DNA of 48,061 nt from IMG/VR virus record IMGVR_UViG_3300010392_000224; one strand, given 5' to 3'. This document shows positions 1 to 48,061 of the stretch, in pieces. Position numbers and translations under genes: made by a program. Numbering within the stretch: the first letter of the stretch is position 1; the number at the start of each line of letters is the position of its first letter. The DNA is from a virus. The notes under the pieces are model-generated. The model did no database searches and had not been told where the DNA came from. It saw nothing but the letters and a program-made list of their open reading frames with translations.

Positions 1-127
1 CTTTGGGCACTTATAGTTACTGCAAGGAGAAAAGCAGAATGTAGCTACGTTGTTACCATGCCGCGACAACCGGTCCAGTTGTCCAGCGCACGGTGAACTC
101 ATCTTCTGCCGGAGCTTCCGCAACAAA
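1..127. repeat. Terminal overlap, copy 1 (identical to 47935-48061)
   Basis: Base-by-base comparison shows 1-127 equals 47935-48061 with no mismatch. The repeat is bounded by the window ends. Confidence 0.97.
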
Positions 128-322
128 GTCGTCATCAACTACATCCTCACGTAAGTGGTCTGTTAGTAATCTGGCCAGTAGTAGCGCCTCATAATGATCC
201 AAGTCGGCGTCGCTGGTTCCTGCCATTGGAACGAGCTTACTAATTGTGGTCCCATTTAAAGTAACCTGTACAATGTAGGCGCTTGTCTCTCGGTCAATGC
301 CTCTATCAAAACTTACTCTCAT
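53..322 (-). CDS. Hypothetical acidic protein (89 aa)
   Basis: The ATG lies inside the last codons of the upstream resolvase gene (17-nt overlap). The C-terminal half is acidic (DVVDDDFVAEAPAEDEF). The 3' end falls in the terminal overlap, where a second same-strand frame (47809..48060 ORF) is also open, so the true end is uncertain. Confidence 0.45.
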   Translation of the reverse strand: MRVSFDRGIDRETSAYIVQVTLNGTTISKLVPMAGTSDADLDHYEALLLARLLTDHLREDVVDDDFVAEAPAEDEFTVRWTTGPVVAAW

Positions 323-686
323 TATTACACCATTCTTTTGGTATAGTATCTATCGTGTACCACAGAAACCCATGTGATTCTGCCCATTCGGCGTGGGTAC
401 GCTTAGTACCATCTTTGCGTCGTTGTGCACTAGGCATGGGTAGGTCTGGTCGCATGAATATAAATACTATCTGTTTATCTGGATTAGATTCTATTACAGC
501 CACGTACTTACGTGCTTCGTTGCTGGTCCTGAATCTACCCTTAACTTCTATTAATATGTTAGGGTCACTGCGTGGTACAAAGTCAGGGATGTATGCTGCT
601 TCCCACTTGTACTTAACCTTAGTAGGCTCATAGTCACAGTTCTTTAACTTTTTTTGGAGCACTTCCTCAAATTTAGATCTAGCCAT
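306..686 (-). CDS. T7 endonuclease I-like Holliday junction resolvase
   Basis: The 126-aa ORF has the T7 gp3 pattern as I recall it: AAYIPDF, ILIEVKG, RKYVAVIESNP, IVFIF, EWAESHGF, IPKEW. It sits at the end of the replication module. Confidence 0.8.
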   Translation of the reverse strand: MARSKFEEVLQKKLKNCDYEPTKVKYKWEAAYIPDFVPRSDPNILIEVKGRFRTSNEARKYVAVIESNPDKQIVFIFMRPDLPMPSAQRRKDGTKRTHAEWAESHGFLWYTIDTIPKEWCNNESKF

Positions 687-775
687 ACATGTTTAAACTC
701 CGGTTTAGGGCAGTTACAGCCACCAAAATTGATGACGTACTTGCCACACTTATGGCAAATTGGTCGGCTTGTCAT
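644..775 (-). CDS. Possible 43-aa Cys-rich mini-protein (not in ORF track)
   Basis: Hand translation gives MTSRPICHKCGKYVINFGGCNCPKPEFKHVWLDLNLRKCSKKS, with a CxxC...CxC pattern. It overlaps 306..686 by 43 nt and has only a weak RBS. Confidence 0.25.
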   Translation of the reverse strand: MTSRPICHKCGKYVINFGGCNCPKPEFKHVWLDLNLRKCSKKS

Positions 776-790
776 AGTTCTCTACCCATA

Positions 791-1672
791 TTACTCTTCC
801 TCCACACTTTGTACATCTGTACTCTGTTGAGTAGGTTGTTCCTCCGCAGGACTCACACTTAAGCCTTCCGGCACCGTCATAGGTGGTTCCCACATTTCGT
901 TTCTTTCTCTTCGCATCCATAATAGCCTGCCTTGTAGAACAAAGTATTCATATGTGTAGCCACGAGATGCGTACTCATCCCACACAATAGCACACATTTC
1001 TTCTGGTGTCAACGCTTCTGGTAGTATCGACTCAGCTGCTATCTTTCCAACACCCTTGATACCGGTGATACCGTCTGTGCTGTCTCCCATCAGTAGCTGT
1101 CGGTAGAAATTTAGATTGGCATCATCATCAGTAACGAAGTACAGTTCCTTTGTATCGTAGTTGTAATGCCATCCTGGGGTATTGTTAAGGTCTTTGTCTA
1201 TGCTTGCTATCACTACGTCAGTACGACCTGTTGATAGTATGCTGACTTCGTCGTCTGCCTCCTGCCCGTTGACTAACTTAGCCTTATAAAACTTTACAAG
1301 ATATTGACGAAGCTTATCCTCGTGGATTGGACGATCTTCCGCCTTCCTGTTTGATTTATACTCTGGGTATATGTCATAACGGAAGTTACCCTTGCCCCCT
1401 ATGAATATCTCGTAGCTTGTTAAGCGCGGGTGCCGCAGGATACCATCAACTATATTGCGTAGGTTTGCTATGCTGTGGTGTAGTGGTCCTGCTTCCTTTA
1501 CTTTCTCAACTACTGCGTCAAAGGATGCCTCCTCGGCAAACTTATCAGCGTCTTTCTTGTACTGGAAGTCTGCCACTGGTATACCATTATGGTTGTACAC
1601 CATGTAGCAGCTCGTTTCATTGGCACACCCTGCCTTAAATATGGCAGAGTCGAGGTCAATTAAGAAGTGCAT
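791..1672 (-). CDS. 5'-3' exonuclease / flap endonuclease (PIN-like plus H3TH)
   Basis: The 293-aa ORF has acidic N-terminal motifs (FLIDLDSAIFKAG, SIDKDLNN) and the helix-3-turn-helix motif GDSTDGITGIKGVGKIAAE. A GGAGGA RBS precedes the ATG. Confidence 0.85.
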   Translation of the reverse strand: MHFLIDLDSAIFKAGCANETSCYMVYNHNGIPVADFQYKKDADKFAEEASFDAVVEKVKEAGPLHHSIANLRNIVDGILRHPRLTSYEIFIGGKGNFRYDIYPEYKSNRKAEDRPIHEDKLRQYLVKFYKAKLVNGQEADDEVSILSTGRTDVVIASIDKDLNNTPGWHYNYDTKELYFVTDDDANLNFYRQLLMGDSTDGITGIKGVGKIAAESILPEALTPEEMCAIVWDEYASRGYTYEYFVLQGRLLWMRRERNEMWEPPMTVPEGLSVSPAEEQPTQQSTDVQSVEEE

Positions 1673-1685
1673 CAGTTCCTCCGAA

Positions 1686-1701
1686 GAGGGCCGAAGCCCT
1701 C
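1686..1701 (-). promoter_or_regulatory. Perfect 6-bp hairpin with UUCG tetraloop on the mRNA strand
   Basis: The minus strand reads GAGGGC-TTCG-GCCCTC. It overlaps the stop codon of 1700..1939 and is followed directly by TTCGGAGGAACTG-ATG of the exonuclease gene. There is no U-run. Confidence 0.55.
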
Positions 1702-1939
1702 ACTCATCCTTTGGTACTATAGACAACACTGATCCCTTCGTCTGCTGATCAGGCTCGTCGTACTCTAACAGTGCCATACACAGACGATCAGCTAGATGCA
1801 TGGCATATGGCAGTGCAGATACGGTGGTCTCCTCCGTACCGTACTGCTTGTTGACTACCCGCCAGTTCATAGTCTCACCATTAACTACTAGTGGTGAGTC
1901 ATTACGCTCTACGTAGTACAGTTCGTTTTCGTATATCAC
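1700..1939 (-). CDS. Hypothetical protein (79 aa)
   Basis: The ORF abuts the stop of the upstream gene (1940) and fills the gap exactly. No recognisable motif. Confidence 0.6.
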   Translation of the reverse strand: MIYENELYYVERNDSPLVVNGETMNWRVVNKQYGTEETTVSALPYAMHLADRLCMALLEYDEPDQQTKGSVLSIVPKDE

Positions 1940-2449
1940 TTATTCCCATCCTCCGTCTCGTTCGACTGCTTGTTCTAGTTCTTCTAATACAACACCACCA
2001 TTGGCCACCGTCTTGCTGACATCGGCATAGAACACGCCAGTTAGATCGTTAACCGCTGCTACGATTGCATCGTATCGATCAGACTTCTTGGTTGGTAGTG
2101 GTAATGCGTCGTGGGCCAGCGCCACACCGATTACCTCAATGGCATCTTTGCGGGATGACTGGTACTGGATAGATATTTGTGTGTCGTTATACCCGCCGGA
2201 TGACTTACCCCCAGATGATTGTACAGGTGCCTGCTGTTGTTGCTCTTTGGTAACGGTAGATATGTCGATGTTTTTGAATGCGCCATTCGCATCCCAAGAG
2301 AAGGAGATACTGTCTCCCTTTGCAAACACTGGCGCCGTGAACCCGTGACCATACCAGTTACCATCTGACATCTTGATGCCGTACGCTGTACCATTACCGC
2401 GCGGCTTAGCACTGATTGCTTCTACTTTACCTGTTACTGTATTACTCAT
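1940..2449 (-). CDS. Putative ssDNA-binding protein
   Basis: 169 aa immediately downstream of the DNA polymerase. It has a beta-rich OB-like N-terminus (GKVEAISAKPRGNGTAYGIKMSDGNWYGHGF), a Gln/Ser/Gly linker and an acidic tail ending DGGWE, as in phage SSBs. The function call is positional and compositional only. Confidence 0.45.
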   Translation of the reverse strand: MSNTVTGKVEAISAKPRGNGTAYGIKMSDGNWYGHGFTAPVFAKGDSISFSWDANGAFKNIDISTVTKEQQQQAPVQSSGGKSSGGYNDTQISIQYQSSRKDAIEVIGVALAHDALPLPTKKSDRYDAIVAAVNDLTGVFYADVSKTVANGGVVLEELEQAVERDGGWE

Positions 2450-2467
2450 AGCTGTACCTTATGTTAA

Positions 2468-4459
2468 TTATAGGTGGCTTCCACTAAACTCGTACGGTGG
2501 CTCGACAGATTCTACTATCTCTTTACCCTCTGTCCAGTGCTCTCCGCACTTAAATCCCGTTCCGAGTGGGACATTGAACTCGATATTATATACCTCTTTT
2601 AAGTAGTTGTAAACACAAACTGTAAAACATTTTACCGCAATCTCTCTGACTATATCAACTTCATCAGGGTGTACTTCCATAACGACACTGTCGTGTATGG
2701 TGTTAACTATAAAACTACGCAACCCGTTACTGTGCAGCTCGTGCCACAGGTATGTGAGAGCTATTGGTATTATGTCAGCCGTAGCTAGCCCTTGTACTGG
2801 GTAGTTACATATCTGAGTAGTGTTCGTTACATAGTTACTTCCTCTCTGTATCTTGGTATTTGGATAGTGATAGATGAGTCCTGTCACTGTGCGTACTTTC
2901 TGCGTAGCCAGAGCCTCGTCAATCCACGACTGCTGTGCTGCTGCTACACCGGGATACTTCTCCCTGAATGCGGCGTAGTACCGCTCCTGCTCAGGTGTAC
3001 CACGACTACCACCATACAATGGCTTGAATGTTTCTGACTTAGCTGACTGTCTCCAGTCACCCTTGGCTTCCGTATTAGCCAGTACTTCCTCAAGTGTCAC
3101 GCCGCGCAGTTGGCTGGCAGTGAATGAGTGTACGTCAAATCCATTGTTGATGTCAGTGATGGCCCGATAGTCCTGCCCTAAGAAGGCAGCCACGCGGAAC
3201 TCTAACTGTGCTCCGTCAATCTCAGCTATTAACCAGCCCTTGTTACGGGCACAGAATAATGGCTTAAACTCACGTGCTTGGTTCTGGAATTGGATAGCAT
3301 ACCTAGCGCCAGAGCTACTAAGTCTCTGTGTCTTGGTTGCTGTCTGATTGAAACGGGCGTACAGTATGTCCTCTGCCTCCACACAGGCCATGTACTTGTT
3401 GAGGGATTTAGTTAGCTTAGCATTTAGAAATGCATACCGAGCGTTCAGCTCTAGGAAGGCACGCTGTTGCTTGTTCCTGCCCTTGAGTGAGGCTAGAGTT
3501 TCAGAGTCAGTCTTCCTGCCACCACTCGGAGTTCGTATTGGTTCTCCTCTTTTGTTCTTGAGTTCGGCTATGCCAAGTGTGTCATATATAAACTCGCCCA
3601 GTTGCTTGGGAGAATTTAGATTGATGCCACCACACATCTCGTCGAGCTGCAATCGTACTTCATTGAACTCTATTAGTGTGCTGTTATACACCTTGGTGAC
3701 ACGTTCTTTGGACAGCGCCATGCCATTAGATTCTATGTTGGCCAGCACTGGTGTGAGTATACACCTAGTCCACATAGTCTGCAACAGCCCAAGCTCTCGA
3801 AGCTTATCACGCTGTCGTAGAAATATCTCATGCGTAACGTTTACATCGTATATGCACCTGCGCTCTAGCATACTGCGAGGCAGGTCTGATGGACATACAC
3901 CTCCTTTAATGCACTTATCTATGTACGGTTCTTTACCTGTCAATCCATAGCGCTTGGCCGTCTCTCCTAGAGAGAGCTTATTAAGTGGTAAAGAAGTAGT
4001 CCCAGCGTAGATAATATACTCAGCAATGAGAGTGTCCCAAACAAATACATTATGCAGGTCCATGCCCGCCCTCTCCAACCACTGAAGATCGAACTTGATA
4101 TTGTGGCCGACGACAAAATCTGCCCGCTCCGCACGCTCCTGAATGCTCTGAATAGCGTACTCGCTTCCCCATACAACGGAAGTTCTACCTCTAGGTAGCG
4201 ATGGTGTGGGTTGTTTATCTTCTGCGTTAACATCAGTTCGTACAGCTGTTCGTTCATAGCCGACGGAGAGGACAAGAGAGTTCTCCGTATTTTGTGCAGA
4301 TCCTTTGTCCTTATTTGTAGTTTCAAAGTCAAGCACGAAGTAGTTGTCTGAGCCATAAGTTTTATACCTTGTTAGTCTGTCAATTAACGTGTCCTCCCTA
4401 GTTGTAATACAGTAAGAAGAGCACGTAGTGGTACTCTTGGCGCAAACTCCAGTGACCAC
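2468..4459 (-). CDS. Family A DNA polymerase with 3'-5' exonuclease domain
   Basis: Exonuclease motifs DFETT and HNIKFDLQWL are present. Polymerase motifs are A (LIAEIDGAQLEFRVAAFL), B (RQSAKSETFKPLYGG) and C (NTIHDSVVME). The longest ORF begins with GTG at 4459 and there is no in-frame ATG before the Exo I motif. Confidence 0.95.
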   Translation of the reverse strand: MVTGVCAKSTTTCSSYCITTREDTLIDRLTRYKTYGSDNYFVLDFETTNKDKGSAQNTENSLVLSVGYERTAVRTDVNAEDKQPTPSLPRGRTSVVWGSEYAIQSIQERAERADFVVGHNIKFDLQWLERAGMDLHNVFVWDTLIAEYIIYAGTTSLPLNKLSLGETAKRYGLTGKEPYIDKCIKGGVCPSDLPRSMLERRCIYDVNVTHEIFLRQRDKLRELGLLQTMWTRCILTPVLANIESNGMALSKERVTKVYNSTLIEFNEVRLQLDEMCGGINLNSPKQLGEFIYDTLGIAELKNKRGEPIRTPSGGRKTDSETLASLKGRNKQQRAFLELNARYAFLNAKLTKSLNKYMACVEAEDILYARFNQTATKTQRLSSSGARYAIQFQNQAREFKPLFCARNKGWLIAEIDGAQLEFRVAAFLGQDYRAITDINNGFDVHSFTASQLRGVTLEEVLANTEAKGDWRQSAKSETFKPLYGGSRGTPEQERYYAAFREKYPGVAAAQQSWIDEALATQKVRTVTGLIYHYPNTKIQRGSNYVTNTTQICNYPVQGLATADIIPIALTYLWHELHSNGLRSFIVNTIHDSVVMEVHPDEVDIVREIAVKCFTVCVYNYLKEVYNIEFNVPLGTGFKCGEHWTEGKEIVESVEPPYEFSGSHL

Positions 4460-4644
4460 GGTGCAAGATATAACCTACCACCAACAGAACTGACTACTTC
4501 CCTCGATCCGGCATTGTTATCACTGGCGTAGTAAGGCCCGCGGTAGCCTATTAGGATAAGCTTGTTTAATATTGTGTTCCTGCTTATGTCAGGCAGTAAA
4601 CTCATATCTACACTAAAGTCGGGCAGTCTTTTTTGTGCTATCAC
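4384..4644 (-). CDS. Hypothetical protein (86 aa)
   Basis: Its start overlaps the helicase stop (ATGA) and it covers the 180-nt gap before the polymerase. The last 76 nt overlap the polymerase GTG-start region, so its C-terminus may not be real. Confidence 0.4.
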   Translation of the reverse strand: MIAQKRLPDFSVDMSLLPDISRNTILNKLILIGYRGPYYASDNNAGSREVVSSVGGRLYLAPWSLEFAPRVPLRALLTVLQLGRTR

Positions 4645-5864
4645 TGTGTCTCTCCTATGTTCGATACCTTTGACACACGCTCATCAACACGGACAGGTAT
4701 GTGGCTGTGGTCAGAGTTAAGTTTGTTCTTGGTCAAGCACAACATACGCTTACCCTGCTGATGGAATACTTCATCCATACCCATACCAATCATAACATCC
4801 ATCTGACCCTGCACACCTACGTTAGAGTAGTACATGTCGTTCTTCTCAATCGCTAGCTTACCATAAGCACTGTCAGATGCTTGGTGTAAGATGATGTTAA
4901 CCAGCCCATGCTTCTTACCCATAGAGCGTAGACGCACAGAGAGGTACTCATTCTTCTCCACCTTGGTAAAGTTACCACGTGTGTCCATGTTAGCCATCTG
5001 ATCCACGATAAGAATATCAGGCTTGTGTTTCTCAACCATAGCCTTGATACCAAATATAGATCCGGGGTCCATCTCGTAGAACACTAGGTTGCTATACCCA
5101 TTCTCAAGAGCACGTCTCCGTGCCTCAGCCTTGTGCTGTATCATGGTGTCCCTGTCCATACCAGACAGACGAGAGTAGAAGCGTGACAGCATAACCATGG
5201 CCGCATCTTCATTACCACAGTACAGTACCTTACGTCCATCGTGCATGAATCCAGCAGCCATGTTAATGGCCAGCATGGACTTACCAACTTCAGTAGGTGC
5301 ATAGATAGCTATCTGCACACCCGGCACTAGGCCACCACCAAGCTTCTCGTTGAGTATACTTGGGTGTACCTTGATTAAGTTTTCTTTCTGGAATGAGGCA
5401 AGTACCTGATCGATGTCAGTATCTACAAAGACAGTACCTTCGTCTGTCGTGTTGGACATATCACGATAGTGGTTATACTTATCGAGATAGTTTGATATGG
5501 CAGTCTCGTCCTTACTGACAAGTGCCTCGGCTAAGTGTTTCTGTGTGGACTGGAGCTTTAGCGTACGGTACTCAGCCAGTGCATTAGGTATAGACACTGG
5601 TGTCAGTGACTTAACTATCCCCTCGAAGAAGTCACCATGCTTGGGGTACTCATTACGTAATTGGTCAATTAAAAACTGACGATCAACTGCTTCTGCGTGT
5701 TCGTCATTCTCATAATACTGCTTGATGTGTGTCGCAATGATCCCTCCCTTGTCATCGAAATCATCAGCGATGTCCATGACTGGTGAGATACTATCATATA
5801 CATTACGATCACTTAGCAGTGCTGCTAGTATTCGTCTTTCACTCAATATTAATACCCCTCTCAA
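4641..5864 (-). CDS. DnaB/T7 gp4-type replicative helicase
   Basis: Walker A is YAPTEVGKS and the Walker B-like motif is DILIVDQ, within a RecA-type core, with a DnaB-like N-terminus (ERRILAALLSD). The start is TTG at 5864, or more likely TTG at 5846, which is preceded by AGAGGGG. Confidence 0.9.
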   Translation of the reverse strand: MRGVLILSERRILAALLSDRNVYDSISPVMDIADDFDDKGGIIATHIKQYYENDEHAEAVDRQFLIDQLRNEYPKHGDFFEGIVKSLTPVSIPNALAEYRTLKLQSTQKHLAEALVSKDETAISNYLDKYNHYRDMSNTTDEGTVFVDTDIDQVLASFQKENLIKVHPSILNEKLGGGLVPGVQIAIYAPTEVGKSMLAINMAAGFMHDGRKVLYCGNEDAAMVMLSRFYSRLSGMDRDTMIQHKAEARRRALENGYSNLVFYEMDPGSIFGIKAMVEKHKPDILIVDQMANMDTRGNFTKVEKNEYLSVRLRSMGKKHGLVNIILHQASDSAYGKLAIEKNDMYYSNVGVQGQMDVMIGMGMDEVFHQQGKRMLCLTKNKLNSDHSHIPVRVDERVSKVSNIGETQ

Positions 5865-6072
5865 CAGCTAACTTATGCTTAATAAAGTCAGATAAGATGG
5901 CGGCAAGTGCTATGCTCTGATCAAGATCTAGATATATGCTAGGTGAAACGTCATCGTCATCCGCATGGAAATTAATATTCTGTATCCTGAATGAGCTAGC
6001 ATTAGTTTCCCAAGTAGCATCAAAGTATGCATCCCCATAATCTGTATCAAGTAGTCGTACCGAACGTAACAT
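5839..6072 (-). CDS. Hypothetical acidic protein (77 aa)
   Basis: The ORF bridges primase and helicase and overlaps both neighbours by about 26 nt. No motif recognised. Confidence 0.5.
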   Translation of the reverse strand: MLRSVRLLDTDYGDAYFDATWETNASSFRIQNINFHADDDDVSPSIYLDLDQSIALAAILSDFIKHKLAVERGINIE

Positions 6073-6835
6073 GTAGTTGTTCCTCCGTCATGTCTTTTGG
6101 GTCTTTGTCAACGAGTACAATAGAAAAGTTTTCAAATAAAATACTCCACTGTCTTTGTAATTCAAACGCTGTTGCCTGTGCATCTTGGTCTAGGCATATA
6201 CGCAGATCGGTTACACCTATACGTACAAGCAGGGATACAAGGCTGTGTGTCATACCAGTACCGAGCAGGGCAGCAGCACATGTGTGCTTGTTAAGCGCCT
6301 CTGCACTTGGTATATCCTCAACTAAGTACAGCGTACCATTAAACTTCTTGTGTGTCAAATGTGGGAAGTGTGCAAGTGGGTCTTCAGTCTCCTCGGTCAG
6401 GATGTTAATTGCCTTCGGAGCATATGAATAGTCAGGACTGATAGACGGGTACCGTCTCTGCACATACCCTATGCACTGACCATACCACGACAGTATTGGA
6501 TAGTACAGGGAGTGAGTGCGCACACTATACTTAACACGTGGTACTATATCAAGAGCAACGCTTGGTATACCTGACGCCAACAGTATATCCCCTGCGTTAA
6601 CGAGGTCATTGGGTAACTGTATTGTCACCCGCTTGCTAGCAGGCTTGGTTGGTTTGTGTGTAGAACTGACACCGCACTTGTTACGGAAGCAGATATAACT
6701 AATCTTACCGTCGCGTGTGTCCACTATCATACACTTCTCTTTAGTACTACCACCTCCACATACTGGACAGCAGATTCTATGTGTGCCGGGCGATAGGGTG
6801 TACCCTCTCTGTACGAATAGCTTCTCTAAGTTCAC
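6047..6835 (-). CDS. DNA primase (zinc ribbon plus TOPRIM)
   Basis: It has an N-terminal Cys4-type pattern (ICCPVCGG...YICFRNKCG). The TOPRIM signature is present: Glu in LYLVEDIPSAE and DxD in CLDQDAQA. It lies directly upstream of the helicase. The start is GTG. Confidence 0.8.
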   Translation of the reverse strand: MNLEKLFVQRGYTLSPGTHRICCPVCGGGSTKEKCMIVDTRDGKISYICFRNKCGVSSTHKPTKPASKRVTIQLPNDLVNAGDILLASGIPSVALDIVPRVKYSVRTHSLYYPILSWYGQCIGYVQRRYPSISPDYSYAPKAINILTEETEDPLAHFPHLTHKKFNGTLYLVEDIPSAEALNKHTCAAALLGTGMTHSLVSLLVRIGVTDLRICLDQDAQATAFELQRQWSILFENFSIVLVDKDPKDMTEEQLHVTFGTTT

Positions 6836-7082
6836 GTGACATTACCTCTACTAGTGTTCGTGCGTGCCAAAGCCTGAATCTGCTTGGCGGTATTGTATCA
6901 GTTGAGGAAATACTAATGCTGCCATCAGTGTACGTCTTAACTATCAAGAAGAACGGTGACGGGTACCTTATTGTCATTGCGTGGTTGGTGGCAACGTTCA
7001 TACCTTTGCGAATGAAGTAATCTCTGATAAACCCCGCACGATACCGATCTACGTGAGTGATCACTCTGGTACTAATGGTCAT
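6777..7082 (-). CDS. Hypothetical protein (101 aa)
   Basis: Its ATG overlaps the stop of the upstream mini-ORF. The 3' end overlaps the primase start by 59 nt. Confidence 0.5.
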   Translation of the reverse strand: MTISTRVITHVDRYRAGFIRDYFIRKGMNVATNHAMTIRYPSPFFLIVKTYTDGSISISSTDTIPPSRFRLWHARTLVEVMSRELREAIRTERVHPIARHT

Positions 7083-7215
7083 GTAGGTCTATCTCAATAA
7101 TACCTTCTTCATCATAGAAGGGGTCTACATCTACGTCGTCACATGCAGGACAGTATGGTTCTCCAGATGGGTCGTAGTGTAATTCATCAAAACAATTAGG
7201 ACAGAAATCAGACAT
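7072..7215 (-). CDS. 47-aa zinc-ribbon-like mini-protein (not in ORF track)
   Basis: Hand translation gives MSDFCPNCFDELHYDPSGEPYCPACDDVDVDPFYDEEGIIEIDLHDH. It has two CxxC pairs, an AAGGAA RBS about 9 nt upstream, and a stop overlapping the ATG of the next gene. Confidence 0.5.
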   Translation of the reverse strand: MSDFCPNCFDELHYDPSGEPYCPACDDVDVDPFYDEEGIIEIDLHDH

Positions 7216-7227
7216 AAAATTATTTCC

Positions 7228-7255
7228 TTGACAAGTTTAGTTTATATGCTATAAT
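7228..7255 (+). promoter_or_regulatory. Near-consensus sigma70-type promoter on the plus strand, antisense to local genes
   Basis: TTGACA (7228-7233), a 16-nt spacer ending in TGc (extended -10), then TATAAT (7250-7255). Every neighbouring gene is on the minus strand. Confidence 0.45.
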
Positions 7256-7260
7256 AATTT

Positions 7261-7302
7261 ATATATAATATACTTACGTATATATATATACATATTATAT
7301 AT
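7261..7302. repeat. AT-only inverted repeat downstream of the GGCT gene
   Basis: ATATATAATAT (7261-7271) is the exact reverse complement of ATATTATATAT (7292-7302). The 20-nt spacer contains TACGTA and a (TA)n run. Confidence 0.6.
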
Positions 7303-7694
7303 TAACCTACCTTGTACTTAACCCAATCACCTGACTCAACAACAGGATACTTAGAGTACCGAGTGTAGTCTTCTACAAAGTAGATCCATGCTTTAGTCAT
7401 TGTACCATCTTCGAGATTGATGTCAACTTCTTTTCGATTATAAAATCGTGGGTACCCTTCCAACCCATCCAAGTGACGGAAGGTATTGTCGTCAACCTCG
7501 TACACTTCTACCTGCACTGGTGCTGGTGGGAAGTCAGGAGAGTGTGTTATCGCAGGGAACCCACCGAGACTGTGCATTGTGAAGGGTTCTGCTGTCTGGC
7601 CACGCTTATGCTCTTCGATGTGGCCTAGATAAGACCGGTGATTGCCCATGTTCTTACGCAGTGAACCATACACTGCTACTAAATGTGTAGACAT
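7302..7694 (-). CDS. Gamma-glutamyl cyclotransferase (GGCT/AIG2-like) family protein
   Basis: 130 aa. The N-terminal motif is VAVYGSLRKNMGNH (YGSL motif), with a later conserved-looking Glu in VQVEVYEVD. Size is typical of the family. Confidence 0.8.
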   Translation of the reverse strand: MSTHLVAVYGSLRKNMGNHRSYLGHIEEHKRGQTAEPFTMHSLGGFPAITHSPDFPPAPVQVEVYEVDDNTFRHLDGLEGYPRFYNRKEVDINLEDGTMTKAWIYFVEDYTRYSKYPVVESGDWVKYKVG

Positions 7695-7695
7695 T

Positions 7696-7962
7696 TTACT
7701 TTTCCTTTACGTCAGGTAGTTTTTCTAATGTCTCTACCAACGTACTCACTGGTACTTTAATAGAATCATTAATGTTTTTGTGGTTCATGCGGCACAGTGT
7801 TGCTACGTATGGAGGAGTTCCATCCGATATTGGTTTCATAAACGCTATCCACACATCACCGTCAATCTTGTTGTAGAATCTAAGCCCTTTGTTAAGGGCT
7901 ATTCTTCTGACCTTCTTGGCAAGTGATGCACTGTAGTGGCAGCGTATGCCACGCGCCGTCAT
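7696..7962 (-). CDS. Hypothetical protein (88 aa)
   Basis: Tightly packed between 7959..8510 (ATGA overlap) and the GGCT gene. No motif. Confidence 0.6.
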   Translation of the reverse strand: MTARGIRCHYSASLAKKVRRIALNKGLRFYNKIDGDVWIAFMKPISDGTPPYVATLCRMNHKNINDSIKVPVSTLVETLEKLPDVKEK

Positions 7963-8510
7963 GCCGCAGAGGCAGCACGTACGGCTGCATCAAGAGCAGC
8001 TAAGATTTCTTCAACGTTGGCATCCTGCTTCTTAACTCGCTTGTCGTCGCTGAAGTCAGGCTTCTTCCACTCACGGGCAGCAACCTTTCCATTCTTATCT
8101 TCATCAGCAGCCCAGATATTGTAGCTGAACGAGGCAACCAAGTTACCTGAGTTCTTGTTCTTGGCTACAGGACCCCGTGTGAATCCAAAGAACTCACAGA
8201 AATCTTCCAAGCTAATATCACCAGCATCTTTACCCTGCTTCCACTGAGAGGAACCGCGCTTAAGGTCTGCCCACTCACCATAGTTAAGGACACAGTCTGC
8301 CACCACTACGATGCCGGGGATCTGTGGTGCCATCTCCATAATGAAGTGAGTGTACATCTTGTGCTTCTGTTCGAGAGTCAGCTCATTGATAACTCCGTCT
8401 GGTCCATCGACGCGGAACCCATGCAGGATTCGTGCGCCGCAGCAATGAGGGAATGAATCAATGTTTGCTGTCATTGTTACACCATAGTGTGTTACTGTTA
8501 CTGTGCTCAT
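7959..8510 (-). CDS. Hypothetical protein (183 aa) with shared C-terminal helix DANVEEILAALDAAVRAASA
   Basis: The preferred start is the ATG at 8510 (MSTVTVTHYGV), preceded by GGAG 7 nt upstream; the track's longer form starts at 8588. It contains FPHCCGARILHGF. Its last 20 aa are encoded by the 59-nt repeat. Confidence 0.7.
   Translation of the reverse strand: MSTVTVTHYGVTMTANIDSFPHCCGARILHGFRVDGPDGVINELTLEQKHKMYTHFIMEMAPQIPGIVVVADCVLNYGEWADLKRGSSQWKQGKDAGDISLEDFCEFFGFTRGPVAKNKNSGNLVASFSYNIWAADEDKNGKVAAREWKKPDFSDDKRVKKQDANVEEILAALDAAVRAASAA
7966..8024. repeat. 59-nt perfect direct repeat, copy 1 (identical to 11510-11568)
   Basis: Exact nucleotide identity by direct comparison. Flanking bases differ on both sides. 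Confidence 0.97.
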
Positions 8511-8526
8511 TTGTTTTCTCCGGGGG

Positions 8527-8817
8527 TCATTGTATCTGTAAACATTTTTTAAATGTTCGTATGTTAATTTTTGGGATGCCGTGCACAACGCTAAAGGCGT
8601 CGGCGTTATCTTGGGTAAGTCTTGAAATTCCTAAACTGTGTGTGCCCACAACCACGTGGATATAGACAGGTACGCTGCTCAGAAATCTATGGTTGGCTCG
8701 TAGGGGGTAACTTAATCCGCCAATAGATGTGGATTGTTTAAGGCTTGCTAATCTTTCCACTATCATTAGGAACTCTTGGTGGGTTACCGTTGTCGTTCTT
8801 ACCATGAAAGATCTCAT
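8527..8817 (-). CDS. Hypothetical protein (96 aa)
   Basis: Its start overlaps the ATP-grasp stop (ATGA) and it fills the gap to the next gene. It contains an AT hairpin near its 3' end. No motif. Confidence 0.45.
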   Translation of the reverse strand: MRSFMVRTTTVTHQEFLMIVERLASLKQSTSIGGLSYPLRANHRFLSSVPVYIHVVVGTHSLGISRLTQDNADAFSVVHGIPKINIRTFKKCLQIQ

Positions 8818-9566
8818 GCGCTAAGATACTCCCGAAATGCAGCTGCATAATTGTCAAGCGTAGTACCCACTAACCCCGGAGCTGTATTAACTTCCAGCAC
8901 GTAGTAGGTATCACTGTGTTGATTGTAGATCAGGTCAACAGCACCGAAGTCAAGACCTAGTGCACCAACTGCATCAACTGCCAGCCGAGTGGCATCAGCA
9001 GGAAGGGAAACATTTTCACGACCAAACACAAAACCATTAGCATGATTACGTACCTGCCAATTAACACTCTCATCAGGTACCTCATGGCTGCGCATCTTGC
9101 GTTGTATATCAAAGGCACGATCACCAAGTACATGTACTCGGTACTCCTCCTGCTTCTTGACATACTTCACATAGAGCGGGGCATTAACGAGTGGGTTCTC
9201 GCTGTCACTTATGACAATACCACGGCCCTCTGATGCTTTGGTTAATGTACGGCACACAACCACTTGGCCCTCACTGAGCCACCGTTGCGCCTCCTCACGG
9301 GACGTTGTAAAAACTGGTATGGTTACATTACCCTCCAGTATATTAAACGCACGTAGCTTGTCTGACGCTACTGCTACTGCATCTGGTCTGTTCAGTACGT
9401 GCGGTGTTGTGTCAGTATAGTCCTGACTGCCCCAGTTTATGACAATGTCAGCTGATCGTGGTCGCCAGCGACTACCTCGCCGCTTAAGTACACGGCAGTT
9501 TAATGCTGCTGCTAGTGATACAGCAGAGCGAGACCCCTGCTTATAGGGGTATATCTTAGTCGACAT
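8814..9566 (-). CDS. ATP-grasp family ligase (RimK-like fold)
   Basis: 250 aa with the motifs CRTLTKASEGRGIVI, EEYRVHVLGDR, QVRNHANGF and the C-terminal DTYYVLEVNTAPGL, which are typical of ATP-grasp carboxylate-amine ligases. Confidence 0.85.
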   Translation of the reverse strand: MSTKIYPYKQGSRSAVSLAAALNCRVLKRRGSRWRPRSADIVINWGSQDYTDTTPHVLNRPDAVAVASDKLRAFNILEGNVTIPVFTTSREEAQRWLSEGQVVVCRTLTKASEGRGIVISDSENPLVNAPLYVKYVKKQEEYRVHVLGDRAFDIQRKMRSHEVPDESVNWQVRNHANGFVFGRENVSLPADATRLAVDAVGALGLDFGAVDLIYNQHSDTYYVLEVNTAPGLVGTTLDNYAAAFREYLSA

Positions 9567-9816
9567 GTAGTGCCTCCTTCATTTGTTCAACAGTTACTTG
9601 TTTAATGCTACCGTTGCCGGGGTTCCAGTTAACAGACCCTGCCGCAATACCAGAACTGTGTGGCGATAGTAGAGGATTCCGTACATAAAAGTACTTGTGG
9701 CTCTGCGCAAGAGAACCAACAGCGCGAGAACCATATAACCTCTCAGCAGCTATGCGTAGTTGTCTTAATTCAGGCATAGAAACAGGTCCACAAAATATGT
9801 AGTCAATGCTAGACAC
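9556..9816 (-). CDS. Hypothetical protein (86 aa)
   Basis: Overlaps both neighbours by 8-11 nt (coupled). No motif. Confidence 0.6.
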   Translation of the reverse strand: MSSIDYIFCGPVSMPELRQLRIAAERLYGSRAVGSLAQSHKYFYVRNPLLSPHSSGIAAGSVNWNPGNGSIKQVTVEQMKEALHVD

Positions 9817-10081
9817 GCAACACCTCCAATAATTTTTCTAGTGGTACCTCAATATAACGACCAGTGCTAAGTACGTGTTCCATAACTGGGGTGCTGGTTA
9901 TACAAAAGCACGAATAATAACCAACCGTCTTGGACAGTCGTATAGCAAAACCAATAACACCATGACTTATTTTTGGATTGATATGGTGTTGTGGTATTAT
10001 CTTTCTTGCCCCATTCATCAGCCTGCGTGCAACATCCAAGTCCGTTACACGGCACACGAGGTAGGGATTCTCAATAGCCAT
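9809..10081 (-). CDS. Hypothetical protein (90 aa)
   Basis: Overlaps the GATase stop region by 11 nt. No motif. Confidence 0.6.
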   Translation of the reverse strand: MAIENPYLVCRVTDLDVARRLMNGARKIIPQHHINPKISHGVIGFAIRLSKTVGYYSCFCITSTPVMEHVLSTGRYIEVPLEKLLEVLRV

Positions 10082-11465
10082 GTGCTTGGTACCTCTTTAG
10101 TTCTTTGAGACAGCTACCAGTCACATGCACATACTCGCCAGAGTCGTGTATCTGTACGTCTTTCAGTTCGTCCAGTGTGAATGGATCGCCGCACCAACAA
10201 CACCCACGAGAAGCTATCTTAAGAGCCAATGAAAGCTCAACCTCAACACCAGCAACCACAGCAGTATCCTCACTGCCGTCGTCATCAGTGCTTGGTTGCT
10301 TCCCTGATTGATCTGTGGAGGATGTCGACGACGTTGTCTGCTTTTTTTCTGGTATGATCACCACGTTACCTTTAGCGTCACGAACAAGAGATGCCATAGC
10401 ATAGTCATCTGCATTCTTTACACTAGTAGGTGTCACGTTCAGGGCGTAGGTGTTGGTGCCCTGTTTCTTTTTCTTACTGAACACTGTAGTAACACCGGTA
10501 ACCTCACCAGAATAGATTTCATCTAGGTCAAGCCGTCCTTTGGAATCAAACTTCAGACTGCTCTTGTGGATGTTATATACAATAACATCATCAGAACCAT
10601 CCCACAGTAAGCCCCACAAAGTACCACGCCCAGTAGTCTGTCCAGAATACTCGATGAACTCAGTAGCCTGAAAGTATATCTCTTCGCTTGGTTTAAACCC
10701 AAGGTCACTAAGACCGGGGAGAGTAGGATTTGCTTTAGTGCTGCGCCCACTCTGTTGATAAGTGGGCACATAGGGAGTGAACTGTCGGCTGGAGTGTGAG
10801 TCCTTGGTGAGCTTAGGTTGTGCCAAGCTTACGGTAAACAAGATACCTTCACGCAGATCAACAACCTTCTCTGGTTCAATGCCGTTACGAGCACACACCA
10901 AATCAATCATCTCACGCTCAGATGCCCACATAATAGAGTCACCACACCAAGCAATGGACAATGTACGCTTGTCGTTGCGTGCAAAGTTTATTGTCTGGTG
11001 CTCGGCGTCATACCATACCAAGGCATAAGATCCATGCAACTGTTCGAGCAGCGCAATGGGATCATCAACGATGGACATCTCATGTGCAATGTTCTCACTA
11101 TCTACGGTAAAGTTACCGGAAGATGAGAGACCACGACGAGACAGCAGTGTGCCGTTGTGTGTCAGGGTTATGTGGTTGTGAGTGAATGGGTGTGCATACA
11201 TATCAATGTGTGCACCGGACGTGGCGTGTCGATTATGCCCGATGATTGCACGGTTTGTGAGTGAGTACAGCCCAGTAGGCTGTGCTAATTGTAGAAAGTC
11301 AGCAGCATTGACTGCTCGCTTATATGTTGATACTAAGCCAGTGTTTGACACTGCACTTACACCAGTACTGTGTGCTCCACGTAACTGGTCAATGAAAAGA
11401 AGCTGCTGAAAAGCATCAACATGCTTCTTGTATAGATTACCGGCAACGCCTACCAATCCGCACAT
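10071..11465 (-). CDS. Class II (Ntn) glutamine amidotransferase domain protein with long C-terminal extension
   Basis: It starts MCGLVG, with the nucleophile Cys directly after Met, then GHNRHATSG and LTHNGTL. The last ~230 aa are not GATase-like: a beta-rich region, a Ser/Thr/Asp linker (TTSSTSSTDQSGKQPSTDDDGSED) and a Cys/His cluster (CCWCGD...H...GSC). Confidence 0.85.
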   Translation of the reverse strand: MCGLVGVAGNLYKKHVDAFQQLLFIDQLRGAHSTGVSAVSNTGLVSTYKRAVNAADFLQLAQPTGLYSLTNRAIIGHNRHATSGAHIDMYAHPFTHNHITLTHNGTLLSRRGLSSSGNFTVDSENIAHEMSIVDDPIALLEQLHGSYALVWYDAEHQTINFARNDKRTLSIAWCGDSIMWASEREMIDLVCARNGIEPEKVVDLREGILFTVSLAQPKLTKDSHSSRQFTPYVPTYQQSGRSTKANPTLPGLSDLGFKPSEEIYFQATEFIEYSGQTTGRGTLWGLLWDGSDDVIVYNIHKSSLKFDSKGRLDLDEIYSGEVTGVTTVFSKKKKQGTNTYALNVTPTSVKNADDYAMASLVRDAKGNVVIIPEKKQTTSSTSSTDQSGKQPSTDDDGSEDTAVVAGVEVELSLALKIASRGCCWCGDPFTLDELKDVQIHDSGEYVHVTGSCLKELKRYQAHGY

Positions 11466-11469
11466 CTAT

Positions 11470-12435
11470 TTATCCTCGCTCCGTTGGGGTGGCTACTGCT
11501 ATATTCTCAGCAGAGGCAGCACGTACGGCTGCATCAAGAGCAGCTAAGATTTCTTCAACGTTGGCATCGCCAGCAGTACTAGGGCCAGCGTATTTAGGAT
11601 TACGCTTAGGTTTAAACTCTTCGTTAACCATGAGGTCAATCGCATTGAGCAGGTTGTTCTGGTAGTACTCAAAGTACACACCATCCTCAAGGAGCTGACG
11701 AGAGTATGAACCAAACACACGGGTAATGTACTCTTCTGGACCAGTACGGATGTGCTTGAGTACAGTAGATGGAGACTTAACGGTAGCCGCGTAGTCAACC
11801 AACAGCAACAGGATACTCACCCATCGCATGATACGTGGTACCTCAAGGGTGCCCTCATGTGCACGGAACTCTACACTGCCACGCTCTTGTACTGAGTGCA
11901 GGTTAATGCCTGTGTACTTCTGCCACCGGCGAATAGCATGTCGAACATTATCTGAGTTACCATGTACAACGCTACGCATCAAAGACATTTGTTCTAATGC
12001 AGCTGTTACACCGGGGCAATAGATGTTATCGTAACGATCCTTACCGCCCTGCATATACAGAGCAGCCTCACTACCAACGTATGCCAGAAGCAGGGCTGCT
12101 AACTGTGTGGTAGAGAAGTCACGTACATCTACATGAACATGCAATGAGCAGCGCTCGCTGACGTTACAGTCAGGAGCAGCACGTAAGATACCAGTCAGTT
12201 GTTGCAGTGAGTCTCGCAGATCAGCACCGCCAAGGGGTTGTCGCAGTACCAACTCAACGCCGTTGTTGCGCAGAGAAGAGTCACCCTTGACTGCCCAATA
12301 CTTACTGTCACGTATCTGTTGTGCATTCTCTACCTCTACCTCAATACCTACGAGGCGTGTGGTTGGAATAGATACATGTGCACGGGTCTCACGAATGTCA
12401 GGGGTCAGCCCCTCGAATAAATTATGCAGCTGCAT
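11470..12435 (-). CDS. Putative amidoligase (Amidoligase_2-like, GS/GCS-type fold)
   Basis: 321 aa with RLVGIEVEVE near the N-terminus, SLHVHVD and GSVEFRAHEGT. The C-terminus carries the shared helix DANVEEILAALDAAVRAASA followed by ENIAVATPTERG. Confidence 0.75.
   Translation of the reverse strand: MQLHNLFEGLTPDIRETRAHVSIPTTRLVGIEVEVENAQQIRDSKYWAVKGDSSLRNNGVELVLRQPLGGADLRDSLQQLTGILRAAPDCNVSERCSLHVHVDVRDFSTTQLAALLLAYVGSEAALYMQGGKDRYDNIYCPGVTAALEQMSLMRSVVHGNSDNVRHAIRRWQKYTGINLHSVQERGSVEFRAHEGTLEVPRIMRWVSILLLLVDYAATVKSPSTVLKHIRTGPEEYITRVFGSYSRQLLEDGVYFEYYQNNLLNAIDLMVNEEFKPKRNPKYAGPSTAGDANVEEILAALDAAVRAASAENIAVATPTERG
11510..11568. repeat. 59-nt perfect direct repeat, copy 2 (identical to 7966-8024)
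   Basis: Exact nucleotide identity by direct comparison. Confidence 0.97.
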
Positions 12436-12997
12436 TTAAGATTTCCTTTGTGAAGGCGTCAGAGATCAGGCCGTTTGTAATTACTGGTTCACCATTAACA
12501 ATCTCTCCAACAATACGAGATCGTAGCATGATGCATGGGTTCTCATACTCACCGGTATGATTGATCCAGAAGTTGCGAGACAGGGCACAGCTTGTATTAG
12601 GCTTGCTTGTGGCAGCCAGCGCTTCGGCGTACGAATAATACGTTGGGTTATACATAGCCATGACTACGTCATAGCCAAACCGAACACCGCCCTGTAAGTT
12701 AAGGTACTTATCAACAATGCCACGACGCCACTGGCGAGCGGGCATACGACCGGCATAGAATGCTTTGTCTTTCTTAACACTGTATACCCCGGATGCAGGG
12801 AACTCATACACAATGGTTGGGTCATTGATACTGAGTGTAGTAGTCTCTTCTCCGTTACCAACAGTAACAACGAATCGATTACTACTACGCCCCTCATGTA
12901 CCAGCATAGGTACAATCTTATCACCAACACGCTTGCCTAAGTAGCAACGTGCATAAGTACGTGTGATGTCTTCACTACTCATGTTCAGTTGTTTCAT
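12422..12997 (-). CDS. Hypothetical protein (191 aa)
   Basis: A well-packed ORF whose stop overlaps the amidoligase start region by 14 nt. No motif recognised. Confidence 0.7.
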   Translation of the reverse strand: MKQLNMSSEDITRTYARCYLGKRVGDKIVPMLVHEGRSSNRFVVTVGNGEETTTLSINDPTIVYEFPASGVYSVKKDKAFYAGRMPARQWRRGIVDKYLNLQGGVRFGYDVVMAMYNPTYYSYAEALAATSKPNTSCALSRNFWINHTGEYENPCIMLRSRIVGEIVNGEPVITNGLISDAFTKEILNAAA

Positions 12998-13000
12998 TCG

Positions 13001-13294
13001 TTAGTTTCTCCGCTGCATTAAATTATGACGAAAGAGTTTGAATATACCATGCCAGTAGCCGTCGCCCTGTTGAGAGTTCGCCCATGAGAATCCTCCGGCG
13101 ACGGTGTTGCCATGCATATCTGGCTTAGGGCTCGTGTCCAACTGGTGTATATACCTGATTGGGTCCTTGGCCTGCTTAACCCAAACTTCCTTAGCACCGC
13201 ACTCTTCCAGAGTCTTGATAAAGATCAGTGCACAGGGCCCGAGCGTTACCTTTAGTTCACTTGCCATTGTATACACCCACAACAGTGGTGTCAA
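13001..13294 (-). CDS. Hypothetical protein, distant member of the FxW..G..YW small-protein family
   Basis: The C-terminal GFSWANSQQGDGYWHGIF resembles the motif of the four tandem paralogs at 16357-17624. The start is possibly at 13267 (MASELKV). Confidence 0.55.
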   Translation of the reverse strand: MTPLLWVYTMASELKVTLGPCALIFIKTLEECGAKEVWVKQAKDPIRYIHQLDTSPKPDMHGNTVAGGFSWANSQQGDGYWHGIFKLFRHNLMQRRN

Positions 13295-13487
13295 ACTTTG
13301 GTACGAACTGCACGTTGTTCAAGTACATGCCGCGATCAACAATAACGTCTACTGTGAATGGCAGTGGTCTTCCTGCCATGTGCCTTAGACTCTTATTAAC
13401 GTGCTCACTGAACATTAAAGTGCGCAGCTTCTGTACCAGTTTGGTACGTGCGTCCTCCTTTCTAACTGTTACTACGTAACGTTTCAT
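13257..13487 (-). CDS. Hypothetical protein (76 aa)
   Basis: Starts 1 nt after the stop of the ligase gene. No motif. Confidence 0.6.
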   Translation of the reverse strand: MKRYVVTVRKEDARTKLVQKLRTLMFSEHVNKSLRHMAGRPLPFTVDVIVDRGMYLNNVQFVPKFDTTVVGVYNGK

Positions 13488-13488
13488 G

Positions 13489-14241
13489 TTATGGCATCTC
13501 CAGATTTAATTCACGGATAAGTTTCTTAGCACCACCAACATCAGATGTGTTAATGATACGAATGATTTCTTCCGGGTTGTAGTGAATGGCGTTAGTCACC
13601 GCATCTTTAGCACGATTGAACACCCACTCCATGAGGTCAGCATGGTTAAGCCAGAAGTTTGACAACGAGCGGTACTCTACACCGTAAGGTTTATTACGAT
13701 AGGCACCCGCTGCGCCATACTGAGCACGTCGCTGTGTGTCAGAGTCCATAACTACTGACGGAATACCAAGAGTAATATCCATTGTGCGGATAATCTCCCG
13801 ATTCTTTTCTACGGAACCCGCATCATATCCCACATGTACGTGGCCACCGGCTGTGCGCAGTTCCGTCAATGGTGACGGGGCGTTGTTCTGCTCACCGGTG
13901 TATGCGTTGAAGTCGGGATCACACCCAAACATCAGAGCCTGTCGACCAGATCGAATCAGCTCTTGCTTAGTGAAGCGATGACTAGCACAGATGTGCAGGT
14001 CTAGTGGTGCTACCTTAGTTCGTAGCTGATGCATCACGGTGGTGATGTTGGAAATAAATTCACGGCTGGTGCGTGCTGGCTCAATGTTAAACTCAGCGAG
14101 AACGTTGTCCTCTTGCAGCGCACCACACGCTACTGGGATGGGAGCAGTCTTCGTACCACCAACGTGACCAATGGCAGATACGATTGTACCGTGAGGGTCA
14201 ATCAGGAATACTTCTGGGTCTGTACCAATTAAAATGTTCAA
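13489..14241 (-). CDS. phiEco32-type COOH-NH2 ligase (type 2) family protein
   Basis: 250 aa. It begins MNILIGTDPEVFLIDPHG, followed by EDNVLAEFNIEP, GGHVHVGY and YGVEYRSLSNFW. As I recall it, this is the signature of the phage COOH.NH2 ligase-type 2 family. Confidence 0.7.
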   Translation of the reverse strand: MNILIGTDPEVFLIDPHGTIVSAIGHVGGTKTAPIPVACGALQEDNVLAEFNIEPARTSREFISNITTVMHQLRTKVAPLDLHICASHRFTKQELIRSGRQALMFGCDPDFNAYTGEQNNAPSPLTELRTAGGHVHVGYDAGSVEKNREIIRTMDITLGIPSVVMDSDTQRRAQYGAAGAYRNKPYGVEYRSLSNFWLNHADLMEWVFNRAKDAVTNAIHYNPEEIIRIINTSDVGGAKKLIRELNLEMP

Positions 14242-14510
14242 GGGTTATTCTCCTTTGTGTAGGTTACTTGCTTCTTAACTTCACTGGAAATCTGCTCAAC
14301 GAGACGATTGTAGATTACCGGGGCTCGTGTCAGTTCCCATGAGGGTGTTCGACGCTCGTCCTCAGAAAGAAACAATTCTTCTAGGGCATCAGAGACGCCT
14401 CGGTTGATAGACGCATCAAGGGCGCGCTCGGTTATTAAGTCAAGCCCGACCTGTGTAATAACAGTCTCAGTTAGTTCTTCAACTGCTTTCTTAGTTGCTT
14501 TACCAAACAT
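14238..14510 (-). CDS. Hypothetical protein (90 aa)
   Basis: First gene after the AT-rich intergenic region. Its stop overlaps the ligase start (ATGA-type). Confidence 0.65.
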   Translation of the reverse strand: MFGKATKKAVEELTETVITQVGLDLITERALDASINRGVSDALEELFLSEDERRTPSWELTRAPVIYNRLVEQISSEVKKQVTYTKENNP

Positions 14511-14570
14511 GATATATCCTATTTAATATATTTATAGTATATATACATACCAAATAATACTAATGGTAGT

Positions 14571-14598
14571 ACTATATACCACAGCTTGATGATAACAA
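14571..14598 (-). promoter_or_regulatory. Candidate sigma70-type promoter in AT-rich intergenic region (14511-14630)
   Basis: The minus strand reads TTGTTA-N16-TATAGT, overlapping a TGgTATATA extended -10 alternative. It is preceded by a 6-bp hairpin ATGGCA...TGCCAT (14598-14620) just after the upstream gene. Confidence 0.3.
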
Positions 14599-14630
14599 TG
14601 GCACCGATAAACGCTGCCATCAATTTGAGA

Positions 14631-15275
14631 TCAGTCTTTAGACCCTTCACTGTGCTTGCTCCCGTCATTCATGTGAGCATTGACACTAGATACAAACACG
14701 CTGGCTTTGTACAGTACCTTGAGTAATGCAATTAATCCGAAGTAAACTCCCACTAGTATACCAATGTAACCCGCTAGTGGTGCGGCCTTAGTACTCAACC
14801 AACTCACCGAGTACAGTAATGATAACCACGCAGGGTTAGCTACTTCACTAGCAAGCTGACATAGGTAGTTAATACCACCAACTACCACATACACTACCCA
14901 CAATATAACACCTGCGATAGTTGCACCGCCTATCATATCATCATTGACTTTAATCTTGTTGAATAAGATAAGCTCCTGTTTACTTATAACTATCTTCTTG
15001 TAATCATTGTGTAAATTAGGATAGCGCTCCTTGTCCCGAGCATACTCACGTTCTCCTATTTTACGACCTTTATGGTCGAAGTAGTTGTACTCTAGTTCTA
15101 CTCCGTCATATGGCACCCACTTACATATGTAAGACATGAACTTATCTGCTGCCTCAATAGGCATTGCATTACGGGCAGCTTGACGTAAGAACACGCCCAG
15201 TAGATATACACAGGGCAGCGCAAGCGTTACCGTGAATACTGTTACTACAAACCAGAATCCAATTAGATCAATCAT
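14631..15275 (-). CDS. Multi-pass membrane protein, paralog 2
   Basis: The preferred start is MIDLIGFWF at 15275, within the junction AATGATTGA. It has an N-terminal TM segment, a charged middle and C-terminal TM segments. Its tail (NAHMNDGSKH) resembles that of paralog 1 (TNHMSDKEIH). Confidence 0.75.
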   Translation of the reverse strand: MIDLIGFWFVVTVFTVTLALPCVYLLGVFLRQAARNAMPIEAADKFMSYICKWVPYDGVELEYNYFDHKGRKIGEREYARDKERYPNLHNDYKKIVISKQELILFNKIKVNDDMIGGATIAGVILWVVYVVVGGINYLCQLASEVANPAWLSLLYSVSWLSTKAAPLAGYIGILVGVYFGLIALLKVLYKASVFVSSVNAHMNDGSKHSEGSKD

Positions 15276-15777
15276 TGTGTATCTCCTTGTCACTCATATG
15301 ATTAGTAACTTTCTCTTTAAACTTCAGAGCATAGTAGATGTACTTGGTAGCCATACGTGCAGCCAATACTAACATCAAGGTCATGGCTACGTATGCGCTA
15401 GCCGGTGCTGTTACTTCTGCTGCTTTAGATACCCATGTAATGATACCTAAGCCTTCATCAAACCACCGCGCGCATGCCATTAACCACCACACCGCTGACA
15501 TGACACATGACACCCCCCCAGCGGAGGTGAATAGCTTTTCAGGTATTTTTATTCTTTCACCGAAGAAAGTACAGTACGTGCTATGGTAACCACTAGGAAG
15601 ACGATATGAATTAAAATCCCAGAACCAGTCATTAAAGCGACGACTGTCGCGGTAATCTGGTATCGCCCCAGCAATGCAGGGTATTACCAAAAAGAATATT
15701 AATAAGAAAAGCGGTGGTATTACACCTATATAGGTGAGCACTGACACGTTAAACCAATAGCCAATCAAGTCAATCAT
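15268..15777 (-). CDS. Multi-pass membrane protein, paralog 1
   Basis: It starts MIDLIGYWF in an identical AATGATTGA overlap with the upstream mini-ORF and has several hydrophobic segments. Confidence 0.75.
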   Translation of the reverse strand: MIDLIGYWFNVSVLTYIGVIPPLFLLIFFLVIPCIAGAIPDYRDSRRFNDWFWDFNSYRLPSGYHSTYCTFFGERIKIPEKLFTSAGGVSCVMSAVWWLMACARWFDEGLGIITWVSKAAEVTAPASAYVAMTLMLVLAARMATKYIYYALKFKEKVTNHMSDKEIHND

Positions 15778-15880
15778 TATCTTTATCCTTGTACATTAGG
15801 TTGTTAATTGCAAGGGTTAGGGTGGCAGTACCTATGAGTACTATCACCAGTATTGTACTAAATAAAACAAACTCCCACAT
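15770..15880 (-). CDS. 36-aa single-TM peptide (not in ORF track)
   Basis: Hand translation gives MWEFVLFSTILVIVLIGTATLTLAINNLMYKDKDND. Its ATG overlaps the endolysin stop (TGATG). It ends in ND-stop in the same AATGATTGA junction as paralog 1. Confidence 0.4.
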   Translation of the reverse strand: MWEFVLFSTILVIVLIGTATLTLAINNLMYKDKDND

Positions 15881-16356
15881 CACGGTCTCCTGTAGAACAC
15901 ATGCCGCTGGTGTGTGAACACATGAACAAGGACACTGCTCCACCGTGGAGATACATACACGGCATGGAAGTTAAGTAACTCAGTAGCATGTGGCACGCTT
16001 AGGTTTGTTTGGTAGTAGATGAATGAGTATGCTATCAGGTACGCCAGTACATAAGCACCCCTGTCATACGGGTGATCAACTCTACCATCCTGTGTCCAAC
16101 TGAACTGACGGTGCTGCCTTACCACACCACACACGGTGTCCGGGTATGCACTGTGGAAAACCCTGTTCATCGTCACCTGTGCTACTAGCTCTTGGCCTAG
16201 CATGTCCTCACCACGTGCCTCGTGGTAGATGTTAAGTGCAAGGCACTGTACATCAGTCAAATCCTGCGTGAGTACATCACGTATGTACTGATCAGGAACA
16301 GACAGAGCAGCAACGTGCGTGCTGACCAGCATTAATAATGTGAGTATAAACTTCAT
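15880..16356 (-). CDS. SleB/Hydrolase_2-type cell wall hydrolase (endolysin) with N-terminal signal or SAR-like segment
   Basis: It has a hydrophobic N-terminus (MKFILTLLMLVSTHVAALS) followed by CLALNIYHEARGEDMLGQELVAQVTMNRV...PDTVCGVV..HRQFSW, matching the SleB-type motif pattern. Confidence 0.85.
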   Translation of the reverse strand: MKFILTLLMLVSTHVAALSVPDQYIRDVLTQDLTDVQCLALNIYHEARGEDMLGQELVAQVTMNRVFHSAYPDTVCGVVRQHRQFSWTQDGRVDHPYDRGAYVLAYLIAYSFIYYQTNLSVPHATELLNFHAVYVSPRWSSVLVHVFTHQRHVFYRRP

Positions 16357-16671
16357 CTATTTTATCCCGTGTCGTGTTACCATGCGGTGCCATTCAAGAT
16401 TCAATGGTTCCCAGTAAGAGATGCCCCGCTGCTCGTGTCGCCAGCTGAAGCTGTTAATCGCATTAGCATATCCATAGTGTAGGATGATGCCATGCAAATC
16501 TGCCTTAGGTAAGCCGTGCGCTGTGGCGTGCTCATTACTAAGGCTCCCTACATAAACAATGTGTGCCCTAAGAACAGATGACGCAGTTGTTCCTCTGGCC
16601 GCGAGAAATTTATAAAGAACGCGACGAGCAGTGAGCTGCTGCTTCTCTGTCATATCTGCATACCTAATCAT
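16357..16671 (-). CDS. Tandem paralog family member 4 (104 aa)
   Basis: It begins MIRYADMTEKQQ..R..YKFLAARG and ends SFSWRHEQRGISYWEPLNLEWHRMVTRHGIK. Confidence 0.7.
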   Translation of the reverse strand: MIRYADMTEKQQLTARRVLYKFLAARGTTASSVLRAHIVYVGSLSNEHATAHGLPKADLHGIILHYGYANAINSFSWRHEQRGISYWEPLNLEWHRMVTRHGIK

Positions 16672-16958
16672 TGGATGCCTACCTTAACACACATACTGCG
16701 CCAGCCAGCACTGATGTCACCCAGCGAATAGTATCGTAGAGGGGGCACTTGTTTATAGGTACCCCAGAAAAATGCGCACTGTACCCAATTACTAACAGAA
16801 GTCCTGAGTAAGAAAGCTTCCATATCTGTCCCGGCGTTGGCTCTGGTGCAGCGGTCGAATGTCTCGATGTGTACACCCCTTCTACGTAGATAATCCCAGA
16901 ATAACATGCGCACTGCACGCTGTTGCTTATCATTCATGTCCCGATATTTAACAGTCAT
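16668..16958 (-). CDS. Tandem paralog family member 3 (96 aa, most divergent)
   Basis: It begins MTVKYRDMNDKQQRAVRMLFWDYLRRRG and ends AGWRSMCVKVGIQ. It has ATGA-type overlaps with both neighbours. Confidence 0.65.
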   Translation of the reverse strand: MTVKYRDMNDKQQRAVRMLFWDYLRRRGVHIETFDRCTRANAGTDMEAFLLRTSVSNWVQCAFFWGTYKQVPPLRYYSLGDISAGWRSMCVKVGIQ

Positions 16959-17281
16959 GCTATACCCCTGCTTCTACACAGCTTCTCCCACTCATCGTGG
17001 ATCTCACTCCAGAACGCGTGGCCCTCCGGCGTATCATCCCATATGAATGCAGTATCTATTACAGAACTAAGCCTGCCACCAGAGTACCTCAAGTACCGTA
17101 CACCAAGCAGGTACTGAGCGATAGATTCTGGTGGTGTGAATTCTCTTTCACGTGATACATGAGCTGCTCTCATGGTACTCAAGAAGTGGGGAGGACTCAC
17201 ACCCCTACTCTTAAGGAATGTATCGAATGCAGCAAGACACAAAGCCCTCGATGTCGCAGGCATTTCAGAAAATAATAACAT
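16955..17281 (-). CDS. Tandem paralog family member 2 (108 aa)
   Basis: It contains FDTFLKSRGV and ends AFIWDDTPEGHAFWSEIHDEWEKLCRSRGIA. Confidence 0.7.
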   Translation of the reverse strand: MLLFSEMPATSRALCLAAFDTFLKSRGVSPPHFLSTMRAAHVSREREFTPPESIAQYLLGVRYLRYSGGRLSSVIDTAFIWDDTPEGHAFWSEIHDEWEKLCRSRGIA

Positions 17282-17282
17282 G

Positions 17283-17624
17283 CTATTCTATCCCCGCTTG
17301 TATACATATCCGGGCCCACTCATTGTGGAGTTCGTGCCAGTATGCGTTGCCATGCTCTGTATTGGCCCACGCAAACGCATCATTAATAATTTGTCTGATG
17401 TATTGGATGCCGTCACGATAAGGCGCCAACTCTAGCTGCCGCCACTGCTCATCGAGCTGTATTAAACTCCGAACGGGGCGATTGTTGGTCAGTCCGAGAT
17501 CAACTAAATAGTTGCAGGAGTTAGCGAAGAATACACGCTCGATCCCTTTCTTTTTCAAGAAATCTCTGAAAGAAAGTCTTACCCTAAGCTTGGCCGCGGG
17601 GGGTAGGTCACCATACCGTACCAT
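17283..17624 (-). CDS. Tandem paralog family member 1 (113 aa)
   Basis: It begins MVRYGDLPPAAKLRVRLSFRDFLKKKGI and ends AFAWANTEHGNAYWHELHNEWARICIQAGIE. Confidence 0.7.
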   Translation of the reverse strand: MVRYGDLPPAAKLRVRLSFRDFLKKKGIERVFFANSCNYLVDLGLTNNRPVRSLIQLDEQWRQLELAPYRDGIQYIRQIINDAFAWANTEHGNAYWHELHNEWARICIQAGIE

Positions 17625-17633
17625 ACTGCCCCC

Positions 17634-17759
17634 TTAATCTAAGTAGTTGTTGTAGATTATTACATCCACGCTGTACTGTGTACCACTAGCTGTACTCACA
17701 CAGCTGTCAACTAAGTGAGCACACCAATGATGGAACAATAATTTTGCTGCAAGTTTCAT
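17634..17759 (-). CDS. Possible 41-aa ORF (not in ORF track)
   Basis: Hand translation gives MKLAAKLLFHHWCAHLVDSCVSTASGTQYSVDVIIYNNYLD. Its ATG overlaps the upstream stop (ATGA). Confidence 0.3.
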   Translation of the reverse strand: MKLAAKLLFHHWCAHLVDSCVSTASGTQYSVDVIIYNNYLD

Positions 17760-18001
17760 AACGTTACGATCCTTAGTCCTTCACCACGTATCGTAGAGGC
17801 TGTCTTACCAGTGCCTGCCCAGCAGTTGGCGCGGTAAGCAAGGTACCAGTTGCTAGTCTCGTACTGACCCCACACAGTGAGCAACACATTCTCGCCAGCG
17901 GCAGCCATGGCCCTGCGTACCTCCATTGCTTTCTTCGGAGAGCTGAACTTAATGACTACCTTACCACGTAGTGGGACGAAGTTGATTGATGAAAGGTCCA
18001 C
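17756..18001 (-). CDS. Hypothetical protein (81 aa)
   Basis: Packed 1 nt after the upstream stop. No motif. Confidence 0.6.
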   Translation of the reverse strand: MDLSSINFVPLRGKVVIKFSSPKKAMEVRRAMAAAGENVLLTVWGQYETSNWYLAYRANCWAGTGKTASTIRGEGLRIVTL

Positions 18002-18002
18002 G

Positions 18003-18200
18003 TTAGCGGACCGCTACAAGCTCAGCACCCATCTTACGTGCACGACTACCACGTGTAGCACGGAGGCACTTGAAGATGTCACCACTTGGTGTGACGTACC
18101 AGTTACGCCGCGACTTATGCTGCTGAGTTACTTCAACAACATCAGGTGTAACATTTATACGCTGCCCATTTACTACTACAAAATCAATCATTGCTTTCAT
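18003..18200 (-). CDS. Hypothetical basic protein (65 aa)
   Basis: Overlaps the upstream gene by 17 nt. No motif. Confidence 0.55.
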   Translation of the reverse strand: MKAMIDFVVVNGQRINVTPDVVEVTQQHKSRRNWYVTPSGDIFKCLRATRGSRARKMGAELVAVR

Positions 18201-18417
18201 GATTAGGTTCCTCGTTCGTTAGTGTTACTGAGTCTACTAAGGGTTCCAAGGCATCACAACCGACCTGACTAATCAGGATTCCATAAAACCAAAACACCTT
18301 AGCGTACCCAGATAGGTAGTTAACGGATACCACCATGCCGACTGCGTCGCCGTGTCTAACAAGTACTCCGGGCTTCAATTCGAGACGTGGCTTAGTGTTA
18401 ATTGTTATCTTAGCCAC
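18184..18417 (-). CDS. Hypothetical protein (77 aa)
   Basis: GTG start, preceded by a GGGGCGG purine run. Confidence 0.55.
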   Translation of the reverse strand: MAKITINTKPRLELKPGVLVRHGDAVGMVVSVNYLSGYAKVFWFYGILISQVGCDALEPLVDSVTLTNEEPNHESND

Positions 18418-18420
18418 GAG

Positions 18421-18588
18421 CTACCGCCCCTGTGCTTGTCGGTGGGCTGCTCGTATATCAGCAGAGAACTGCTTCAACTGACGCTCAGTATATGGGCCTT
18501 GCTTCAGCTCATACCCTGTCACGTTACGTGCAATAGCTAATGCCTTAGCTGTACGTGGATCTAAGTTTTCTTCCCAGTTAGTGTTCAT
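18421..18588 (-). CDS. 55-aa ORF (not in ORF track)
   Basis: Hand translation gives MNTNWEENLDPRTAKALAIARNVTGYELKQGPYTERQLKQFSADIRAAHRQAQGR. It fills the gap between two called ORFs and its start overlaps the upstream gene end by 11 nt. Confidence 0.45.
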   Translation of the reverse strand: MNTNWEENLDPRTAKALAIARNVTGYELKQGPYTERQLKQFSADIRAAHRQAQGR

Positions 18589-18775
18589 CGCTTGGTTCCT
18601 CCACCAATTGTCTTAGTTTTGCATGAACTGCGTCACAGAAATCAGAGAAATCCTCTTCCTCACGCAGATCAGCACCTGTTGCTAGCTTTGTGTACTCACA
18701 TGCAGTATCAACAACACTAGCAAACACATCATTCAAACGCACGAAGTCAGCGTTACTTATTGCTTTGTTACTCAT
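18578..18775 (-). CDS. Hypothetical acidic protein (65 aa; start MSNKAISN)
   Basis: The internal ATG at 18775 overlaps the stop of the upstream 56-aa ORF (ATGAGTAA). The longer track form (to 18838) would overlap that ORF. Confidence 0.55.
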   Translation of the reverse strand: MSNKAISNADFVRLNDVFASVVDTACEYTKLATGADLREEEDFSDFCDAVHAKLRQLVEEPSDEH

Positions 18776-18938
18776 CGCTGCCACCGTCAGTGTTGAGCAC
18801 AGCATAATTGCCATGAGATTTACTGTGCTTAAGATCAAGCACTACCTTTTTACCCTGCTCCTTAAGACTACGCGCCGCATGTATTGAGCGATCAGCGGAG
18901 CCAGTAAGGCGCATCGGATATATGATTGTTGCTGCCAT
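18768..18938 (-). CDS. 56-aa ORF (not in ORF track)
   Basis: Hand translation gives MAATIIYPMRLTGSADRSIHAARSLKEQGKKVVLDLKHSKSHGNYAVLNTDGGSDE. Its start overlaps the upstream stop as TAATG. Confidence 0.45.
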   Translation of the reverse strand: MAATIIYPMRLTGSADRSIHAARSLKEQGKKVVLDLKHSKSHGNYAVLNTDGGSDE

Positions 18939-19135
18939 TAGTAATACTCCTTCGCCATCTTATCAGCATAAGATCGCATGTCAGCATGGTATGTACGTTG
19001 CGCTGTGTCTTCAATCTTACACGTAGCACCAGCATACATACTGTGAGACAAGCGTGTTGCTTGTGCATGACTGTCACAACTGTGACGTATAACGTTACCA
19101 TCAGGTACGTATACAACTAAGGTTACATTACTCAT
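18938..19135 (-). CDS. Hypothetical protein (65 aa)
   Basis: The preferred frame of two overlapping candidates, chosen because of the coupled junction with the next ORF. Confidence 0.5.
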   Translation of the reverse strand: MSNVTLVVYVPDGNVIRHSCDSHAQATRLSHSMYAGATCKIEDTAQRTYHADMRSYADKMAKEYY

Positions 19136-19200
19136 GTCGTGCCCTCCTCGTACTAGTGCACATAATAAAGGGCACCCTTGAGGTACCCTTGATATGCAAA

Positions 19201-19731
19201 CTACGCAGCTACGTGCAGGTCAGCGGTCAGACTGGCAATGAACTGTTCCAGATTGACATGGCCTTCGCTTGCTTCACGCTTAAGCTTGGCAACAACTGAC
19301 TTGCGGTACTTCTCTGGATCAAACACGGCCTGCTCTGTGTCTGTCTTCTCAAAGAAGGGAGTACCCGCCGCCGCTGTTAAGATAGCCAACGGCTCGCCCT
19401 CGGTTTCACCATTCTTCTTCCAGCCACCGTTCCCACCGTACGCCTTCTTATCCCACTGCACACGGATATGGCTGGTCACCCAGTACTTCAACGAGTTACC
19501 ACGTGCACTACGTGGCATGGCGTGGCACAGCTCGGTGAGTACAGTCAAATCACCACCATCATTCACGCGCTCGCCTTCGCCATTCACACCCAGATAGTGC
19601 GCAATACCTGACACAGCAACACGATGTATGTCTTCATCCAGCTTCTTACCAGCACGCTTAATGTATGTGATGCGGGTTTGACTGGCTTTTAAATCAAGGA
19701 TTTCAATAGTCATAATAGACCCCTTATTCAT
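19201..19731 (-). CDS. Hypothetical protein (170-176 aa), first sizeable gene of the leftward arm
   Basis: The likely start is the ATG at 19713 (MTIEILDL), which has AAGGGG 7 nt upstream. No motif recognised. Confidence 0.7.
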   Translation of the reverse strand: MNKGSIMTIEILDLKASQTRITYIKRAGKKLDEDIHRVAVSGIAHYLGVNGEGERVNDGGDLTVLTELCHAMPRSARGNSLKYWVTSHIRVQWDKKAYGGNGGWKKNGETEGEPLAILTAAAGTPFFEKTDTEQAVFDPEKYRKSVVAKLKREASEGHVNLEQFIASLTADLHVAA

Positions 19732-19780
19732 TCCGGTTTAAGTGTATACTGCCAATCAATACACACTATGAACAGGAATA

Positions 19781-19821
19781 AAAGCCGCCCACCTAACAGT
19801 GCTAACGGCTTTCTATTTTTT
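19781..19821. terminator. Hairpin with flanking T/A runs (possible bidirectional terminator)
   Basis: AAAGCCG (19781-19787) pairs with CGGCTTT (19806-19812), with an 18-nt loop. It is followed by CTATTTTTT on the plus strand and CGGCTTTTATT on the minus strand. It lies 15-20 nt downstream of the 19836..20093 ORF stop. Confidence 0.4.
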
Positions 19822-19835
19822 CTCACGCCAACCAA

Positions 19836-20093
19836 CTAAGACAGGTTGCTAATCTGTTTTTCGTAGAACGCACCATACCCACCGCGAAGCAGTGTATAGC
19901 GAATCAAACTATAGTCGGAAATGCTGGAATTATTTTGAACTAGCAGGTTCTCTGCTGGGGTCTCTGTTGTGTACCCGCCGCCGTTACTGTCTAGCAGACC
20001 GTGCCCCAGTGTACTGGCTACGGCTTCGGAAATAGTCGACACCCTTGAGCTTTCACGGTCCTCAACCACTGTTAGGCAGCTTTGGCCGTACAT
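19836..20093 (-). CDS. Doubtful 85-aa ORF in the control region
   Basis: An open frame followed by the hairpin above, but with poor RBS spacing and no motif. It could instead be part of a non-coding transcript. Confidence 0.3.
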   Translation of the reverse strand: MYGQSCLTVVEDRESSRVSTISEAVASTLGHGLLDSNGGGYTTETPAENLLVQNNSSISDYSLIRYTLLRGGYGAFYEKQISNLS

Positions 20094-20322
20094 TCACCCA
20101 ATAAACCACCCTACCACCTCACGCACGTACACGCTTTGGATTCACATAGGGCTGGAAAGGCTCTATAACCTAGACATACTACTTTCGCCGGTATGTCAGC
20201 GGGGCGCACCTTATGGAAAGAACGGTGCTAAGTAGGCCGCGCTTGTTTATAGTCAGCGCCGCGACCCATACTAGAGACTAGGCAGTATTCTACCCGCTTG
20301 CCCGGAGCAACACGCATGGCGT

Positions 20323-20577
20323 GCTATCAGTGACAATGGTCACATTGAAGGAGCCTGATTGCAAGCCCCTTTGTGTAACCATTTGTTTTCCCTTGTCAGG
20401 GAATGTTACGATACGAACACGATATACCCGCTATCAGTAGTTCGCATAGAGGCTATCAGCCCCTCAGCTTTAGCACTGGCATAATGACCACAAGCCAAAG
20501 CCCACTCACGAAAAACAAACGTCCCCTTGTACATGGTGTAACACCTCCGGTGCGGTTGCCTGTTTACAGGCTATCAG
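20323..20577 (+). repeat. Four same-orientation copies of GCTATCAG (iteron-like)
   Basis: Copies lie at 20323-20330, 20430-20437, 20452-20459 and 20570-20577, spaced 107, 22 and 118 bp apart. Confidence 0.75.
20406..20534 (-). CDS. Possible 42-aa ORF with strong Shine-Dalgarno (not in ORF track)
   Basis: Hand translation gives MYKGTFVFREWALACGHYASAKAEGLIASMRTTDSGYIVFVS. GGAGGT lies 8 nt upstream of the ATG. Two GCTATCAG copies fall inside it in different codon phases. Confidence 0.3.
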   Translation of the reverse strand: MYKGTFVFREWALACGHYASAKAEGLIASMRTTDSGYIVFVS

Positions 20578-20692
20578 TTGAACACAGCGAAACTATTGCA
20601 GGCCCCGTGCCAAGTTTTGAAAAGATCAATAGAATCAAGGAGTTAGGGCATACCCATGTATATATAACCAGTATTTTAACAGTGTACTGAAA

Positions 20693-20749
20693 GTGTTACT
20701 TGTTACGATGGGTAACACCTTGATGAGTAGTACAGTAACACGGTAACAA
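20693..20749. promoter_or_regulatory. Cluster of GTGTTAC / GTAACAC inverted and direct repeats
   Basis: GTGTTAC (20693-20699) and GTAACAC (20712-20718) form a 7-bp inverted repeat with a 12-bp spacer. Further copies are GTAACAC (20735-20741) and GTAACAA (20743-20749). The related palindrome GGTGT-A-ACACC lies at 20535-20545. Confidence 0.45.
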
Positions 20750-20925
20750 AACAGGGTCTTACTACCATACTATGACAGTAATGTATATAGATAGGCGGAA
20801 TATTTACTAAGTACTTGTAAACACTGGGGTTTATATAAACAGATATGCTTATAAAGGAGTGGGGATATAGTAGTGGATGTAATACAACATCAATCAACGA
20901 TGATCTAATAGATAGAAGAATGATC

Positions 20926-20941
20926 ATAGATAGATAGATAG
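20926..20941. repeat. (ATAG)4 tetranucleotide repeat inside a purine-rich, GATC-dense tract
   Basis: ATAGATAGATAGATAG was read directly. Five GATC sites lie at 20902, 20922, 20961, 20980 and 20986. Confidence 0.85.
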
Positions 20942-21051
20942 AAGCAAGGTAATGAATCAAGATCGAAAAAAGAGTCATAGATCAAGATCAAGAAAAGAAG
21001 GGGATAGGGGGGATGTCATCTTTTTTATTACCTTATGCACTTCAGCTTAAA

Positions 21052-21068
21052 AATTTCTACTAGAAATT
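21052..21068. promoter_or_regulatory. Perfect 17-bp palindrome (operator-like)
   Basis: AATTTCTA-C-TAGAAATT has 8-bp arms and ends 22 bp upstream of the -35 element at 21091. Confidence 0.5.
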
Positions 21069-21090
21069 CTGACATTTACATAAATAAGTA

Positions 21091-21119
21091 TTGACTTTTG
21101 ATTAAAAATATGCTAAACT
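21091..21119 (+). promoter_or_regulatory. Sigma70-type promoter facing the structural (late) arm
   Basis: TTGACT (21091-21096), a 17-nt spacer ending in TGc (extended -10), then TAAACT (21114-21119). Confidence 0.55.
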
Positions 21120-21125
21120 AAACAA

Positions 21126-21194
21126 AAAGGTTTATGTATTTAAAAGATACTAAACATAAACCCCTAAGGGTTAGATAACCTTTTTATTTATTTT
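21126..21194 (+). ncRNA. Candidate short terminated leader transcript (about 60-70 nt)
   Basis: Downstream of the promoter is a 9-bp stem, GGTTTATGT (21129-21137) / ACATAAACC (21154-21162). An alternative hairpin is AACCC-CTAA-GGGTT (21159-21172). A terminator-like stem (21166-21172 / 21177-21183) is followed by TTATTTATTTT. Confidence 0.3.
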
Positions 21195-21294
21195 CACATA
21201 CGGGGGGATACTCTATTCCTCTACGTCTACTTCGTAGACTGTTTACAGGAATCATTTTATACTATGGATTCGACAAACAAATGGAGTATAACCG

Positions 21295-22593
21295 ATGGCT
21301 CATAACCTAACGGCTATTGCGAGAGCAGTAGCTGAATCTATTTGGTCTATACTACCTCCGCCACCTAGTGGCTCATACTCTGATGATGATTACCCAGCTA
21401 CCCCTGACTACAATGAGACGGGTGCTATCTTCTTTGATAGTGCAGCTGTTGGTGCAAATGATGGTACTAGCTGGACTGATGCATACTCTGATGAAGAGAC
21501 AGCACTGAATGCACTATGTGCCTCTGCTGCTGGTACTATGCTAACCTGTCGTGGTACATTCGACATAGGTACAGGTATATCCCTGTCAGGAGATGGTGGG
21601 GTAGGTAACAGTTCCAACTGGTATGTATTCCGTGCTGATCCAGTTGCTGGGTGTGACATAACAGCATCTAATGATACTGGTATTGAGTTTGGTGGACAGG
21701 CTTATTGGATTGTACATGGCTTTAACCAGACTGGTGGTAGCCGTATATTCTCTTACTATCCGGGTGGTTCTAGTTCTGGTGGTGTAGACCACATGACGTT
21801 CCGTTATCTGACTGGTACTATGGGTGCTGGTGGAGATAACGTAGGTACTGTGCACATGGATACATCCAGTGCAGACTACATTGGTGTATTTGATTGTAAC
21901 ATCGTAGGTCCGGGTACGGGTACTCACGGTAACACAGCCTGCATATTCTTTAGCCGAGTACCACACTGGCGTGTATACAACAACGTGCTGAGTAATGCTC
22001 CTAATGGATTCTACTATAAGCACTTCAGTACATCTGCGTATGCCGGAACAGGACAGCAGTTCTTTGTGAACAATTATGTGCATACTTGTAACGTTGTCCA
22101 CATAGCCTGTAAGGGCGCTACGTTCAACAATAACATCATAGATACTAACCTGTTGGTCGCTGATGATGGGGGCGGTGATAACGGCGCAGATGACAACACA
22201 TTCACTCACAATACCATTACTGGGTACTTAGAGCTGTCAAACCTAGATAACATTGCAAACGGAAACACTGTGCGCAATAACATCATCGAAGGTAACTATC
22301 TTATTGTACCATACCAGGTTGCTGTGGCTTCTACTAACGTATCTGACTACAACCTGTATGGTGGAACTATCCGCTATCAGAATGATTCTGGTTTATCCCT
22401 AGCTGCATGGCTTGCACTTCCTACAGTACCAGCTGCTCAGGATGGCAACTCAATAGCAGGTAGCCCAACATACACAGGAGGAGCAAGTCCTACTACTATC
22501 GCTGGGTTCGCTTTATCAGGGGGCAATGGGGTAAGTGCTGCTAGTGATGGTACTGACATGGGTGCTGATACTACAACTGTGGGAGTTAACTAA
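21295..22593 (+). CDS. Right-handed parallel beta-helix protein (tailspike / depolymerase-like)
   Basis: 432 aa, GGAG RBS 8 nt upstream. Repeated beta-helix-type turns are present (YNNVLSNAPNG, FNNNIIDTN, THNTITG, VRNNIIEGN), and the protein is Gly/Asn/Thr rich. Confidence 0.65.
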   Translation: MAHNLTAIARAVAESIWSILPPPPSGSYSDDDYPATPDYNETGAIFFDSAAVGANDGTSWTDAYSDEETALNALCASAAGTMLTCRGTFDIGTGISLSGDGGVGNSSNWYVFRADPVAGCDITASNDTGIEFGGQAYWIVHGFNQTGGSRIFSYYPGGSSSGGVDHMTFRYLTGTMGAGGDNVGTVHMDTSSADYIGVFDCNIVGPGTGTHGNTACIFFSRVPHWRVYNNVLSNAPNGFYYKHFSTSAYAGTGQQFFVNNYVHTCNVVHIACKGATFNNNIIDTNLLVADDGGGDNGADDNTFTHNTITGYLELSNLDNIANGNTVRNNIIEGNYLIVPYQVAVASTNVSDYNLYGGTIRYQNDSGLSLAAWLALPTVPAAQDGNSIAGSPTYTGGASPTTIAGFALSGGNGVSAASDGTDMGADTTTVGVN

Positions 22594-23888
22594 TGGCTAC
22601 GTATAACGATACATTTACGAGAGCAGACGAAAATCCCCTAGCAGCACCGTGGTCGACTTGCGACGGCTCTGGCTTACAGCTGGTATCTAATCAACTGAAA
22701 TCAGCCGCCGCTGGTGCAGGCCACGTATCAGCACTTACTGGCGAGAGCTGGGACAATGACCAAACCGCCGAGGTACAGGTAACAACAATACAGGGATATG
22801 ACTTTGCTGGTCCTGTTATCAGATTCAATGCCACCAGTGGTGGTAATGGCTACGTGGGTATGGGAGAGTTTGGCGACGGGCGCTTCTACTGCTATAGGGT
22901 GGACAACGGTACATGGACAAGCCTTGGTTTCCGCTCTGTTACATTTTCAGCCAACGATGTTCTTAAGATAGGAGCAGTTGGTACAAGCATAACCCTATAC
23001 GTTAATGATGTAGCACAGGGGGCGTCCTTCACTGATGCAACTCACACAGCTGGTTCTCCGGGCGTGGCATACAACTTCGGCGACAGTAACCTAACTCTGC
23101 TAGATAACTTTTCAGCAACAGGTCACCAAGCAGGCGTATCAGTAGTTCTGGATCAGGCAACGGCTGAGCCGGGTGATACTATCACATGGACAGAGGATTT
23201 CACTGGTACTGTAACCACAGCTACCCTGACTGATAGCTTTGGTAATAGTTGTTCACTGACAAGTATCACAGACAACGGAGACGGTACTGGTAGTGCAGTT
23301 ATACCAACGTTGTCACAGGGTCAGGACTTTGTAATACTGGAGTCAAACATAACGGTGACATTAGGCGATGGAACTGACACAGCCACTGACACCATAGACA
23401 TGACATCTATTACTGGGTACACAATACTCACAGTATCTGGTGCAGCAAGCGTGTTCGACGAGGAAGACTGGGCCTACGGATTCACTACAGCTATTGCCAA
23501 CGGAGATCAGTTTGTGTACGTAACGGCTGACAGCAGCTTTGTTACTCACTCAGCTAATGGTGGATCAGATGCAACAGCAGCTGGTACATCAACTGGGTAC
23601 ACGATCGATGCAACTGATGGCGCAGTTACATCAATATCAATTGAGTATCTGTCAGGTGATGGTAGTGGTGATGTTCCAGTACTGTACAGACAGAGTGGTA
23701 TGTTGCTTGGTATTTGGTTAGATGGACAGGGATACTCAGGATCTTTTAACGATATGTTAGGAAAGTACTTGACAGATCAGGGATTTTCTGGTACACTAAA
23801 CGACAAACTAAATTCGTACCTAAATAGTCTTGGCTATTCTTCCGGTAGTCTATCTGACAAACTCAATCGCTGGATGAAGGGTAGCTAA
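22593..23888 (+). CDS. Tail fibre-like protein with lectin/LamG-like N-terminal domain and C-terminal 17-aa repeats
   Basis: Its start overlaps the upstream stop (TAATG). The N-terminal ~190 aa resemble a concanavalin-like jelly roll (FTRADENPL..W......LQLVSNQL...). The C-terminus has three tandem G(Y/F)S(G/S)..(N/S)D.L..(Y/W)(L/M) units. Confidence 0.55.
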   Translation: MATYNDTFTRADENPLAAPWSTCDGSGLQLVSNQLKSAAAGAGHVSALTGESWDNDQTAEVQVTTIQGYDFAGPVIRFNATSGGNGYVGMGEFGDGRFYCYRVDNGTWTSLGFRSVTFSANDVLKIGAVGTSITLYVNDVAQGASFTDATHTAGSPGVAYNFGDSNLTLLDNFSATGHQAGVSVVLDQATAEPGDTITWTEDFTGTVTTATLTDSFGNSCSLTSITDNGDGTGSAVIPTLSQGQDFVILESNITVTLGDGTDTATDTIDMTSITGYTILTVSGAASVFDEEDWAYGFTTAIANGDQFVYVTADSSFVTHSANGGSDATAAGTSTGYTIDATDGAVTSISIEYLSGDGSGDVPVLYRQSGMLLGIWLDGQGYSGSFNDMLGKYLTDQGFSGTLNDKLNSYLNSLGYSSGSLSDKLNRWMKGS

Positions 23889-23889
23889 C

Positions 23890-24399
23890 ATGAAACTAAA
23901 CGCACTCAACCTTGAGATGAAAAACGTAAATGGGACATACCTGACCTCTGGTTTGTTCTTTGAGACTGATCAACGGGAACCGAAAGGTGCTGTATATACC
24001 TTCAAGGACGAAGACCTCAAGCATAACGGTAAGAAGTATATATCGTTAAAAGCAATCTATATGCAGTTTGACCATGTTCCAGAGATGGAATATGACTTCG
24101 CTAACCAATACTTAGGAGGATGGGAACACTGGCAAAAGATTTGTGAAAGCCCGGCAACGGCTCCGTACATTGAAAAGTGGAGAGAAGAACTTGCTATTAA
24201 AATCAGATCAGAATCCATCAAGGGGGTGATCCAGCAATCTAGGACGGAGAAAGGATTCCAAGCAGCCAAGTGGCTAGCTGAGGGTGGGTATTCTCCTAAG
24301 AAGCGCGGCCGCCCTTCTAAAGAGGAAGTCGAGCGGGAGGCTCGTATACAAGCGGGTGTTGATGAAAACATTGATGATATGTGGAAGAGAATCAACTAG
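23890..24399 (+). CDS. terS: Putative small terminase subunit
   Basis: 169 aa immediately upstream of and overlapping the large terminase. It has a basic AT-hook-like KKRGRPSK segment. The call is mainly positional. Confidence 0.5.
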   Translation: MKLNALNLEMKNVNGTYLTSGLFFETDQREPKGAVYTFKDEDLKHNGKKYISLKAIYMQFDHVPEMEYDFANQYLGGWEHWQKICESPATAPYIEKWREELAIKIRSESIKGVIQQSRTEKGFQAAKWLAEGGYSPKKRGRPSKEEVEREARIQAGVDENIDDMWKRIN

Positions 24400-25979
24400 T
24401 GCGTAAATCAGAAACCAAAGAACGGTTACTGGAGATAAAGGAGCAGGCAGAGGCGGACTTATTTAAGTTCGCCAAGCTTGTTAATCCATCTTACCAGTAT
24501 GGTGATATACATAAGCGAGTCTTTAGATGGCTACAAGAAGAGGGCGACGGTCTTAAACAACTGCTGCTCCTGCCTCGTGGTCATCTAAAGTCTCACTGCA
24601 TGGCAGTGTGGTGTGCATGGTGGATAACCAAGCATCCTGACACTATCATTGTATACCTATCTGCTACATCCGAGCTAGCGGAGAAGCAACTGTATTCAAT
24701 ACAGAACATGCTAACACATCCAAACTACTCACGAGTCTGGCCTGATATGGTTAACCCTGACGCAGGTAAGCGTGCTAAATGGTCAGCTACCAAGCTTGCT
24801 GTGGATCACCCAATGCGTAAGGTAAACAACGTACGTGATTGGACCGTTCAGACAGCTGGCCTAACGACTAACACCACTGGGTGGCACTGTGACGTACTGG
24901 TATCAGACGACGTGGTGGTTCCAGACAACGCCTACACAGAGGATGGGCGGCGCAAGGTCGCAGCGTCGATGGGCCAGATGCACTCTATCTTAAACCCAGC
25001 AGGTCTGCTCAAGGCGTGTGGTACTCGTTACCATCCGCAGGATTATTACCAGACAGTCATTGATACTGAGATCGCTATCTGGGATATGGAGAGTGATGAG
25101 ATCATAGGGTACAAACCATCTTGGGATATTATGGAAGAGGTGGTAGAGATAGACGGCGTGTTCCTATGGCCGCGTACCTACATGTATGATGCCAAGGGCA
25201 ACAAGACCAAGGCGTTTGGATTTGATAGGCAGGTACTTGAGGAGATCAAGGGCGGTTACACAGGTGACCCAGCACAGTTCTACTCACAGTACTATAACGA
25301 TCCTAATGACGCAAGCCTAGACAAGATCAGCCGTGACTCCTTCCAGTACTTTGAGCCAACAATGCTACGAAGGTCTGCTGGTATCTGGACGTATGGCAGA
25401 GACAATAAAGAATTAAAGATCTATGCAGCCGTTGACTTTGCATTCTCACTGGCAAAGACAGCTGACTACACAGCCATTGTTGTGGTGGGCGTTGACTGTG
25501 ATGGTAACTACTACATACTAGACATCGACAGGTTCAAGACTGACAGGATCTCTACATACTTTGAACGTATAGTATATCTCCACGATCGTTGGGGATTTAA
25601 AGTTCTACGGGCTGAAGCTACAGTGGCTCAGTCAGTTATCGTTAACGACCTCAAGGATTACATAAAGAGAGAGGGCCTTGTACTAAAGATTGACAGCTAC
25701 AAGCCTACACGTAATGAGGGAACAAAGGAAGAAAGGATCTCAGCGATACTTGATCATAAGTATGAACAAGGTGCTATATGGCACTTCCAAGGTGGATATA
25801 CACCAATGCTTGAGGAAGAGCTGGTGCTAAAGAACCCACCACACGATGATATAAAAGATGCCCTAGCTGCCGCAGTAGATGTTGCGGTTAAGCCATTTGA
25901 TATGCGTGGGCGATCCACTAACCAAAACAAAATAATCTACGGCAGATTCGGCGGCGTCGCTGGGATTCGGAGGAACTAA
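24381..25979 (+). CDS. terL: Large terminase subunit (ATPase plus nuclease)
   Basis: Walker A-like LLLPRGHLKSH, Walker B-like DVLVSDDVV, and nuclease-domain acidic motifs (AAVDFAFS, HDDIKDALAAA). The start is GTG at 24381 or GTG at 24399. Confidence 0.9.
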   Translation: MEENQLVRKSETKERLLEIKEQAEADLFKFAKLVNPSYQYGDIHKRVFRWLQEEGDGLKQLLLLPRGHLKSHCMAVWCAWWITKHPDTIIVYLSATSELAEKQLYSIQNMLTHPNYSRVWPDMVNPDAGKRAKWSATKLAVDHPMRKVNNVRDWTVQTAGLTTNTTGWHCDVLVSDDVVVPDNAYTEDGRRKVAASMGQMHSILNPAGLLKACGTRYHPQDYYQTVIDTEIAIWDMESDEIIGYKPSWDIMEEVVEIDGVFLWPRTYMYDAKGNKTKAFGFDRQVLEEIKGGYTGDPAQFYSQYYNDPNDASLDKISRDSFQYFEPTMLRRSAGIWTYGRDNKELKIYAAVDFAFSLAKTADYTAIVVVGVDCDGNYYILDIDRFKTDRISTYFERIVYLHDRWGFKVLRAEATVAQSVIVNDLKDYIKREGLVLKIDSYKPTRNEGTKEERISAILDHKYEQGAIWHFQGGYTPMLEEELVLKNPPHDDIKDALAAAVDVAVKPFDMRGRSTNQNKIIYGRFGGVAGIRRN

Positions 25980-27736
25980 TGGCAGGAGATCTATTAACAT
26001 TTACTAGCGGCACGGAAGAGGACTTCGTAGTTGCCGAGCAGGTAAGTGCTCACTATGTGGACTGGGCCAACCAGTTTAGTTCGCACCGAGAGCGCATGGC
26101 TGAAGTGCAGGAGTATCTTCAGGCTACGGATACGTCTGTCACAAGTAACGACAGCAACGGGTGGAACAATACCACACACATCCCCAAGCTGACACAGATA
26201 CGTGATAACCTTTATGCAAACTACCAGACAGGGCTGTTTCCAAACGAGCAGTGGATGCGCTGGGAGCATGATGGTATAAACCCAGATGATGCCCAGAAGC
26301 GCGCAGTCATCGAAGGCTATATGGCTAACAAGACACGCTTCCCTGCGTTCAGAGAGGAAGTAAACCAGCTACTGTTGGATTACATTGACGATGGTAATGC
26401 ATACGCTTACTCGGAGTATACCAGACTTACCCGTGTAGATGAGGTAACTGGCGAAGAAATTACTGTGTTTGAGGGACCAGTACCACGACGTATTGATCCA
26501 AACGACATCGTGTACAACCCAATAGCATCGTCTTGGGAAGAGACACCCACCATTGTTGTAAGCAACATGACAGAGGGAGATCTCTTGAAATGGGCTGAAC
26601 GACAGAATGATATGGAACTTCTTGCTAAGGTGCACGAAGTAATCGAACGTAGGAACAAGGTTCGTAGTGGTGCGCTGACATCAGAGCAGACCAAGGACAT
26701 GAAGAAGCTGGAGTTGGCCGGGCTTGGTAATATGTATTCTTACCTAACAGGCAACCTAGTTGAGGTACTTACGTTCTATGGTGACATGTATGATCCCATT
26801 AAGCGGGCGATCACGTACAACCAGAAGATCATAGTAGCAGATCGCACAGAGCTACTGATGCGTAAAGATAACCCAAGTTGGGTTGGTAAGCCAATACTAC
26901 ACTCTGTATGGCGTCGCCGTCCGGGCACGCTGATTGGTATGAGTGTTATGGAGAACCTACTTGGTATGCAGTATCGCATCAACCATCTTGAGAACATGAA
27001 GGCAGATGCACTAGACCTAAACGTCTACCCACCATTCAAGATTTATGGCAACGTACCAGAGTTTGAATGGGGACCAAACTGCCAGATCCACATACCAGAC
27101 CCAGATGCTGGTGACGTTAAGCGGGAGTCTCCTGACTTATCAGCTATGTCCCTTGGCATTGAGATCAATCAGATCATGGATTGGATGGAAGAGTTTGCTG
27201 GGGCACCAAAGGAATCAATGGGCTTCCGTACACCGGGAGAGAAGACAGCCTTCGAAGTTAATCAGCTCATGACTAGTGCTGGTCGTGTATTCCAAGAGAA
27301 GATCACAAACTTTGAGGTGTCCCTACTTGAGCCGCTACTGAACCTGATGTTGTCAGAGGCACGCAATAACTTGGTAGGAAAAGACCTAGCTCTGATATTC
27401 AACGATGTAACACAGGCATCCAAGTTTGTAGACGTGAGTGCTACTGACCTCAAGACATCGGGCAAGCTACGCCCAATTGGCGCACGTCACTTTAGTGAGC
27501 AGCGTCAGCTGATTCAGAACCTAGTGGGTATTATGAACAGCCCACTCGGGCCTAAGCTATTGCCGCACATGTCAGGTAAGGACATCTATGTAGCTGTAGA
27601 GAATGCTCTTGGCATAGAGAAGTGGCGTTTGTTCGGTGAGAACAACGGAATAGCAGAGATGCTTGAGCAGCAGCAGTTCGCCAGAGAAGGTCAGGCAATC
27701 AATAATAGTGTAGCAGGTACGGAGTTAGGAGACTAA
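25979..27736 (+). CDS. Portal protein
   Basis: 585 aa. Its start overlaps the terL stop (TAATG). Size and position are typical of a podovirus portal. Confidence 0.8.
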   Translation: MAGDLLTFTSGTEEDFVVAEQVSAHYVDWANQFSSHRERMAEVQEYLQATDTSVTSNDSNGWNNTTHIPKLTQIRDNLYANYQTGLFPNEQWMRWEHDGINPDDAQKRAVIEGYMANKTRFPAFREEVNQLLLDYIDDGNAYAYSEYTRLTRVDEVTGEEITVFEGPVPRRIDPNDIVYNPIASSWEETPTIVVSNMTEGDLLKWAERQNDMELLAKVHEVIERRNKVRSGALTSEQTKDMKKLELAGLGNMYSYLTGNLVEVLTFYGDMYDPIKRAITYNQKIIVADRTELLMRKDNPSWVGKPILHSVWRRRPGTLIGMSVMENLLGMQYRINHLENMKADALDLNVYPPFKIYGNVPEFEWGPNCQIHIPDPDAGDVKRESPDLSAMSLGIEINQIMDWMEEFAGAPKESMGFRTPGEKTAFEVNQLMTSAGRVFQEKITNFEVSLLEPLLNLMLSEARNNLVGKDLALIFNDVTQASKFVDVSATDLKTSGKLRPIGARHFSEQRQLIQNLVGIMNSPLGPKLLPHMSGKDIYVAVENALGIEKWRLFGENNGIAEMLEQQQFAREGQAINNSVAGTELGD

Positions 27737-27737
27737 T

Positions 27738-27986
27738 ATGCAAGTTAACCGACGATGGTACACCAAAGATAACAAGGAAGAGATGCAAGAATTATTGATG
27801 CAGAATAAAATAATTCTTGACAAATTAAAACAGCTGTGCTATAATGGCGTCCAAGAGGGTGAGCAGAAGCGTAGGTCTCCTGCTAGGTTTGACGATCCTA
27901 ATTGGGCCTATGAGCAGGCTTTCACTAATGGATACCTGCACGCCTTATACCAATTAGAAGATTTATTCACCATAACAGAGGACTAA
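27738..27986 (+). CDS. Hypothetical protein (82 aa)
   Basis: Starts 1 nt after the portal stop. No motif. Confidence 0.6.
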   Translation: MQVNRRWYTKDNKEEMQELLMQNKIILDKLKQLCYNGVQEGEQKRRSPARFDDPNWAYEQAFTNGYLHALYQLEDLFTITED

Positions 27987-27992
27987 AGCATT

Positions 27993-28712
27993 ATGACCAG
28001 TAATGTCTTTGAAGATGATAACGGAGCAACTGCTTCCACACCCACACAACCAACAAGCTCTCCTGCACCAGATACCGACCAGTATCAAGAGCTGCTTAAG
28101 ACAATCACCCGCGAGGATGGTAGTCCTAAGTATGATTCTTTGGAGAAAGCAATGGAAGGATTTAAACACTCACAGGACCACATCGCTCGATTGGAAGCCG
28201 AGAATCGTGAACTGCGAGAAGTATCCGTCCGTGCTAAAACCTTAGAAGAGATGATTACCAAGATGCAGGGTACTCCATCTCATGATCAGAATCGACAGTC
28301 GCAGGCGCAGACCAGCACTACTCCGACGTTGACAGAGGATCAAATTGCTGAAATGGCTAATCGGGTTTACGATAATCGTACTCGTGCACAGATAGTACAG
28401 GATAACTTGAACAAGTTTTCATCCTCCATTGGGGAGCGATTCGGAGACAAGGCACGCGAAGAGTTTAATAACGCTCTGAGCAATTCAGGTTTAACCAAGG
28501 AGCAAGTGCAAAGTATTGCATCAACCAACCCAGCAGCAGCCATTAAAATTTTGGGACTTGATAAATCTGCTGTTCCAGATACGCAGCCACGTAGTACTCA
28601 GCGTGCTCACCCAGCATTTAAAACATATGAGGGTGTGCCTGAGAAACAAGAAGGAGAGTCTAATTCAGATTTCTTCAAGCGTGTTGCTGCTTACTATCGG
28701 AATGGTGGGTGA
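27993..28712 (+). CDS. Putative scaffolding protein
   Basis: 239 aa, rich in Gln/Glu/Ala/Thr, with helical-looking heptads. It lies between the portal and capsid genes, as in T7 gp9. Confidence 0.6.
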   Translation: MTSNVFEDDNGATASTPTQPTSSPAPDTDQYQELLKTITREDGSPKYDSLEKAMEGFKHSQDHIARLEAENRELREVSVRAKTLEEMITKMQGTPSHDQNRQSQAQTSTTPTLTEDQIAEMANRVYDNRTRAQIVQDNLNKFSSSIGERFGDKAREEFNNALSNSGLTKEQVQSIASTNPAAAIKILGLDKSAVPDTQPRSTQRAHPAFKTYEGVPEKQEGESNSDFFKRVAAYYRNGG

Positions 28713-28733
28713 TAGCTAATTAGGGGATAATAC

Positions 28734-29702
28734 ATGGCTACCACTTCCACAAGTAATACAGACTTTATCGAAGCGAACATCCACTCGGCATTCGTTCTTC
28801 GTACGTTACCAGACAGTCTGTTGCCTATGGCATTCTACCGCAATGTGACGGATTTTGCTCGGGGTACTACCCTCGACATTCCTACCATCGGTACGGTAAC
28901 AATCCAAGAGGTTAGTGAAAACGTACCTCTTGACTATAAAGCTATCGACTCCGGTACAGTGAACTTAACTATCACTGACTACGTCGGTAACGCTTGGTAC
29001 ATCACTGACGTTATGCGTCAAGATGGTACTCAAGTTGATCTGTTGGTTAATGCACAGGCTGAGGAAACTCGTCGAGCATTGGCTGAATACTTTGAAACTC
29101 GTTGCTACGAAGTTTTGAATGCAGGTCAAACATCAGGAGCAGCTAACAACGTCAATGGTTTTGCTCACCGTTTCAACGCCTCTGGCGATAACGATGAGAT
29201 TGAAATTGCTGACTTGTCTTCTATGCGCCTGTCATTCGACAAAGCCAACGCACCTCAGGGTGGCCGTATTGCTATTGTTGATCCAGTTGTTGGTGCTTCA
29301 TTGGAGCAAAAACTTTCAGCTAACTATAGTGTCAACAAGACACCTATGGTAGAGTCTGTCATGACTGACGGTTTTGTTAAAGACCACCGGTTCATGTTCA
29401 ACATCTATGGCTGGGACGTTTGGACTTCTAACAAACTGCCTACTACTACAGAGACGCTGACCCACTGGGATGGCACTGGTTCTAGCTCTATCACTAACGG
29501 TGTGTGTAACATCTTTATGTGTGTGGGTGATGACCAAGTAACACCTCTGATGTATGCTTCTCGTCAGGCTGTTAAGACTGAGGGTGAGCGTAACAAGGAT
29601 CGTCAACGCGATGAGTTCCTGACTACTGAGCGTTATGGTCTGGGTGTACAGCGAGTTGATACTTATGGTATCATCGTAACTAGCCCAACCGCACTGGACT
29701 AA
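28734..29702 (+). CDS. Major capsid protein
   Basis: 322 aa with a good RBS (AGGGGA), positioned after the scaffold gene and followed within one gene by a strong terminator. The call rests on synteny and size. Confidence 0.75.
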   Translation: MATTSTSNTDFIEANIHSAFVLRTLPDSLLPMAFYRNVTDFARGTTLDIPTIGTVTIQEVSENVPLDYKAIDSGTVNLTITDYVGNAWYITDVMRQDGTQVDLLVNAQAEETRRALAEYFETRCYEVLNAGQTSGAANNVNGFAHRFNASGDNDEIEIADLSSMRLSFDKANAPQGGRIAIVDPVVGASLEQKLSANYSVNKTPMVESVMTDGFVKDHRFMFNIYGWDVWTSNKLPTTTETLTHWDGTGSSSITNGVCNIFMCVGDDQVTPLMYASRQAVKTEGERNKDRQRDEFLTTERYGLGVQRVDTYGIIVTSPTALD

Positions 29703-29714
29703 TAGGAGGATAAT

Positions 29715-30200
29715 ATGGCTAAAACATCACTTGGCACATGGGAAAGTAACACCGGCTTGGGTGTACAATCTCACTATGGTGCGCGTGGTACATCGGATGC
29801 TGGTGGCGTAATCGTCACCGAGGGCATTCGTAATGAGGTTCGTCTAATCGTAGATGGCACTATGTTATCTAACGGCGCATTGCCTTTGGCACGCCTGAAG
29901 ATTCCAGCAGGCGCTAAGGTTATTCGTGCAGACGTTGCCGTGAGTGAGGCTTTCACTATTGGTGGTACTACACCAGCAGTTGAAATTGGTACTCAAGGAT
30001 CAGAAGCAACCAACGGTTTCCAAATTACAGAAGCGCAAGCTGAAGCAGTTGGTAGCGTTGAGATTACTTCGTTCAATGGTACTTGGGCGGCTGAGTTAGC
30101 AGCAGAAACAACCATCGATGTAGCGTTGTCAGGCACCTCGCCTACCTCCGCTGCAACTGGTGAGATGTCTGTTACTATCACTTACGTCAAGCAAGACTAA
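29715..30200 (+). CDS. Hypothetical structural protein (161 aa)
   Basis: AGGAGGA RBS, beta-rich and Gly/Thr/Ala rich. It is the last gene before the terminator, so a capsid accessory role is possible. Confidence 0.55.
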   Translation: MAKTSLGTWESNTGLGVQSHYGARGTSDAGGVIVTEGIRNEVRLIVDGTMLSNGALPLARLKIPAGAKVIRADVAVSEAFTIGGTTPAVEIGTQGSEATNGFQITEAQAEAVGSVEITSFNGTWAAELAAETTIDVALSGTSPTSAATGEMSVTITYVKQD

Positions 30201-30270
30201 GTAACAATACCCCTCACGCCTCAATGGATTGGGCAGTCCCGGTCGGGCGCACCAGAGGGGTTACTTTACA

Positions 30271-30295
30271 GGGGGCGTTATGCCCCTTTTATTTT
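30271..30295 (+). terminator. Rho-independent terminator after the capsid genes
   Basis: GGGGC (30272-30276) / GCCCC (30282-30286) with a GTTAT loop, followed by TTTTATTTT. Confidence 0.8.
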
Positions 30296-30306
30296 GAAGG
30301 TGAGAT

Positions 30307-31044
30307 ATGCCACAATATACAGTACTAGAGCTTGTCAACGACATTCTTAATGAAGGTGACATGGATCCTGTAGATACTTGGAATGAGACCATCGAATCAA
30401 CCCAGATTGGCAATCTCATTGAAACAGTATTCTACGAGTATCACGCATCCAACGTAATACCGGCACAGATGGAGCTAGCTAATCCTACGGCAGCAGCTGG
30501 TAATACTTACTACACAATACCAACAGACGTTATGGAAATCCAGTGGATTCTGTTGGATGATGGTACTTCTTCTAGGAAGAAACTAAAACACCTAGAACCA
30601 AAAGCATTTATAGATATACTAGACACATCAGGCACAGCAGTAGTAGATCCTAACACAGGCGTTAGCCTAGAGTTTAATGTCACTACCGATCCAGAGTACT
30701 GGACATCCTTTGACGATGAGTATATCTGTATTAACAGTTACGATACTACACCACCAGCGGTAACAGAGCTGTTGATGTATGTACGTAAAGAGCCGAGCAT
30801 AACAATAGCAGACGCTACTATCCCTGACATACCAAATGATAGCATTGCACATTTCAACACAGAGGTAAAGACCCGTGCGCTATATATGCTTAACCTTGAA
30901 ATTAACCCACTAGTAGAAATGAAACGACGAGAGCTTGCCGCTATTGCGTCACGACGTAATTGGGTAGCTGATGGTAAAATCCGTACAGCTAACTATGGAC
31001 GTAAGGGCAGGACTTCTCGACGCAACGTTCAATTGAGGAAATAA
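30307..31044 (+). CDS. Head-tail adaptor / tail tubular protein A-like
   Basis: 245 aa. It is the first gene after the capsid terminator and precedes the ~900-aa nozzle-like protein, mirroring the T7 gp11-gp12 order. Positional call. Confidence 0.5.
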   Translation: MPQYTVLELVNDILNEGDMDPVDTWNETIESTQIGNLIETVFYEYHASNVIPAQMELANPTAAAGNTYYTIPTDVMEIQWILLDDGTSSRKKLKHLEPKAFIDILDTSGTAVVDPNTGVSLEFNVTTDPEYWTSFDDEYICINSYDTTPPAVTELLMYVRKEPSITIADATIPDIPNDSIAHFNTEVKTRALYMLNLEINPLVEMKRRELAAIASRRNWVADGKIRTANYGRKGRTSRRNVQLRK

Positions 31045-31047
31045 ACT

Positions 31048-31272
31048 ATGACAGAACGAGTAAAAGAACTTAAAGTATTGAAAGCAGGAAACGGTAACAT
31101 GTTCCGTATTGGCTTTGAGGGCGGTGGCGAAGTACCACGAGAACTCGATGGTTTGTGGACCAGTGAGCGAGTTGCTAGCATGGCAGTAGATGCCTTCCTA
31201 TTGAAGGAAGAACGTGCCAAGGCCGAGAAGAAGACACGTACCAAGAAAGAACCCGAACAACTAGAAGCGTAA
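31048..31272 (+). CDS. Hypothetical protein (74 aa)
   Basis: Compactly placed, with a Lys/Glu-rich C-terminus. Confidence 0.6.
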   Translation: MTERVKELKVLKAGNGNMFRIGFEGGGEVPRELDGLWTSERVASMAVDAFLLKEERAKAEKKTRTKKEPEQLEA

Positions 31273-31283
31273 GGTAATTACCA

Positions 31284-33980
31284 ATGGCTCGATCTTACAT
31301 AAGTCCTGTGTACGGCCCGAATGGCTCTGTGTCCTTTAACTTTAATGGGAAGAACTATCCTACGTACGCTGGTGCTCAACGTGCTATGGGTACTGGTTCT
31401 GCTGAGTTAGGTGGCAATGCACAAATAGGCGGTGACTTCGAGCTAGGTTCCTACACGTACGTTCCTCCATCACAATCAGACGTAGGCAATAGACAGCTGT
31501 CTCGTTTAGGCGCGGGTGCTGCCCCATCTACAGCAGGTGAGGCTTTGTCTGTGTCTGATATGGTTACCGATGCGTCAGATAATGGAGTAGCCCCACATGC
31601 CAGAGGAACTTCTGGTTACGGTGCTGCTCCTGAGTTTGAACAAGACCTTGTAGTACAGGCACTGCAAAATCAACAGCGTATTCTTCTTGAGGAGGAGATA
31701 CGTAACTTCTCCATGGGAATGATTACAGATTCATCTCCTATGGTAGAGATTAGCAATGCTAGCTCTGATGAACAAAACATAGAAATCATAGAAGATGGTT
31801 CTCGCGCGCGTAGACGTGGACTCAGTTACGAGGCCAGCTTTGCGCGTAGCACAGCAAATCACACTAACGTAGTATCCTACTTGTGGTACCACGCAGAGGA
31901 TGGCAACCCTTATTTAGCAGTACTGCGTCCAAGTTCGACTAACTTATCTACTGCCACTATGGTAGTTAATACACACGATGCTAGCGATCCTGTTACATTA
32001 AGCACAGTGCTAGACAGTAACACAACAGCAGCTACTTACTACACATCCAACAGATCAGCATCTGAGTGGGGTGGTGACTTATATCTACCACAGGGCAGTG
32101 AGTCCACATTCGATGACTACTGTGGTGTAGCAATGTACTACAACGGGGCTACACTTACGGCGGTACACCGTCCAGTATTCATACGAGACTACTGGGGCGT
32201 TGATGATGGCTATGCTATATCCGATCGTCCAGCATCTCTTACTGCTAATCACCTATACAACCTAGTCAATCAGGGCTGGACCTACGAGGACATTGAATCC
32301 TTCCACACAACCATGAGCCTGTACCCAAGCAACGGAGATATGCCATGGTATGGTAAACTTGGTAATAACTACCAACAGGAAGAGCTTAACACAATCCCAG
32401 CACCTAACGGTGCACCAAAGGGATCTGTAATTATAAGTGCACAGTCGTTTGATCGTACTGCGTCTAGTCTGGTAGTGGATGCATTCGCTGCACAAGGAGC
32501 CTTGCTCACGTCTAACATATCTACTGATGATGATCAGTCCCTGACGTGGAAGTTCTGTGCTGAATTTGGTGGTCGTATAGTTTGGGCAGCACAACGAAAG
32601 AATACATATGCCCGTACTGGTAGCTCAAATGACCAAGTACCTGACATGGAGACAATCTTGTTCTTCAGTCGTTCTGTTACTAACCAAGCTAAGGCAGTGT
32701 CTGCAACTGATCCTGCTGGAGACTCTACTGATACCTCTACAGCATTCTCATGCTACTCAGTAGTAGACCCAACATCTGAGTTCTTTGAGGCTACGTCTGC
32801 TGACGGTGGCTTCTACTCTATACCAGAAGTTGGTAAGATTATGGGCATGAAGGCAGTTGGTGGCGCGCTGGTTCTGCTAGCAGACAATGGTGTTTGGGTA
32901 TTAGCAGGGGCTGGTGGTGTGTTTGATCCACTAAACTCTGTGATAAAACGCGTAGGTAATGTTGGTTGTGAGAGTGAGAAGTCTATTGTAGTTGCACGTA
33001 ACATGGTATTCTTCAAAGGACTGGATGGTATATACTCCATCGTCGGAGAAGAGGGCTCCGTAGTAACACGCAAACCTAGTAATAAAAAGATTGATGTGTG
33101 GCTATCTCAACGACGTGGTCAGTTCCAAGACGCAATATATGATCCAGTGAACTCTGAGGTACGCTGGCTGGTGCATAAAGGTGTTGAGCCGGGAGCAACT
33201 AACTGGGCAGTGACCGGTAATGAGCTACGCCAAGAAGAATTGATATACAACGTCGCCAAGGGTACCTTCACTAAGAACAGGTTCCCTAATGTGACGCTTA
33301 CTGTATCTGCTGCCCCAACAGCAACAGCTGTAACAAGTGGCACATATATTGCAGGATATGTTGCAATCCCTACCCCAGTTGTGGTAAACTTACCAGATAG
33401 AAATGATGGTACAACTGCTGACGAGGATGTAACTCGGTACACCCCAGTAGACCTGCGTCGGTCAACTATCAGTTTCAAGTACTTGATCGTTGATAGTCTA
33501 GGTTACACGTTCGCTGACTACACTGCCGATACATACACAGACTTCACTACTACAGCTAATGAAGAGATGCCGGGGTATCTTATCACCTACTACGACACAG
33601 ATGGATCTAGCGGTAGGCGCAAGCAAGTAGGACACATTACTACAATGTTCTATCGAACAGAACTTGGAGTAGAAGATCCGGGTGGTGGTTATGTAGCAGC
33701 TAACCAAGGTAGTTGTCTGATTGATTACTACTGGGATGGTGACCAACGTACACCGAACGAGAACTCTACACGCAGGCAGGAAGCATACAGATTAAATAGG
33801 GACTATACAATTAGTGGTGCATCTGATCCATTTGACTATGGACAGGCAATAATAACAACAAAGACTAAGCTACGCGGCCGCGGCCGTACGCTACAACTAG
33901 AGTTTAGAACTAGTACTGATAAGGATCTTCAATTGATAGGTTATTCAATAACCAAGAAGACCAATAGGAGAAGCAGATAA
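31284..33980 (+). CDS. Tail tubular protein B / nozzle-like protein
   Basis: 898 aa. Position and size match T7 gp12-like proteins. No catalytic motif seen. Confidence 0.55.
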   Translation: MARSYISPVYGPNGSVSFNFNGKNYPTYAGAQRAMGTGSAELGGNAQIGGDFELGSYTYVPPSQSDVGNRQLSRLGAGAAPSTAGEALSVSDMVTDASDNGVAPHARGTSGYGAAPEFEQDLVVQALQNQQRILLEEEIRNFSMGMITDSSPMVEISNASSDEQNIEIIEDGSRARRRGLSYEASFARSTANHTNVVSYLWYHAEDGNPYLAVLRPSSTNLSTATMVVNTHDASDPVTLSTVLDSNTTAATYYTSNRSASEWGGDLYLPQGSESTFDDYCGVAMYYNGATLTAVHRPVFIRDYWGVDDGYAISDRPASLTANHLYNLVNQGWTYEDIESFHTTMSLYPSNGDMPWYGKLGNNYQQEELNTIPAPNGAPKGSVIISAQSFDRTASSLVVDAFAAQGALLTSNISTDDDQSLTWKFCAEFGGRIVWAAQRKNTYARTGSSNDQVPDMETILFFSRSVTNQAKAVSATDPAGDSTDTSTAFSCYSVVDPTSEFFEATSADGGFYSIPEVGKIMGMKAVGGALVLLADNGVWVLAGAGGVFDPLNSVIKRVGNVGCESEKSIVVARNMVFFKGLDGIYSIVGEEGSVVTRKPSNKKIDVWLSQRRGQFQDAIYDPVNSEVRWLVHKGVEPGATNWAVTGNELRQEELIYNVAKGTFTKNRFPNVTLTVSAAPTATAVTSGTYIAGYVAIPTPVVVNLPDRNDGTTADEDVTRYTPVDLRRSTISFKYLIVDSLGYTFADYTADTYTDFTTTANEEMPGYLITYYDTDGSSGRRKQVGHITTMFYRTELGVEDPGGGYVAANQGSCLIDYYWDGDQRTPNENSTRRQEAYRLNRDYTISGASDPFDYGQAIITTKTKLRGRGRTLQLEFRTSTDKDLQLIGYSITKKTNRRSR

Positions 33981-34801
33981 TGGCCTATAAGAGTGAACTA
34001 GGCGAAGCCATTGGTACCGGTATTCTTGCTGGACTTACATCCGGCAACCCGCTGGTCGGAATTGCATCCGGCCTGCTAAGCTTGTTTACTGGAGTGTCCA
34101 ATGCAAAGGCAGAGGATACTTATAACGCCGAGCTTAGTGCATTAGCAGCCCTTGAGGCAGATAGGCGTGAAGCAGCAACAGAGTTGCAGGTAGAGAGTAA
34201 TGTACTTCGCCACGAGCAGGATACATTTGCTGCTGAGAGGGATCGCCGCGCGTTTAGTTATCGAGAAACTATGGCATCTATGGGGGTAACTTCCTTTGCT
34301 GCGCAGACAGGACTAAGCGGTAGCTCAATTGAGAAACAGGCGCAACAAAGACTTGACATAAACTATGCCAGAGGTATACAGGATAGTATCAGAAGCCAAG
34401 AACTTGCTGACACTTTATTTGGTAAGGCACAGCTACAACTAGAAATCCTTGGTGGCATTACTGATCCTAACAACCAGTATGGTACAGTTAGTGGGGGTAG
34501 GGAAGATCTTATTGAGAGACCACAACCAACGGGTATAGCAGCAGATGGACTATTCGCTGGTAAGGAAAGTGAGTACCTAGACATATATGGTCCAGCAAAT
34601 GCACAGCTATCAGATAAGGAAGAATCCTATTATGGTGATACTGGTCCCGGCACTGGTGTCGTTACTGATAAGCAAGAAGATTACTACGCTGCCTACAACC
34701 AACCAACTACTGATATTACCGACAAGCAAGCAACATCGAGTGGTAAGAAGTTAGTAGGCAAGAAGACTAGCTTACCATTCAATCCATTTGCTACGTTTTA
34801 A
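33980..34801 (+). CDS. Internal virion protein candidate (273 aa)
   Basis: It has an N-terminal Gly/Ala-rich hydrophobic segment (GILAGLTSGNPLVGIASGLLSLFTGV) followed by a coiled-coil-like region. It occupies the position of the T7 gp13/14 class. Confidence 0.5.
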   Translation: MAYKSELGEAIGTGILAGLTSGNPLVGIASGLLSLFTGVSNAKAEDTYNAELSALAALEADRREAATELQVESNVLRHEQDTFAAERDRRAFSYRETMASMGVTSFAAQTGLSGSSIEKQAQQRLDINYARGIQDSIRSQELADTLFGKAQLQLEILGGITDPNNQYGTVSGGREDLIERPQPTGIAADGLFAGKESEYLDIYGPANAQLSDKEESYYGDTGPGTGVVTDKQEDYYAAYNQPTTDITDKQATSSGKKLVGKKTSLPFNPFATF

Positions 34802-34813
34802 AAAGAGCTACTA

Positions 34814-37800
34814 ATGGCTAATAAATTTATACCAGATTACATTGAAGAAGACATCAATAAGTTCCATCCAGATAGGAAGGATACTCTTGAAGTAGAGCAT
34901 TTGATCTCAAATCAAAAGTCTGTTCTTCAGGGAGATGATCTTCTTCTGAATGATGCCGCAGGACAGGTAGGCTTGTCCATGTCAACACAACGCGCACAGC
35001 TAGAGAGGTATAAGCAACAGCAGGTAGAGTCAGCCAAGGCTGGTCAGGTACAACACATCATTGATCGTGCCATACGTGGTGAGGAAGTAGATCCGCAGGA
35101 ACTACAGGAAGAGCTATTAAATCCAGCAGAGGGGTATCGATACTACCAAGCATTGGTGCGCTCAAATGATGATGGTGCTGCGCTGTCCAACGATCAAGTA
35201 AAGAATGTAGCAGCTAATCTGTATACCCGTAATCTGATTGCATCTGCTACTGATGACGCAGGGATCATGGAAACTGTAGCTAACGTAGCTGGATTGATAG
35301 CCCTGCCACGGCAGACGTATGTACTTGCTAAGACATTCCCAGAGGAGCTGGGTAGTACAGCCATTGATAGTGGTGATTTCGTAGTCAACTTCGCACGACG
35401 CTTCCGCGATCTGCCTCCTGAGCAGAAGATAGAGGTAGCTCGTGAGGTATTTGATCGTACTAAGTCAGCAACTGATAATGAGTTGTTGCAACTCACACAG
35501 CTTGTGGACCTGCTGGGATCAGACGTAGTGTCAGAGGATGTCGCTAAAACTTCCTACTTCTTGGATAAAATAGATGTTGCTACCTTTGGTCTAGCTGGAG
35601 TTGGCGCGGCCACAGCCCTAATAAAAGGACGACGTGCACTTAACGCAGTAAAGAATGCCAAGAATATAGAGAAGGTTGCTGAGCTAGCTGACGCTGGTAT
35701 GCGTGACGCAACCATAGCAACAAAGCTTGGTGCCAACCAATCCGATATAGCCAACACAGTAGACGCCAACAAGGCCATTATCCTTGAGGGCGCAGATCCT
35801 GCGTTGACCAAGAAGATTGTAGATAAGTGGCAGAAACAAGATGACTACACATCCCGTATAAACGATCTGACATCTGAGGGGATTGGTATCTCTGACGCCG
35901 ACATTGATGCAGCCATTACTTCAACAAGTGCCAAGGTAGAGCGAGAGCTGCGTAATGCAGGTAACAACGTGATCTACAATGAGGGCATGTTGGACGAGGC
36001 GGGTAACATCAAGATACGGTCTACTATCCTTGAGGCTGATGGTAACATGTCTCAGATAGATACCTCTCGTAGTCTTAAGTATGACGACATACACGATGTG
36101 TTTATAAACCCAGAGAATAACTTTGTCGTAAGCAATTTAACCAGCCCTAACTTCTACTTTGGAAAGAACAGGGACAGGTTAGTACAGGCGTATGAACGTC
36201 TTGGGTACCAGTCTGCTGCCATTAACAAGGCGCTCACATCTCAGTTCAATAACATTACTCGTGGGTTAGGCAAGTCCTCATTAGGTAAGCTTGATAACCT
36301 ATTGAAGTATGGTGATGAGCAGGAAGCAGTGTACAGCGTGTCTCAACTCATGACCACTGGTGTTAATGGCATCCAGCTGTCTAAGAAAGAAGCCGTTGCT
36401 TACGCACAGACTCGGCACATGTTTGATGAGTTGTGGAGACTGGAAGACTCGGCACTGTCTGCACAGTTCCGTGCACAGGGATTAAAGAAGATCAACACAT
36501 CTCCTGCCTACCAAGGACAGGGTAGACAAACTGTGTACGCTAAGCCGTATGACAGTATAGATGCTGCACGCACTGCTTACACAAAAGAGGCTACTCATAA
36601 GCTAGTCAAGCTGCCCGTAATTGGTGACAGTAAGGTAAAGGCGCTATCTGTTGCGGAGCTTGAGGATTACTACAACGATGGATTTGTGCTGACTCGTGCC
36701 ATTAAGTCTGAGAACAACCTGTTCGATGCGCAGGGCACTAAGGTTATGTGGAGCCTAGAAGAAGCAGGTAACATATCAGACATTACTGGTGGCGTACTTA
36801 ACTACCGTAAGGGATACATACCAAAAATAGGTGACAAGGAGTACTGGTTTGTTAAGTCCCGTAACACAGGAAGTGCTACGTTTGAGTATGGTGACGACTT
36901 AGAATCATCATTCACACTGGCCACTGCTGCAACCAAGGACGACGCAGAGAAGTTCGCTATGCGCTACAACGCCACGAAGACGGCAGATGAGGCAGAGGCT
37001 TTGGTCTTATCTGATAGGGAAGTAGAACAGGTACTGGCTGGTGAGAACGTAGTCAAGCAGTACGGTGGCTTGTTCACTGGGGCACGTTCTACTCGACACA
37101 TACCACATATCGTTGGTGGGCAGGAAGGACCTCGTGAATTCATCAATGTGTATGAGGCTATGCAGCGTAACATTAATCATATCGCAAAGCGATTACCTAT
37201 GGCTGAATACCGTATAGGTAATGAAAAGGTATGGTTAAATACAGCTGCACAGCACGTGCCAAACTGGAAGCTAGACAACATCTCATTCGATGAAGCTGCT
37301 GCTATGATTGCAGATCCGGTACTTACTCCGGGCATTCCAGCACGTCAACGTAACTTCTTGATTACTAGTGCACGTCAGATACGATACATCAACGGGGTAC
37401 ATACACTCGGGGAGGAAGCATTCAAAGCATCCATGCAGGGTGCTGGCTTGGCGATGGAATCTGCTGGTAAGAAGTTAAGCAAGCTTGGTGTTCCCGGAGC
37501 TAAGGGACTCGGTGATGAGATGGCTAAGTATATGTATGCCAACAAGAGCAGAGATCCTATCACTGCCGTTAAGGGAGCTACGTTCCACTTGTTTCTAGGC
37601 ATGGGTAACCCAGCACAGTATTTTATTCAGGGCAGTGGTGCTACCATTGCTATGAGTATGCACCCTATTAGTGCAGCACGTGTGCTACCTAAGATACCTA
37701 TGTATACTGTACTGGATAACATACCTAACCCAGCAACACGCCGCCGCGCGGCATATGCACTTGAGTCCAAGATGAAGAGTGTTGGTTTGCTACGTAAAGA

Positions 37801-39154
37801 TAGTACCTTTGCTGATGATTATCTGGCGTGGAACAGTACTGGTATCCGAGAGGGTATCATACATACAAACGTAGATGCTGTTAGTGTGTACAACTCGCAC
37901 CCAATTGATGTTCTTGGTGCACATAAGTTTATGCAGACAGCGGGTAAGTTGTCAACTGCACCATACTCAGCAGGTGAATTAGTTAACGCACGCATGTCTT
38001 ACTTCATTGCACTTGATCGGGCTAAGCGTGCAGCTAAGGGGCGTAAGCTAACAGCTGATGAGCTTAAAGGAGTAGTGTCACGGGCAGAACAGTTCCGCTT
38101 AAACATGAACAATGCTAACAAGGCAGAGTATCAGAAGGGTTTCTGGGCAGTAACAACTCAGTTTATGAGCGTCAACGCTCGCTTCTTTGAGGCTTTGATG
38201 GGCGGACAGTTCACAGCATTCGAGAGATTTAAGCTTATAGCTGGTCAGGCAGCCTTGTTTGGTGCGCTTGGTATACCAATGGCTGATTACTTAGCCAAGA
38301 ATATGCTTGAGAGTGTTGGTGTTGAGCCAACAGATGATGTTGCTGGCATGTATTATGAGGCCCGTGAGGGTGTGATGGGCTACTTACTTACACAGATGGG
38401 TGCAGAGGGCGTAGATGTAGTGCCACGTATCGCCTTGGGCGAGGGTTTTGCTCAGCAGGTACTGTCCTTAGCAGCAGAGGAGTCATATCCACCGCTGTTA
38501 CTGATTGGTCCTAGTGCGTCAAGTGGTAAGAAGGCACTTGAAGTAATACAAGGAGTGGTAAATTCCACTAAGATGATGATGAGTGCCGATGAAATGGAAG
38601 CTGGTGATTTCAATACACTGCTAGGTCTTTACAAAGACTGGCTTGTTGAGCTACCAAGCTCTACTGCTAAGGCGCGCGTGGCATTAGATGTGATGGAAAA
38701 CCGCATGTTGCAGGATAAGTATGGTCGTCCTATCCTGTTCTCTGACCCAACCAAGCTGGAAGAGATACTACTGCTTGTTGGATTCAATCCCAAGGAGCTA
38801 CAAGACTACTATGCTGCCAATATCTCCATGATTAAAGACAGCAGAAAGAAGTCTAAAGAGTTAAAGCAGGTATTCAAGCAGTGGAGTAAGCTGACTACAC
38901 AGATACAAGAGGGCAAGATCGACGCAGCCCGCGCATCTCAGCTGTTTACTTCATTCATTACTAGCTCATACTCACCAGCAGACTTGCCAGAGTTCCTGAG
39001 TTACATACAGGAGCAGGCTGTGTTGGGCAATGATCCTAATCTTGACATCGTATTGAAAGTATTAGAAGATTCTCACAGTGAGCTATTGACAAACTCAACA
39101 AAATTTAGTAATATAATGCTACGCTTTGGCAAAGAACAAGGGGAAACAGAGTAA
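34814..39154 (+). CDS. Large internal virion / DNA-ejection protein candidate (1446 aa)
   Basis: It is the largest ORF, with size and position comparable to T7 gp16-class proteins. No lytic transglycosylase motif recognised. Confidence 0.55.
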   Translation: MANKFIPDYIEEDINKFHPDRKDTLEVEHLISNQKSVLQGDDLLLNDAAGQVGLSMSTQRAQLERYKQQQVESAKAGQVQHIIDRAIRGEEVDPQELQEELLNPAEGYRYYQALVRSNDDGAALSNDQVKNVAANLYTRNLIASATDDAGIMETVANVAGLIALPRQTYVLAKTFPEELGSTAIDSGDFVVNFARRFRDLPPEQKIEVAREVFDRTKSATDNELLQLTQLVDLLGSDVVSEDVAKTSYFLDKIDVATFGLAGVGAATALIKGRRALNAVKNAKNIEKVAELADAGMRDATIATKLGANQSDIANTVDANKAIILEGADPALTKKIVDKWQKQDDYTSRINDLTSEGIGISDADIDAAITSTSAKVERELRNAGNNVIYNEGMLDEAGNIKIRSTILEADGNMSQIDTSRSLKYDDIHDVFINPENNFVVSNLTSPNFYFGKNRDRLVQAYERLGYQSAAINKALTSQFNNITRGLGKSSLGKLDNLLKYGDEQEAVYSVSQLMTTGVNGIQLSKKEAVAYAQTRHMFDELWRLEDSALSAQFRAQGLKKINTSPAYQGQGRQTVYAKPYDSIDAARTAYTKEATHKLVKLPVIGDSKVKALSVAELEDYYNDGFVLTRAIKSENNLFDAQGTKVMWSLEEAGNISDITGGVLNYRKGYIPKIGDKEYWFVKSRNTGSATFEYGDDLESSFTLATAATKDDAEKFAMRYNATKTADEAEALVLSDREVEQVLAGENVVKQYGGLFTGARSTRHIPHIVGGQEGPREFINVYEAMQRNINHIAKRLPMAEYRIGNEKVWLNTAAQHVPNWKLDNISFDEAAAMIADPVLTPGIPARQRNFLITSARQIRYINGVHTLGEEAFKASMQGAGLAMESAGKKLSKLGVPGAKGLGDEMAKYMYANKSRDPITAVKGATFHLFLGMGNPAQYFIQGSGATIAMSMHPISAARVLPKIPMYTVLDNIPNPATRRRAAYALESKMKSVGLLRKDSTFADDYLAWNSTGIREGIIHTNVDAVSVYNSHPIDVLGAHKFMQTAGKLSTAPYSAGELVNARMSYFIALDRAKRAAKGRKLTADELKGVVSRAEQFRLNMNNANKAEYQKGFWAVTTQFMSVNARFFEALMGGQFTAFERFKLIAGQAALFGALGIPMADYLAKNMLESVGVEPTDDVAGMYYEAREGVMGYLLTQMGAEGVDVVPRIALGEGFAQQVLSLAAEESYPPLLLIGPSASSGKKALEVIQGVVNSTKMMMSADEMEAGDFNTLLGLYKDWLVELPSSTAKARVALDVMENRMLQDKYGRPILFSDPTKLEEILLLVGFNPKELQDYYAANISMIKDSRKKSKELKQVFKQWSKLTTQIQEGKIDAARASQLFTSFITSSYSPADLPEFLSYIQEQAVLGNDPNLDIVLKVLEDSHSELLTNSTKFSNIMLRFGKEQGETE

Positions 39155-41217
39155 TGACGCAGAATGTATTTACTGCTGATATAGGAACTGCTGGCACGTT
39201 TCAAGATTCACGTACACCAGCGCAACATACTGCCAACTTAGTACGTGAGCAGGAGGATAAGCGTCAGGCAAAGATCACTCTTGAGGATAAGCTGGCGAGT
39301 AACCAAGCAAACGCTAAGTTGTTTGAGGGATTGGCGACACTAGGTATTAGAGTAGGCGAGAACATGGCAGCAGCCAAGCTTTGGGGGGAGGCAACCAACG
39401 AAGCAGAGGCTATTGCGCTCATTGAGTCGCAGGGTGCTAACTTAGGAGAGACTATTGATAACTTCACAGAGCTGGCACAGGCACGTAACGCTGGTACAAT
39501 CTCCTACGAGAAAGCCCAGATAGAAATGCAGCGCCTTATGCGCAGAGCCAAGCACGATAACCCTCTGTTTGCCTACTCGATTGATAAAGCTGCGTCTAAG
39601 TTTCTTACTGGTCTGCCCGGTAGTGGTGCCACATCTGGTGGTGGTACTCTGACTTCTCTTAGTGCAGCAGAGCAGGAAGTACAGAAGTACAAAGCTGAGG
39701 TTGCTGGGCTAATGTCCCGGACTGGCTGGTCACAAGACTATGCAGTCAACCACCTACAGAAAGTTGCCATAGGTGCTGAGAAGGTTAAGTTAGCTGAGCA
39801 GAAAAAAGCTATGGCACTGGCAAATGAAGTATCATCAGGCGTAGCCAGTGAGCAGATTGCAGAACAGGTGTATGTAGCCAAGAGCAGGATAACAGATGAT
39901 TTGTATCAGGCCATATCAATGGCACTCCAAGCTAATCCTAACGGACTTAGCACTGAGCAAAGAACTGAATTGAAGGCGCAGATAGGCAACGCTTATTCCC
40001 AGTTGAACGCTGCACTGGCAAAGAGTATCGAAACTACTACTGCCAACAACGACACATTCACTATGGACAATGAGGTCATGGATAACATTGAGCGTACTCT
40101 GGATGCAGATCGCTCGGCTCTGCTGGCGTTCGTAGATGAGGAAAACTTAGAGACTAACATGTCTGCCATACGTAATGCAACCGAGGCAGGACTAGATATG
40201 TACATGATGGAGAATCACCCAGAGTTCACGTTCCTACGTGATCAGGTATTCAAGGGTGACATGGCCACCATGCTGGCATACAAGAAGAACGGCGGACTTA
40301 ACGCGCTGTACAAGAGCGATCCTACATTCAAGAGACTGCTTGATGACTACAATCTAACTACTACAGAGGGTATGCAGGCAATGCGCCTGTCCGCGTTAGA
40401 CAATGCATTCAACACTAATGATGTTGATCGTCTGCGTACTGACATTGAGGCAGCAACACTAGACCAACAGGGCAACTCTGAGCTACAAGAAGCAGTGGCA
40501 GCTGCCGCTGGTGACGCTGAGACAGGGGCTGAGCTTGTACGTAACTTGGCGGGTGCCGCAGCTGATGATCCAGACGTTCCATATGCTTACTACAACATGC
40601 CGTCGTACGTTACACGTGCGTTAGAAGATCCTCAGTATGCAAAGACAGTTCTTCTGCCCATCACTGACGCAGGAGTAGATGGTGTTGTTTCTGCTATCTT
40701 AACAGATAACAATGGCATCAACCCTAACCTGACAATTACTACAGCCGGTCGTACTGTTGATGACAACGTCGATGCTTACACTAGCCGTCTCAATCTTCCA
40801 GAGAAGTATGCGCGTCACCGTGCTCAGACAGCTGCTACTAACGATCCTATTCGCTTTGAGATCGAGGGCATCAGTAAGAACCAACAGCGGCAGCTGAACG
40901 AGATGTTACATGGTTTGATGAAGGTACCAACCGTACTCGGCTTGTCTCCTACGTCAACTGATAAGGAGCGCGCAGACGCTGCCATTGAGTACATCACTAA
41001 CAAGATGCAACGTGTAATAGAGGTAGTGCCAGAGGAAGTTGACATGGACCTGAGTGGTGCAGAAGCAACGCTACCAACAGCCATTGAGCAGATCAGCGCT
41101 ACTGATCAGGCGTATGTAGATAGCCTTCGTGGTGTATTATCTGATGAAGATTTTATGTCCATTCTAAATTCCCGTGGGTGGGAAGTAATAGATGGATCTG
41201 TAGTTAGACGACTGTAA
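39154..41217 (+). CDS. Internal virion protein candidate (687 aa)
   Basis: Ala/Glu/Leu-rich and helical-looking. Its start overlaps the upstream stop (TAATG). Confidence 0.5.
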   Translation: MTQNVFTADIGTAGTFQDSRTPAQHTANLVREQEDKRQAKITLEDKLASNQANAKLFEGLATLGIRVGENMAAAKLWGEATNEAEAIALIESQGANLGETIDNFTELAQARNAGTISYEKAQIEMQRLMRRAKHDNPLFAYSIDKAASKFLTGLPGSGATSGGGTLTSLSAAEQEVQKYKAEVAGLMSRTGWSQDYAVNHLQKVAIGAEKVKLAEQKKAMALANEVSSGVASEQIAEQVYVAKSRITDDLYQAISMALQANPNGLSTEQRTELKAQIGNAYSQLNAALAKSIETTTANNDTFTMDNEVMDNIERTLDADRSALLAFVDEENLETNMSAIRNATEAGLDMYMMENHPEFTFLRDQVFKGDMATMLAYKKNGGLNALYKSDPTFKRLLDDYNLTTTEGMQAMRLSALDNAFNTNDVDRLRTDIEAATLDQQGNSELQEAVAAAAGDAETGAELVRNLAGAAADDPDVPYAYYNMPSYVTRALEDPQYAKTVLLPITDAGVDGVVSAILTDNNGINPNLTITTAGRTVDDNVDAYTSRLNLPEKYARHRAQTAATNDPIRFEIEGISKNQQRQLNEMLHGLMKVPTVLGLSPTSTDKERADAAIEYITNKMQRVIEVVPEEVDMDLSGAEATLPTAIEQISATDQAYVDSLRGVLSDEDFMSILNSRGWEVIDGSVVRRL

Positions 41218-41226
41218 GGATGTAGT

Positions 41227-41496
41227 ATGACTGGGCAAGTAGATAACAGCAGAATATTAGAAAGATTGGATAAGATAGAAGCGGCTGATCTTGAAACTAA
41301 GATAACCTTAGTTGAACTAAAGATCATTCTGAAGCAGCTTGTTGAATATAACAAACGCTGTGAGGAGTTGGAGAAGCGTGTGGATGCACACGATAGAAAT
41401 TGGAGAGTGGTATGGAAAATAGGAAAGTGGTTACTTGGTGGAAGCGCGCTGTCGTTTATACTTGCATTAGCATCAGTGTTGGATTGGGTACCGTAA
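41227..41496 (+). CDS. Tail-anchored coiled-coil membrane protein (89 aa), lysis-associated candidate
   Basis: N-terminal heptad-like helix (LERLDKIEAADLETKITLVELKIILKQL) and a C-terminal TM segment (WLLGGSALSFILALASVL). Its 3' end overlaps the next ORF by 85-97 nt. Confidence 0.5.
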   Translation: MTGQVDNSRILERLDKIEAADLETKITLVELKIILKQLVEYNKRCEELEKRVDAHDRNWRVVWKIGKWLLGGSALSFILALASVLDWVP

Positions 41497-41831
41497 GCTG
41501 TGCAGCCCTAGACTTACTGAAACCTAACAACGGTATATCAGTTGAGGCGCAGGTAGGTAAGGAAAATGAAAAGACTGTGGGGTTCAAGAGTGAAGACTCA
41601 GTGAACTCCTTTGCTTATGACTACGATAACTTTAACATAGCTCCAGAGAACATAGAGGAAGGTGGTCGTGTTGGCGGGATAGTTGCTGACAACTACACCA
41701 TAGAGACTCCAATAACCATACCAATAATATTGCTGATGTTGTTATTGTGGGCGCTACCAACACCAAAGACTATGTGGGATAAGACTAAAGAGTTCTTACG
41801 TAAGGTATTTAAACGTGGCAAGAAAGACTAG
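41412..41831 (+). CDS. Unimolecular-spanin-like protein: N-terminal signal with lipobox-like Cys plus C-terminal TM
   Basis: First ATG at 41412, with GGAG 6 nt upstream. Features are MENRKVVTWWKR + AVVYTCISISVGLGTVS-C, a soluble middle, the C-terminal TM ITIPIILLMLLLWALP and a basic tail. The lipobox is imperfect (T at -3). Confidence 0.4.
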   Translation: MENRKVVTWWKRAVVYTCISISVGLGTVSCAALDLLKPNNGISVEAQVGKENEKTVGFKSEDSVNSFAYDYDNFNIAPENIEEGGRVGGIVADNYTIETPITIPIILLMLLLWALPTPKTMWDKTKEFLRKVFKRGKKD

Positions 41832-43944
41832 TAAGGGTACAGGCACTAGCGGTGCGCTGACACAGCACAAGATACCACGACATGTTCACCAAGATGTAGA
41901 CATTCAAGGTATAGATGCTGGTGCTACTAACAACCAGATATATAGCCAATCAACTGAGCCTACTGGTGGAAGTGATGGTGACTTGTGGTGGGATACAGTC
42001 AATCGTGTTATGTATAAGCATAATGGTACTGATTGGACTACCCTAATGTCTGCGTCTGGTGTGCATGATAACGCCACTACTACATATACACAGTCTACTG
42101 CACCAGTATCCGCCACGGCAAACGACGTATGGATAGATACTGATGACAATCAGATGTACTACTATAATGGAAGCTCGTGGGTCAGTGCACAAGATGCTGA
42201 TATATCAACTGCAATCGCAGCTGCTGCCACCGCGCAGGCTACTGCTGATGGTAAGGTCACCACGTTTTATCAAGCGTCCGCACCTACCGCAGAGGGAGAG
42301 GGAGATCTGTGGGTAGATACCGATGACGGCAATAAACTATACCGTTGGAATGGATCAAGCTGGGTAGCAGTACAGGATGCTGATATAGCGCAGGCATTGA
42401 GTGATGCTGCTACTGCTCAATCAACAGCAGACGGTAAGATAGTTAGCTTCTACCAAACATCATCTCCTACTGCTGAGGGCGTGGGGGATCTGTGGTTTGA
42501 CACGGATGACAATGATAAGCCATATCGGTGGAACGGCAGTACGTGGGTAGCTATGCCACAGGATTATGCAGACTGGCCCAACGTGTCAGGTACTGGCAAA
42601 CCTGCTGACAACGCAGATGTAACTACACCTATGAAGATAGCGTGCAAAATAAATTACACTGCATTCTCTACACCTAATGCAGGGGAGATATTCTTTCATG
42701 GGTTTGACTCGTCTGGGGCTGCTGCTAACGTTGATCCTGTTGTATCTGTTGACGGTGTCTCTACAACACTTACTAGAGATTATACTAACCCTAACATAGC
42801 ATGTGATGTAGCCTATATAGTGTACGACACTAGTTGGGCATACACGCACGACTATGTACTTATGCGCAAGGTCGGTGGTGTGTGGACATACTTCGACAAT
42901 AGCGTTAGTGGTACGCATACGGTAGTAGGTACTGAAATAGTTATTGGTGTTGCCGACCAATCTGGTACAGAGACCGTGGCTAGTGCTGTTGTGTGGGGGT
43001 ATGGCGCTAGGATGGGTGATGTGCCTGATATTGGTGCAGACTCAACACAAGGTGCTCTTGAGAATGGCACCGATATGACTAGTGGTTACTTGTGGCTTAA
43101 AGGTGCAGGTGCTAAGATAAACGTCGGTGCTAGTCAGACATACCAGTCACAGGGAATACAACTTGAGTACAACTCTGGTACGCCTAGAATGTACATAGGT
43201 GATGGTAGTCAGAAGTTCATGGAGTTTGATGGGACTAACTACACTGTAGGAAGAGACGTAGTAGTCAGGAACACACTGAGCTGGAACAACGATAAGTTGT
43301 TTATGTACTCCGACTATACTAGGGGAGACATATCTACATCTGGTGCAGGGACATCTAATACGTATGCTGACAGGATAGAATTACTTGGCACTGGATCTGC
43401 TGTAGCTAACTCTGTCATACACATGACGACAAAATCTGCCAGTGTTTTGGTTTATGCTAACGAGTGGGAAATTGAAAGTATGAACTGGAGGGGAAAGCAG
43501 GCATTTGCTTTCAGAGCAAACAGCGGAGGTAGTACTACTGATTATTACTATGTTGGCTTCGGTTATGTAGATGTATCTGGGGCAGGTCATGCTAACAACG
43601 AGTTTGCTGGCATTGAAATTAGACGACTTACTTCTGGTACTCGTGCTAGGTGTGTTGTTATGAATGGTGCTACTACTACATATGGTGCCACCGACTACAC
43701 TCTTGGTGACAGTACGAGTTATAGGTACTATATTGTTAGGGTGGAGCACGACACAGCATCATCATATGATATATACCTCGACGTTTATAATGGATCACCA
43801 GTGTTTAACAACACAGTATCAGCAGGGCTACCTACAGGTGTAACTGCCGCCTACGCTAGCAGTGCCATAGATATTAACTCAACTGGAGAACCTTCTGCTA
43901 ACCGTGTGCTATACGCCATAGACTTTATGTTAGAAGAGTTGTAA
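41815..43944 (+). CDS. Tail fibre protein with four N-terminal tandem repeats
   Basis: 709 aa with a GTG start. Repeat units have the form Y.QS..P......GD(L/V)W.DTD....Y..NGS.W........DI.......AQ.TADGK. It is the last gene of the rightward arm. Confidence 0.75.
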   Translation: MARKTSKGTGTSGALTQHKIPRHVHQDVDIQGIDAGATNNQIYSQSTEPTGGSDGDLWWDTVNRVMYKHNGTDWTTLMSASGVHDNATTTYTQSTAPVSATANDVWIDTDDNQMYYYNGSSWVSAQDADISTAIAAAATAQATADGKVTTFYQASAPTAEGEGDLWVDTDDGNKLYRWNGSSWVAVQDADIAQALSDAATAQSTADGKIVSFYQTSSPTAEGVGDLWFDTDDNDKPYRWNGSTWVAMPQDYADWPNVSGTGKPADNADVTTPMKIACKINYTAFSTPNAGEIFFHGFDSSGAAANVDPVVSVDGVSTTLTRDYTNPNIACDVAYIVYDTSWAYTHDYVLMRKVGGVWTYFDNSVSGTHTVVGTEIVIGVADQSGTETVASAVVWGYGARMGDVPDIGADSTQGALENGTDMTSGYLWLKGAGAKINVGASQTYQSQGIQLEYNSGTPRMYIGDGSQKFMEFDGTNYTVGRDVVVRNTLSWNNDKLFMYSDYTRGDISTSGAGTSNTYADRIELLGTGSAVANSVIHMTTKSASVLVYANEWEIESMNWRGKQAFAFRANSGGSTTDYYYVGFGYVDVSGAGHANNEFAGIEIRRLTSGTRARCVVMNGATTTYGATDYTLGDSTSYRYYIVRVEHDTASSYDIYLDVYNGSPVFNNTVSAGLPTGVTAAYASSAIDINSTGEPSANRVLYAIDFMLEEL
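41941..42552 (+). repeat. Intragenic tandem repeats (4 units of about 48-61 aa) in the tail fibre gene
   Basis: Units start at residues Y43, Y91, Y152 and Y213. The last two units are nearly identical in pattern (FYQ.S.PTAEG.GDLW.DTDD..K.YRWNGS.WVA). Confidence 0.8.
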
Positions 43945-43950
43945 TAGATA

Positions 43951-43977
43951 AGGGGCACATAGCCCCCTTTTTTATAT
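43951..43977. terminator. Hairpin terminator between the convergent arms
   Basis: GGGGC (43952-43956) / GCCCC (43962-43966) with an ACATA loop, then C plus six T on the plus strand. The RNR stop codon lies in the T-run, and TTATCTATT follows on the minus strand. Confidence 0.75.
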
Positions 43978-45897
43978 CTCACATATACCTGCTACACAGG
44001 CCAGTTCTTGCGTTCCAGTTGTGTTATCCTCCTTCTCAAACTCTTCAAGATCTCTCCAATCAAGCTGTGGGAAAGTGTTAACCATCTCCTTATATTGATC
44101 TTCTGTTATCTCTTCATATGGTGGCTGTGCGTATACATGGTCTGAATACGGTAGGAAACTAACGCCACTAACATCATCAAAGTTCTTATATAACCATGCC
44201 CCTATAGCTAGGAACTCATCATCTCTATAGTACACAGTGATTGATGGCTTATGTTCACACCAATGTTTTTGATAGATACTCCATAACTTTAACTGATTCA
44301 TGGCACCTACGTTACTAGAGAATACAGTACTTGCTGGTGCCTCAACAGGGAACGAGAATACATATGATGCTGGGTTGGTTACGTCAATCTCACATGGTAC
44401 TCCTACTGCACGAAGATAGTCGCTTAAGGGATCAGTAACACTATTTCTAGCTCTCCTGATATAGTACTGTGCGTGTCTTGGGTGTATACCACTAGAACTA
44501 TTTACTAATTGGCTTACTGTACCACTAGGTTTAACGCAAGTAATTGCTGTTGCTTGGTTAATACCTAATCGTTCACTCCATTCTATGTTGGTTTCAATAG
44601 CCTCTATACGAAGAATATCTAACACATCACTTAATAGGACGGTACCTGTTAACTTGTCCTGTAGCTCAGGAGCGAACCATGCTCCGGGCTCAGTAACTGA
44701 TCCACTAAGTACTGGATGATCCATTATACCAGTAAGACTTACACCTAGCAGTGCCTCTTCCTCTGTGTTACGCTTCCAGATAGGACGTAGATATTTAAAA
44801 TCTGTTAAGGTTGCTTGTAAGGTTCCGAGTATACTTGCAATTCGAACTTTGTCTCTGAGAGTTTCAAGTGTATCTTCTGGTCGAACAACAACTTCGGAGA
44901 GGTTGCAGAATTGGTATGGTCTAAGTATAATTTCGGAGCATGGATTTGTTCCAAAATCATAGCTAGTATCCCTTCTGCTATTTCGTCCAGCTTGTCGTTG
45001 CGAGGCAACTCGACTGAATATACCGCGTTCCCCTGATTTTGATTCATATAAACTGCTCCATTCTTTTAGAAAAGATTCTAGGTCTGGCTTCTCTGTATAG
45101 CAAACAGAGTTATTGGCCAGAGCACGTTGAGGATTAGTATCCCACCACTGGCCAGACTTAGCCCGACGCATCCTGTCATCAGTAAGATTAGACAGACTAA
45201 TAAGGGCAGACCTACGCACACCACCAACCACGACAACATCGCCAATCTTGCACGCGATGTCGTGGCACTCTTCGCTGTTGAGTCGTCTTCCTGCTGCATT
45301 AGTAAATCTCTGTACTACAAAGTGAAACAACTCGTTTAGTGGATCTGGTCCACTGCTCCTGCCACCTGTAGTTTTTAAGCGGGCACCCTTTGGGCGCAAT
45401 CTTGTGAGATCCCACTTGGGAATAGTTCCTCCATATAAAAGAGATATGAGCTGACGTAGACTAGACGCCCACCCTTTCCTACTATCTGGTACAACTATGG
45501 TACTATCTGAGTGGTGTAACTCCTCCGGTATTGTAGGTAGTTGATTTATATACTGTCTCTCGACAGAGAACCCTACACCAGTACCGCACATTAGAATGTA
45601 CATCATCTCGTCAAATGCACGTGGATGATCTATGGGTAGGTAGCTACAATTGAACCCAGCTACATTGTCACGTGCTAGTGCGGGCCCGGCTGACATCATA
45701 GCACGCATTGAGGGCATTACTTCAAGCTTAAGTATGCTGCAATATAGATCGTCAACCACTCTATCATCAAGATTGCAACTAACCCTAAAGTAATCAATGT
45801 ATCTTTTAACTGTCTCTTCCCACGTTTCGCGTCTATTCTCATCTTCTAACCATCTAGCGTATCGTGATTTGTGTATATATGATTGGTATTGGTCCAA
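43972..45897 (-). CDS. nrdJ: Class II (adenosylcobalamin-dependent) ribonucleotide reductase
   Basis: 641 aa. The N-terminus reads SRYARWLEDENRRETWEETVKRYIDYF, with the thiyl-radical loop TNPCSEI and a C-terminal Cys pair (CVAGIC). Confidence 0.9.
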   Translation of the reverse strand: MDQYQSYIHKSRYARWLEDENRRETWEETVKRYIDYFRVSCNLDDRVVDDLYCSILKLEVMPSMRAMMSAGPALARDNVAGFNCSYLPIDHPRAFDEMMYILMCGTGVGFSVERQYINQLPTIPEELHHSDSTIVVPDSRKGWASSLRQLISLLYGGTIPKWDLTRLRPKGARLKTTGGRSSGPDPLNELFHFVVQRFTNAAGRRLNSEECHDIACKIGDVVVVGGVRRSALISLSNLTDDRMRRAKSGQWWDTNPQRALANNSVCYTEKPDLESFLKEWSSLYESKSGERGIFSRVASQRQAGRNSRRDTSYDFGTNPCSEIILRPYQFCNLSEVVVRPEDTLETLRDKVRIASILGTLQATLTDFKYLRPIWKRNTEEEALLGVSLTGIMDHPVLSGSVTEPGAWFAPELQDKLTGTVLLSDVLDILRIEAIETNIEWSERLGINQATAITCVKPSGTVSQLVNSSSGIHPRHAQYYIRRARNSVTDPLSDYLRAVGVPCEIDVTNPASYVFSFPVEAPASTVFSSNVGAMNQLKLWSIYQKHWCEHKPSITVYYRDDEFLAIGAWLYKNFDDVSGVSFLPYSDHVYAQPPYEEITEDQYKEMVNTFPQLDWRDLEEFEKEDNTTGTQELACVAGICEI

Positions 45898-45909
45898 TAA
45901 CCTTACTCC

Positions 45910-46266
45910 TTAAAAGTCTAATTGTATATTTAAATGAATAGCGTTGCCCATTAAGTTTAAACGTAACACACCTAGCTGTCCGTAGACAACTGGTACAAAT
46001 GGTATTGGTACAGGTAGCTGTTCAGGCTCGTATCCTGTAACCACAGATGGTTGTACACCAAATGCCAGAGAGTTTCTTCTCCAAAGCTCATAGTCATATC
46101 CTATCATGAAGCTACGATTGTAGTAGCTATTCTCGAATGTAGCCACAGCTATATGGTTGCATTGCACACCGACCAACTTATTGTTCTCGTTGTATCCATC
46201 CCACGCAGGAATGTGTGTGGTATACAACCCTATAGCCAGAGCCACCGTACTACACAGAGTGCTCAT
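45910..46266 (-). CDS. Small beta-rich protein with N-terminal hydrophobic segment and OMP-like C-terminal beta-signal
   Basis: 118 aa. It begins MSTLCSTVALAIGLY and ends with alternating hydrophobics and a terminal Phe (IHLNIQLDF). Confidence 0.45.
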   Translation of the reverse strand: MSTLCSTVALAIGLYTTHIPAWDGYNENNKLVGVQCNHIAVATFENSYYNRSFMIGYDYELWRRNSLAFGVQPSVVTGYEPEQLPVPIPFVPVVYGQLGVLRLNLMGNAIHLNIQLDF

Positions 46267-46508
46267 ACACTAACGTTTGGGTCCGAGGGAGTAGTGTGCT
46301 CCCATATCTTAACTTTCTTTCCTGTGTCCGTCTCGTACACGTTAGTACACATGTAGTCATACTCCTTATCACCGTGCTTGTACTGGAAAGACAGGGCATC
46401 TGTTACCTCATGGAACTGCTTGCGGTAGTTATGATCAACTACCTTATTCGTACTACGATTCCACTTAATGTATGTTGCAGTATATGGCATCATATTACTA
46501 TGTCCCAT
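46263..46508 (-). CDS. Hypothetical protein (81 aa)
   Basis: ATGA-type overlap with the downstream gene. No motif. Confidence 0.6.
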   Translation of the reverse strand: MGHSNMMPYTATYIKWNRSTNKVVDHNYRKQFHEVTDALSFQYKHGDKEYDYMCTNVYETDTGKKVKIWEHTTPSDPNVSV

Positions 46509-46717
46509 CTCGTGACAAAGTTAGCACCAAAACCAAGCCAACCAATCGCCACATAATCTACCCGAATTGTTTTCACGTCAGCATCAGTAAAGTTTTCTAC
46601 CTCCTGTGCTTTTAAATAGCGTGCGAGTAGGACTTCTGGCATGTTGTCAGGTTTAAAGTACTTGTGTGTAAGCCACAGCCGAGGCAGTATAGTACCAAAT
46701 ATACTCACTGTTCCCAC
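46490..46717 (-). CDS. Hypothetical protein (75 aa)
   Basis: Overlaps both neighbours by 13-19 nt. No motif. Confidence 0.55.
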   Translation of the reverse strand: MGTVSIFGTILPRLWLTHKYFKPDNMPEVLLARYLKAQEVENFTDADVKTIRVDYVAIGWLGFGANFVTRWDIVI

Positions 46718-46914
46718 TCCTCATGATCAGCCATAACCATTATTGGTTCGACAGACGCGTAATGATTGGACTTGTTAACAATGTCCTCCACCATACCGAT
46801 GGCTTCGTCTTTGTCATCCTTGGTAGCGAGTGTGGTCCACTCCTCTTCATCTGTACGAGCGTACTGTACTTCAAATTTACCACGTTGATACGATGGTATT
46901 ACTCGATAGATCAT
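46705..46914 (-). CDS. Hypothetical acidic protein (69 aa)
   Basis: ATGA-type overlap with the phosphatase stop. Confidence 0.6.
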   Translation of the reverse strand: MIYRVIPSYQRGKFEVQYARTDEEEWTTLATKDDKDEAIGMVEDIVNKSNHYASVEPIMVMADHEEWEQ

Positions 46915-47690
46915 AGATAGTTCCTCAATAAAAAGTCAAGAGAGACGAAGCACGGGTCATACTGACCATCATGTACTTCGTTCTTAACAACGATACCACG
47001 CCAGTGCTCTCGGTTACCCTGAGCCTGCATGAATCCCTCATCGTGCATGTAGAATGAGCCACACTGCAATCCGTGTATGCGCTTGTACATACCTGTGTAC
47101 GCCACGCCATACTGGAACATCTGATTGTGTCCCTGACTAAAGCTGGCTTTGAAGTTGTTGAGCTTGGTTTGAATCATACCACCCATTGGTGCTGACATAG
47201 GGCTGTTGGGATTCTTGTGATAGTGACAATAGGAGATATTGTCGATGATTACTGGCTTAAGAAATTGGTGTACTTCCCAGCCGTAGTTCTCATAGTCGAG
47301 ATCATCAATAGATATTCGACCCTCAAGCTTGACTGGATCTTTCTCGATTGCTCTGGTGATGCGGTCCTCGTGATTACCGAGAGTTAAGACCATTCGTGGC
47401 TTGTATTTCTTTTTCTTGTTGCGCGCTGCGTGCTTGTTATGAGCGTACAGTGGATTAAGTAGCCGTTGCATAGCCTCGTGTGTAGCATTAACATCATCGT
47501 GGTAACGACGATTCTCCATGCTCTTTGAGCCCGGCGCGTCATATGAAGACAGGCTTGGCATATCAGCGAAGTCGCCGATGTTGATGATAACGTCAGGCTT
47601 CTTCTCTACGATGTAGTTGCCTAGCGCCTCAAGGTGATCAGTCGGTACTCCCGGACGTACTTGGCAGTCTGGTATAAACAGATGTCTCAT
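46911..47690 (-). CDS. Calcineurin-like metallophosphoesterase
   Basis: Motifs are FIPDCQV, INIGDFAD and LGNHEDR (the D..H / GD / GNHE pattern). A GGGGAG RBS is present. Confidence 0.85.
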   Translation of the reverse strand: MRHLFIPDCQVRPGVPTDHLEALGNYIVEKKPDVIINIGDFADMPSLSSYDAPGSKSMENRRYHDDVNATHEAMQRLLNPLYAHNKHAARNKKKKYKPRMVLTLGNHEDRITRAIEKDPVKLEGRISIDDLDYENYGWEVHQFLKPVIIDNISYCHYHKNPNSPMSAPMGGMIQTKLNNFKASFSQGHNQMFQYGVAYTGMYKRIHGLQCGSFYMHDEGFMQAQGNREHWRGIVVKNEVHDGQYDPCFVSLDFLLRNYL

Positions 47691-47693
47691 TCA

Positions 47694-47825
47694 TTACTCC
47701 CCATCTAGTAACCTCTCTAGTATTGTAATTGCGGTCTGTACCTCATGATCACAATCATATTCTTCTTGCTTAGCACGTAGTGCAGATAAGATTAATTCTA
47801 CCTCGCTATCAGTCAGGTAATGCAT
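47694..47825 (-). CDS. 43-aa acidic ORF (not in ORF track)
   Basis: Hand translation gives MHYLTDSEVELILSALRAKQEEYDCDHEVQTAITILERLLDGE. It fills the gap before the phosphatase gene and overlaps the upstream ORF end by 17 nt. Confidence 0.4.
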   Translation of the reverse strand: MHYLTDSEVELILSALRAKQEEYDCDHEVQTAITILERLLDGE

Positions 47826-48060
47826 CTTCCTCCTCCTCGGGTGGAATGTAATCATCGCACCCCTCTCTCATAAATTCAAATCGTACCTTTACTCCCTTCG
47901 CCTCCAGTCTATACATGTCGCCAACACCACACTTCTTTGGGCACTTATAGTTACTGCAAGGAGAAAAGCAGAATGTAGCTACGTTGTTACCATGCCGCGA
48001 CAACCGGTCCAGTTGTCCAGCGCACGGTGAACTCATCTTCTGCCGGAGCTTCCGCAACAA
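47809..48060 (-). CDS. Cys-rich small protein, 5' end crosses the window junction
   Basis: It contains CFSPCSNYKCPKKC and an acidic tail (PPEEEEDALPD). The frame stays open across the junction to an ATG equivalent to window positions 133-135 (MTTLRKLRQKMSS...). It overlaps the 3' end of the 53..322 ORF in another frame, so the true start may be an internal Met. Confidence 0.45.
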   Translation of the reverse strand: MLRKLRQKMSSPCAGQLDRLSRHGNNVATFCFSPCSNYKCPKKCGVGDMYRLEAKGVKVRFEFMREGCDDYIPPEEEEDALPD

Positions 48061-48061
48061 A
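47935..48061. repeat. Terminal overlap, copy 2 (identical to 1-127)
   Basis: Base-by-base comparison shows no mismatch. Confidence 0.97.

Follow-up and report, generated by a model that had tools for sequence, protein, structure and literature searches.

What do the amide-bond enzymes encoded side by side in this viral DNA make together, and on what substrate do they act? Within the window, the whole stretch of 48,061 nucleotides that we analyzed, the run from 7302 to 14241 contains five enzyme genes, listed here from the 5' end of the coding strand:

13489 to 14241, minus strand: phiEco32-type COOH-NH2 ligase (CNL), a GS/GCS-fold carboxylate-amine ligase (Pfam PF14395, 1.5e-14; PHROG 3815, 9.5e-85)
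11470 to 12435, minus strand: Amidoligase_2 (AL2), a second GS-fold carboxylate-amine ligase (Pfam PF12224, 7e-16)
10071 to 11465, minus strand: class II (Ntn) glutamine amidotransferase (GATase; GATase_6, E = 4.7e-11, residues 1 to 222 only)
8814 to 9566, minus strand: ATP-grasp ligase of the RimK/MptN/LysX/CofF (alpha-L-glutamate ligase) group (PHROG 2599, 5.8e-91)
7302 to 7694, minus strand: GGACT/AIG2-type gamma-glutamyl(amine) cyclotransferase (GGCT; Pfam PF06094, E = 2e-24)

The first-pass annotation had placed these five genes on one strand and named their families from short motifs. The coordinates and the common minus strand were borne out, profile searches (Pfam, PHROG, and NCBIfam) recovered the families for all five genes, and the quoted motifs are present, with catalytic residues that are intact in every enzyme and invariant across a panel of 15 to 16 sequences. 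At each junction from 14510 down to 7302 the genes either overlap, by 1 to 38 nt, or stand no more than 16 nt apart, a packing compatible with the translational coupling that the annotation had proposed for most of the genes. The COOH-NH2 ligase is the first conserved gene of the module and GGCT is the last, followed on its 3' side by 86 nt of AT-rich intergenic DNA and then by the primase/helicase/PolA genes. A SleB-like cell wall hydrolase and membrane proteins are encoded directly upstream of the module, both in the window and in a relative, locus L020. A 47-amino-acid Zn-ribbon/acidic open reading frame (ORF) at 7072 to 7215 shows no conservation.

The five enzymes

In CNL, residues D8, E10, D45, E50, C107, H134, H136, E189, and R191 are invariant among 15 sequences, and in AL2 the same holds for E32, E34, E61, H99, H101, E189, and R191 across the panel of 15 to 16. 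AL2 also has a lineage-specific C-terminal extension, which bears the shared tail helix described below. Sequence searches detected no solved or characterized relative of either ligase, so homology cannot give their substrate class. The ATP-grasp enzyme matches NCBIfam rimK_fam (7e-12) and MptN (1e-11), both far under the curated cut-offs (45 versus 143 bits for the RimK family), and Pfam RimK at an E value of only 1.7e-4; its closest solved structures are RimK-type alpha-L-glutamate ligases (E about 1e-3), and E141, R143, H145, D211, E225, and N227 are invariant in the panel.

The GATase consists of a catalytic domain (amino acids 1 to 222; 10800 to 11465), a variable middle rich in beta structure, and, at the C terminus, a Zn-ribbon-like motif (about 10107 to 10205), a CxxC...CxxC tail found in about 12 of 15 relatives. 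No Pfam family matches its C-terminal half in any relative, and no synthase domain is recognizable there. C2, R79, N104, G105, and D122 are invariant in the panel, and R79/N104-G105/D122 align with the glutamine site of GlmS (R73/N98-G99/D123), so that the residues that hold glutamine by its free alpha-amino and alpha-carboxyl groups are retained. Among solved structures, GGCT lies closest to 3jub, the human gamma-glutamylamine cyclotransferase (1.5e-7), and its E79 pairs in the alignment with E82, the catalytic residue of human GGACT. A gamma-glutamyl-amine cyclotransferase requires a gamma-glutamyl head group with a free alpha-amino group. Taken together, the families support the chemistry that had been read from them, namely, ATP-dependent amide-bond formation, amidotransfer or hydrolysis of glutamine or gamma-glutamyl groups, and trimming of gamma-glutamyl amines.

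A CNL homologue is present in 318 phage records, and the family occurs at 47 loci among 185,579 genomes, nearly all of them phage-sized or short MAG contigs; the family is essentially restricted to phages. This bears on the proposal that such genes are auxiliary metabolic genes raising host nitrogen assimilation or the gamma-glutamyl cycle and glutathione synthesis, as claimed for Phage-ZRK32. The folds do parallel the gamma-glutamyl cycle (GCS-like ligases, ATP-grasp, Ntn hydrolase, and GGCT), growth effects were reported in the eLife paper on that phage, and a glutaredoxin adjoins the module of RIO-1. However, the ligase family is all but missing from cellular genomes and so does not represent a pathway borrowed from a host, the ATP-grasp enzyme groups with RimK/MptN/LysX with zero match to GshB, every carrier is a virulent-type podovirus, and the ZRK32 record carries an UNVERIFIED_ORG flag and holds a module that is LUZ24-like in order and sequence. 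We therefore regard an auxiliary metabolic role as highly improbable.

Co-conservation and genomic neighborhood

The first-pass annotation had asked in advance whether homologues in related phages are co-localized or scattered. They are clustered: the four ligase and amidotransferase genes occur together in all 14 loci of a set drawn from isolate phages and IMG/VR and in all 40 of the IMG/VR loci whose flanks were adequate, and in the 96 loci compared for gene order they always share one strand, despite 23 distinct orders. Linkage kept through so much rearrangement points to selection and not to inherited synteny alone. The co-occurrence lies far beyond chance and is strong evidence that the four core genes act in one pathway. 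The GATase gene adjoins CNL or AL2 in 94 of 94 loci. GGCT is present in 57 of the 96 and adjoins the ATP-grasp gene in 47 of those 57; its absence from about 40% of loci implies that a trimming step is not obligatory.

In the loci examined, the module adjoins replication genes and not lysis genes, and its site directly upstream of primase/helicase and PolA is invariant in four phage lineages. This siting, together with the GATase Zn-ribbon and Tudor/PWWP-like barrels weakly matched in a partner protein (p191, described below), would suit a module that makes or installs an amino-acid or gamma-glutamyl-type adduct on phage DNA, nucleotides, or tRNA against restriction. The siting may nevertheless be mere inherited backbone order. 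As the first-pass annotation had noted, the whole 48-kb window holds no thymidylate synthase, hydroxymethylase, or nucleotide kinase, and neither DpdA nor a glycosyltransferase is found there; the BASEL authors ascribe restriction-modification resistance to a locus for a dCTP deaminase/nucleotidyltransferase, which is absent from the window, and our literature search found no paper tying these families to hypermodification. Nucleic-acid modification is thus quite improbable.

A core partner protein and the other small ORFs

Nine interleaved ORFs lacking recognizable motifs had been proposed as substrates, carriers, or specificity factors. At most two can fill such a role: one that belongs to the core and one confined to the sub-lineage.

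12422 to 12997, minus strand: p191 (191 amino acids), conserved, non-enzymatic-looking partner (PHROG 11055/4877, unknown function)
7959 to 8510, minus strand: p183 (183 amino acids), lineage-specific, with a fold tentatively read as divergent GNAT-like; at its C terminus a PDFSD linker leads into an amphipathic helix that AL2 also has
7966 to 8024: copy 1 of a 59-nt perfect direct repeat (100% identity), encoding the p183 C-terminal helix DANVEEILAALDAAVRAASA
11510 to 11568: copy 2 of the repeat (100% identity), encoding the same helix close to the AL2 C terminus

The first, p191, is a beta-barrel protein and the sole core member among the nine. It had been counted with the miscellaneous unknowns, but it is present in 12 of 14 and 77 of 96 loci, in the order CNL-p191-AL2 in all 77. 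Its stop overlaps the AL2 start by 14 nt here (median −25 nt across loci), which suggests stoichiometric co-production. The AF2 model (pLDDT 91) shows tandem beta-barrels; searches of the PDB returned no match beyond partial Tudor/SH3-like barrels (E > 0.1), and matches in BFVD are uncharacterized phage proteins only. The homologues, in 388 representative clusters, are all standalone, and only D10, P30, R88, G93, and G164 are invariant.

For p183, the most likely start is the ATG at 8510, preceded by a GGAG Shine-Dalgarno sequence and called so in three independent assemblies. Its 12 homologues (39 to 51% identity) keep C23-C24-G25, D72, C105, and N-x-NSGN, and L020 has a counterpart at the same position. 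The top ∼45 Foldseek matches in the PDB to its AF2 model (pLDDT 79) are all GNAT acyltransferases, weak ones (E of 6e-3 to 0.1, TM of 0.35 to 0.46), and sequence-level searches gave the assignment zero support; a GNAT-like fold is accordingly suggested only tentatively by the model. Both repeat-bearing genes are identical in the three assemblies. In L020 the p183 and AL2 tails are alike as protein and not as DNA.

The other seven ORFs are not conserved in the 95 related loci compared:

14238 to 14510, minus strand: 90 amino acids, upstream of CNL; no Pfam or PHROG match and no homologue in 95 loci
13257 to 13487, minus strand: 76 amino acids, between CNL and p191
13001 to 13294, minus strand: 97 amino acids, between CNL and p191; absent from public-assembly gene calls
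9809 to 10081, minus strand: 90 amino acids, between the GATase and ATP-grasp genes; lineage-specific
9556 to 9816, minus strand: 86 amino acids, between the GATase and ATP-grasp genes; lineage-specific
8527 to 8817, minus strand: 96 amino acids, between the ATP-grasp gene and p183; not in public-assembly gene calls
7696 to 7962, minus strand: 88 amino acids, between p183 and GGCT; no family matches

The first of these probably lies outside the pathway, and the pair at 9556 to 10081 had no match in family searches and zero homologues in the locus panel. The 97-amino-acid product belongs to an F-x-W...G-x-x-[YF]-W paralogue family also encoded at 16357 to 17624, and the 13001 to 13487 pair weakly matches L020 o100 (E = 1e-3). 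The 88-amino-acid ORF has an orthologue in L020 only (o83; phmmer E = 4.5e-7), and the 96-amino-acid ORF has a weak positional match there (o87; E about 0.06). Since the ORFs at 8527 to 8817 and 13001 to 13294 are missing from public-assembly gene calls, it is uncertain whether these two are coding. In phages CW02 and CVT22, Shine-Dalgarno sequences and overlapping start codons account for the C-terminal tails that small ORFs have in common.

A proposed build-then-trim pathway

The reading that we favor, with a probability of roughly 0.5, is that the block is a phage-restricted amidoligase module (phiEco32, 7-11, LUZ24-like, and Zobellviridae) for the cytoplasmic, ATP-driven building and then trimming of an amide-linked, glutamate-centered conjugate on a host compound that bears an amine or a carboxylate. 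The family identities, the intact active sites, the obligate co-localization, the rules of adjacency, and the restriction to phages are observed; from them we infer a step order, a role for the GATase, and a type of substrate. The module would form one operon, co-transcribed with the replication genes just downstream. CNL, and AL2 with p191 as its obligate beta-barrel partner, would convert carboxylates to acyl-phosphates and couple these to amines. The GATase would then feed glutamine-derived ammonia to the adjoining ligase, converting carboxylate to carboxamide, or hydrolyze a gamma-glutamyl amide. Third, the RimK-type ATP-grasp enzyme would put glutamate or a similar amino acid onto a terminal carboxylate, and fourth, the GGACT-type cyclotransferase would release the gamma-glutamyl group from the amine as 5-oxoproline, an add-then-remove logic resembling that of BtrJ/BtrG in butirosin synthesis. 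In this sub-lineage only, the GNAT-like p183, tethered via the C-terminal helix that it has in common with AL2, may finally cap an amine.

Most likely the pathway acts on a small molecule and not on a macromolecule, and the leading candidates are a peptidoglycan-precursor peptide and a polyamine; p191 aside, no gene for a peptide or protein substrate is conserved in the module across the 95 related loci. The tandem beta-barrels of p191 and the GATase Zn-ribbon are, however, of module types that bind protein or nucleic acid, and a macromolecular target fits them at least equally well. The ligases could put glutamate or a short peptide on a host or phage protein, by RimK/TTL-like C-terminal glutamylation or as a PafA-like gamma-glutamyl-lysine isopeptide, with p191 as adaptor or target, the GATase as a Dop-like deamidase or hydrolase, and GGACT clearing gamma-glutamyl-lysine remnants. 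The nearest relatives of the ATP-grasp enzyme are RimK/LysX-type enzymes working on protein C termini, PafA and Dop belong to the GS-fold ligases, and the known GGACT substrate is gamma-glutamyl-epsilon-lysine. The conserved p191, translationally coupled to AL2, and the docking-type helix common to AL2 and p183 would also suit protein targets, which Aravind-group papers suggest for related phage ATP-grasp enzymes. Against this, the module has no conserved Pup-like or LysW-like small protein (the ORF at 7072 to 7215 does not qualify), p191 lacks an invariant Lys or Glu acceptor, the CW02/CVT22 tails have the explanation given above, and our literature search found zero experimental reports. On balance, we consider protein modification unlikely.

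Comparison with known systems

[quoted passage not shown] The published interpretation would have the enzymes form unusual stem-peptide linkages or amidate the stem peptide, altering the wall after infection for superinfection exclusion. The ATP-grasp enzyme also weakly matches D-Ala-D-Ala ligases, MurT/GatD and AsnB/LtsA are precedents for a glutamine-dependent amidation of carboxylates in the stem peptide, and both here and in L020 the module is directly preceded by genes for the SleB-like hydrolase and membrane proteins. Yet the interpretation is purely inferential, there is no Mur ligase family member (AL2 versus MurE, E = 0.05, is noise), the hydrolase linkage is not kept in LUZ24 and phiEco32 types, and the module always sits beside replication genes instead of lysis genes. 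We consider such remodeling rather unlikely as the specific outcome; it is a sub-case of the build-then-trim pathway and not a true alternative to it.

In phiEco32, a small ORF within the module, the middle gene phi32_gp79, encodes gp79, a characterized sigma-70 inhibitor unrelated to the pathway. The block described here is another copy of this known four-to-six-enzyme cluster of tailed phages, predicted to make and trim glutamate-type amide bonds.

Gene organization and genome setting

All ORFs named in the first-pass annotation, which had described a five-enzyme gamma-glutamyl block interleaved with nine ORFs of no recognizable motif, are present on the minus strand, and profile-HMM searches against Pfam, PHROGs and NCBIfam recovered each enzyme family claimed. 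The block is a copy of the already described phage amidoligase module of the phiEco32/LUZ24/Zobellviridae type.

Genes of the module and its flanks, with E values of profile matches
15880-16356, SleB-like cell-wall hydrolase (PF07486)
13489-14241, minus strand, phiEco32-type COOH-NH2 ligase (CNL; COOH-NH2_lig, PF14395, 1.5e-14)
12422-12997, minus strand, p191, a 191-aa protein (PHROG 11055/4877)
11470-12435, minus strand, Amidoligase_2 (AL2; PF12224, 7e-16)
10071-11465, minus strand, class II glutamine amidotransferase (GATase; GATase_6, 4.7e-11, residues 1-222 only)
8814-9566, minus strand, ATP-grasp ligase (Pfam RimK, weak, 1.7e-4; PHROGs, 5.8e-91)
7959-8510, minus strand, p183, a 183-aa protein (12 homologues, 39-51% identity)
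7302-7694, minus strand, GGACT/AIG2-type gamma-glutamyl(amine) cyclotransferase (GGCT; PF06094, 2e-24)
6047-6835, primase
4641-5864, helicase
2468-4459, family A polymerase (PolA)

From 14510 to 7302 the ORF junctions show gaps of 16 nt or less, the majority overlapping, and a search for a convincing terminator within 7302-14510 found none. Because of these tight junctions and the lack of a convincing internal terminator, the block reads as a single operon. Downstream, beyond an 86-nt AT-rich spacer, follow the primase, helicase, family A polymerase and 5'-3' exonuclease genes, placing the module directly upstream of primase/helicase and PolA. The window is essentially the entire genome of a podovirus of ∼48 kb, which also encodes a terminase, a portal protein, a class II ribonucleotide reductase, a metallophosphoesterase and endonuclease I. 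The same phage occurs in at least three independent metagenome assemblies. Megablast against 50,697 phage records found no near DNA relative and PADLOC defence and counter-defence models gave 0 matches to the 10 proteins searched.

The flanks carry further features. Positions 7216-7301 form the only sizeable intergenic gap of the region, AT-rich and palindromic at 7243-7284, with a promoter-like element on the plus strand (7228-7255; perfect 12/12 sigma-70 consensus, extended -10 TG) that runs antisense to the module and diverges from the replication genes; the gap could act as a promoter, either antisense or bidirectional, or as an origin-like region. Immediately upstream of the module, 14519-16356 holds three to four small membrane-protein ORFs, two of them paralogous (14631-15293 and 15268-15777, both beginning M[IT]DLIG[FY]WF), and the SleB-like hydrolase, and is probably a lysis cassette. 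The hydrolase-then-module layout recurs in L020, a related locus of the same genome type as the window. A 19-nt sequence within the amidoligase gene, GGTACCTCAAGGGTGCCCT at 11837-11855, is the perfect complement of the hairpin stem at 19169-19187; this hairpin (19168-19190, minus strand) is the best terminator-like one of the region. The positions 19164-19182 and 20031-20049 go with this set, a further, degenerate copy lying near 20031-20057.

Conservation of the module across phages

In the literature the module is called a 'putative peptidoglycan modification' cassette or module, with Iyer et al. (2009) and Hardies et al. (2013) given as its source (as cited in PMC5498523 and PMC11945000). 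As in its other carriers, genes for PF14395, PF12224, the class II GATase and the ATP-grasp enzyme are clustered on one strand in the window, and an AIG2/GGACT-type cyclotransferase is associated with the cluster, as it is in 57 of 96 loci. The first-pass annotation was right to treat these families as one unit but implied too much novelty, the cluster having been known since 2009. The present analysis adds, among other things, p191 as a sixth core component, a set of adjacency rules and a helix shared by p183 and AL2.

Homologues of the CNL were found in 318 of the 50,697 phage records. The closest, with 45-47% identity, belong to LUZ24-like Pseudomonas phages; next come those of Kuravirus coliphages, 7-11, phages of Vibrio, Aeromonas and Proteus, and Zobellviridae. 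In annotated regions, an equivalent gene set lies upstream of primase/helicase and PolA in CVT22, CW02, UFV-P2, phiEco32, 7-11, PA11, Vp_R1, a Rhizobium phage and RIO-1, and the order CNL-p191-AL2-GATase-ATP-grasp-GGCT of the window is that of UFV-P2/LUZ24 and of phiEco32.

Co-conservation was assessed with profiles built from the window proteins and run on six-frame ORFs. CNL, AL2, GATase and ATP-grasp occurred together in 14/14 loci (ten isolate phages and four IMG/VR contigs), with GGCT in 9/14. A profile scan of IMG/VR detected a CNL relative in at least 565 contigs; we retrieved 80 and took presence counts from the 40 whose flanks reached 6 kb or more upstream and 8 kb or more downstream. 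AL2, GATase and ATP-grasp were on the same strand in all 40, and GGCT was present in 24. The predicted co-localization of the core four in related phages is therefore borne out. The genes appear in 23 distinct orders over the 96 loci, and since they are kept together through repeated rearrangement, functional linkage rather than mere descent is indicated. Three rules of adjacency stand out: CNL-p191-AL2 is invariant (77/77), the GATase adjoins one of the two GS-fold ligases, AL2 or CNL, in 94/94, and ATP-grasp and GGCT are neighbors in 47/57. These rules suggest sub-complexes of CNL-p191-AL2, of GATase with a GS-like ligase and of ATP-grasp with GGCT.

Among 185,579 species-representative genomes a CNL relative was found at 47 loci only, nearly all on phage-sized (∼40-50 kb) or short MAG contigs, and the family is practically phage-restricted. 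A class I glutamine amidotransferase/peptidase C26-like protein of ∼210 aa (GICRGGQ…HPE) is a frequent seventh member (32/96 loci; for example 432-1052 in locus L010, 14575-15222 in L002, the CW02 locus, and 7959-8579 in L078) that opens the module in loci of the Zobellviridae type and in some others and is missing from the window. Two ORFs of ∼300 aa upstream of CNL in the LUZ24 and phiEco32 types have no Pfam match and no window counterpart.

Catalytic residues and family assignment of the enzymes

Residue invariance was scored on a panel of 15-16 homologues of each enzyme. The invariant catalytic residues are C2, R79, N104-G105 and D122 in the GATase; Y9-G10 and E79 in the GGCT; E141, R143, H145, D211 and E225-x-N227 in the ATP-grasp enzyme; E32-x-E34, E61, H99-x-H101 and E189-F-R191 in AL2; and D8, E10, D45, E50, C107, H134-x-H136 and E189-Y-R191 in the CNL. 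Searches of AL2, CNL, p191 and p183 against the sequences of PDB chains gave no matches.

The GATase thus carries the class II signature, a catalytic Cys after the N-terminal Met together with the R, N-G and D glutamine-binding residues, which align to R73, N98-G99 and D123 of the E. coli GlmS glutaminase domain. These residues bind glutamine through its free alpha-carboxylate and alpha-amino groups. In the phage enzyme the C-terminal half is variable; it matched no Pfam domain in the window protein or in 10 relatives, and a fused acceptor or synthase domain like those of GlmS, PurF, AsnB or GltB is not recognizable. About 12 of 15 relatives end in a CxxC…CxxC Zn-ribbon-like element, which in the window reads GCCWCGDP…H…H…C (10107-10205, residues ∼421-453). 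This tail is kept in LUZ24-, phiEco32-, 7-11-, PA11-, CW02-, CVT22- and RIO-1-type proteins, whereas the ∼200 residues preceding it are not conserved; we found no published description of it in the literature examined.

The nearest solved relative of the GGCT is the human gamma-glutamylamine cyclotransferase (GGACT) 3jub (1.5e-7). Both the YGS/TL motif (Y9-G10-S-L12) and the catalytic Glu are present, window E79 aligning with catalytic E82 of the human enzyme, a column in which the E82Q mutant 3jud has Q. The ATP-grasp enzyme matches rimK_fam (7e-12), MptN (1e-11), LysX, CofF, graspetide maturases and Ddl in NCBIfam, and its 45.3 bits against the RimK family TIGR00768 fall below the curated cut-off of 143.4, so that it is best regarded as a superfamily-level relative of RimK only. 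No GshB model is among its 18 NCBIfam matches, and it does not classify as a glutathione synthetase.

This bears on the notion that the module is an auxiliary metabolic gene (AMG) set for nitrogen or glutathione metabolism. ZRK32 was published as a chronic Planctomycetes phage carrying nitrogen-metabolism AMGs; its module has the LUZ24-type gene order with a CNL 43.5% identical to that of the window. Its published function was read from annotation labels, 'glutathione synthase' among them, to which the profiles lend no support. With the module phage-restricted and its ATP-grasp enzyme not GshB-like, an AMG role is disfavoured. The ZRK32 record (L014; OP650935, 'Poriferisphaera phage ZRK32') is flagged UNVERIFIED_ORG.

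p191 is a sixth core component

A ∼190-aa protein between CNL and AL2 (PHROG 11055/4877), p191 in the window, is a feature of the module first defined in this analysis. It was found in 12/14 and 77/96 loci, directly ahead of AL2 whenever present, and typically overlaps the AL2 start (median -25 nt; 14 nt in the window). Its AlphaFold model (pLDDT 91.2, pTM 0.85) is mainly beta with a C-terminal helix. Compared with the PDB, the model has no significant neighbor, the best partial matches being Tudor/PWWP/SH3-like barrels (E>0.1, TM about 0.2), and BFVD returned uncharacterised phage proteins only. An exhaustive profile search gave 388 representative clusters, all of standalone proteins of ∼170-230 aa. 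We infer that p191 is a non-catalytic partner of AL2, acting as an adaptor or substrate-presenting subunit.

We considered whether loci without a separate p191 carry it as part of the amidoligase and rejected this: the ∼200-aa N-terminal extension of long AL2 proteins matched the p191 profile at E=0.16, hhalign gave a probability of 0.2%, and the 388 clusters include no informative fusion.

Small ORFs, p183 and a shared tail helix

The nine interleaved ORFs, taken together in the first-pass annotation as candidate pathway members, prove to be a mixture: p191 belongs to the core, p183 is lineage-specific, with one of its homologues at the equivalent position in L020, and the other seven are not conserved, having no homologue in 95 loci save weak or positional matches in L020. 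Two of the seven are uncalled in public assemblies. One small ORF within the phiEco32 module, gp79, is a middle gene whose product has been characterised as a sigma-70 inhibitor. Interleaved small genes therefore need not be pathway members, and gp79 dates the module to the middle class.

The Foldseek search with the p183 model (pLDDT 79) returned ∼45 consecutive GNAT acyltransferase matches, all weak (E 6e-3 to 0.1, TM 0.35-0.46). Pfam and PDB sequence searches gave no GNAT match for p183, and its alignment shows no evident Q/RxxGxG/A motif. On the model, p183 may tentatively be called GNAT-like, in which case the window would hold all three amidoligase/acyl-transfer folds treated by Iyer et al.; earlier literature already notes GNATs as capping enzymes linked to such ligases.

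A perfect 59-nt direct repeat lies inside the p183 and AL2 genes (7966-8024 and 11510-11568) and encodes a common C-terminal amphipathic helix, DANVEEILAALDAAVRAASA. An assembly artefact was rejected because three independent assemblies carry identical versions of the two genes. The L020 tails resemble each other as protein but have diverged as DNA. The pattern suggests a docking or dimerisation helix held alike by gene conversion. Recombination between the two copies would remove the GATase, the ATP-grasp enzyme and most of p183.

Several other small genes were noted. Paralogy among window ORFs 9809, 9556, 8527 and 7696 was unsupported (pairwise E about 0.5). A family of ∼100-aa paralogues comprises four tandem ORFs at 16357-17624 and one copy in the module (13001-13294); its C-terminal motif, F-x-W-x(4-6)-G-x-x-[YF]-W-x-E-[IL]-x-x-E-W, also occurs in L020 o100 and Vibrio phage Vp_R1 ORF 061, and its sole PHROG match is weak (16354, E=0.002). 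Between GGCT and primase, a 47-aa ORF (7072-7215), called in public assemblies, combines a CPNC…CPAC zinc ribbon with a strongly acidic C-terminal tail, which gives it a LysW-like look. A LysW-like carrier role was rejected because other module-carrying phages have no conserved counterpart; PA11 has an unrelated Cys-rich 64-aa ORF at the matching position. In the Zobellviridae loci of CW02 (L002, 7656-15455) and CVT22 (L001, 8557-15401) the enzyme genes are interspersed with 8-12 paralogous genes of ∼65-80 aa with N-terminal FKxGDxV and one common tail per genome, …P-x-LLEENV* or …SLENE*, respectively. At the codon level these tails are GGAG or GGAGGAG plus the overlapping or adjacent ATG of the following gene. 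The best explanation is that a paralogous gene family carries them as translational-coupling cassettes, not as ligase recognition tags, and such tails are absent from the window.

A putative build-and-trim pathway and its targets

We propose that the module encodes a cytoplasmic, middle-expressed, ATP-driven pathway that would build and trim a glutamate-centred amide conjugate on a host compound. We give roughly even odds (about 0.5) to such a pathway with a substrate that is most likely a small molecule. The GATase lacks a recognizable synthase domain, has a variable half with a Zn-ribbon-like end and always lies adjacent to a GS-fold ligase, which leads to two candidate roles: it may form a two-protein glutamine-dependent amidoligase that delivers ammonia to an acyl-phosphate, by analogy with MurT/GatD or AsnB-type enzymes, or it may hydrolyze a gamma-glutamyl amide, as EgtC does. 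The ATP-grasp/GGACT pair could add a gamma-glutamyl group that is later released as 5-oxoproline, in the manner of BtrJ/BtrG. GGACT-type enzymes require a gamma-glutamyl head group with a free alpha-amino group, joined to an amine, so one or more intermediates are expected to be gamma-glutamyl-amines.

Peptidoglycan-precursor peptides, which the literature proposes, and polyamines are the leading candidate substrates. Genes for a SleB-like hydrolase and membrane proteins, immediately upstream of the module both here and in L020, marginally favour the peptidoglycan idea. Modification of a protein is what p191, the GATase Zn-ribbon, the shared putative docking helix and the RimK/LysX affinity of the ATP-grasp enzyme would argue for, and we consider it less likely but a serious rival. 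Modification of nucleic acid is improbable. In its favour, the module is invariably beside replication genes, and Gordonclarkvirinae resist restriction-modification without explanation, but the window holds no base-activating enzyme, and the BASEL authors credit other genes, missing from the window. As first noted, the window has no thymidylate synthase, hydroxymethylase or nucleotide kinase, and its ORFs of at least 120 aa include no dUMP hydroxymethylase/thymidylate-synthase homologue, 5-HMUDK kinase or aGPT-Pplase. A specific form of this idea, a novel amino-acid or gamma-glutamyl-type covalent mark on phage DNA or a nucleotide precursor with the Zn-ribbon and p191 serving nucleic-acid recognition, is a long shot that, if true, would account for the restriction resistance of Gordonclarkvirinae.

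The module is widespread. Our literature search turned up neither biochemical work on PF12224 or PF14395 nor genetic analysis of the module, nor experimental work on glutamylation, hypermodification or essentiality of its enzymes. The question of the module's product goes back to the 2009 description. To it the present analysis adds constraints, namely p191 and p183, the helix that p183 shares with AL2, the rules of adjacency, the Zn-ribbon of the GATase and the restriction to phages. Four to six enzymes are a large outlay for a 45-50 kb genome, and the module is carried by Kuravirus coliphages, by abundant podoviruses of the sea and by LUZ24-like Pseudomonas phages that are relevant to therapy, among others. 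Identifying the product would uncover a new means by which phages alter host chemistry, be it cell wall, polyamines, proteins or DNA, and would give a function to two Pfam families without a characterised member.

Comparison with known systems

In pupylation, the GS-fold ligase PafA and deamidase Dop act on the Pup tag. The module likewise has two paralogous GS/GCS-fold carboxylate-amine enzymes around a Glu/Gln gamma-carboxyl and a deamidation step; however, it has no Pup-like tag gene, deamidation would fall to the Ntn GATase instead of a Dop paralogue, and no sequence similarity to PafA or Dop was detected. MurT/GatD and AsnB/LtsA resemble it in having a glutaminase gene beside the gene of an ATP-dependent carboxylate-activating ligase. 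They differ in that the phage ligase is GS-like and not of the Mur-ligase or PP-loop type, and the phage GATase belongs to class II, carrying a Zn-ribbon tail but no synthase domain.

RimK, MptN, CofF and LysX are the best sequence and structure neighbors of the window ATP-grasp enzyme, which keeps the ATP/Mg residues but is shorter (250 aa), has no RimA/RimB or LysW partner and, at 45 bits against a RimK-family cut-off of 143, scores far too low for membership. In butirosin biosynthesis, the ATP-grasp ligase BtrJ adds a gamma-glutamyl group and the cyclotransferase BtrG removes it as 5-oxoproline. The phage module may share this add-then-remove protecting-group logic, having an ATP-grasp ligase and a GGCT-fold enzyme, but it has no acyl carrier protein, decarboxylase or aminoglycoside genes, and its ATP-grasp enzyme is nearer the alpha-L-glutamate ligases.

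The closest likeness is to the phiEco32/7-11/LUZ24-like/PA11-CW02-RIO-1 module, with five enzyme families in common on a single strand upstream of replication genes. The window differs from these carriers in its backbone, with separate primase and helicase, a class II ribonucleotide reductase and content like that of HMO-2011 and OM43 phages. It does without the class I GATase/peptidase C26 of 32/96 loci, and its GATase has 464 aa vs 677 aa in phiEco32. To the shared set it adds the tentatively GNAT-like p183 and the matching tail helix on AL2.

Follow-up and report, generated by a model that had tools for sequence, protein, structure and literature searches.

The window, a 48,061-nt stretch of DNA from an uncultured, marine-type phage, carries a cluster of enzyme genes on the minus strand, in the early/replication arm and opposite the structural module. 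From the first cluster enzyme to the last, its genes and the features relevant here are:

13489..14241, minus: phiEco32-type COOH-NH2 ligase, first cluster enzyme (PF14395; phrog_3815, E 9.5e-85)
12422..12997, minus: conserved 191-aa protein (phrog_11055), upstream of the amidoligase in all relatives
11470..12435, minus: Amidoligase_2 carboxylate-amine ligase, 321 aa; body (residues 1-270), disordered linker, tail helix, 12-aa end
11569..11625, minus: amidoligase linker, about residues 271-289, poorly conserved; pLDDT <50 over 275-292
11510..11568, minus: repeat copy 2, encoding the 20-aa helix DANVEEILAALDAAVRAASA, amidoligase residues 290-309
11473..11508, minus: 12-aa extension after the helix, ENIAVATPTERG, then stop; in the amidoligase copy only, variable or absent in relatives
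10071..11465, minus: class II glutamine amidotransferase (GATase) with a long C-terminal extension (PF13522); between the tails, position kept in relatives
9809..10081, minus: 90-aa ORF, no family matches; between the tails
9556..9816, minus: 86-aa ORF, no family matches; between the tails
8814..9566, minus: RimK-like ATP-grasp ligase (PF08443, weak; phrog_2599, E 5.8e-91); between the tails
8527..8817, minus: 96-aa ORF between the ATP-grasp and 183-aa genes, where relatives have a small gene
7959..8510, minus: 183-aa protein ('f183' family); body (residues 1-145), linker, tail helix
8025..8075, minus: f183 linker, about residues 146-162, PDFSDD-KRVKKQ; low model confidence, conserved poorly except PDFSDE
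7966..8024, minus: repeat copy 1, encoding the same tail helix DANVEEILAALDAAVRAASA, residues 163-182 of the 183-aa protein, then A-stop
7696..7962, minus: 88-aa ORF whose start overlaps the stop of the 183-aa gene
7302..7694, minus: gamma-glutamyl cyclotransferase-like protein (GGACT/AIG2), last cluster enzyme (PF06094, E 2.2e-24)

The 191-aa and amidoligase genes are probably translationally coupled, because stop and start overlap by 14 nt. The first-pass annotation of this DNA had described a perfect 59-nt direct repeat, read in frame on the minus strand in two proteins with unrelated bodies, and this is borne out: 7966-8024 and 11510-11568 agree at 59/59 bases, similarity stops at both edges, and the two bodies have different predicted folds. 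The repeat is beyond chance expectation, with exactly two copies (up to 3 mismatches) in the 48-kb window and 0 matches in 100 dinucleotide-preserving shuffles; only two tail copies occur in a complete genome. The same virus was recovered in four more contigs from four samples (two ENA MEGAHIT k141 and two JGI assemblies), all of which contain both copies and align to the window without a mismatch over as much as 20 kb. The ends of the window overlap by 127 nt, indicating that the assembly k-mer (127) exceeded the repeat length, as does that of the MEGAHIT contigs (141). The repeat is therefore no assembly artefact: the suggestion that one copy stems from chimeric or collapsed reads has in its favour only the general possibility attached to metagenomic contigs, and is refuted for practical purposes by the recovery of both copies through two different pipelines and by seven other lineages having the two-tail arrangement with different sequences.

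The amidoligase matches PF12224 at 59 bits (cut-off 22), its AF2 model (pLDDT 86.7 overall, body >90) places a helix at residues 293-312, and its Foldseek matches are YbdK/GCS2 and glutamine synthetase. The f183 family is very rare (27 clusters among 1.84e9 representatives) and gave no match in Pfam and PHROG searches; its AF2 model (pLDDT 79) places a helix at residues 166-182, joined to the body by a linker of low confidence, and the best Foldseek matches in the PDB are nearly all GNAT acetyltransferases, at weak scores (E 6e-3, TM 0.40). The f183 body is probably GNAT-like and is unrelated to the glutamine-synthetase/YbdK fold of the amidoligase. As modelled, the 20-aa acidic amphipathic helix is attached to the C-terminus of both proteins through a disordered linker of some 20 residues. 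Tails have a net charge of -1 to -4 and a hydrophobic moment modestly greater than shuffled controls, two tails being not above the controls.

Distribution and matching of the tails

Linker and helix are present in 13/13 close f183 homologues and nearly all distant ones, and in 17 of 18 amidoligase relatives. In eight divergent phage lineages both proteins bear the tail, and in all eight the gene order is identical and the content between the tails the same. When the tails of these lineages are scored against each other, every amidoligase tail finds its best score in the f183 tail of its own genome (8/8 rows; diagonal mean 50 vs off-diagonal mean 22.6), and in an exact permutation test the true pairing alone, 1 of 40,320, scores this high. 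In an unbiased comparison of every C-terminal 50-mer of a locus with every other, the amidoligase/f183 pair again ranks first, in 5/5 loci tested. Between lineages, the tails share 29% identity and the enzyme bodies 49-50%; the helix conserves its hydrophobic positions, D-[VIL]-x-x-[IV]-[IL]-x-x-[IL]-x-x-x-[IVL], whereas the polar ones vary.

The tail occurs in both proteins or in neither, a pattern that rests on one tail-less lineage and three f183-less phages. The first-pass annotation had considered that homologues might carry the tail in one of the two genes only; in L030/L031, a distant f183 homologue without the helix accompanies an amidoligase without the tail, and in CW02, PQ867848 and LUZ24, which lack f183 but otherwise have this cluster, the amidoligases are without the shared tail. 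CW02 and PQ867848 belong to the Zobellviridae, the same family as the phage of the window.

DNA copying and selection at the two tails

The two tails of the window have 19 of 20 codons identical, compared with 7.5 expected from codon usage (P = 5e-8), and identical codons also exceed expectation in L014 (21/21), L019 (22/22), L010 (12/13) and L004 (10/13). In the L010 group the conversion tract measures 52 or 81 nt and reaches across the stop codon as far as codon 4 of the gene after f183, and a vestigial 8-codon ORF is left behind the amidoligase. Within the L010 population a synonymous TTG/CTG polymorphism is found at both loci in different members, as are AAT/AAG and ACT/GCT variants. Codon identity, variable tracts, the stop-crossing tract and polymorphisms common to both loci establish recurrent, ongoing DNA copying (gene conversion) between the tails, upholding the recent conversion or module exchange that the repeat had first suggested.

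Where DNA identity has decayed, the tails are under purifying selection. Comparing the two tails within each genome gives a pooled dN/dS of 0.15 (dS 1.28, dN 0.19), a value below 1 which means that each tail is constrained and does not imply a need for mutual match; synonymous sites are near saturation in L001 and L027. In L001, where they are randomised, 13/16 residues are identical but only 5 codons are, and chance alone predicts 5.8. The tails of L026 and L032 are mosaic, a DNA-identical patch adjoining one in which different codons specify identical residues. Selection at the nucleotide level, previously offered as an alternative cause of the identity, is not needed, and the conserved entity is the peptide and not the DNA. 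Matching surface residues can arise from gene conversion without being required.

A putative docking tag and its rivals

Our preferred reading, held tentatively, is that the helix serves as a shared docking or co-assembly tag uniting both enzymes, most likely tail to tail, with conversion and selection keeping the copies alike. The tethered helix would bring the glutamine-synthetase-like amidoligase and f183 together, most likely by bundling of the tails with each other in the manner of microcompartment encapsulation peptides, and for this the two copies would have to remain alike. Two processes could maintain the likeness: recurrent short-tract gene conversion between the loci, of which the perfect 59-nt identity in the window would be the latest event, and purifying selection on the peptide in the intervals between conversions. 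Because both copies can change together, such a tag could drift fast between lineages while matching within a genome. The docking or targeting peptide envisaged at first pass gains indirect support from the near-universal tails, the 8/8 co-variation, the purifying selection and the both-or-none distribution, from which we infer protein-protein assembly mediated by the tag and, for the partner, tail-to-tail interaction. Against this reading, a helix of about 17 residues is short for a stable stand-alone coiled coil, and the modest hydrophobic moments count against it too.

It is possible, if rather unlikely, that each tail instead docks separately on a common third partner and the tails do not bind each other; the candidates, named with the same reserve, are the ATP-grasp protein, the C-terminal extension of the GATase, the 191-aa protein, the COOH-NH2 ligase, a small ORF or a host hub protein. 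Both enzymes would then be recruited to one site or marked for the same modification. Whatever supports a functional, matched tag fits this arrangement equally well, conserved hydrophobic and variable polar positions are expected of a helix in a conserved groove, and encapsulation peptides bind a third party too, the shell (PMC4594438). However, CW02, PQ867848 and LUZ24 keep every other cluster enzyme and the amidoligase tail is absent, and in L030 both proteins are tail-less; with a conserved cluster protein as receptor, the amidoligase tail should have persisted there. By-eye comparison of the cluster gene tables revealed no third gene that tracks tail presence, and because the tails diverge faster than the bodies the receptor site would need rapid co-evolution.

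Neutral concerted evolution, in which dispensable tails of common origin are homogenised by phage recombination and their identity is functionally meaningless, is improbable. Gene conversion is demonstrably active and would alone account for perfect identity, synonymous and surface positions included; indeed the phage has genes for a 5'-3' exonuclease (phrog_107) and for a T7 endonuclease I-like protein of the Phage_endo_I family, typical of recombination-proficient podoviruses. Neutrality is nonetheless difficult to reconcile with tails kept in nearly all members of both families over deep divergence, with the low dN/dS and the near-saturated synonymous sites of L001 and L027, or with tail loss that is coordinated. 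In addition, neutral conversion would be hard to sustain on an island of 40-60 nt whose flanks are non-homologous, and direct repeats bear a deletion cost.

We regard as very improbable a capsid- or virion-targeting peptide that loads both enzymes into the procapsid, recruitment to the virion having been among the first-pass suggestions. HK97-fold encapsulin shells do load cargo via short C-terminal tags common to different proteins, but encapsulin cargo peptides are extended and Gly/Ser-rich whereas the tag here is helical and acidic. The cluster moreover lies opposite the structural module, the predicted ATP- and glutamine-dependent ligases would be of little use in a capsid, and the f183-less Zobellviridae phages CW02 and PQ867848 have tail-less amidoligases.

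The least credible of the functional readings, with very little probability left to it, makes the repeats DNA-level recombination sites that render the 3.5-kb enzyme block excisable or exchangeable, as the first-pass annotation had proposed. T7-like phages are known to recombine at short repeats, and the two copies, 3,544 bp apart, do permit an in-frame deletion of that size. Contrary to the original claim, the amidoligase body would be retained: the predicted recombinant is amidoligase body plus tail plus A-stop (310 aa), and the lost segment would encode the GATase, the ATP-grasp protein, the three small ORF products of 90, 86 and 96 aa, the f183 body and the final 12 residues of the amidoligase. 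Such a deletion would destroy four conserved enzymes, and between the tails the same genes occur in the same order in 8/8 lineages. L001, L003 and L027 have no recombination substrate, because the longest perfect match between their tails is about 11 nt or less. Family searches of the cluster genes found no recombinase, and no contig without the block was seen among five assemblies of this virus or at least 20 related contigs. Matching by DNA copying and selection in eight lineages thus makes a docking tag likelier than the ends of a removable cassette, and the earlier interpretation as a whole is partly supported.

Relation to known systems

Encapsulation peptides are helices of 15-20 residues, joined by a poorly conserved linker to several enzymes of one locus, that self-associate into trimeric bundles and condensates and co-assemble different cargo (PMC4594438, PMC12339742). 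We found no description in these two sources of such tags being matched by gene conversion. The phage tails resemble those of Pdu, Eut and carboxysome cargo in having a terminal amphipathic helix (predicted in encapsulation peptides), a hydrophilic variable linker and several tagged enzymes per cluster, and in keeping the hydrophobic pattern where sequence is little conserved between loci. They differ in that no shell genes were found here, the phage is lytic, only two proteins are tagged and the tags are acidic; the phage tags are also near-identical within a genome through gene conversion, and their self-association is here only proposed. The docking (COM/dd) domains of PKS/NRPS systems are likewise short terminal helices on linkers, borne by enzymes of one pathway, partner-specific and co-evolving pairwise, but form complementary C-/N-terminal hetero-pairs in place of one sequence on two C-termini, and we know of no homogenisation of them by gene conversion. 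In T7 the SSB gp2.5 and the helicase-primase gp4, two unrelated podophage proteins, contact DNA polymerase through similar acidic C-terminal tails; those tails are unstructured, have an aromatic end and act in replication, whereas the tails here are helical, sit on biosynthetic enzymes and are DNA-identical. As in the concerted evolution of duplicated tuf genes, rRNA operons and phage tail-fibre modules, copies within a genome are closer than orthologues, with identical synonymous sites, varying tract ends and polymorphisms common to the copies, but the unit here is a 40-80-nt module within two non-homologous genes and not a duplicated gene.

A phage cluster of amidoligase, GAT-II, ATP-grasp, COOH-NH2 ligase and gamma-glutamyl-cyclotransferase was predicted by Iyer et al. 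2009, as cited in PMC10580990. The clusters of phiEco32, LUZ24 and CW02 have this same enzyme set in the same order as the window but are without the 183-aa protein and without matched tails, and no description of shared tails on such cluster enzymes was found in the searchable literature. The comparative result, that is, matched tails, conversion between them, selection on the peptide and a both-or-none distribution, is new. The predicted function of the cluster is peptide or cell-wall modification, or synthesis of a secondary metabolite, and we conjecture that the phage may benefit from co-assembling its enzymes.

The repeat and the two proteins that carry it

The two copies of the repeat, at 7966-8024 and 11510-11568, are identical at 59 of 59 bases, and their flanks differ at once. 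With up to three mismatches allowed, exactly two copies are found in the window and none in 100 dinucleotide-preserving shuffles, and a search of IMG/VR for the exact 59-mer gave no match. Four other contigs of the same virus, from four samples and two pipelines, have both copies with no mismatch to the window, and because of this an assembly artefact is excluded for practical purposes, bearing out the perfect repeat with diverging flanks reported by the first-pass annotation. The source metagenomes are JGI 3300010430 and 3300005589 and ENA ERZ27250939 and ERZ27250982. These assemblies depart from the window solely by a single TA unit of the (TA)n run near 7290 (about 7283-7291), in the AT-rich gap 7216-7301; being otherwise identical to it they convey no population variation. 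This intergenic gap also contains a perfect sigma-70 consensus (7228-7255, plus strand: TTGACA, 16 nt, TATAAT, with an upstream TG), oriented against the surrounding minus-strand genes. Functions of the repeat as RNA (a weak fold, z = -2.4, that draws on flanks specific to each copy) or as DNA (no promoter or terminator signal above shuffles, and no DNA conservation in relatives) were considered and rejected.

The window is a complete podophage genome of ~47.9 kb (about 47,934 bp), whose 127-nt overlap between 1-127 and 47935-48061 shows that it was circularly assembled or is terminally redundant. It encodes a terminase, portal, major head protein, tail appendage and endolysin, together with a DnaB-like helicase, primase, family-A DNA polymerase, exonuclease and ribonucleotide reductase, and its nearest named relatives are Zobellviridae, e.g. 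Salinivibrio phage CW02 and the oyster-metagenome phage PQ867848. The genes around the repeat make up the amidoligase cluster also seen in the phages phiEco32, LUZ24 and CW02, the function of which is, in the searchable literature, predicted only; the amidoligase alone matched 291 deposited records.

The amidoligase cluster in transcription order
13489-14241, minus: COOH-NH2 ligase, first in the cluster
between the COOH-NH2 ligase and the 191-aa gene, minus: two small ORFs
12422-12997, minus: conserved 191-aa protein
11470-12435, minus: Amidoligase_2 (PF12224)
10071-11465, minus: class II glutamine amidotransferase (GATase)
between the GATase and the ATP-grasp gene, minus: 90-aa and 86-aa ORFs
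8814-9566, minus: RimK-like ATP-grasp
between the ATP-grasp gene and f183, minus: 96-aa ORF
7959-8510, minus: 183-aa protein (f183)
between f183 and the gamma-glutamyl-cyclotransferase-like gene, minus: 88-aa ORF
7302-7694, minus: gamma-glutamyl-cyclotransferase-like protein

By Pfam and predicted fold the 321-aa protein is an Amidoligase_2/glutamine-synthetase-like carboxylate-amine ligase: PF12224 is matched at 59.3 bits (cut-off 22), and the AF2 model (pLDDT 86.7) has a YbdK/glutamine-synthetase fold, with YbdK (1r8g, E 6.6e-5) and glutamine synthetases as best Foldseek matches. Its start is overlapped by the 191-aa gene by 14 nt (12422-12435), and by 11-35 nt in the related phage contigs L003, L004, L026, L028, L029, L030 and L032, an arrangement that suggests translational coupling and possibly a complex of both proteins. 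In the GATase the C-terminal ~260 aa (10071-10870) are a long extension, made up of low-complexity sequence rich in Ser, Thr and Asp and then a Cys-rich end resembling a zinc ribbon, CCWCGDPF...HVTGSC; its GDPF/(G)NPF motif is found again in L003 and L004, with a Cys before it also in L004, and other cluster proteins might use the extension as a docking site. Small paralogous proteins (about 75-110 aa) with the motif F[SA]W(A/D)..(S/T)..G..(Y/F)W occur in several copies per genome, often inside the cluster, and as three tandem copies in L030.

Copies of the small F[SA]W-motif proteins
Window: 13001-13267, 16955-17281, 17283-17624
L003: 5575-5877
L005: 2584-2859
L030: 7217-8000

The second protein, f183, has no Pfam or PHROG match, and a search of its profile against PDB sequences found nothing. 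Its AF2 model (pLDDT 79) has weak best Foldseek PDB matches (E 6e-3, TM 0.40) which are almost all GNAT acetyltransferases, as are many of its BFVD matches, and the body is probably GNAT-like. The family alignment contains an invariant C23-C24-G25 and an invariant N-x-N-S-G-N motif (N118/N120-S121-G122-N123). The family is rare, with 27 clusters at E <= 1e-3 among 1.84 billion representative proteins, no member among 50,697 deposited phage genomes and no relative among 185,579 GTDB bacterial and archaeal species (one genome each) when searched with the alignment. Single-protein scans of IMG/VR found two loci with the amidoligase and no match with f183; P0053 and P0054, as single queries for more distant lineages, likewise gave no matches, and the contigs of P0053 and P0060 are too short to reach the amidoligase.

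Read on the minus strand both repeat copies encode DANVEEILAALDAAVRAASA, which forms residues 163-182 of f183, followed by A-stop, and residues 290-309 of the amidoligase, followed by 12 further residues, the helix copy there being internal. In the amidoligase model the body has pLDDT > 90, residues 275-292 fall below 50 and a helix spans 293-312; in that of f183 a helix at 166-182 is joined to the body by a low-confidence linker. This ending, a variable Pro/Ser/Lys/Glu-rich linker and then a helix of ~15-20 aa with the pattern D-[VIL]-x-x-[IV]-[IL]-x-x-[IL]-x-x-x-[IVL], is family-wide: linker and helix are present in 13/13 close and nearly all distant f183 homologues and in 17 of 18 amidoligase relatives, and the linker columns are variable in both alignments. 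The tails are amphipathic, with net charge -1 to -4 and a hydrophobic moment that for most exceeds the shuffle mean, with marginal significance, though not in the tails L001a and L026a. Since all tails are net acidic a membrane-targeting helix was ruled out, and so was a C-terminal-residue substrate of the kind S6 provides for RimK, as the amidoligase copy is internal in the window and the last residues differ in every lineage (AASAA, RAQS, LLGEV, DNFI, EARK, EQNS, ALLA, LEAA). The complete genome encodes no third protein with the tail.

Matching within genomes and divergence between them

Eight lineages have both genes on one contig, namely the window, L003, L004/L005, the L010-L023 population, L001, L026, L027 and L032, and the enzyme bodies of the others are 25-55% identical to those of the window.

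Tails of the amidoligase and of f183 in each lineage
Window: amidoligase DANVEEILAALDAAVRAASA; f183 DANVEEILAALDAAVRAASA
L003: amidoligase DNLEDVLAVLEQAIRSQ; f183 TNLEEILKELESAIRAQ
L004: amidoligase GDVDSIIAEINALLGD; f183 GDVEQIIAEINALLGE
L010 group: amidoligase (S)DIESILAELDNFI; f183 (A)DIESILAELDNFI
L001: amidoligase EQIEALQLLAAMRAEA; f183 EQEEALKLLAAMAAEA
L026: amidoligase GDVSDIIASLRSAVAAAR; f183 ADVKDIIESLRSAVAAAR
L027: amidoligase DSIADIINQINLQLGA; f183 ADVADIIKQINALLA
L032: amidoligase GDASAEQVLDAVREYIASLE; f183 GDASAEQVLAAVREYLASLE

In all eight the best-scoring match of the amidoligase tail is the f183 tail of its own genome (diagonal mean 50, off-diagonal mean 22.6), and in a permutation test the observed sum was reached by the true pairing alone, 1/40,320. 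Between genomes the tails of one family score only 23 (amidoligase-amidoligase) and 28 (f183-f183) on average. When the C-terminal 50 residues of every ORF of a locus were compared all against all by blastp-short, the amidoligase/f183 pair ranked first in 5/5 loci. In both families, identity between lineages is 29% over the tail columns and 49-50% over the bodies; the tag has changed faster than the enzymes that bear it, while the two copies in any one genome remain matched. In one IMG/VR contig, L011 (~4480-4545), the amidoligase is split by a 1-nt insertion in the linker (GCTAAAAAGTGTGAC vs GCTAAAGATGTGAC), which is either a sequencing error or a pseudogene.

Gene conversion, selection and the both-or-none pattern

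The matching extends to synonymous sites. Identical residues have identical codons at 19/20 positions in the window (P = 5e-8), 21/21 in L014, 22/22 in L019, 12/13 in L010 and 10/13 in L004, far above an expectation from codon usage that is, however, derived from the two genes only and applied to small samples. Genomes of the L010 population differ in the length of the identical tract, 52 or 81 nt, the longer version placing the f183 linker NKEAAPTT where the amidoligase linker AKDVTATTS would stand, with the junction at a common GAGCCT. Homology in this population does not end at the stop codon but takes in four more codons, which begin the small gene after f183 and, behind the amidoligase, open no more than a vestigial 8-codon ORF; the direction of copying in that event was therefore from f183 to the amidoligase. 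A synonymous TTG/CTG polymorphism is present at both loci, in different genomes, as are AAT/AAG and ACT/GCT variants, and L019 has derived AAT/ACT variants at its f183 locus, so copying has also run in the reverse direction. The marks of concerted evolution are thus all found: greater likeness within than between genomes, synonymous identity, variable tract ends and polymorphisms common to the loci. Recent gene conversion or module exchange, as first suggested from the window alone, is upheld by the codon identities, the variable and stop-crossing tracts and the variants at both loci. Duplicated genes are familiar subjects of concerted evolution by gene conversion, whereas the converted unit here is a 40-80-nt module in two non-homologous genes.

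The peptide is also retained where the DNA is not. In L001, 13 of 16 residues are identical with 5 identical codons vs 5.8 expected by chance: synonymous sites have been randomised and the peptide kept. The tails of L026 and L032 are mosaic, a DNA-identical patch adjoining one with the same amino acids in different codons. Pooled over the six lineages without a complete recent conversion, tail pairs give dS 1.28, dN 0.19 and dN/dS 0.15, from samples that are small and consistent in direction.

Loss of the tail is coordinated. L030/L031 have a distant f183 homologue (25% identity, E 2e-8) without the terminal helix, and their amidoligase (277 aa) ends directly after the body; CW02, PQ867848 and LUZ24 have the same enzyme cluster, no f183, and amidoligases without such a tail. 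The amidoligase tail so occurs only alongside a tailed f183. LUZ24, which has the same cluster with a GNAT-like gp12 and served as negative control, has no two cluster proteins with a common C-terminus.

Other C-terminal likenesses were seen in these relatives. The tail-less f183-like protein of L030 (6639-7226) ends ..EEDNIWS-stop and a 209-aa protein upstream of its amidoligase (3097-3726) contains ..ESDNIWGEP.., which could be a short shared motif or chance. The relatives without f183 have at least 8 small paralogous proteins scattered through the cluster. Five in CW02 (gp1, gp4, gp11, gp13, gp14) end ..LLEEN[VI]-stop, once ..LLEDNV-stop, and in PQ867848 the shared ending is ..EMENE-stop; such endings might represent another type of common C-terminal signal, or a substrate tail.

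Small paralogues and ORFs of relatives without f183
CW02 (L025): gp1, gp4, gp6, gp7, gp11, gp13, gp14, gp17
PQ867848 (L024): 3730-3951, 6943-7188, 7822-8031, 8031-8252

A putative co-assembly tag and its alternatives

To judge from these sequences the tail is likely a docking or co-assembly tag common to both enzymes. The shared docking peptide of the first-pass annotation has indirect support, in that the helix is conserved and tethered, co-varies between the two proteins, has a low dN/dS and is present in both or in neither; architecture, co-variation, conversion, selection and phyletic pattern are observed, and from them we infer the binding itself. At slightly less than even confidence, we favour direct tail-tail bundling that would bring amidoligase and f183 together, because the amidoligase tail is absent whenever f183 or its tail is absent while all other cluster proteins are present, and because a homotypic contact permits fast drift between lineages if both copies change together, a joint change that gene conversion would supply. 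That same pattern of loss counts against the main rival, possible if rather unlikely, in which each tail binds by itself to a common third partner, from the cluster or a hub of the host, although the conserved hydrophobic pattern would suit a groove.

Neutral homogenisation of the tails is improbable, being contradicted by the dN/dS, the near-universal retention and the coordinated loss. Targeting to the virion is more doubtful still, as the cluster lies in the early arm and its enzymes are predicted to depend on ATP and glutamine, a poor match for such a role.

An excisable or exchangeable 3.5-kb cassette, acting at the DNA level, is hardly credible: block content and order are the same in 8/8 lineages and in all assemblies of the window virus, no contig without the block was found among them, the longest perfect matches between the tails of L001, L003 and L027 are about 8-11 nt, and the cluster contains no recombinase gene. 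Recombination between the window copies would remove 3,544 bp and leave a 310-aa amidoligase of body, tail and A-stop, with the junction ...GGCGATGCC, repeat, GCATGA..., at the cost of the last 12 amidoligase residues, the GATase, three small ORFs, the ATP-grasp gene and the f183 body; it was mistaken to suppose that the amidoligase body would go, since this would be retained and that of f183 lost. For the phage the 59-nt identity is better regarded as a risk of deletion, borne briefly after each conversion.

Looser parallels to the tails are found in PKS/NRPS docking domains and in the acidic tails of T7 gp2.5 and gp4. The closest functional analogue is the encapsulation peptide of bacterial microcompartments, a 15-20-aa amphipathic helix on a poorly conserved linker, borne by several enzymes of a locus; its own sequence is little conserved too, and it is able to self-associate and to co-assemble cargo (PMC4594438; PMC12339742). 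Likewise, the window tails are short, predicted amphipathic terminal helices (166-182 in f183, 293-312 in the amidoligase), a poorly conserved linker separates body and helix in both enzymes, and in each of 8 lineages the tag is borne by two different enzymes of the genome. Unlike that system, the genome is an ordinary podovirus with no BMC-H/T/P shell family in 10 cluster proteins searched against Pfam and 28 window proteins against PHROGs, sets that take in some of the small ORFs. By analogy, with the form shared and the shell context absent, the tail may be a functional counterpart of the encapsulation peptide and not a member of that system. A more speculative extension of tail-tail bundling, and a rather unlikely one, is that the tags self-associate to gather amidoligase and GNAT-like enzyme into a phage-built assembly or condensate during infection, with the rest of the cluster piggy-backing: a virus-encoded, shell-less equivalent whose specificity would be reset in each lineage through gene conversion.

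No description of the matched tails was found in the searchable literature, and related papers from the Aravind laboratory do not mention them. They are a clean natural case in which micro-scale gene conversion and selection keep a short putative interaction module identical on two unrelated proteins, and which would let binding specificity drift quickly without ever breaking. The short orthogonal helix tags of different lineages are possible co-localisation parts for synthetic biology, as encapsulation peptides are. The amidoligase/GATase/ATP-grasp/COOH-NH2-ligase cluster is present in hundreds of phage genomes, and if the tag does join two of its enzymes physically, it would be the first experimental handle on the pathway.
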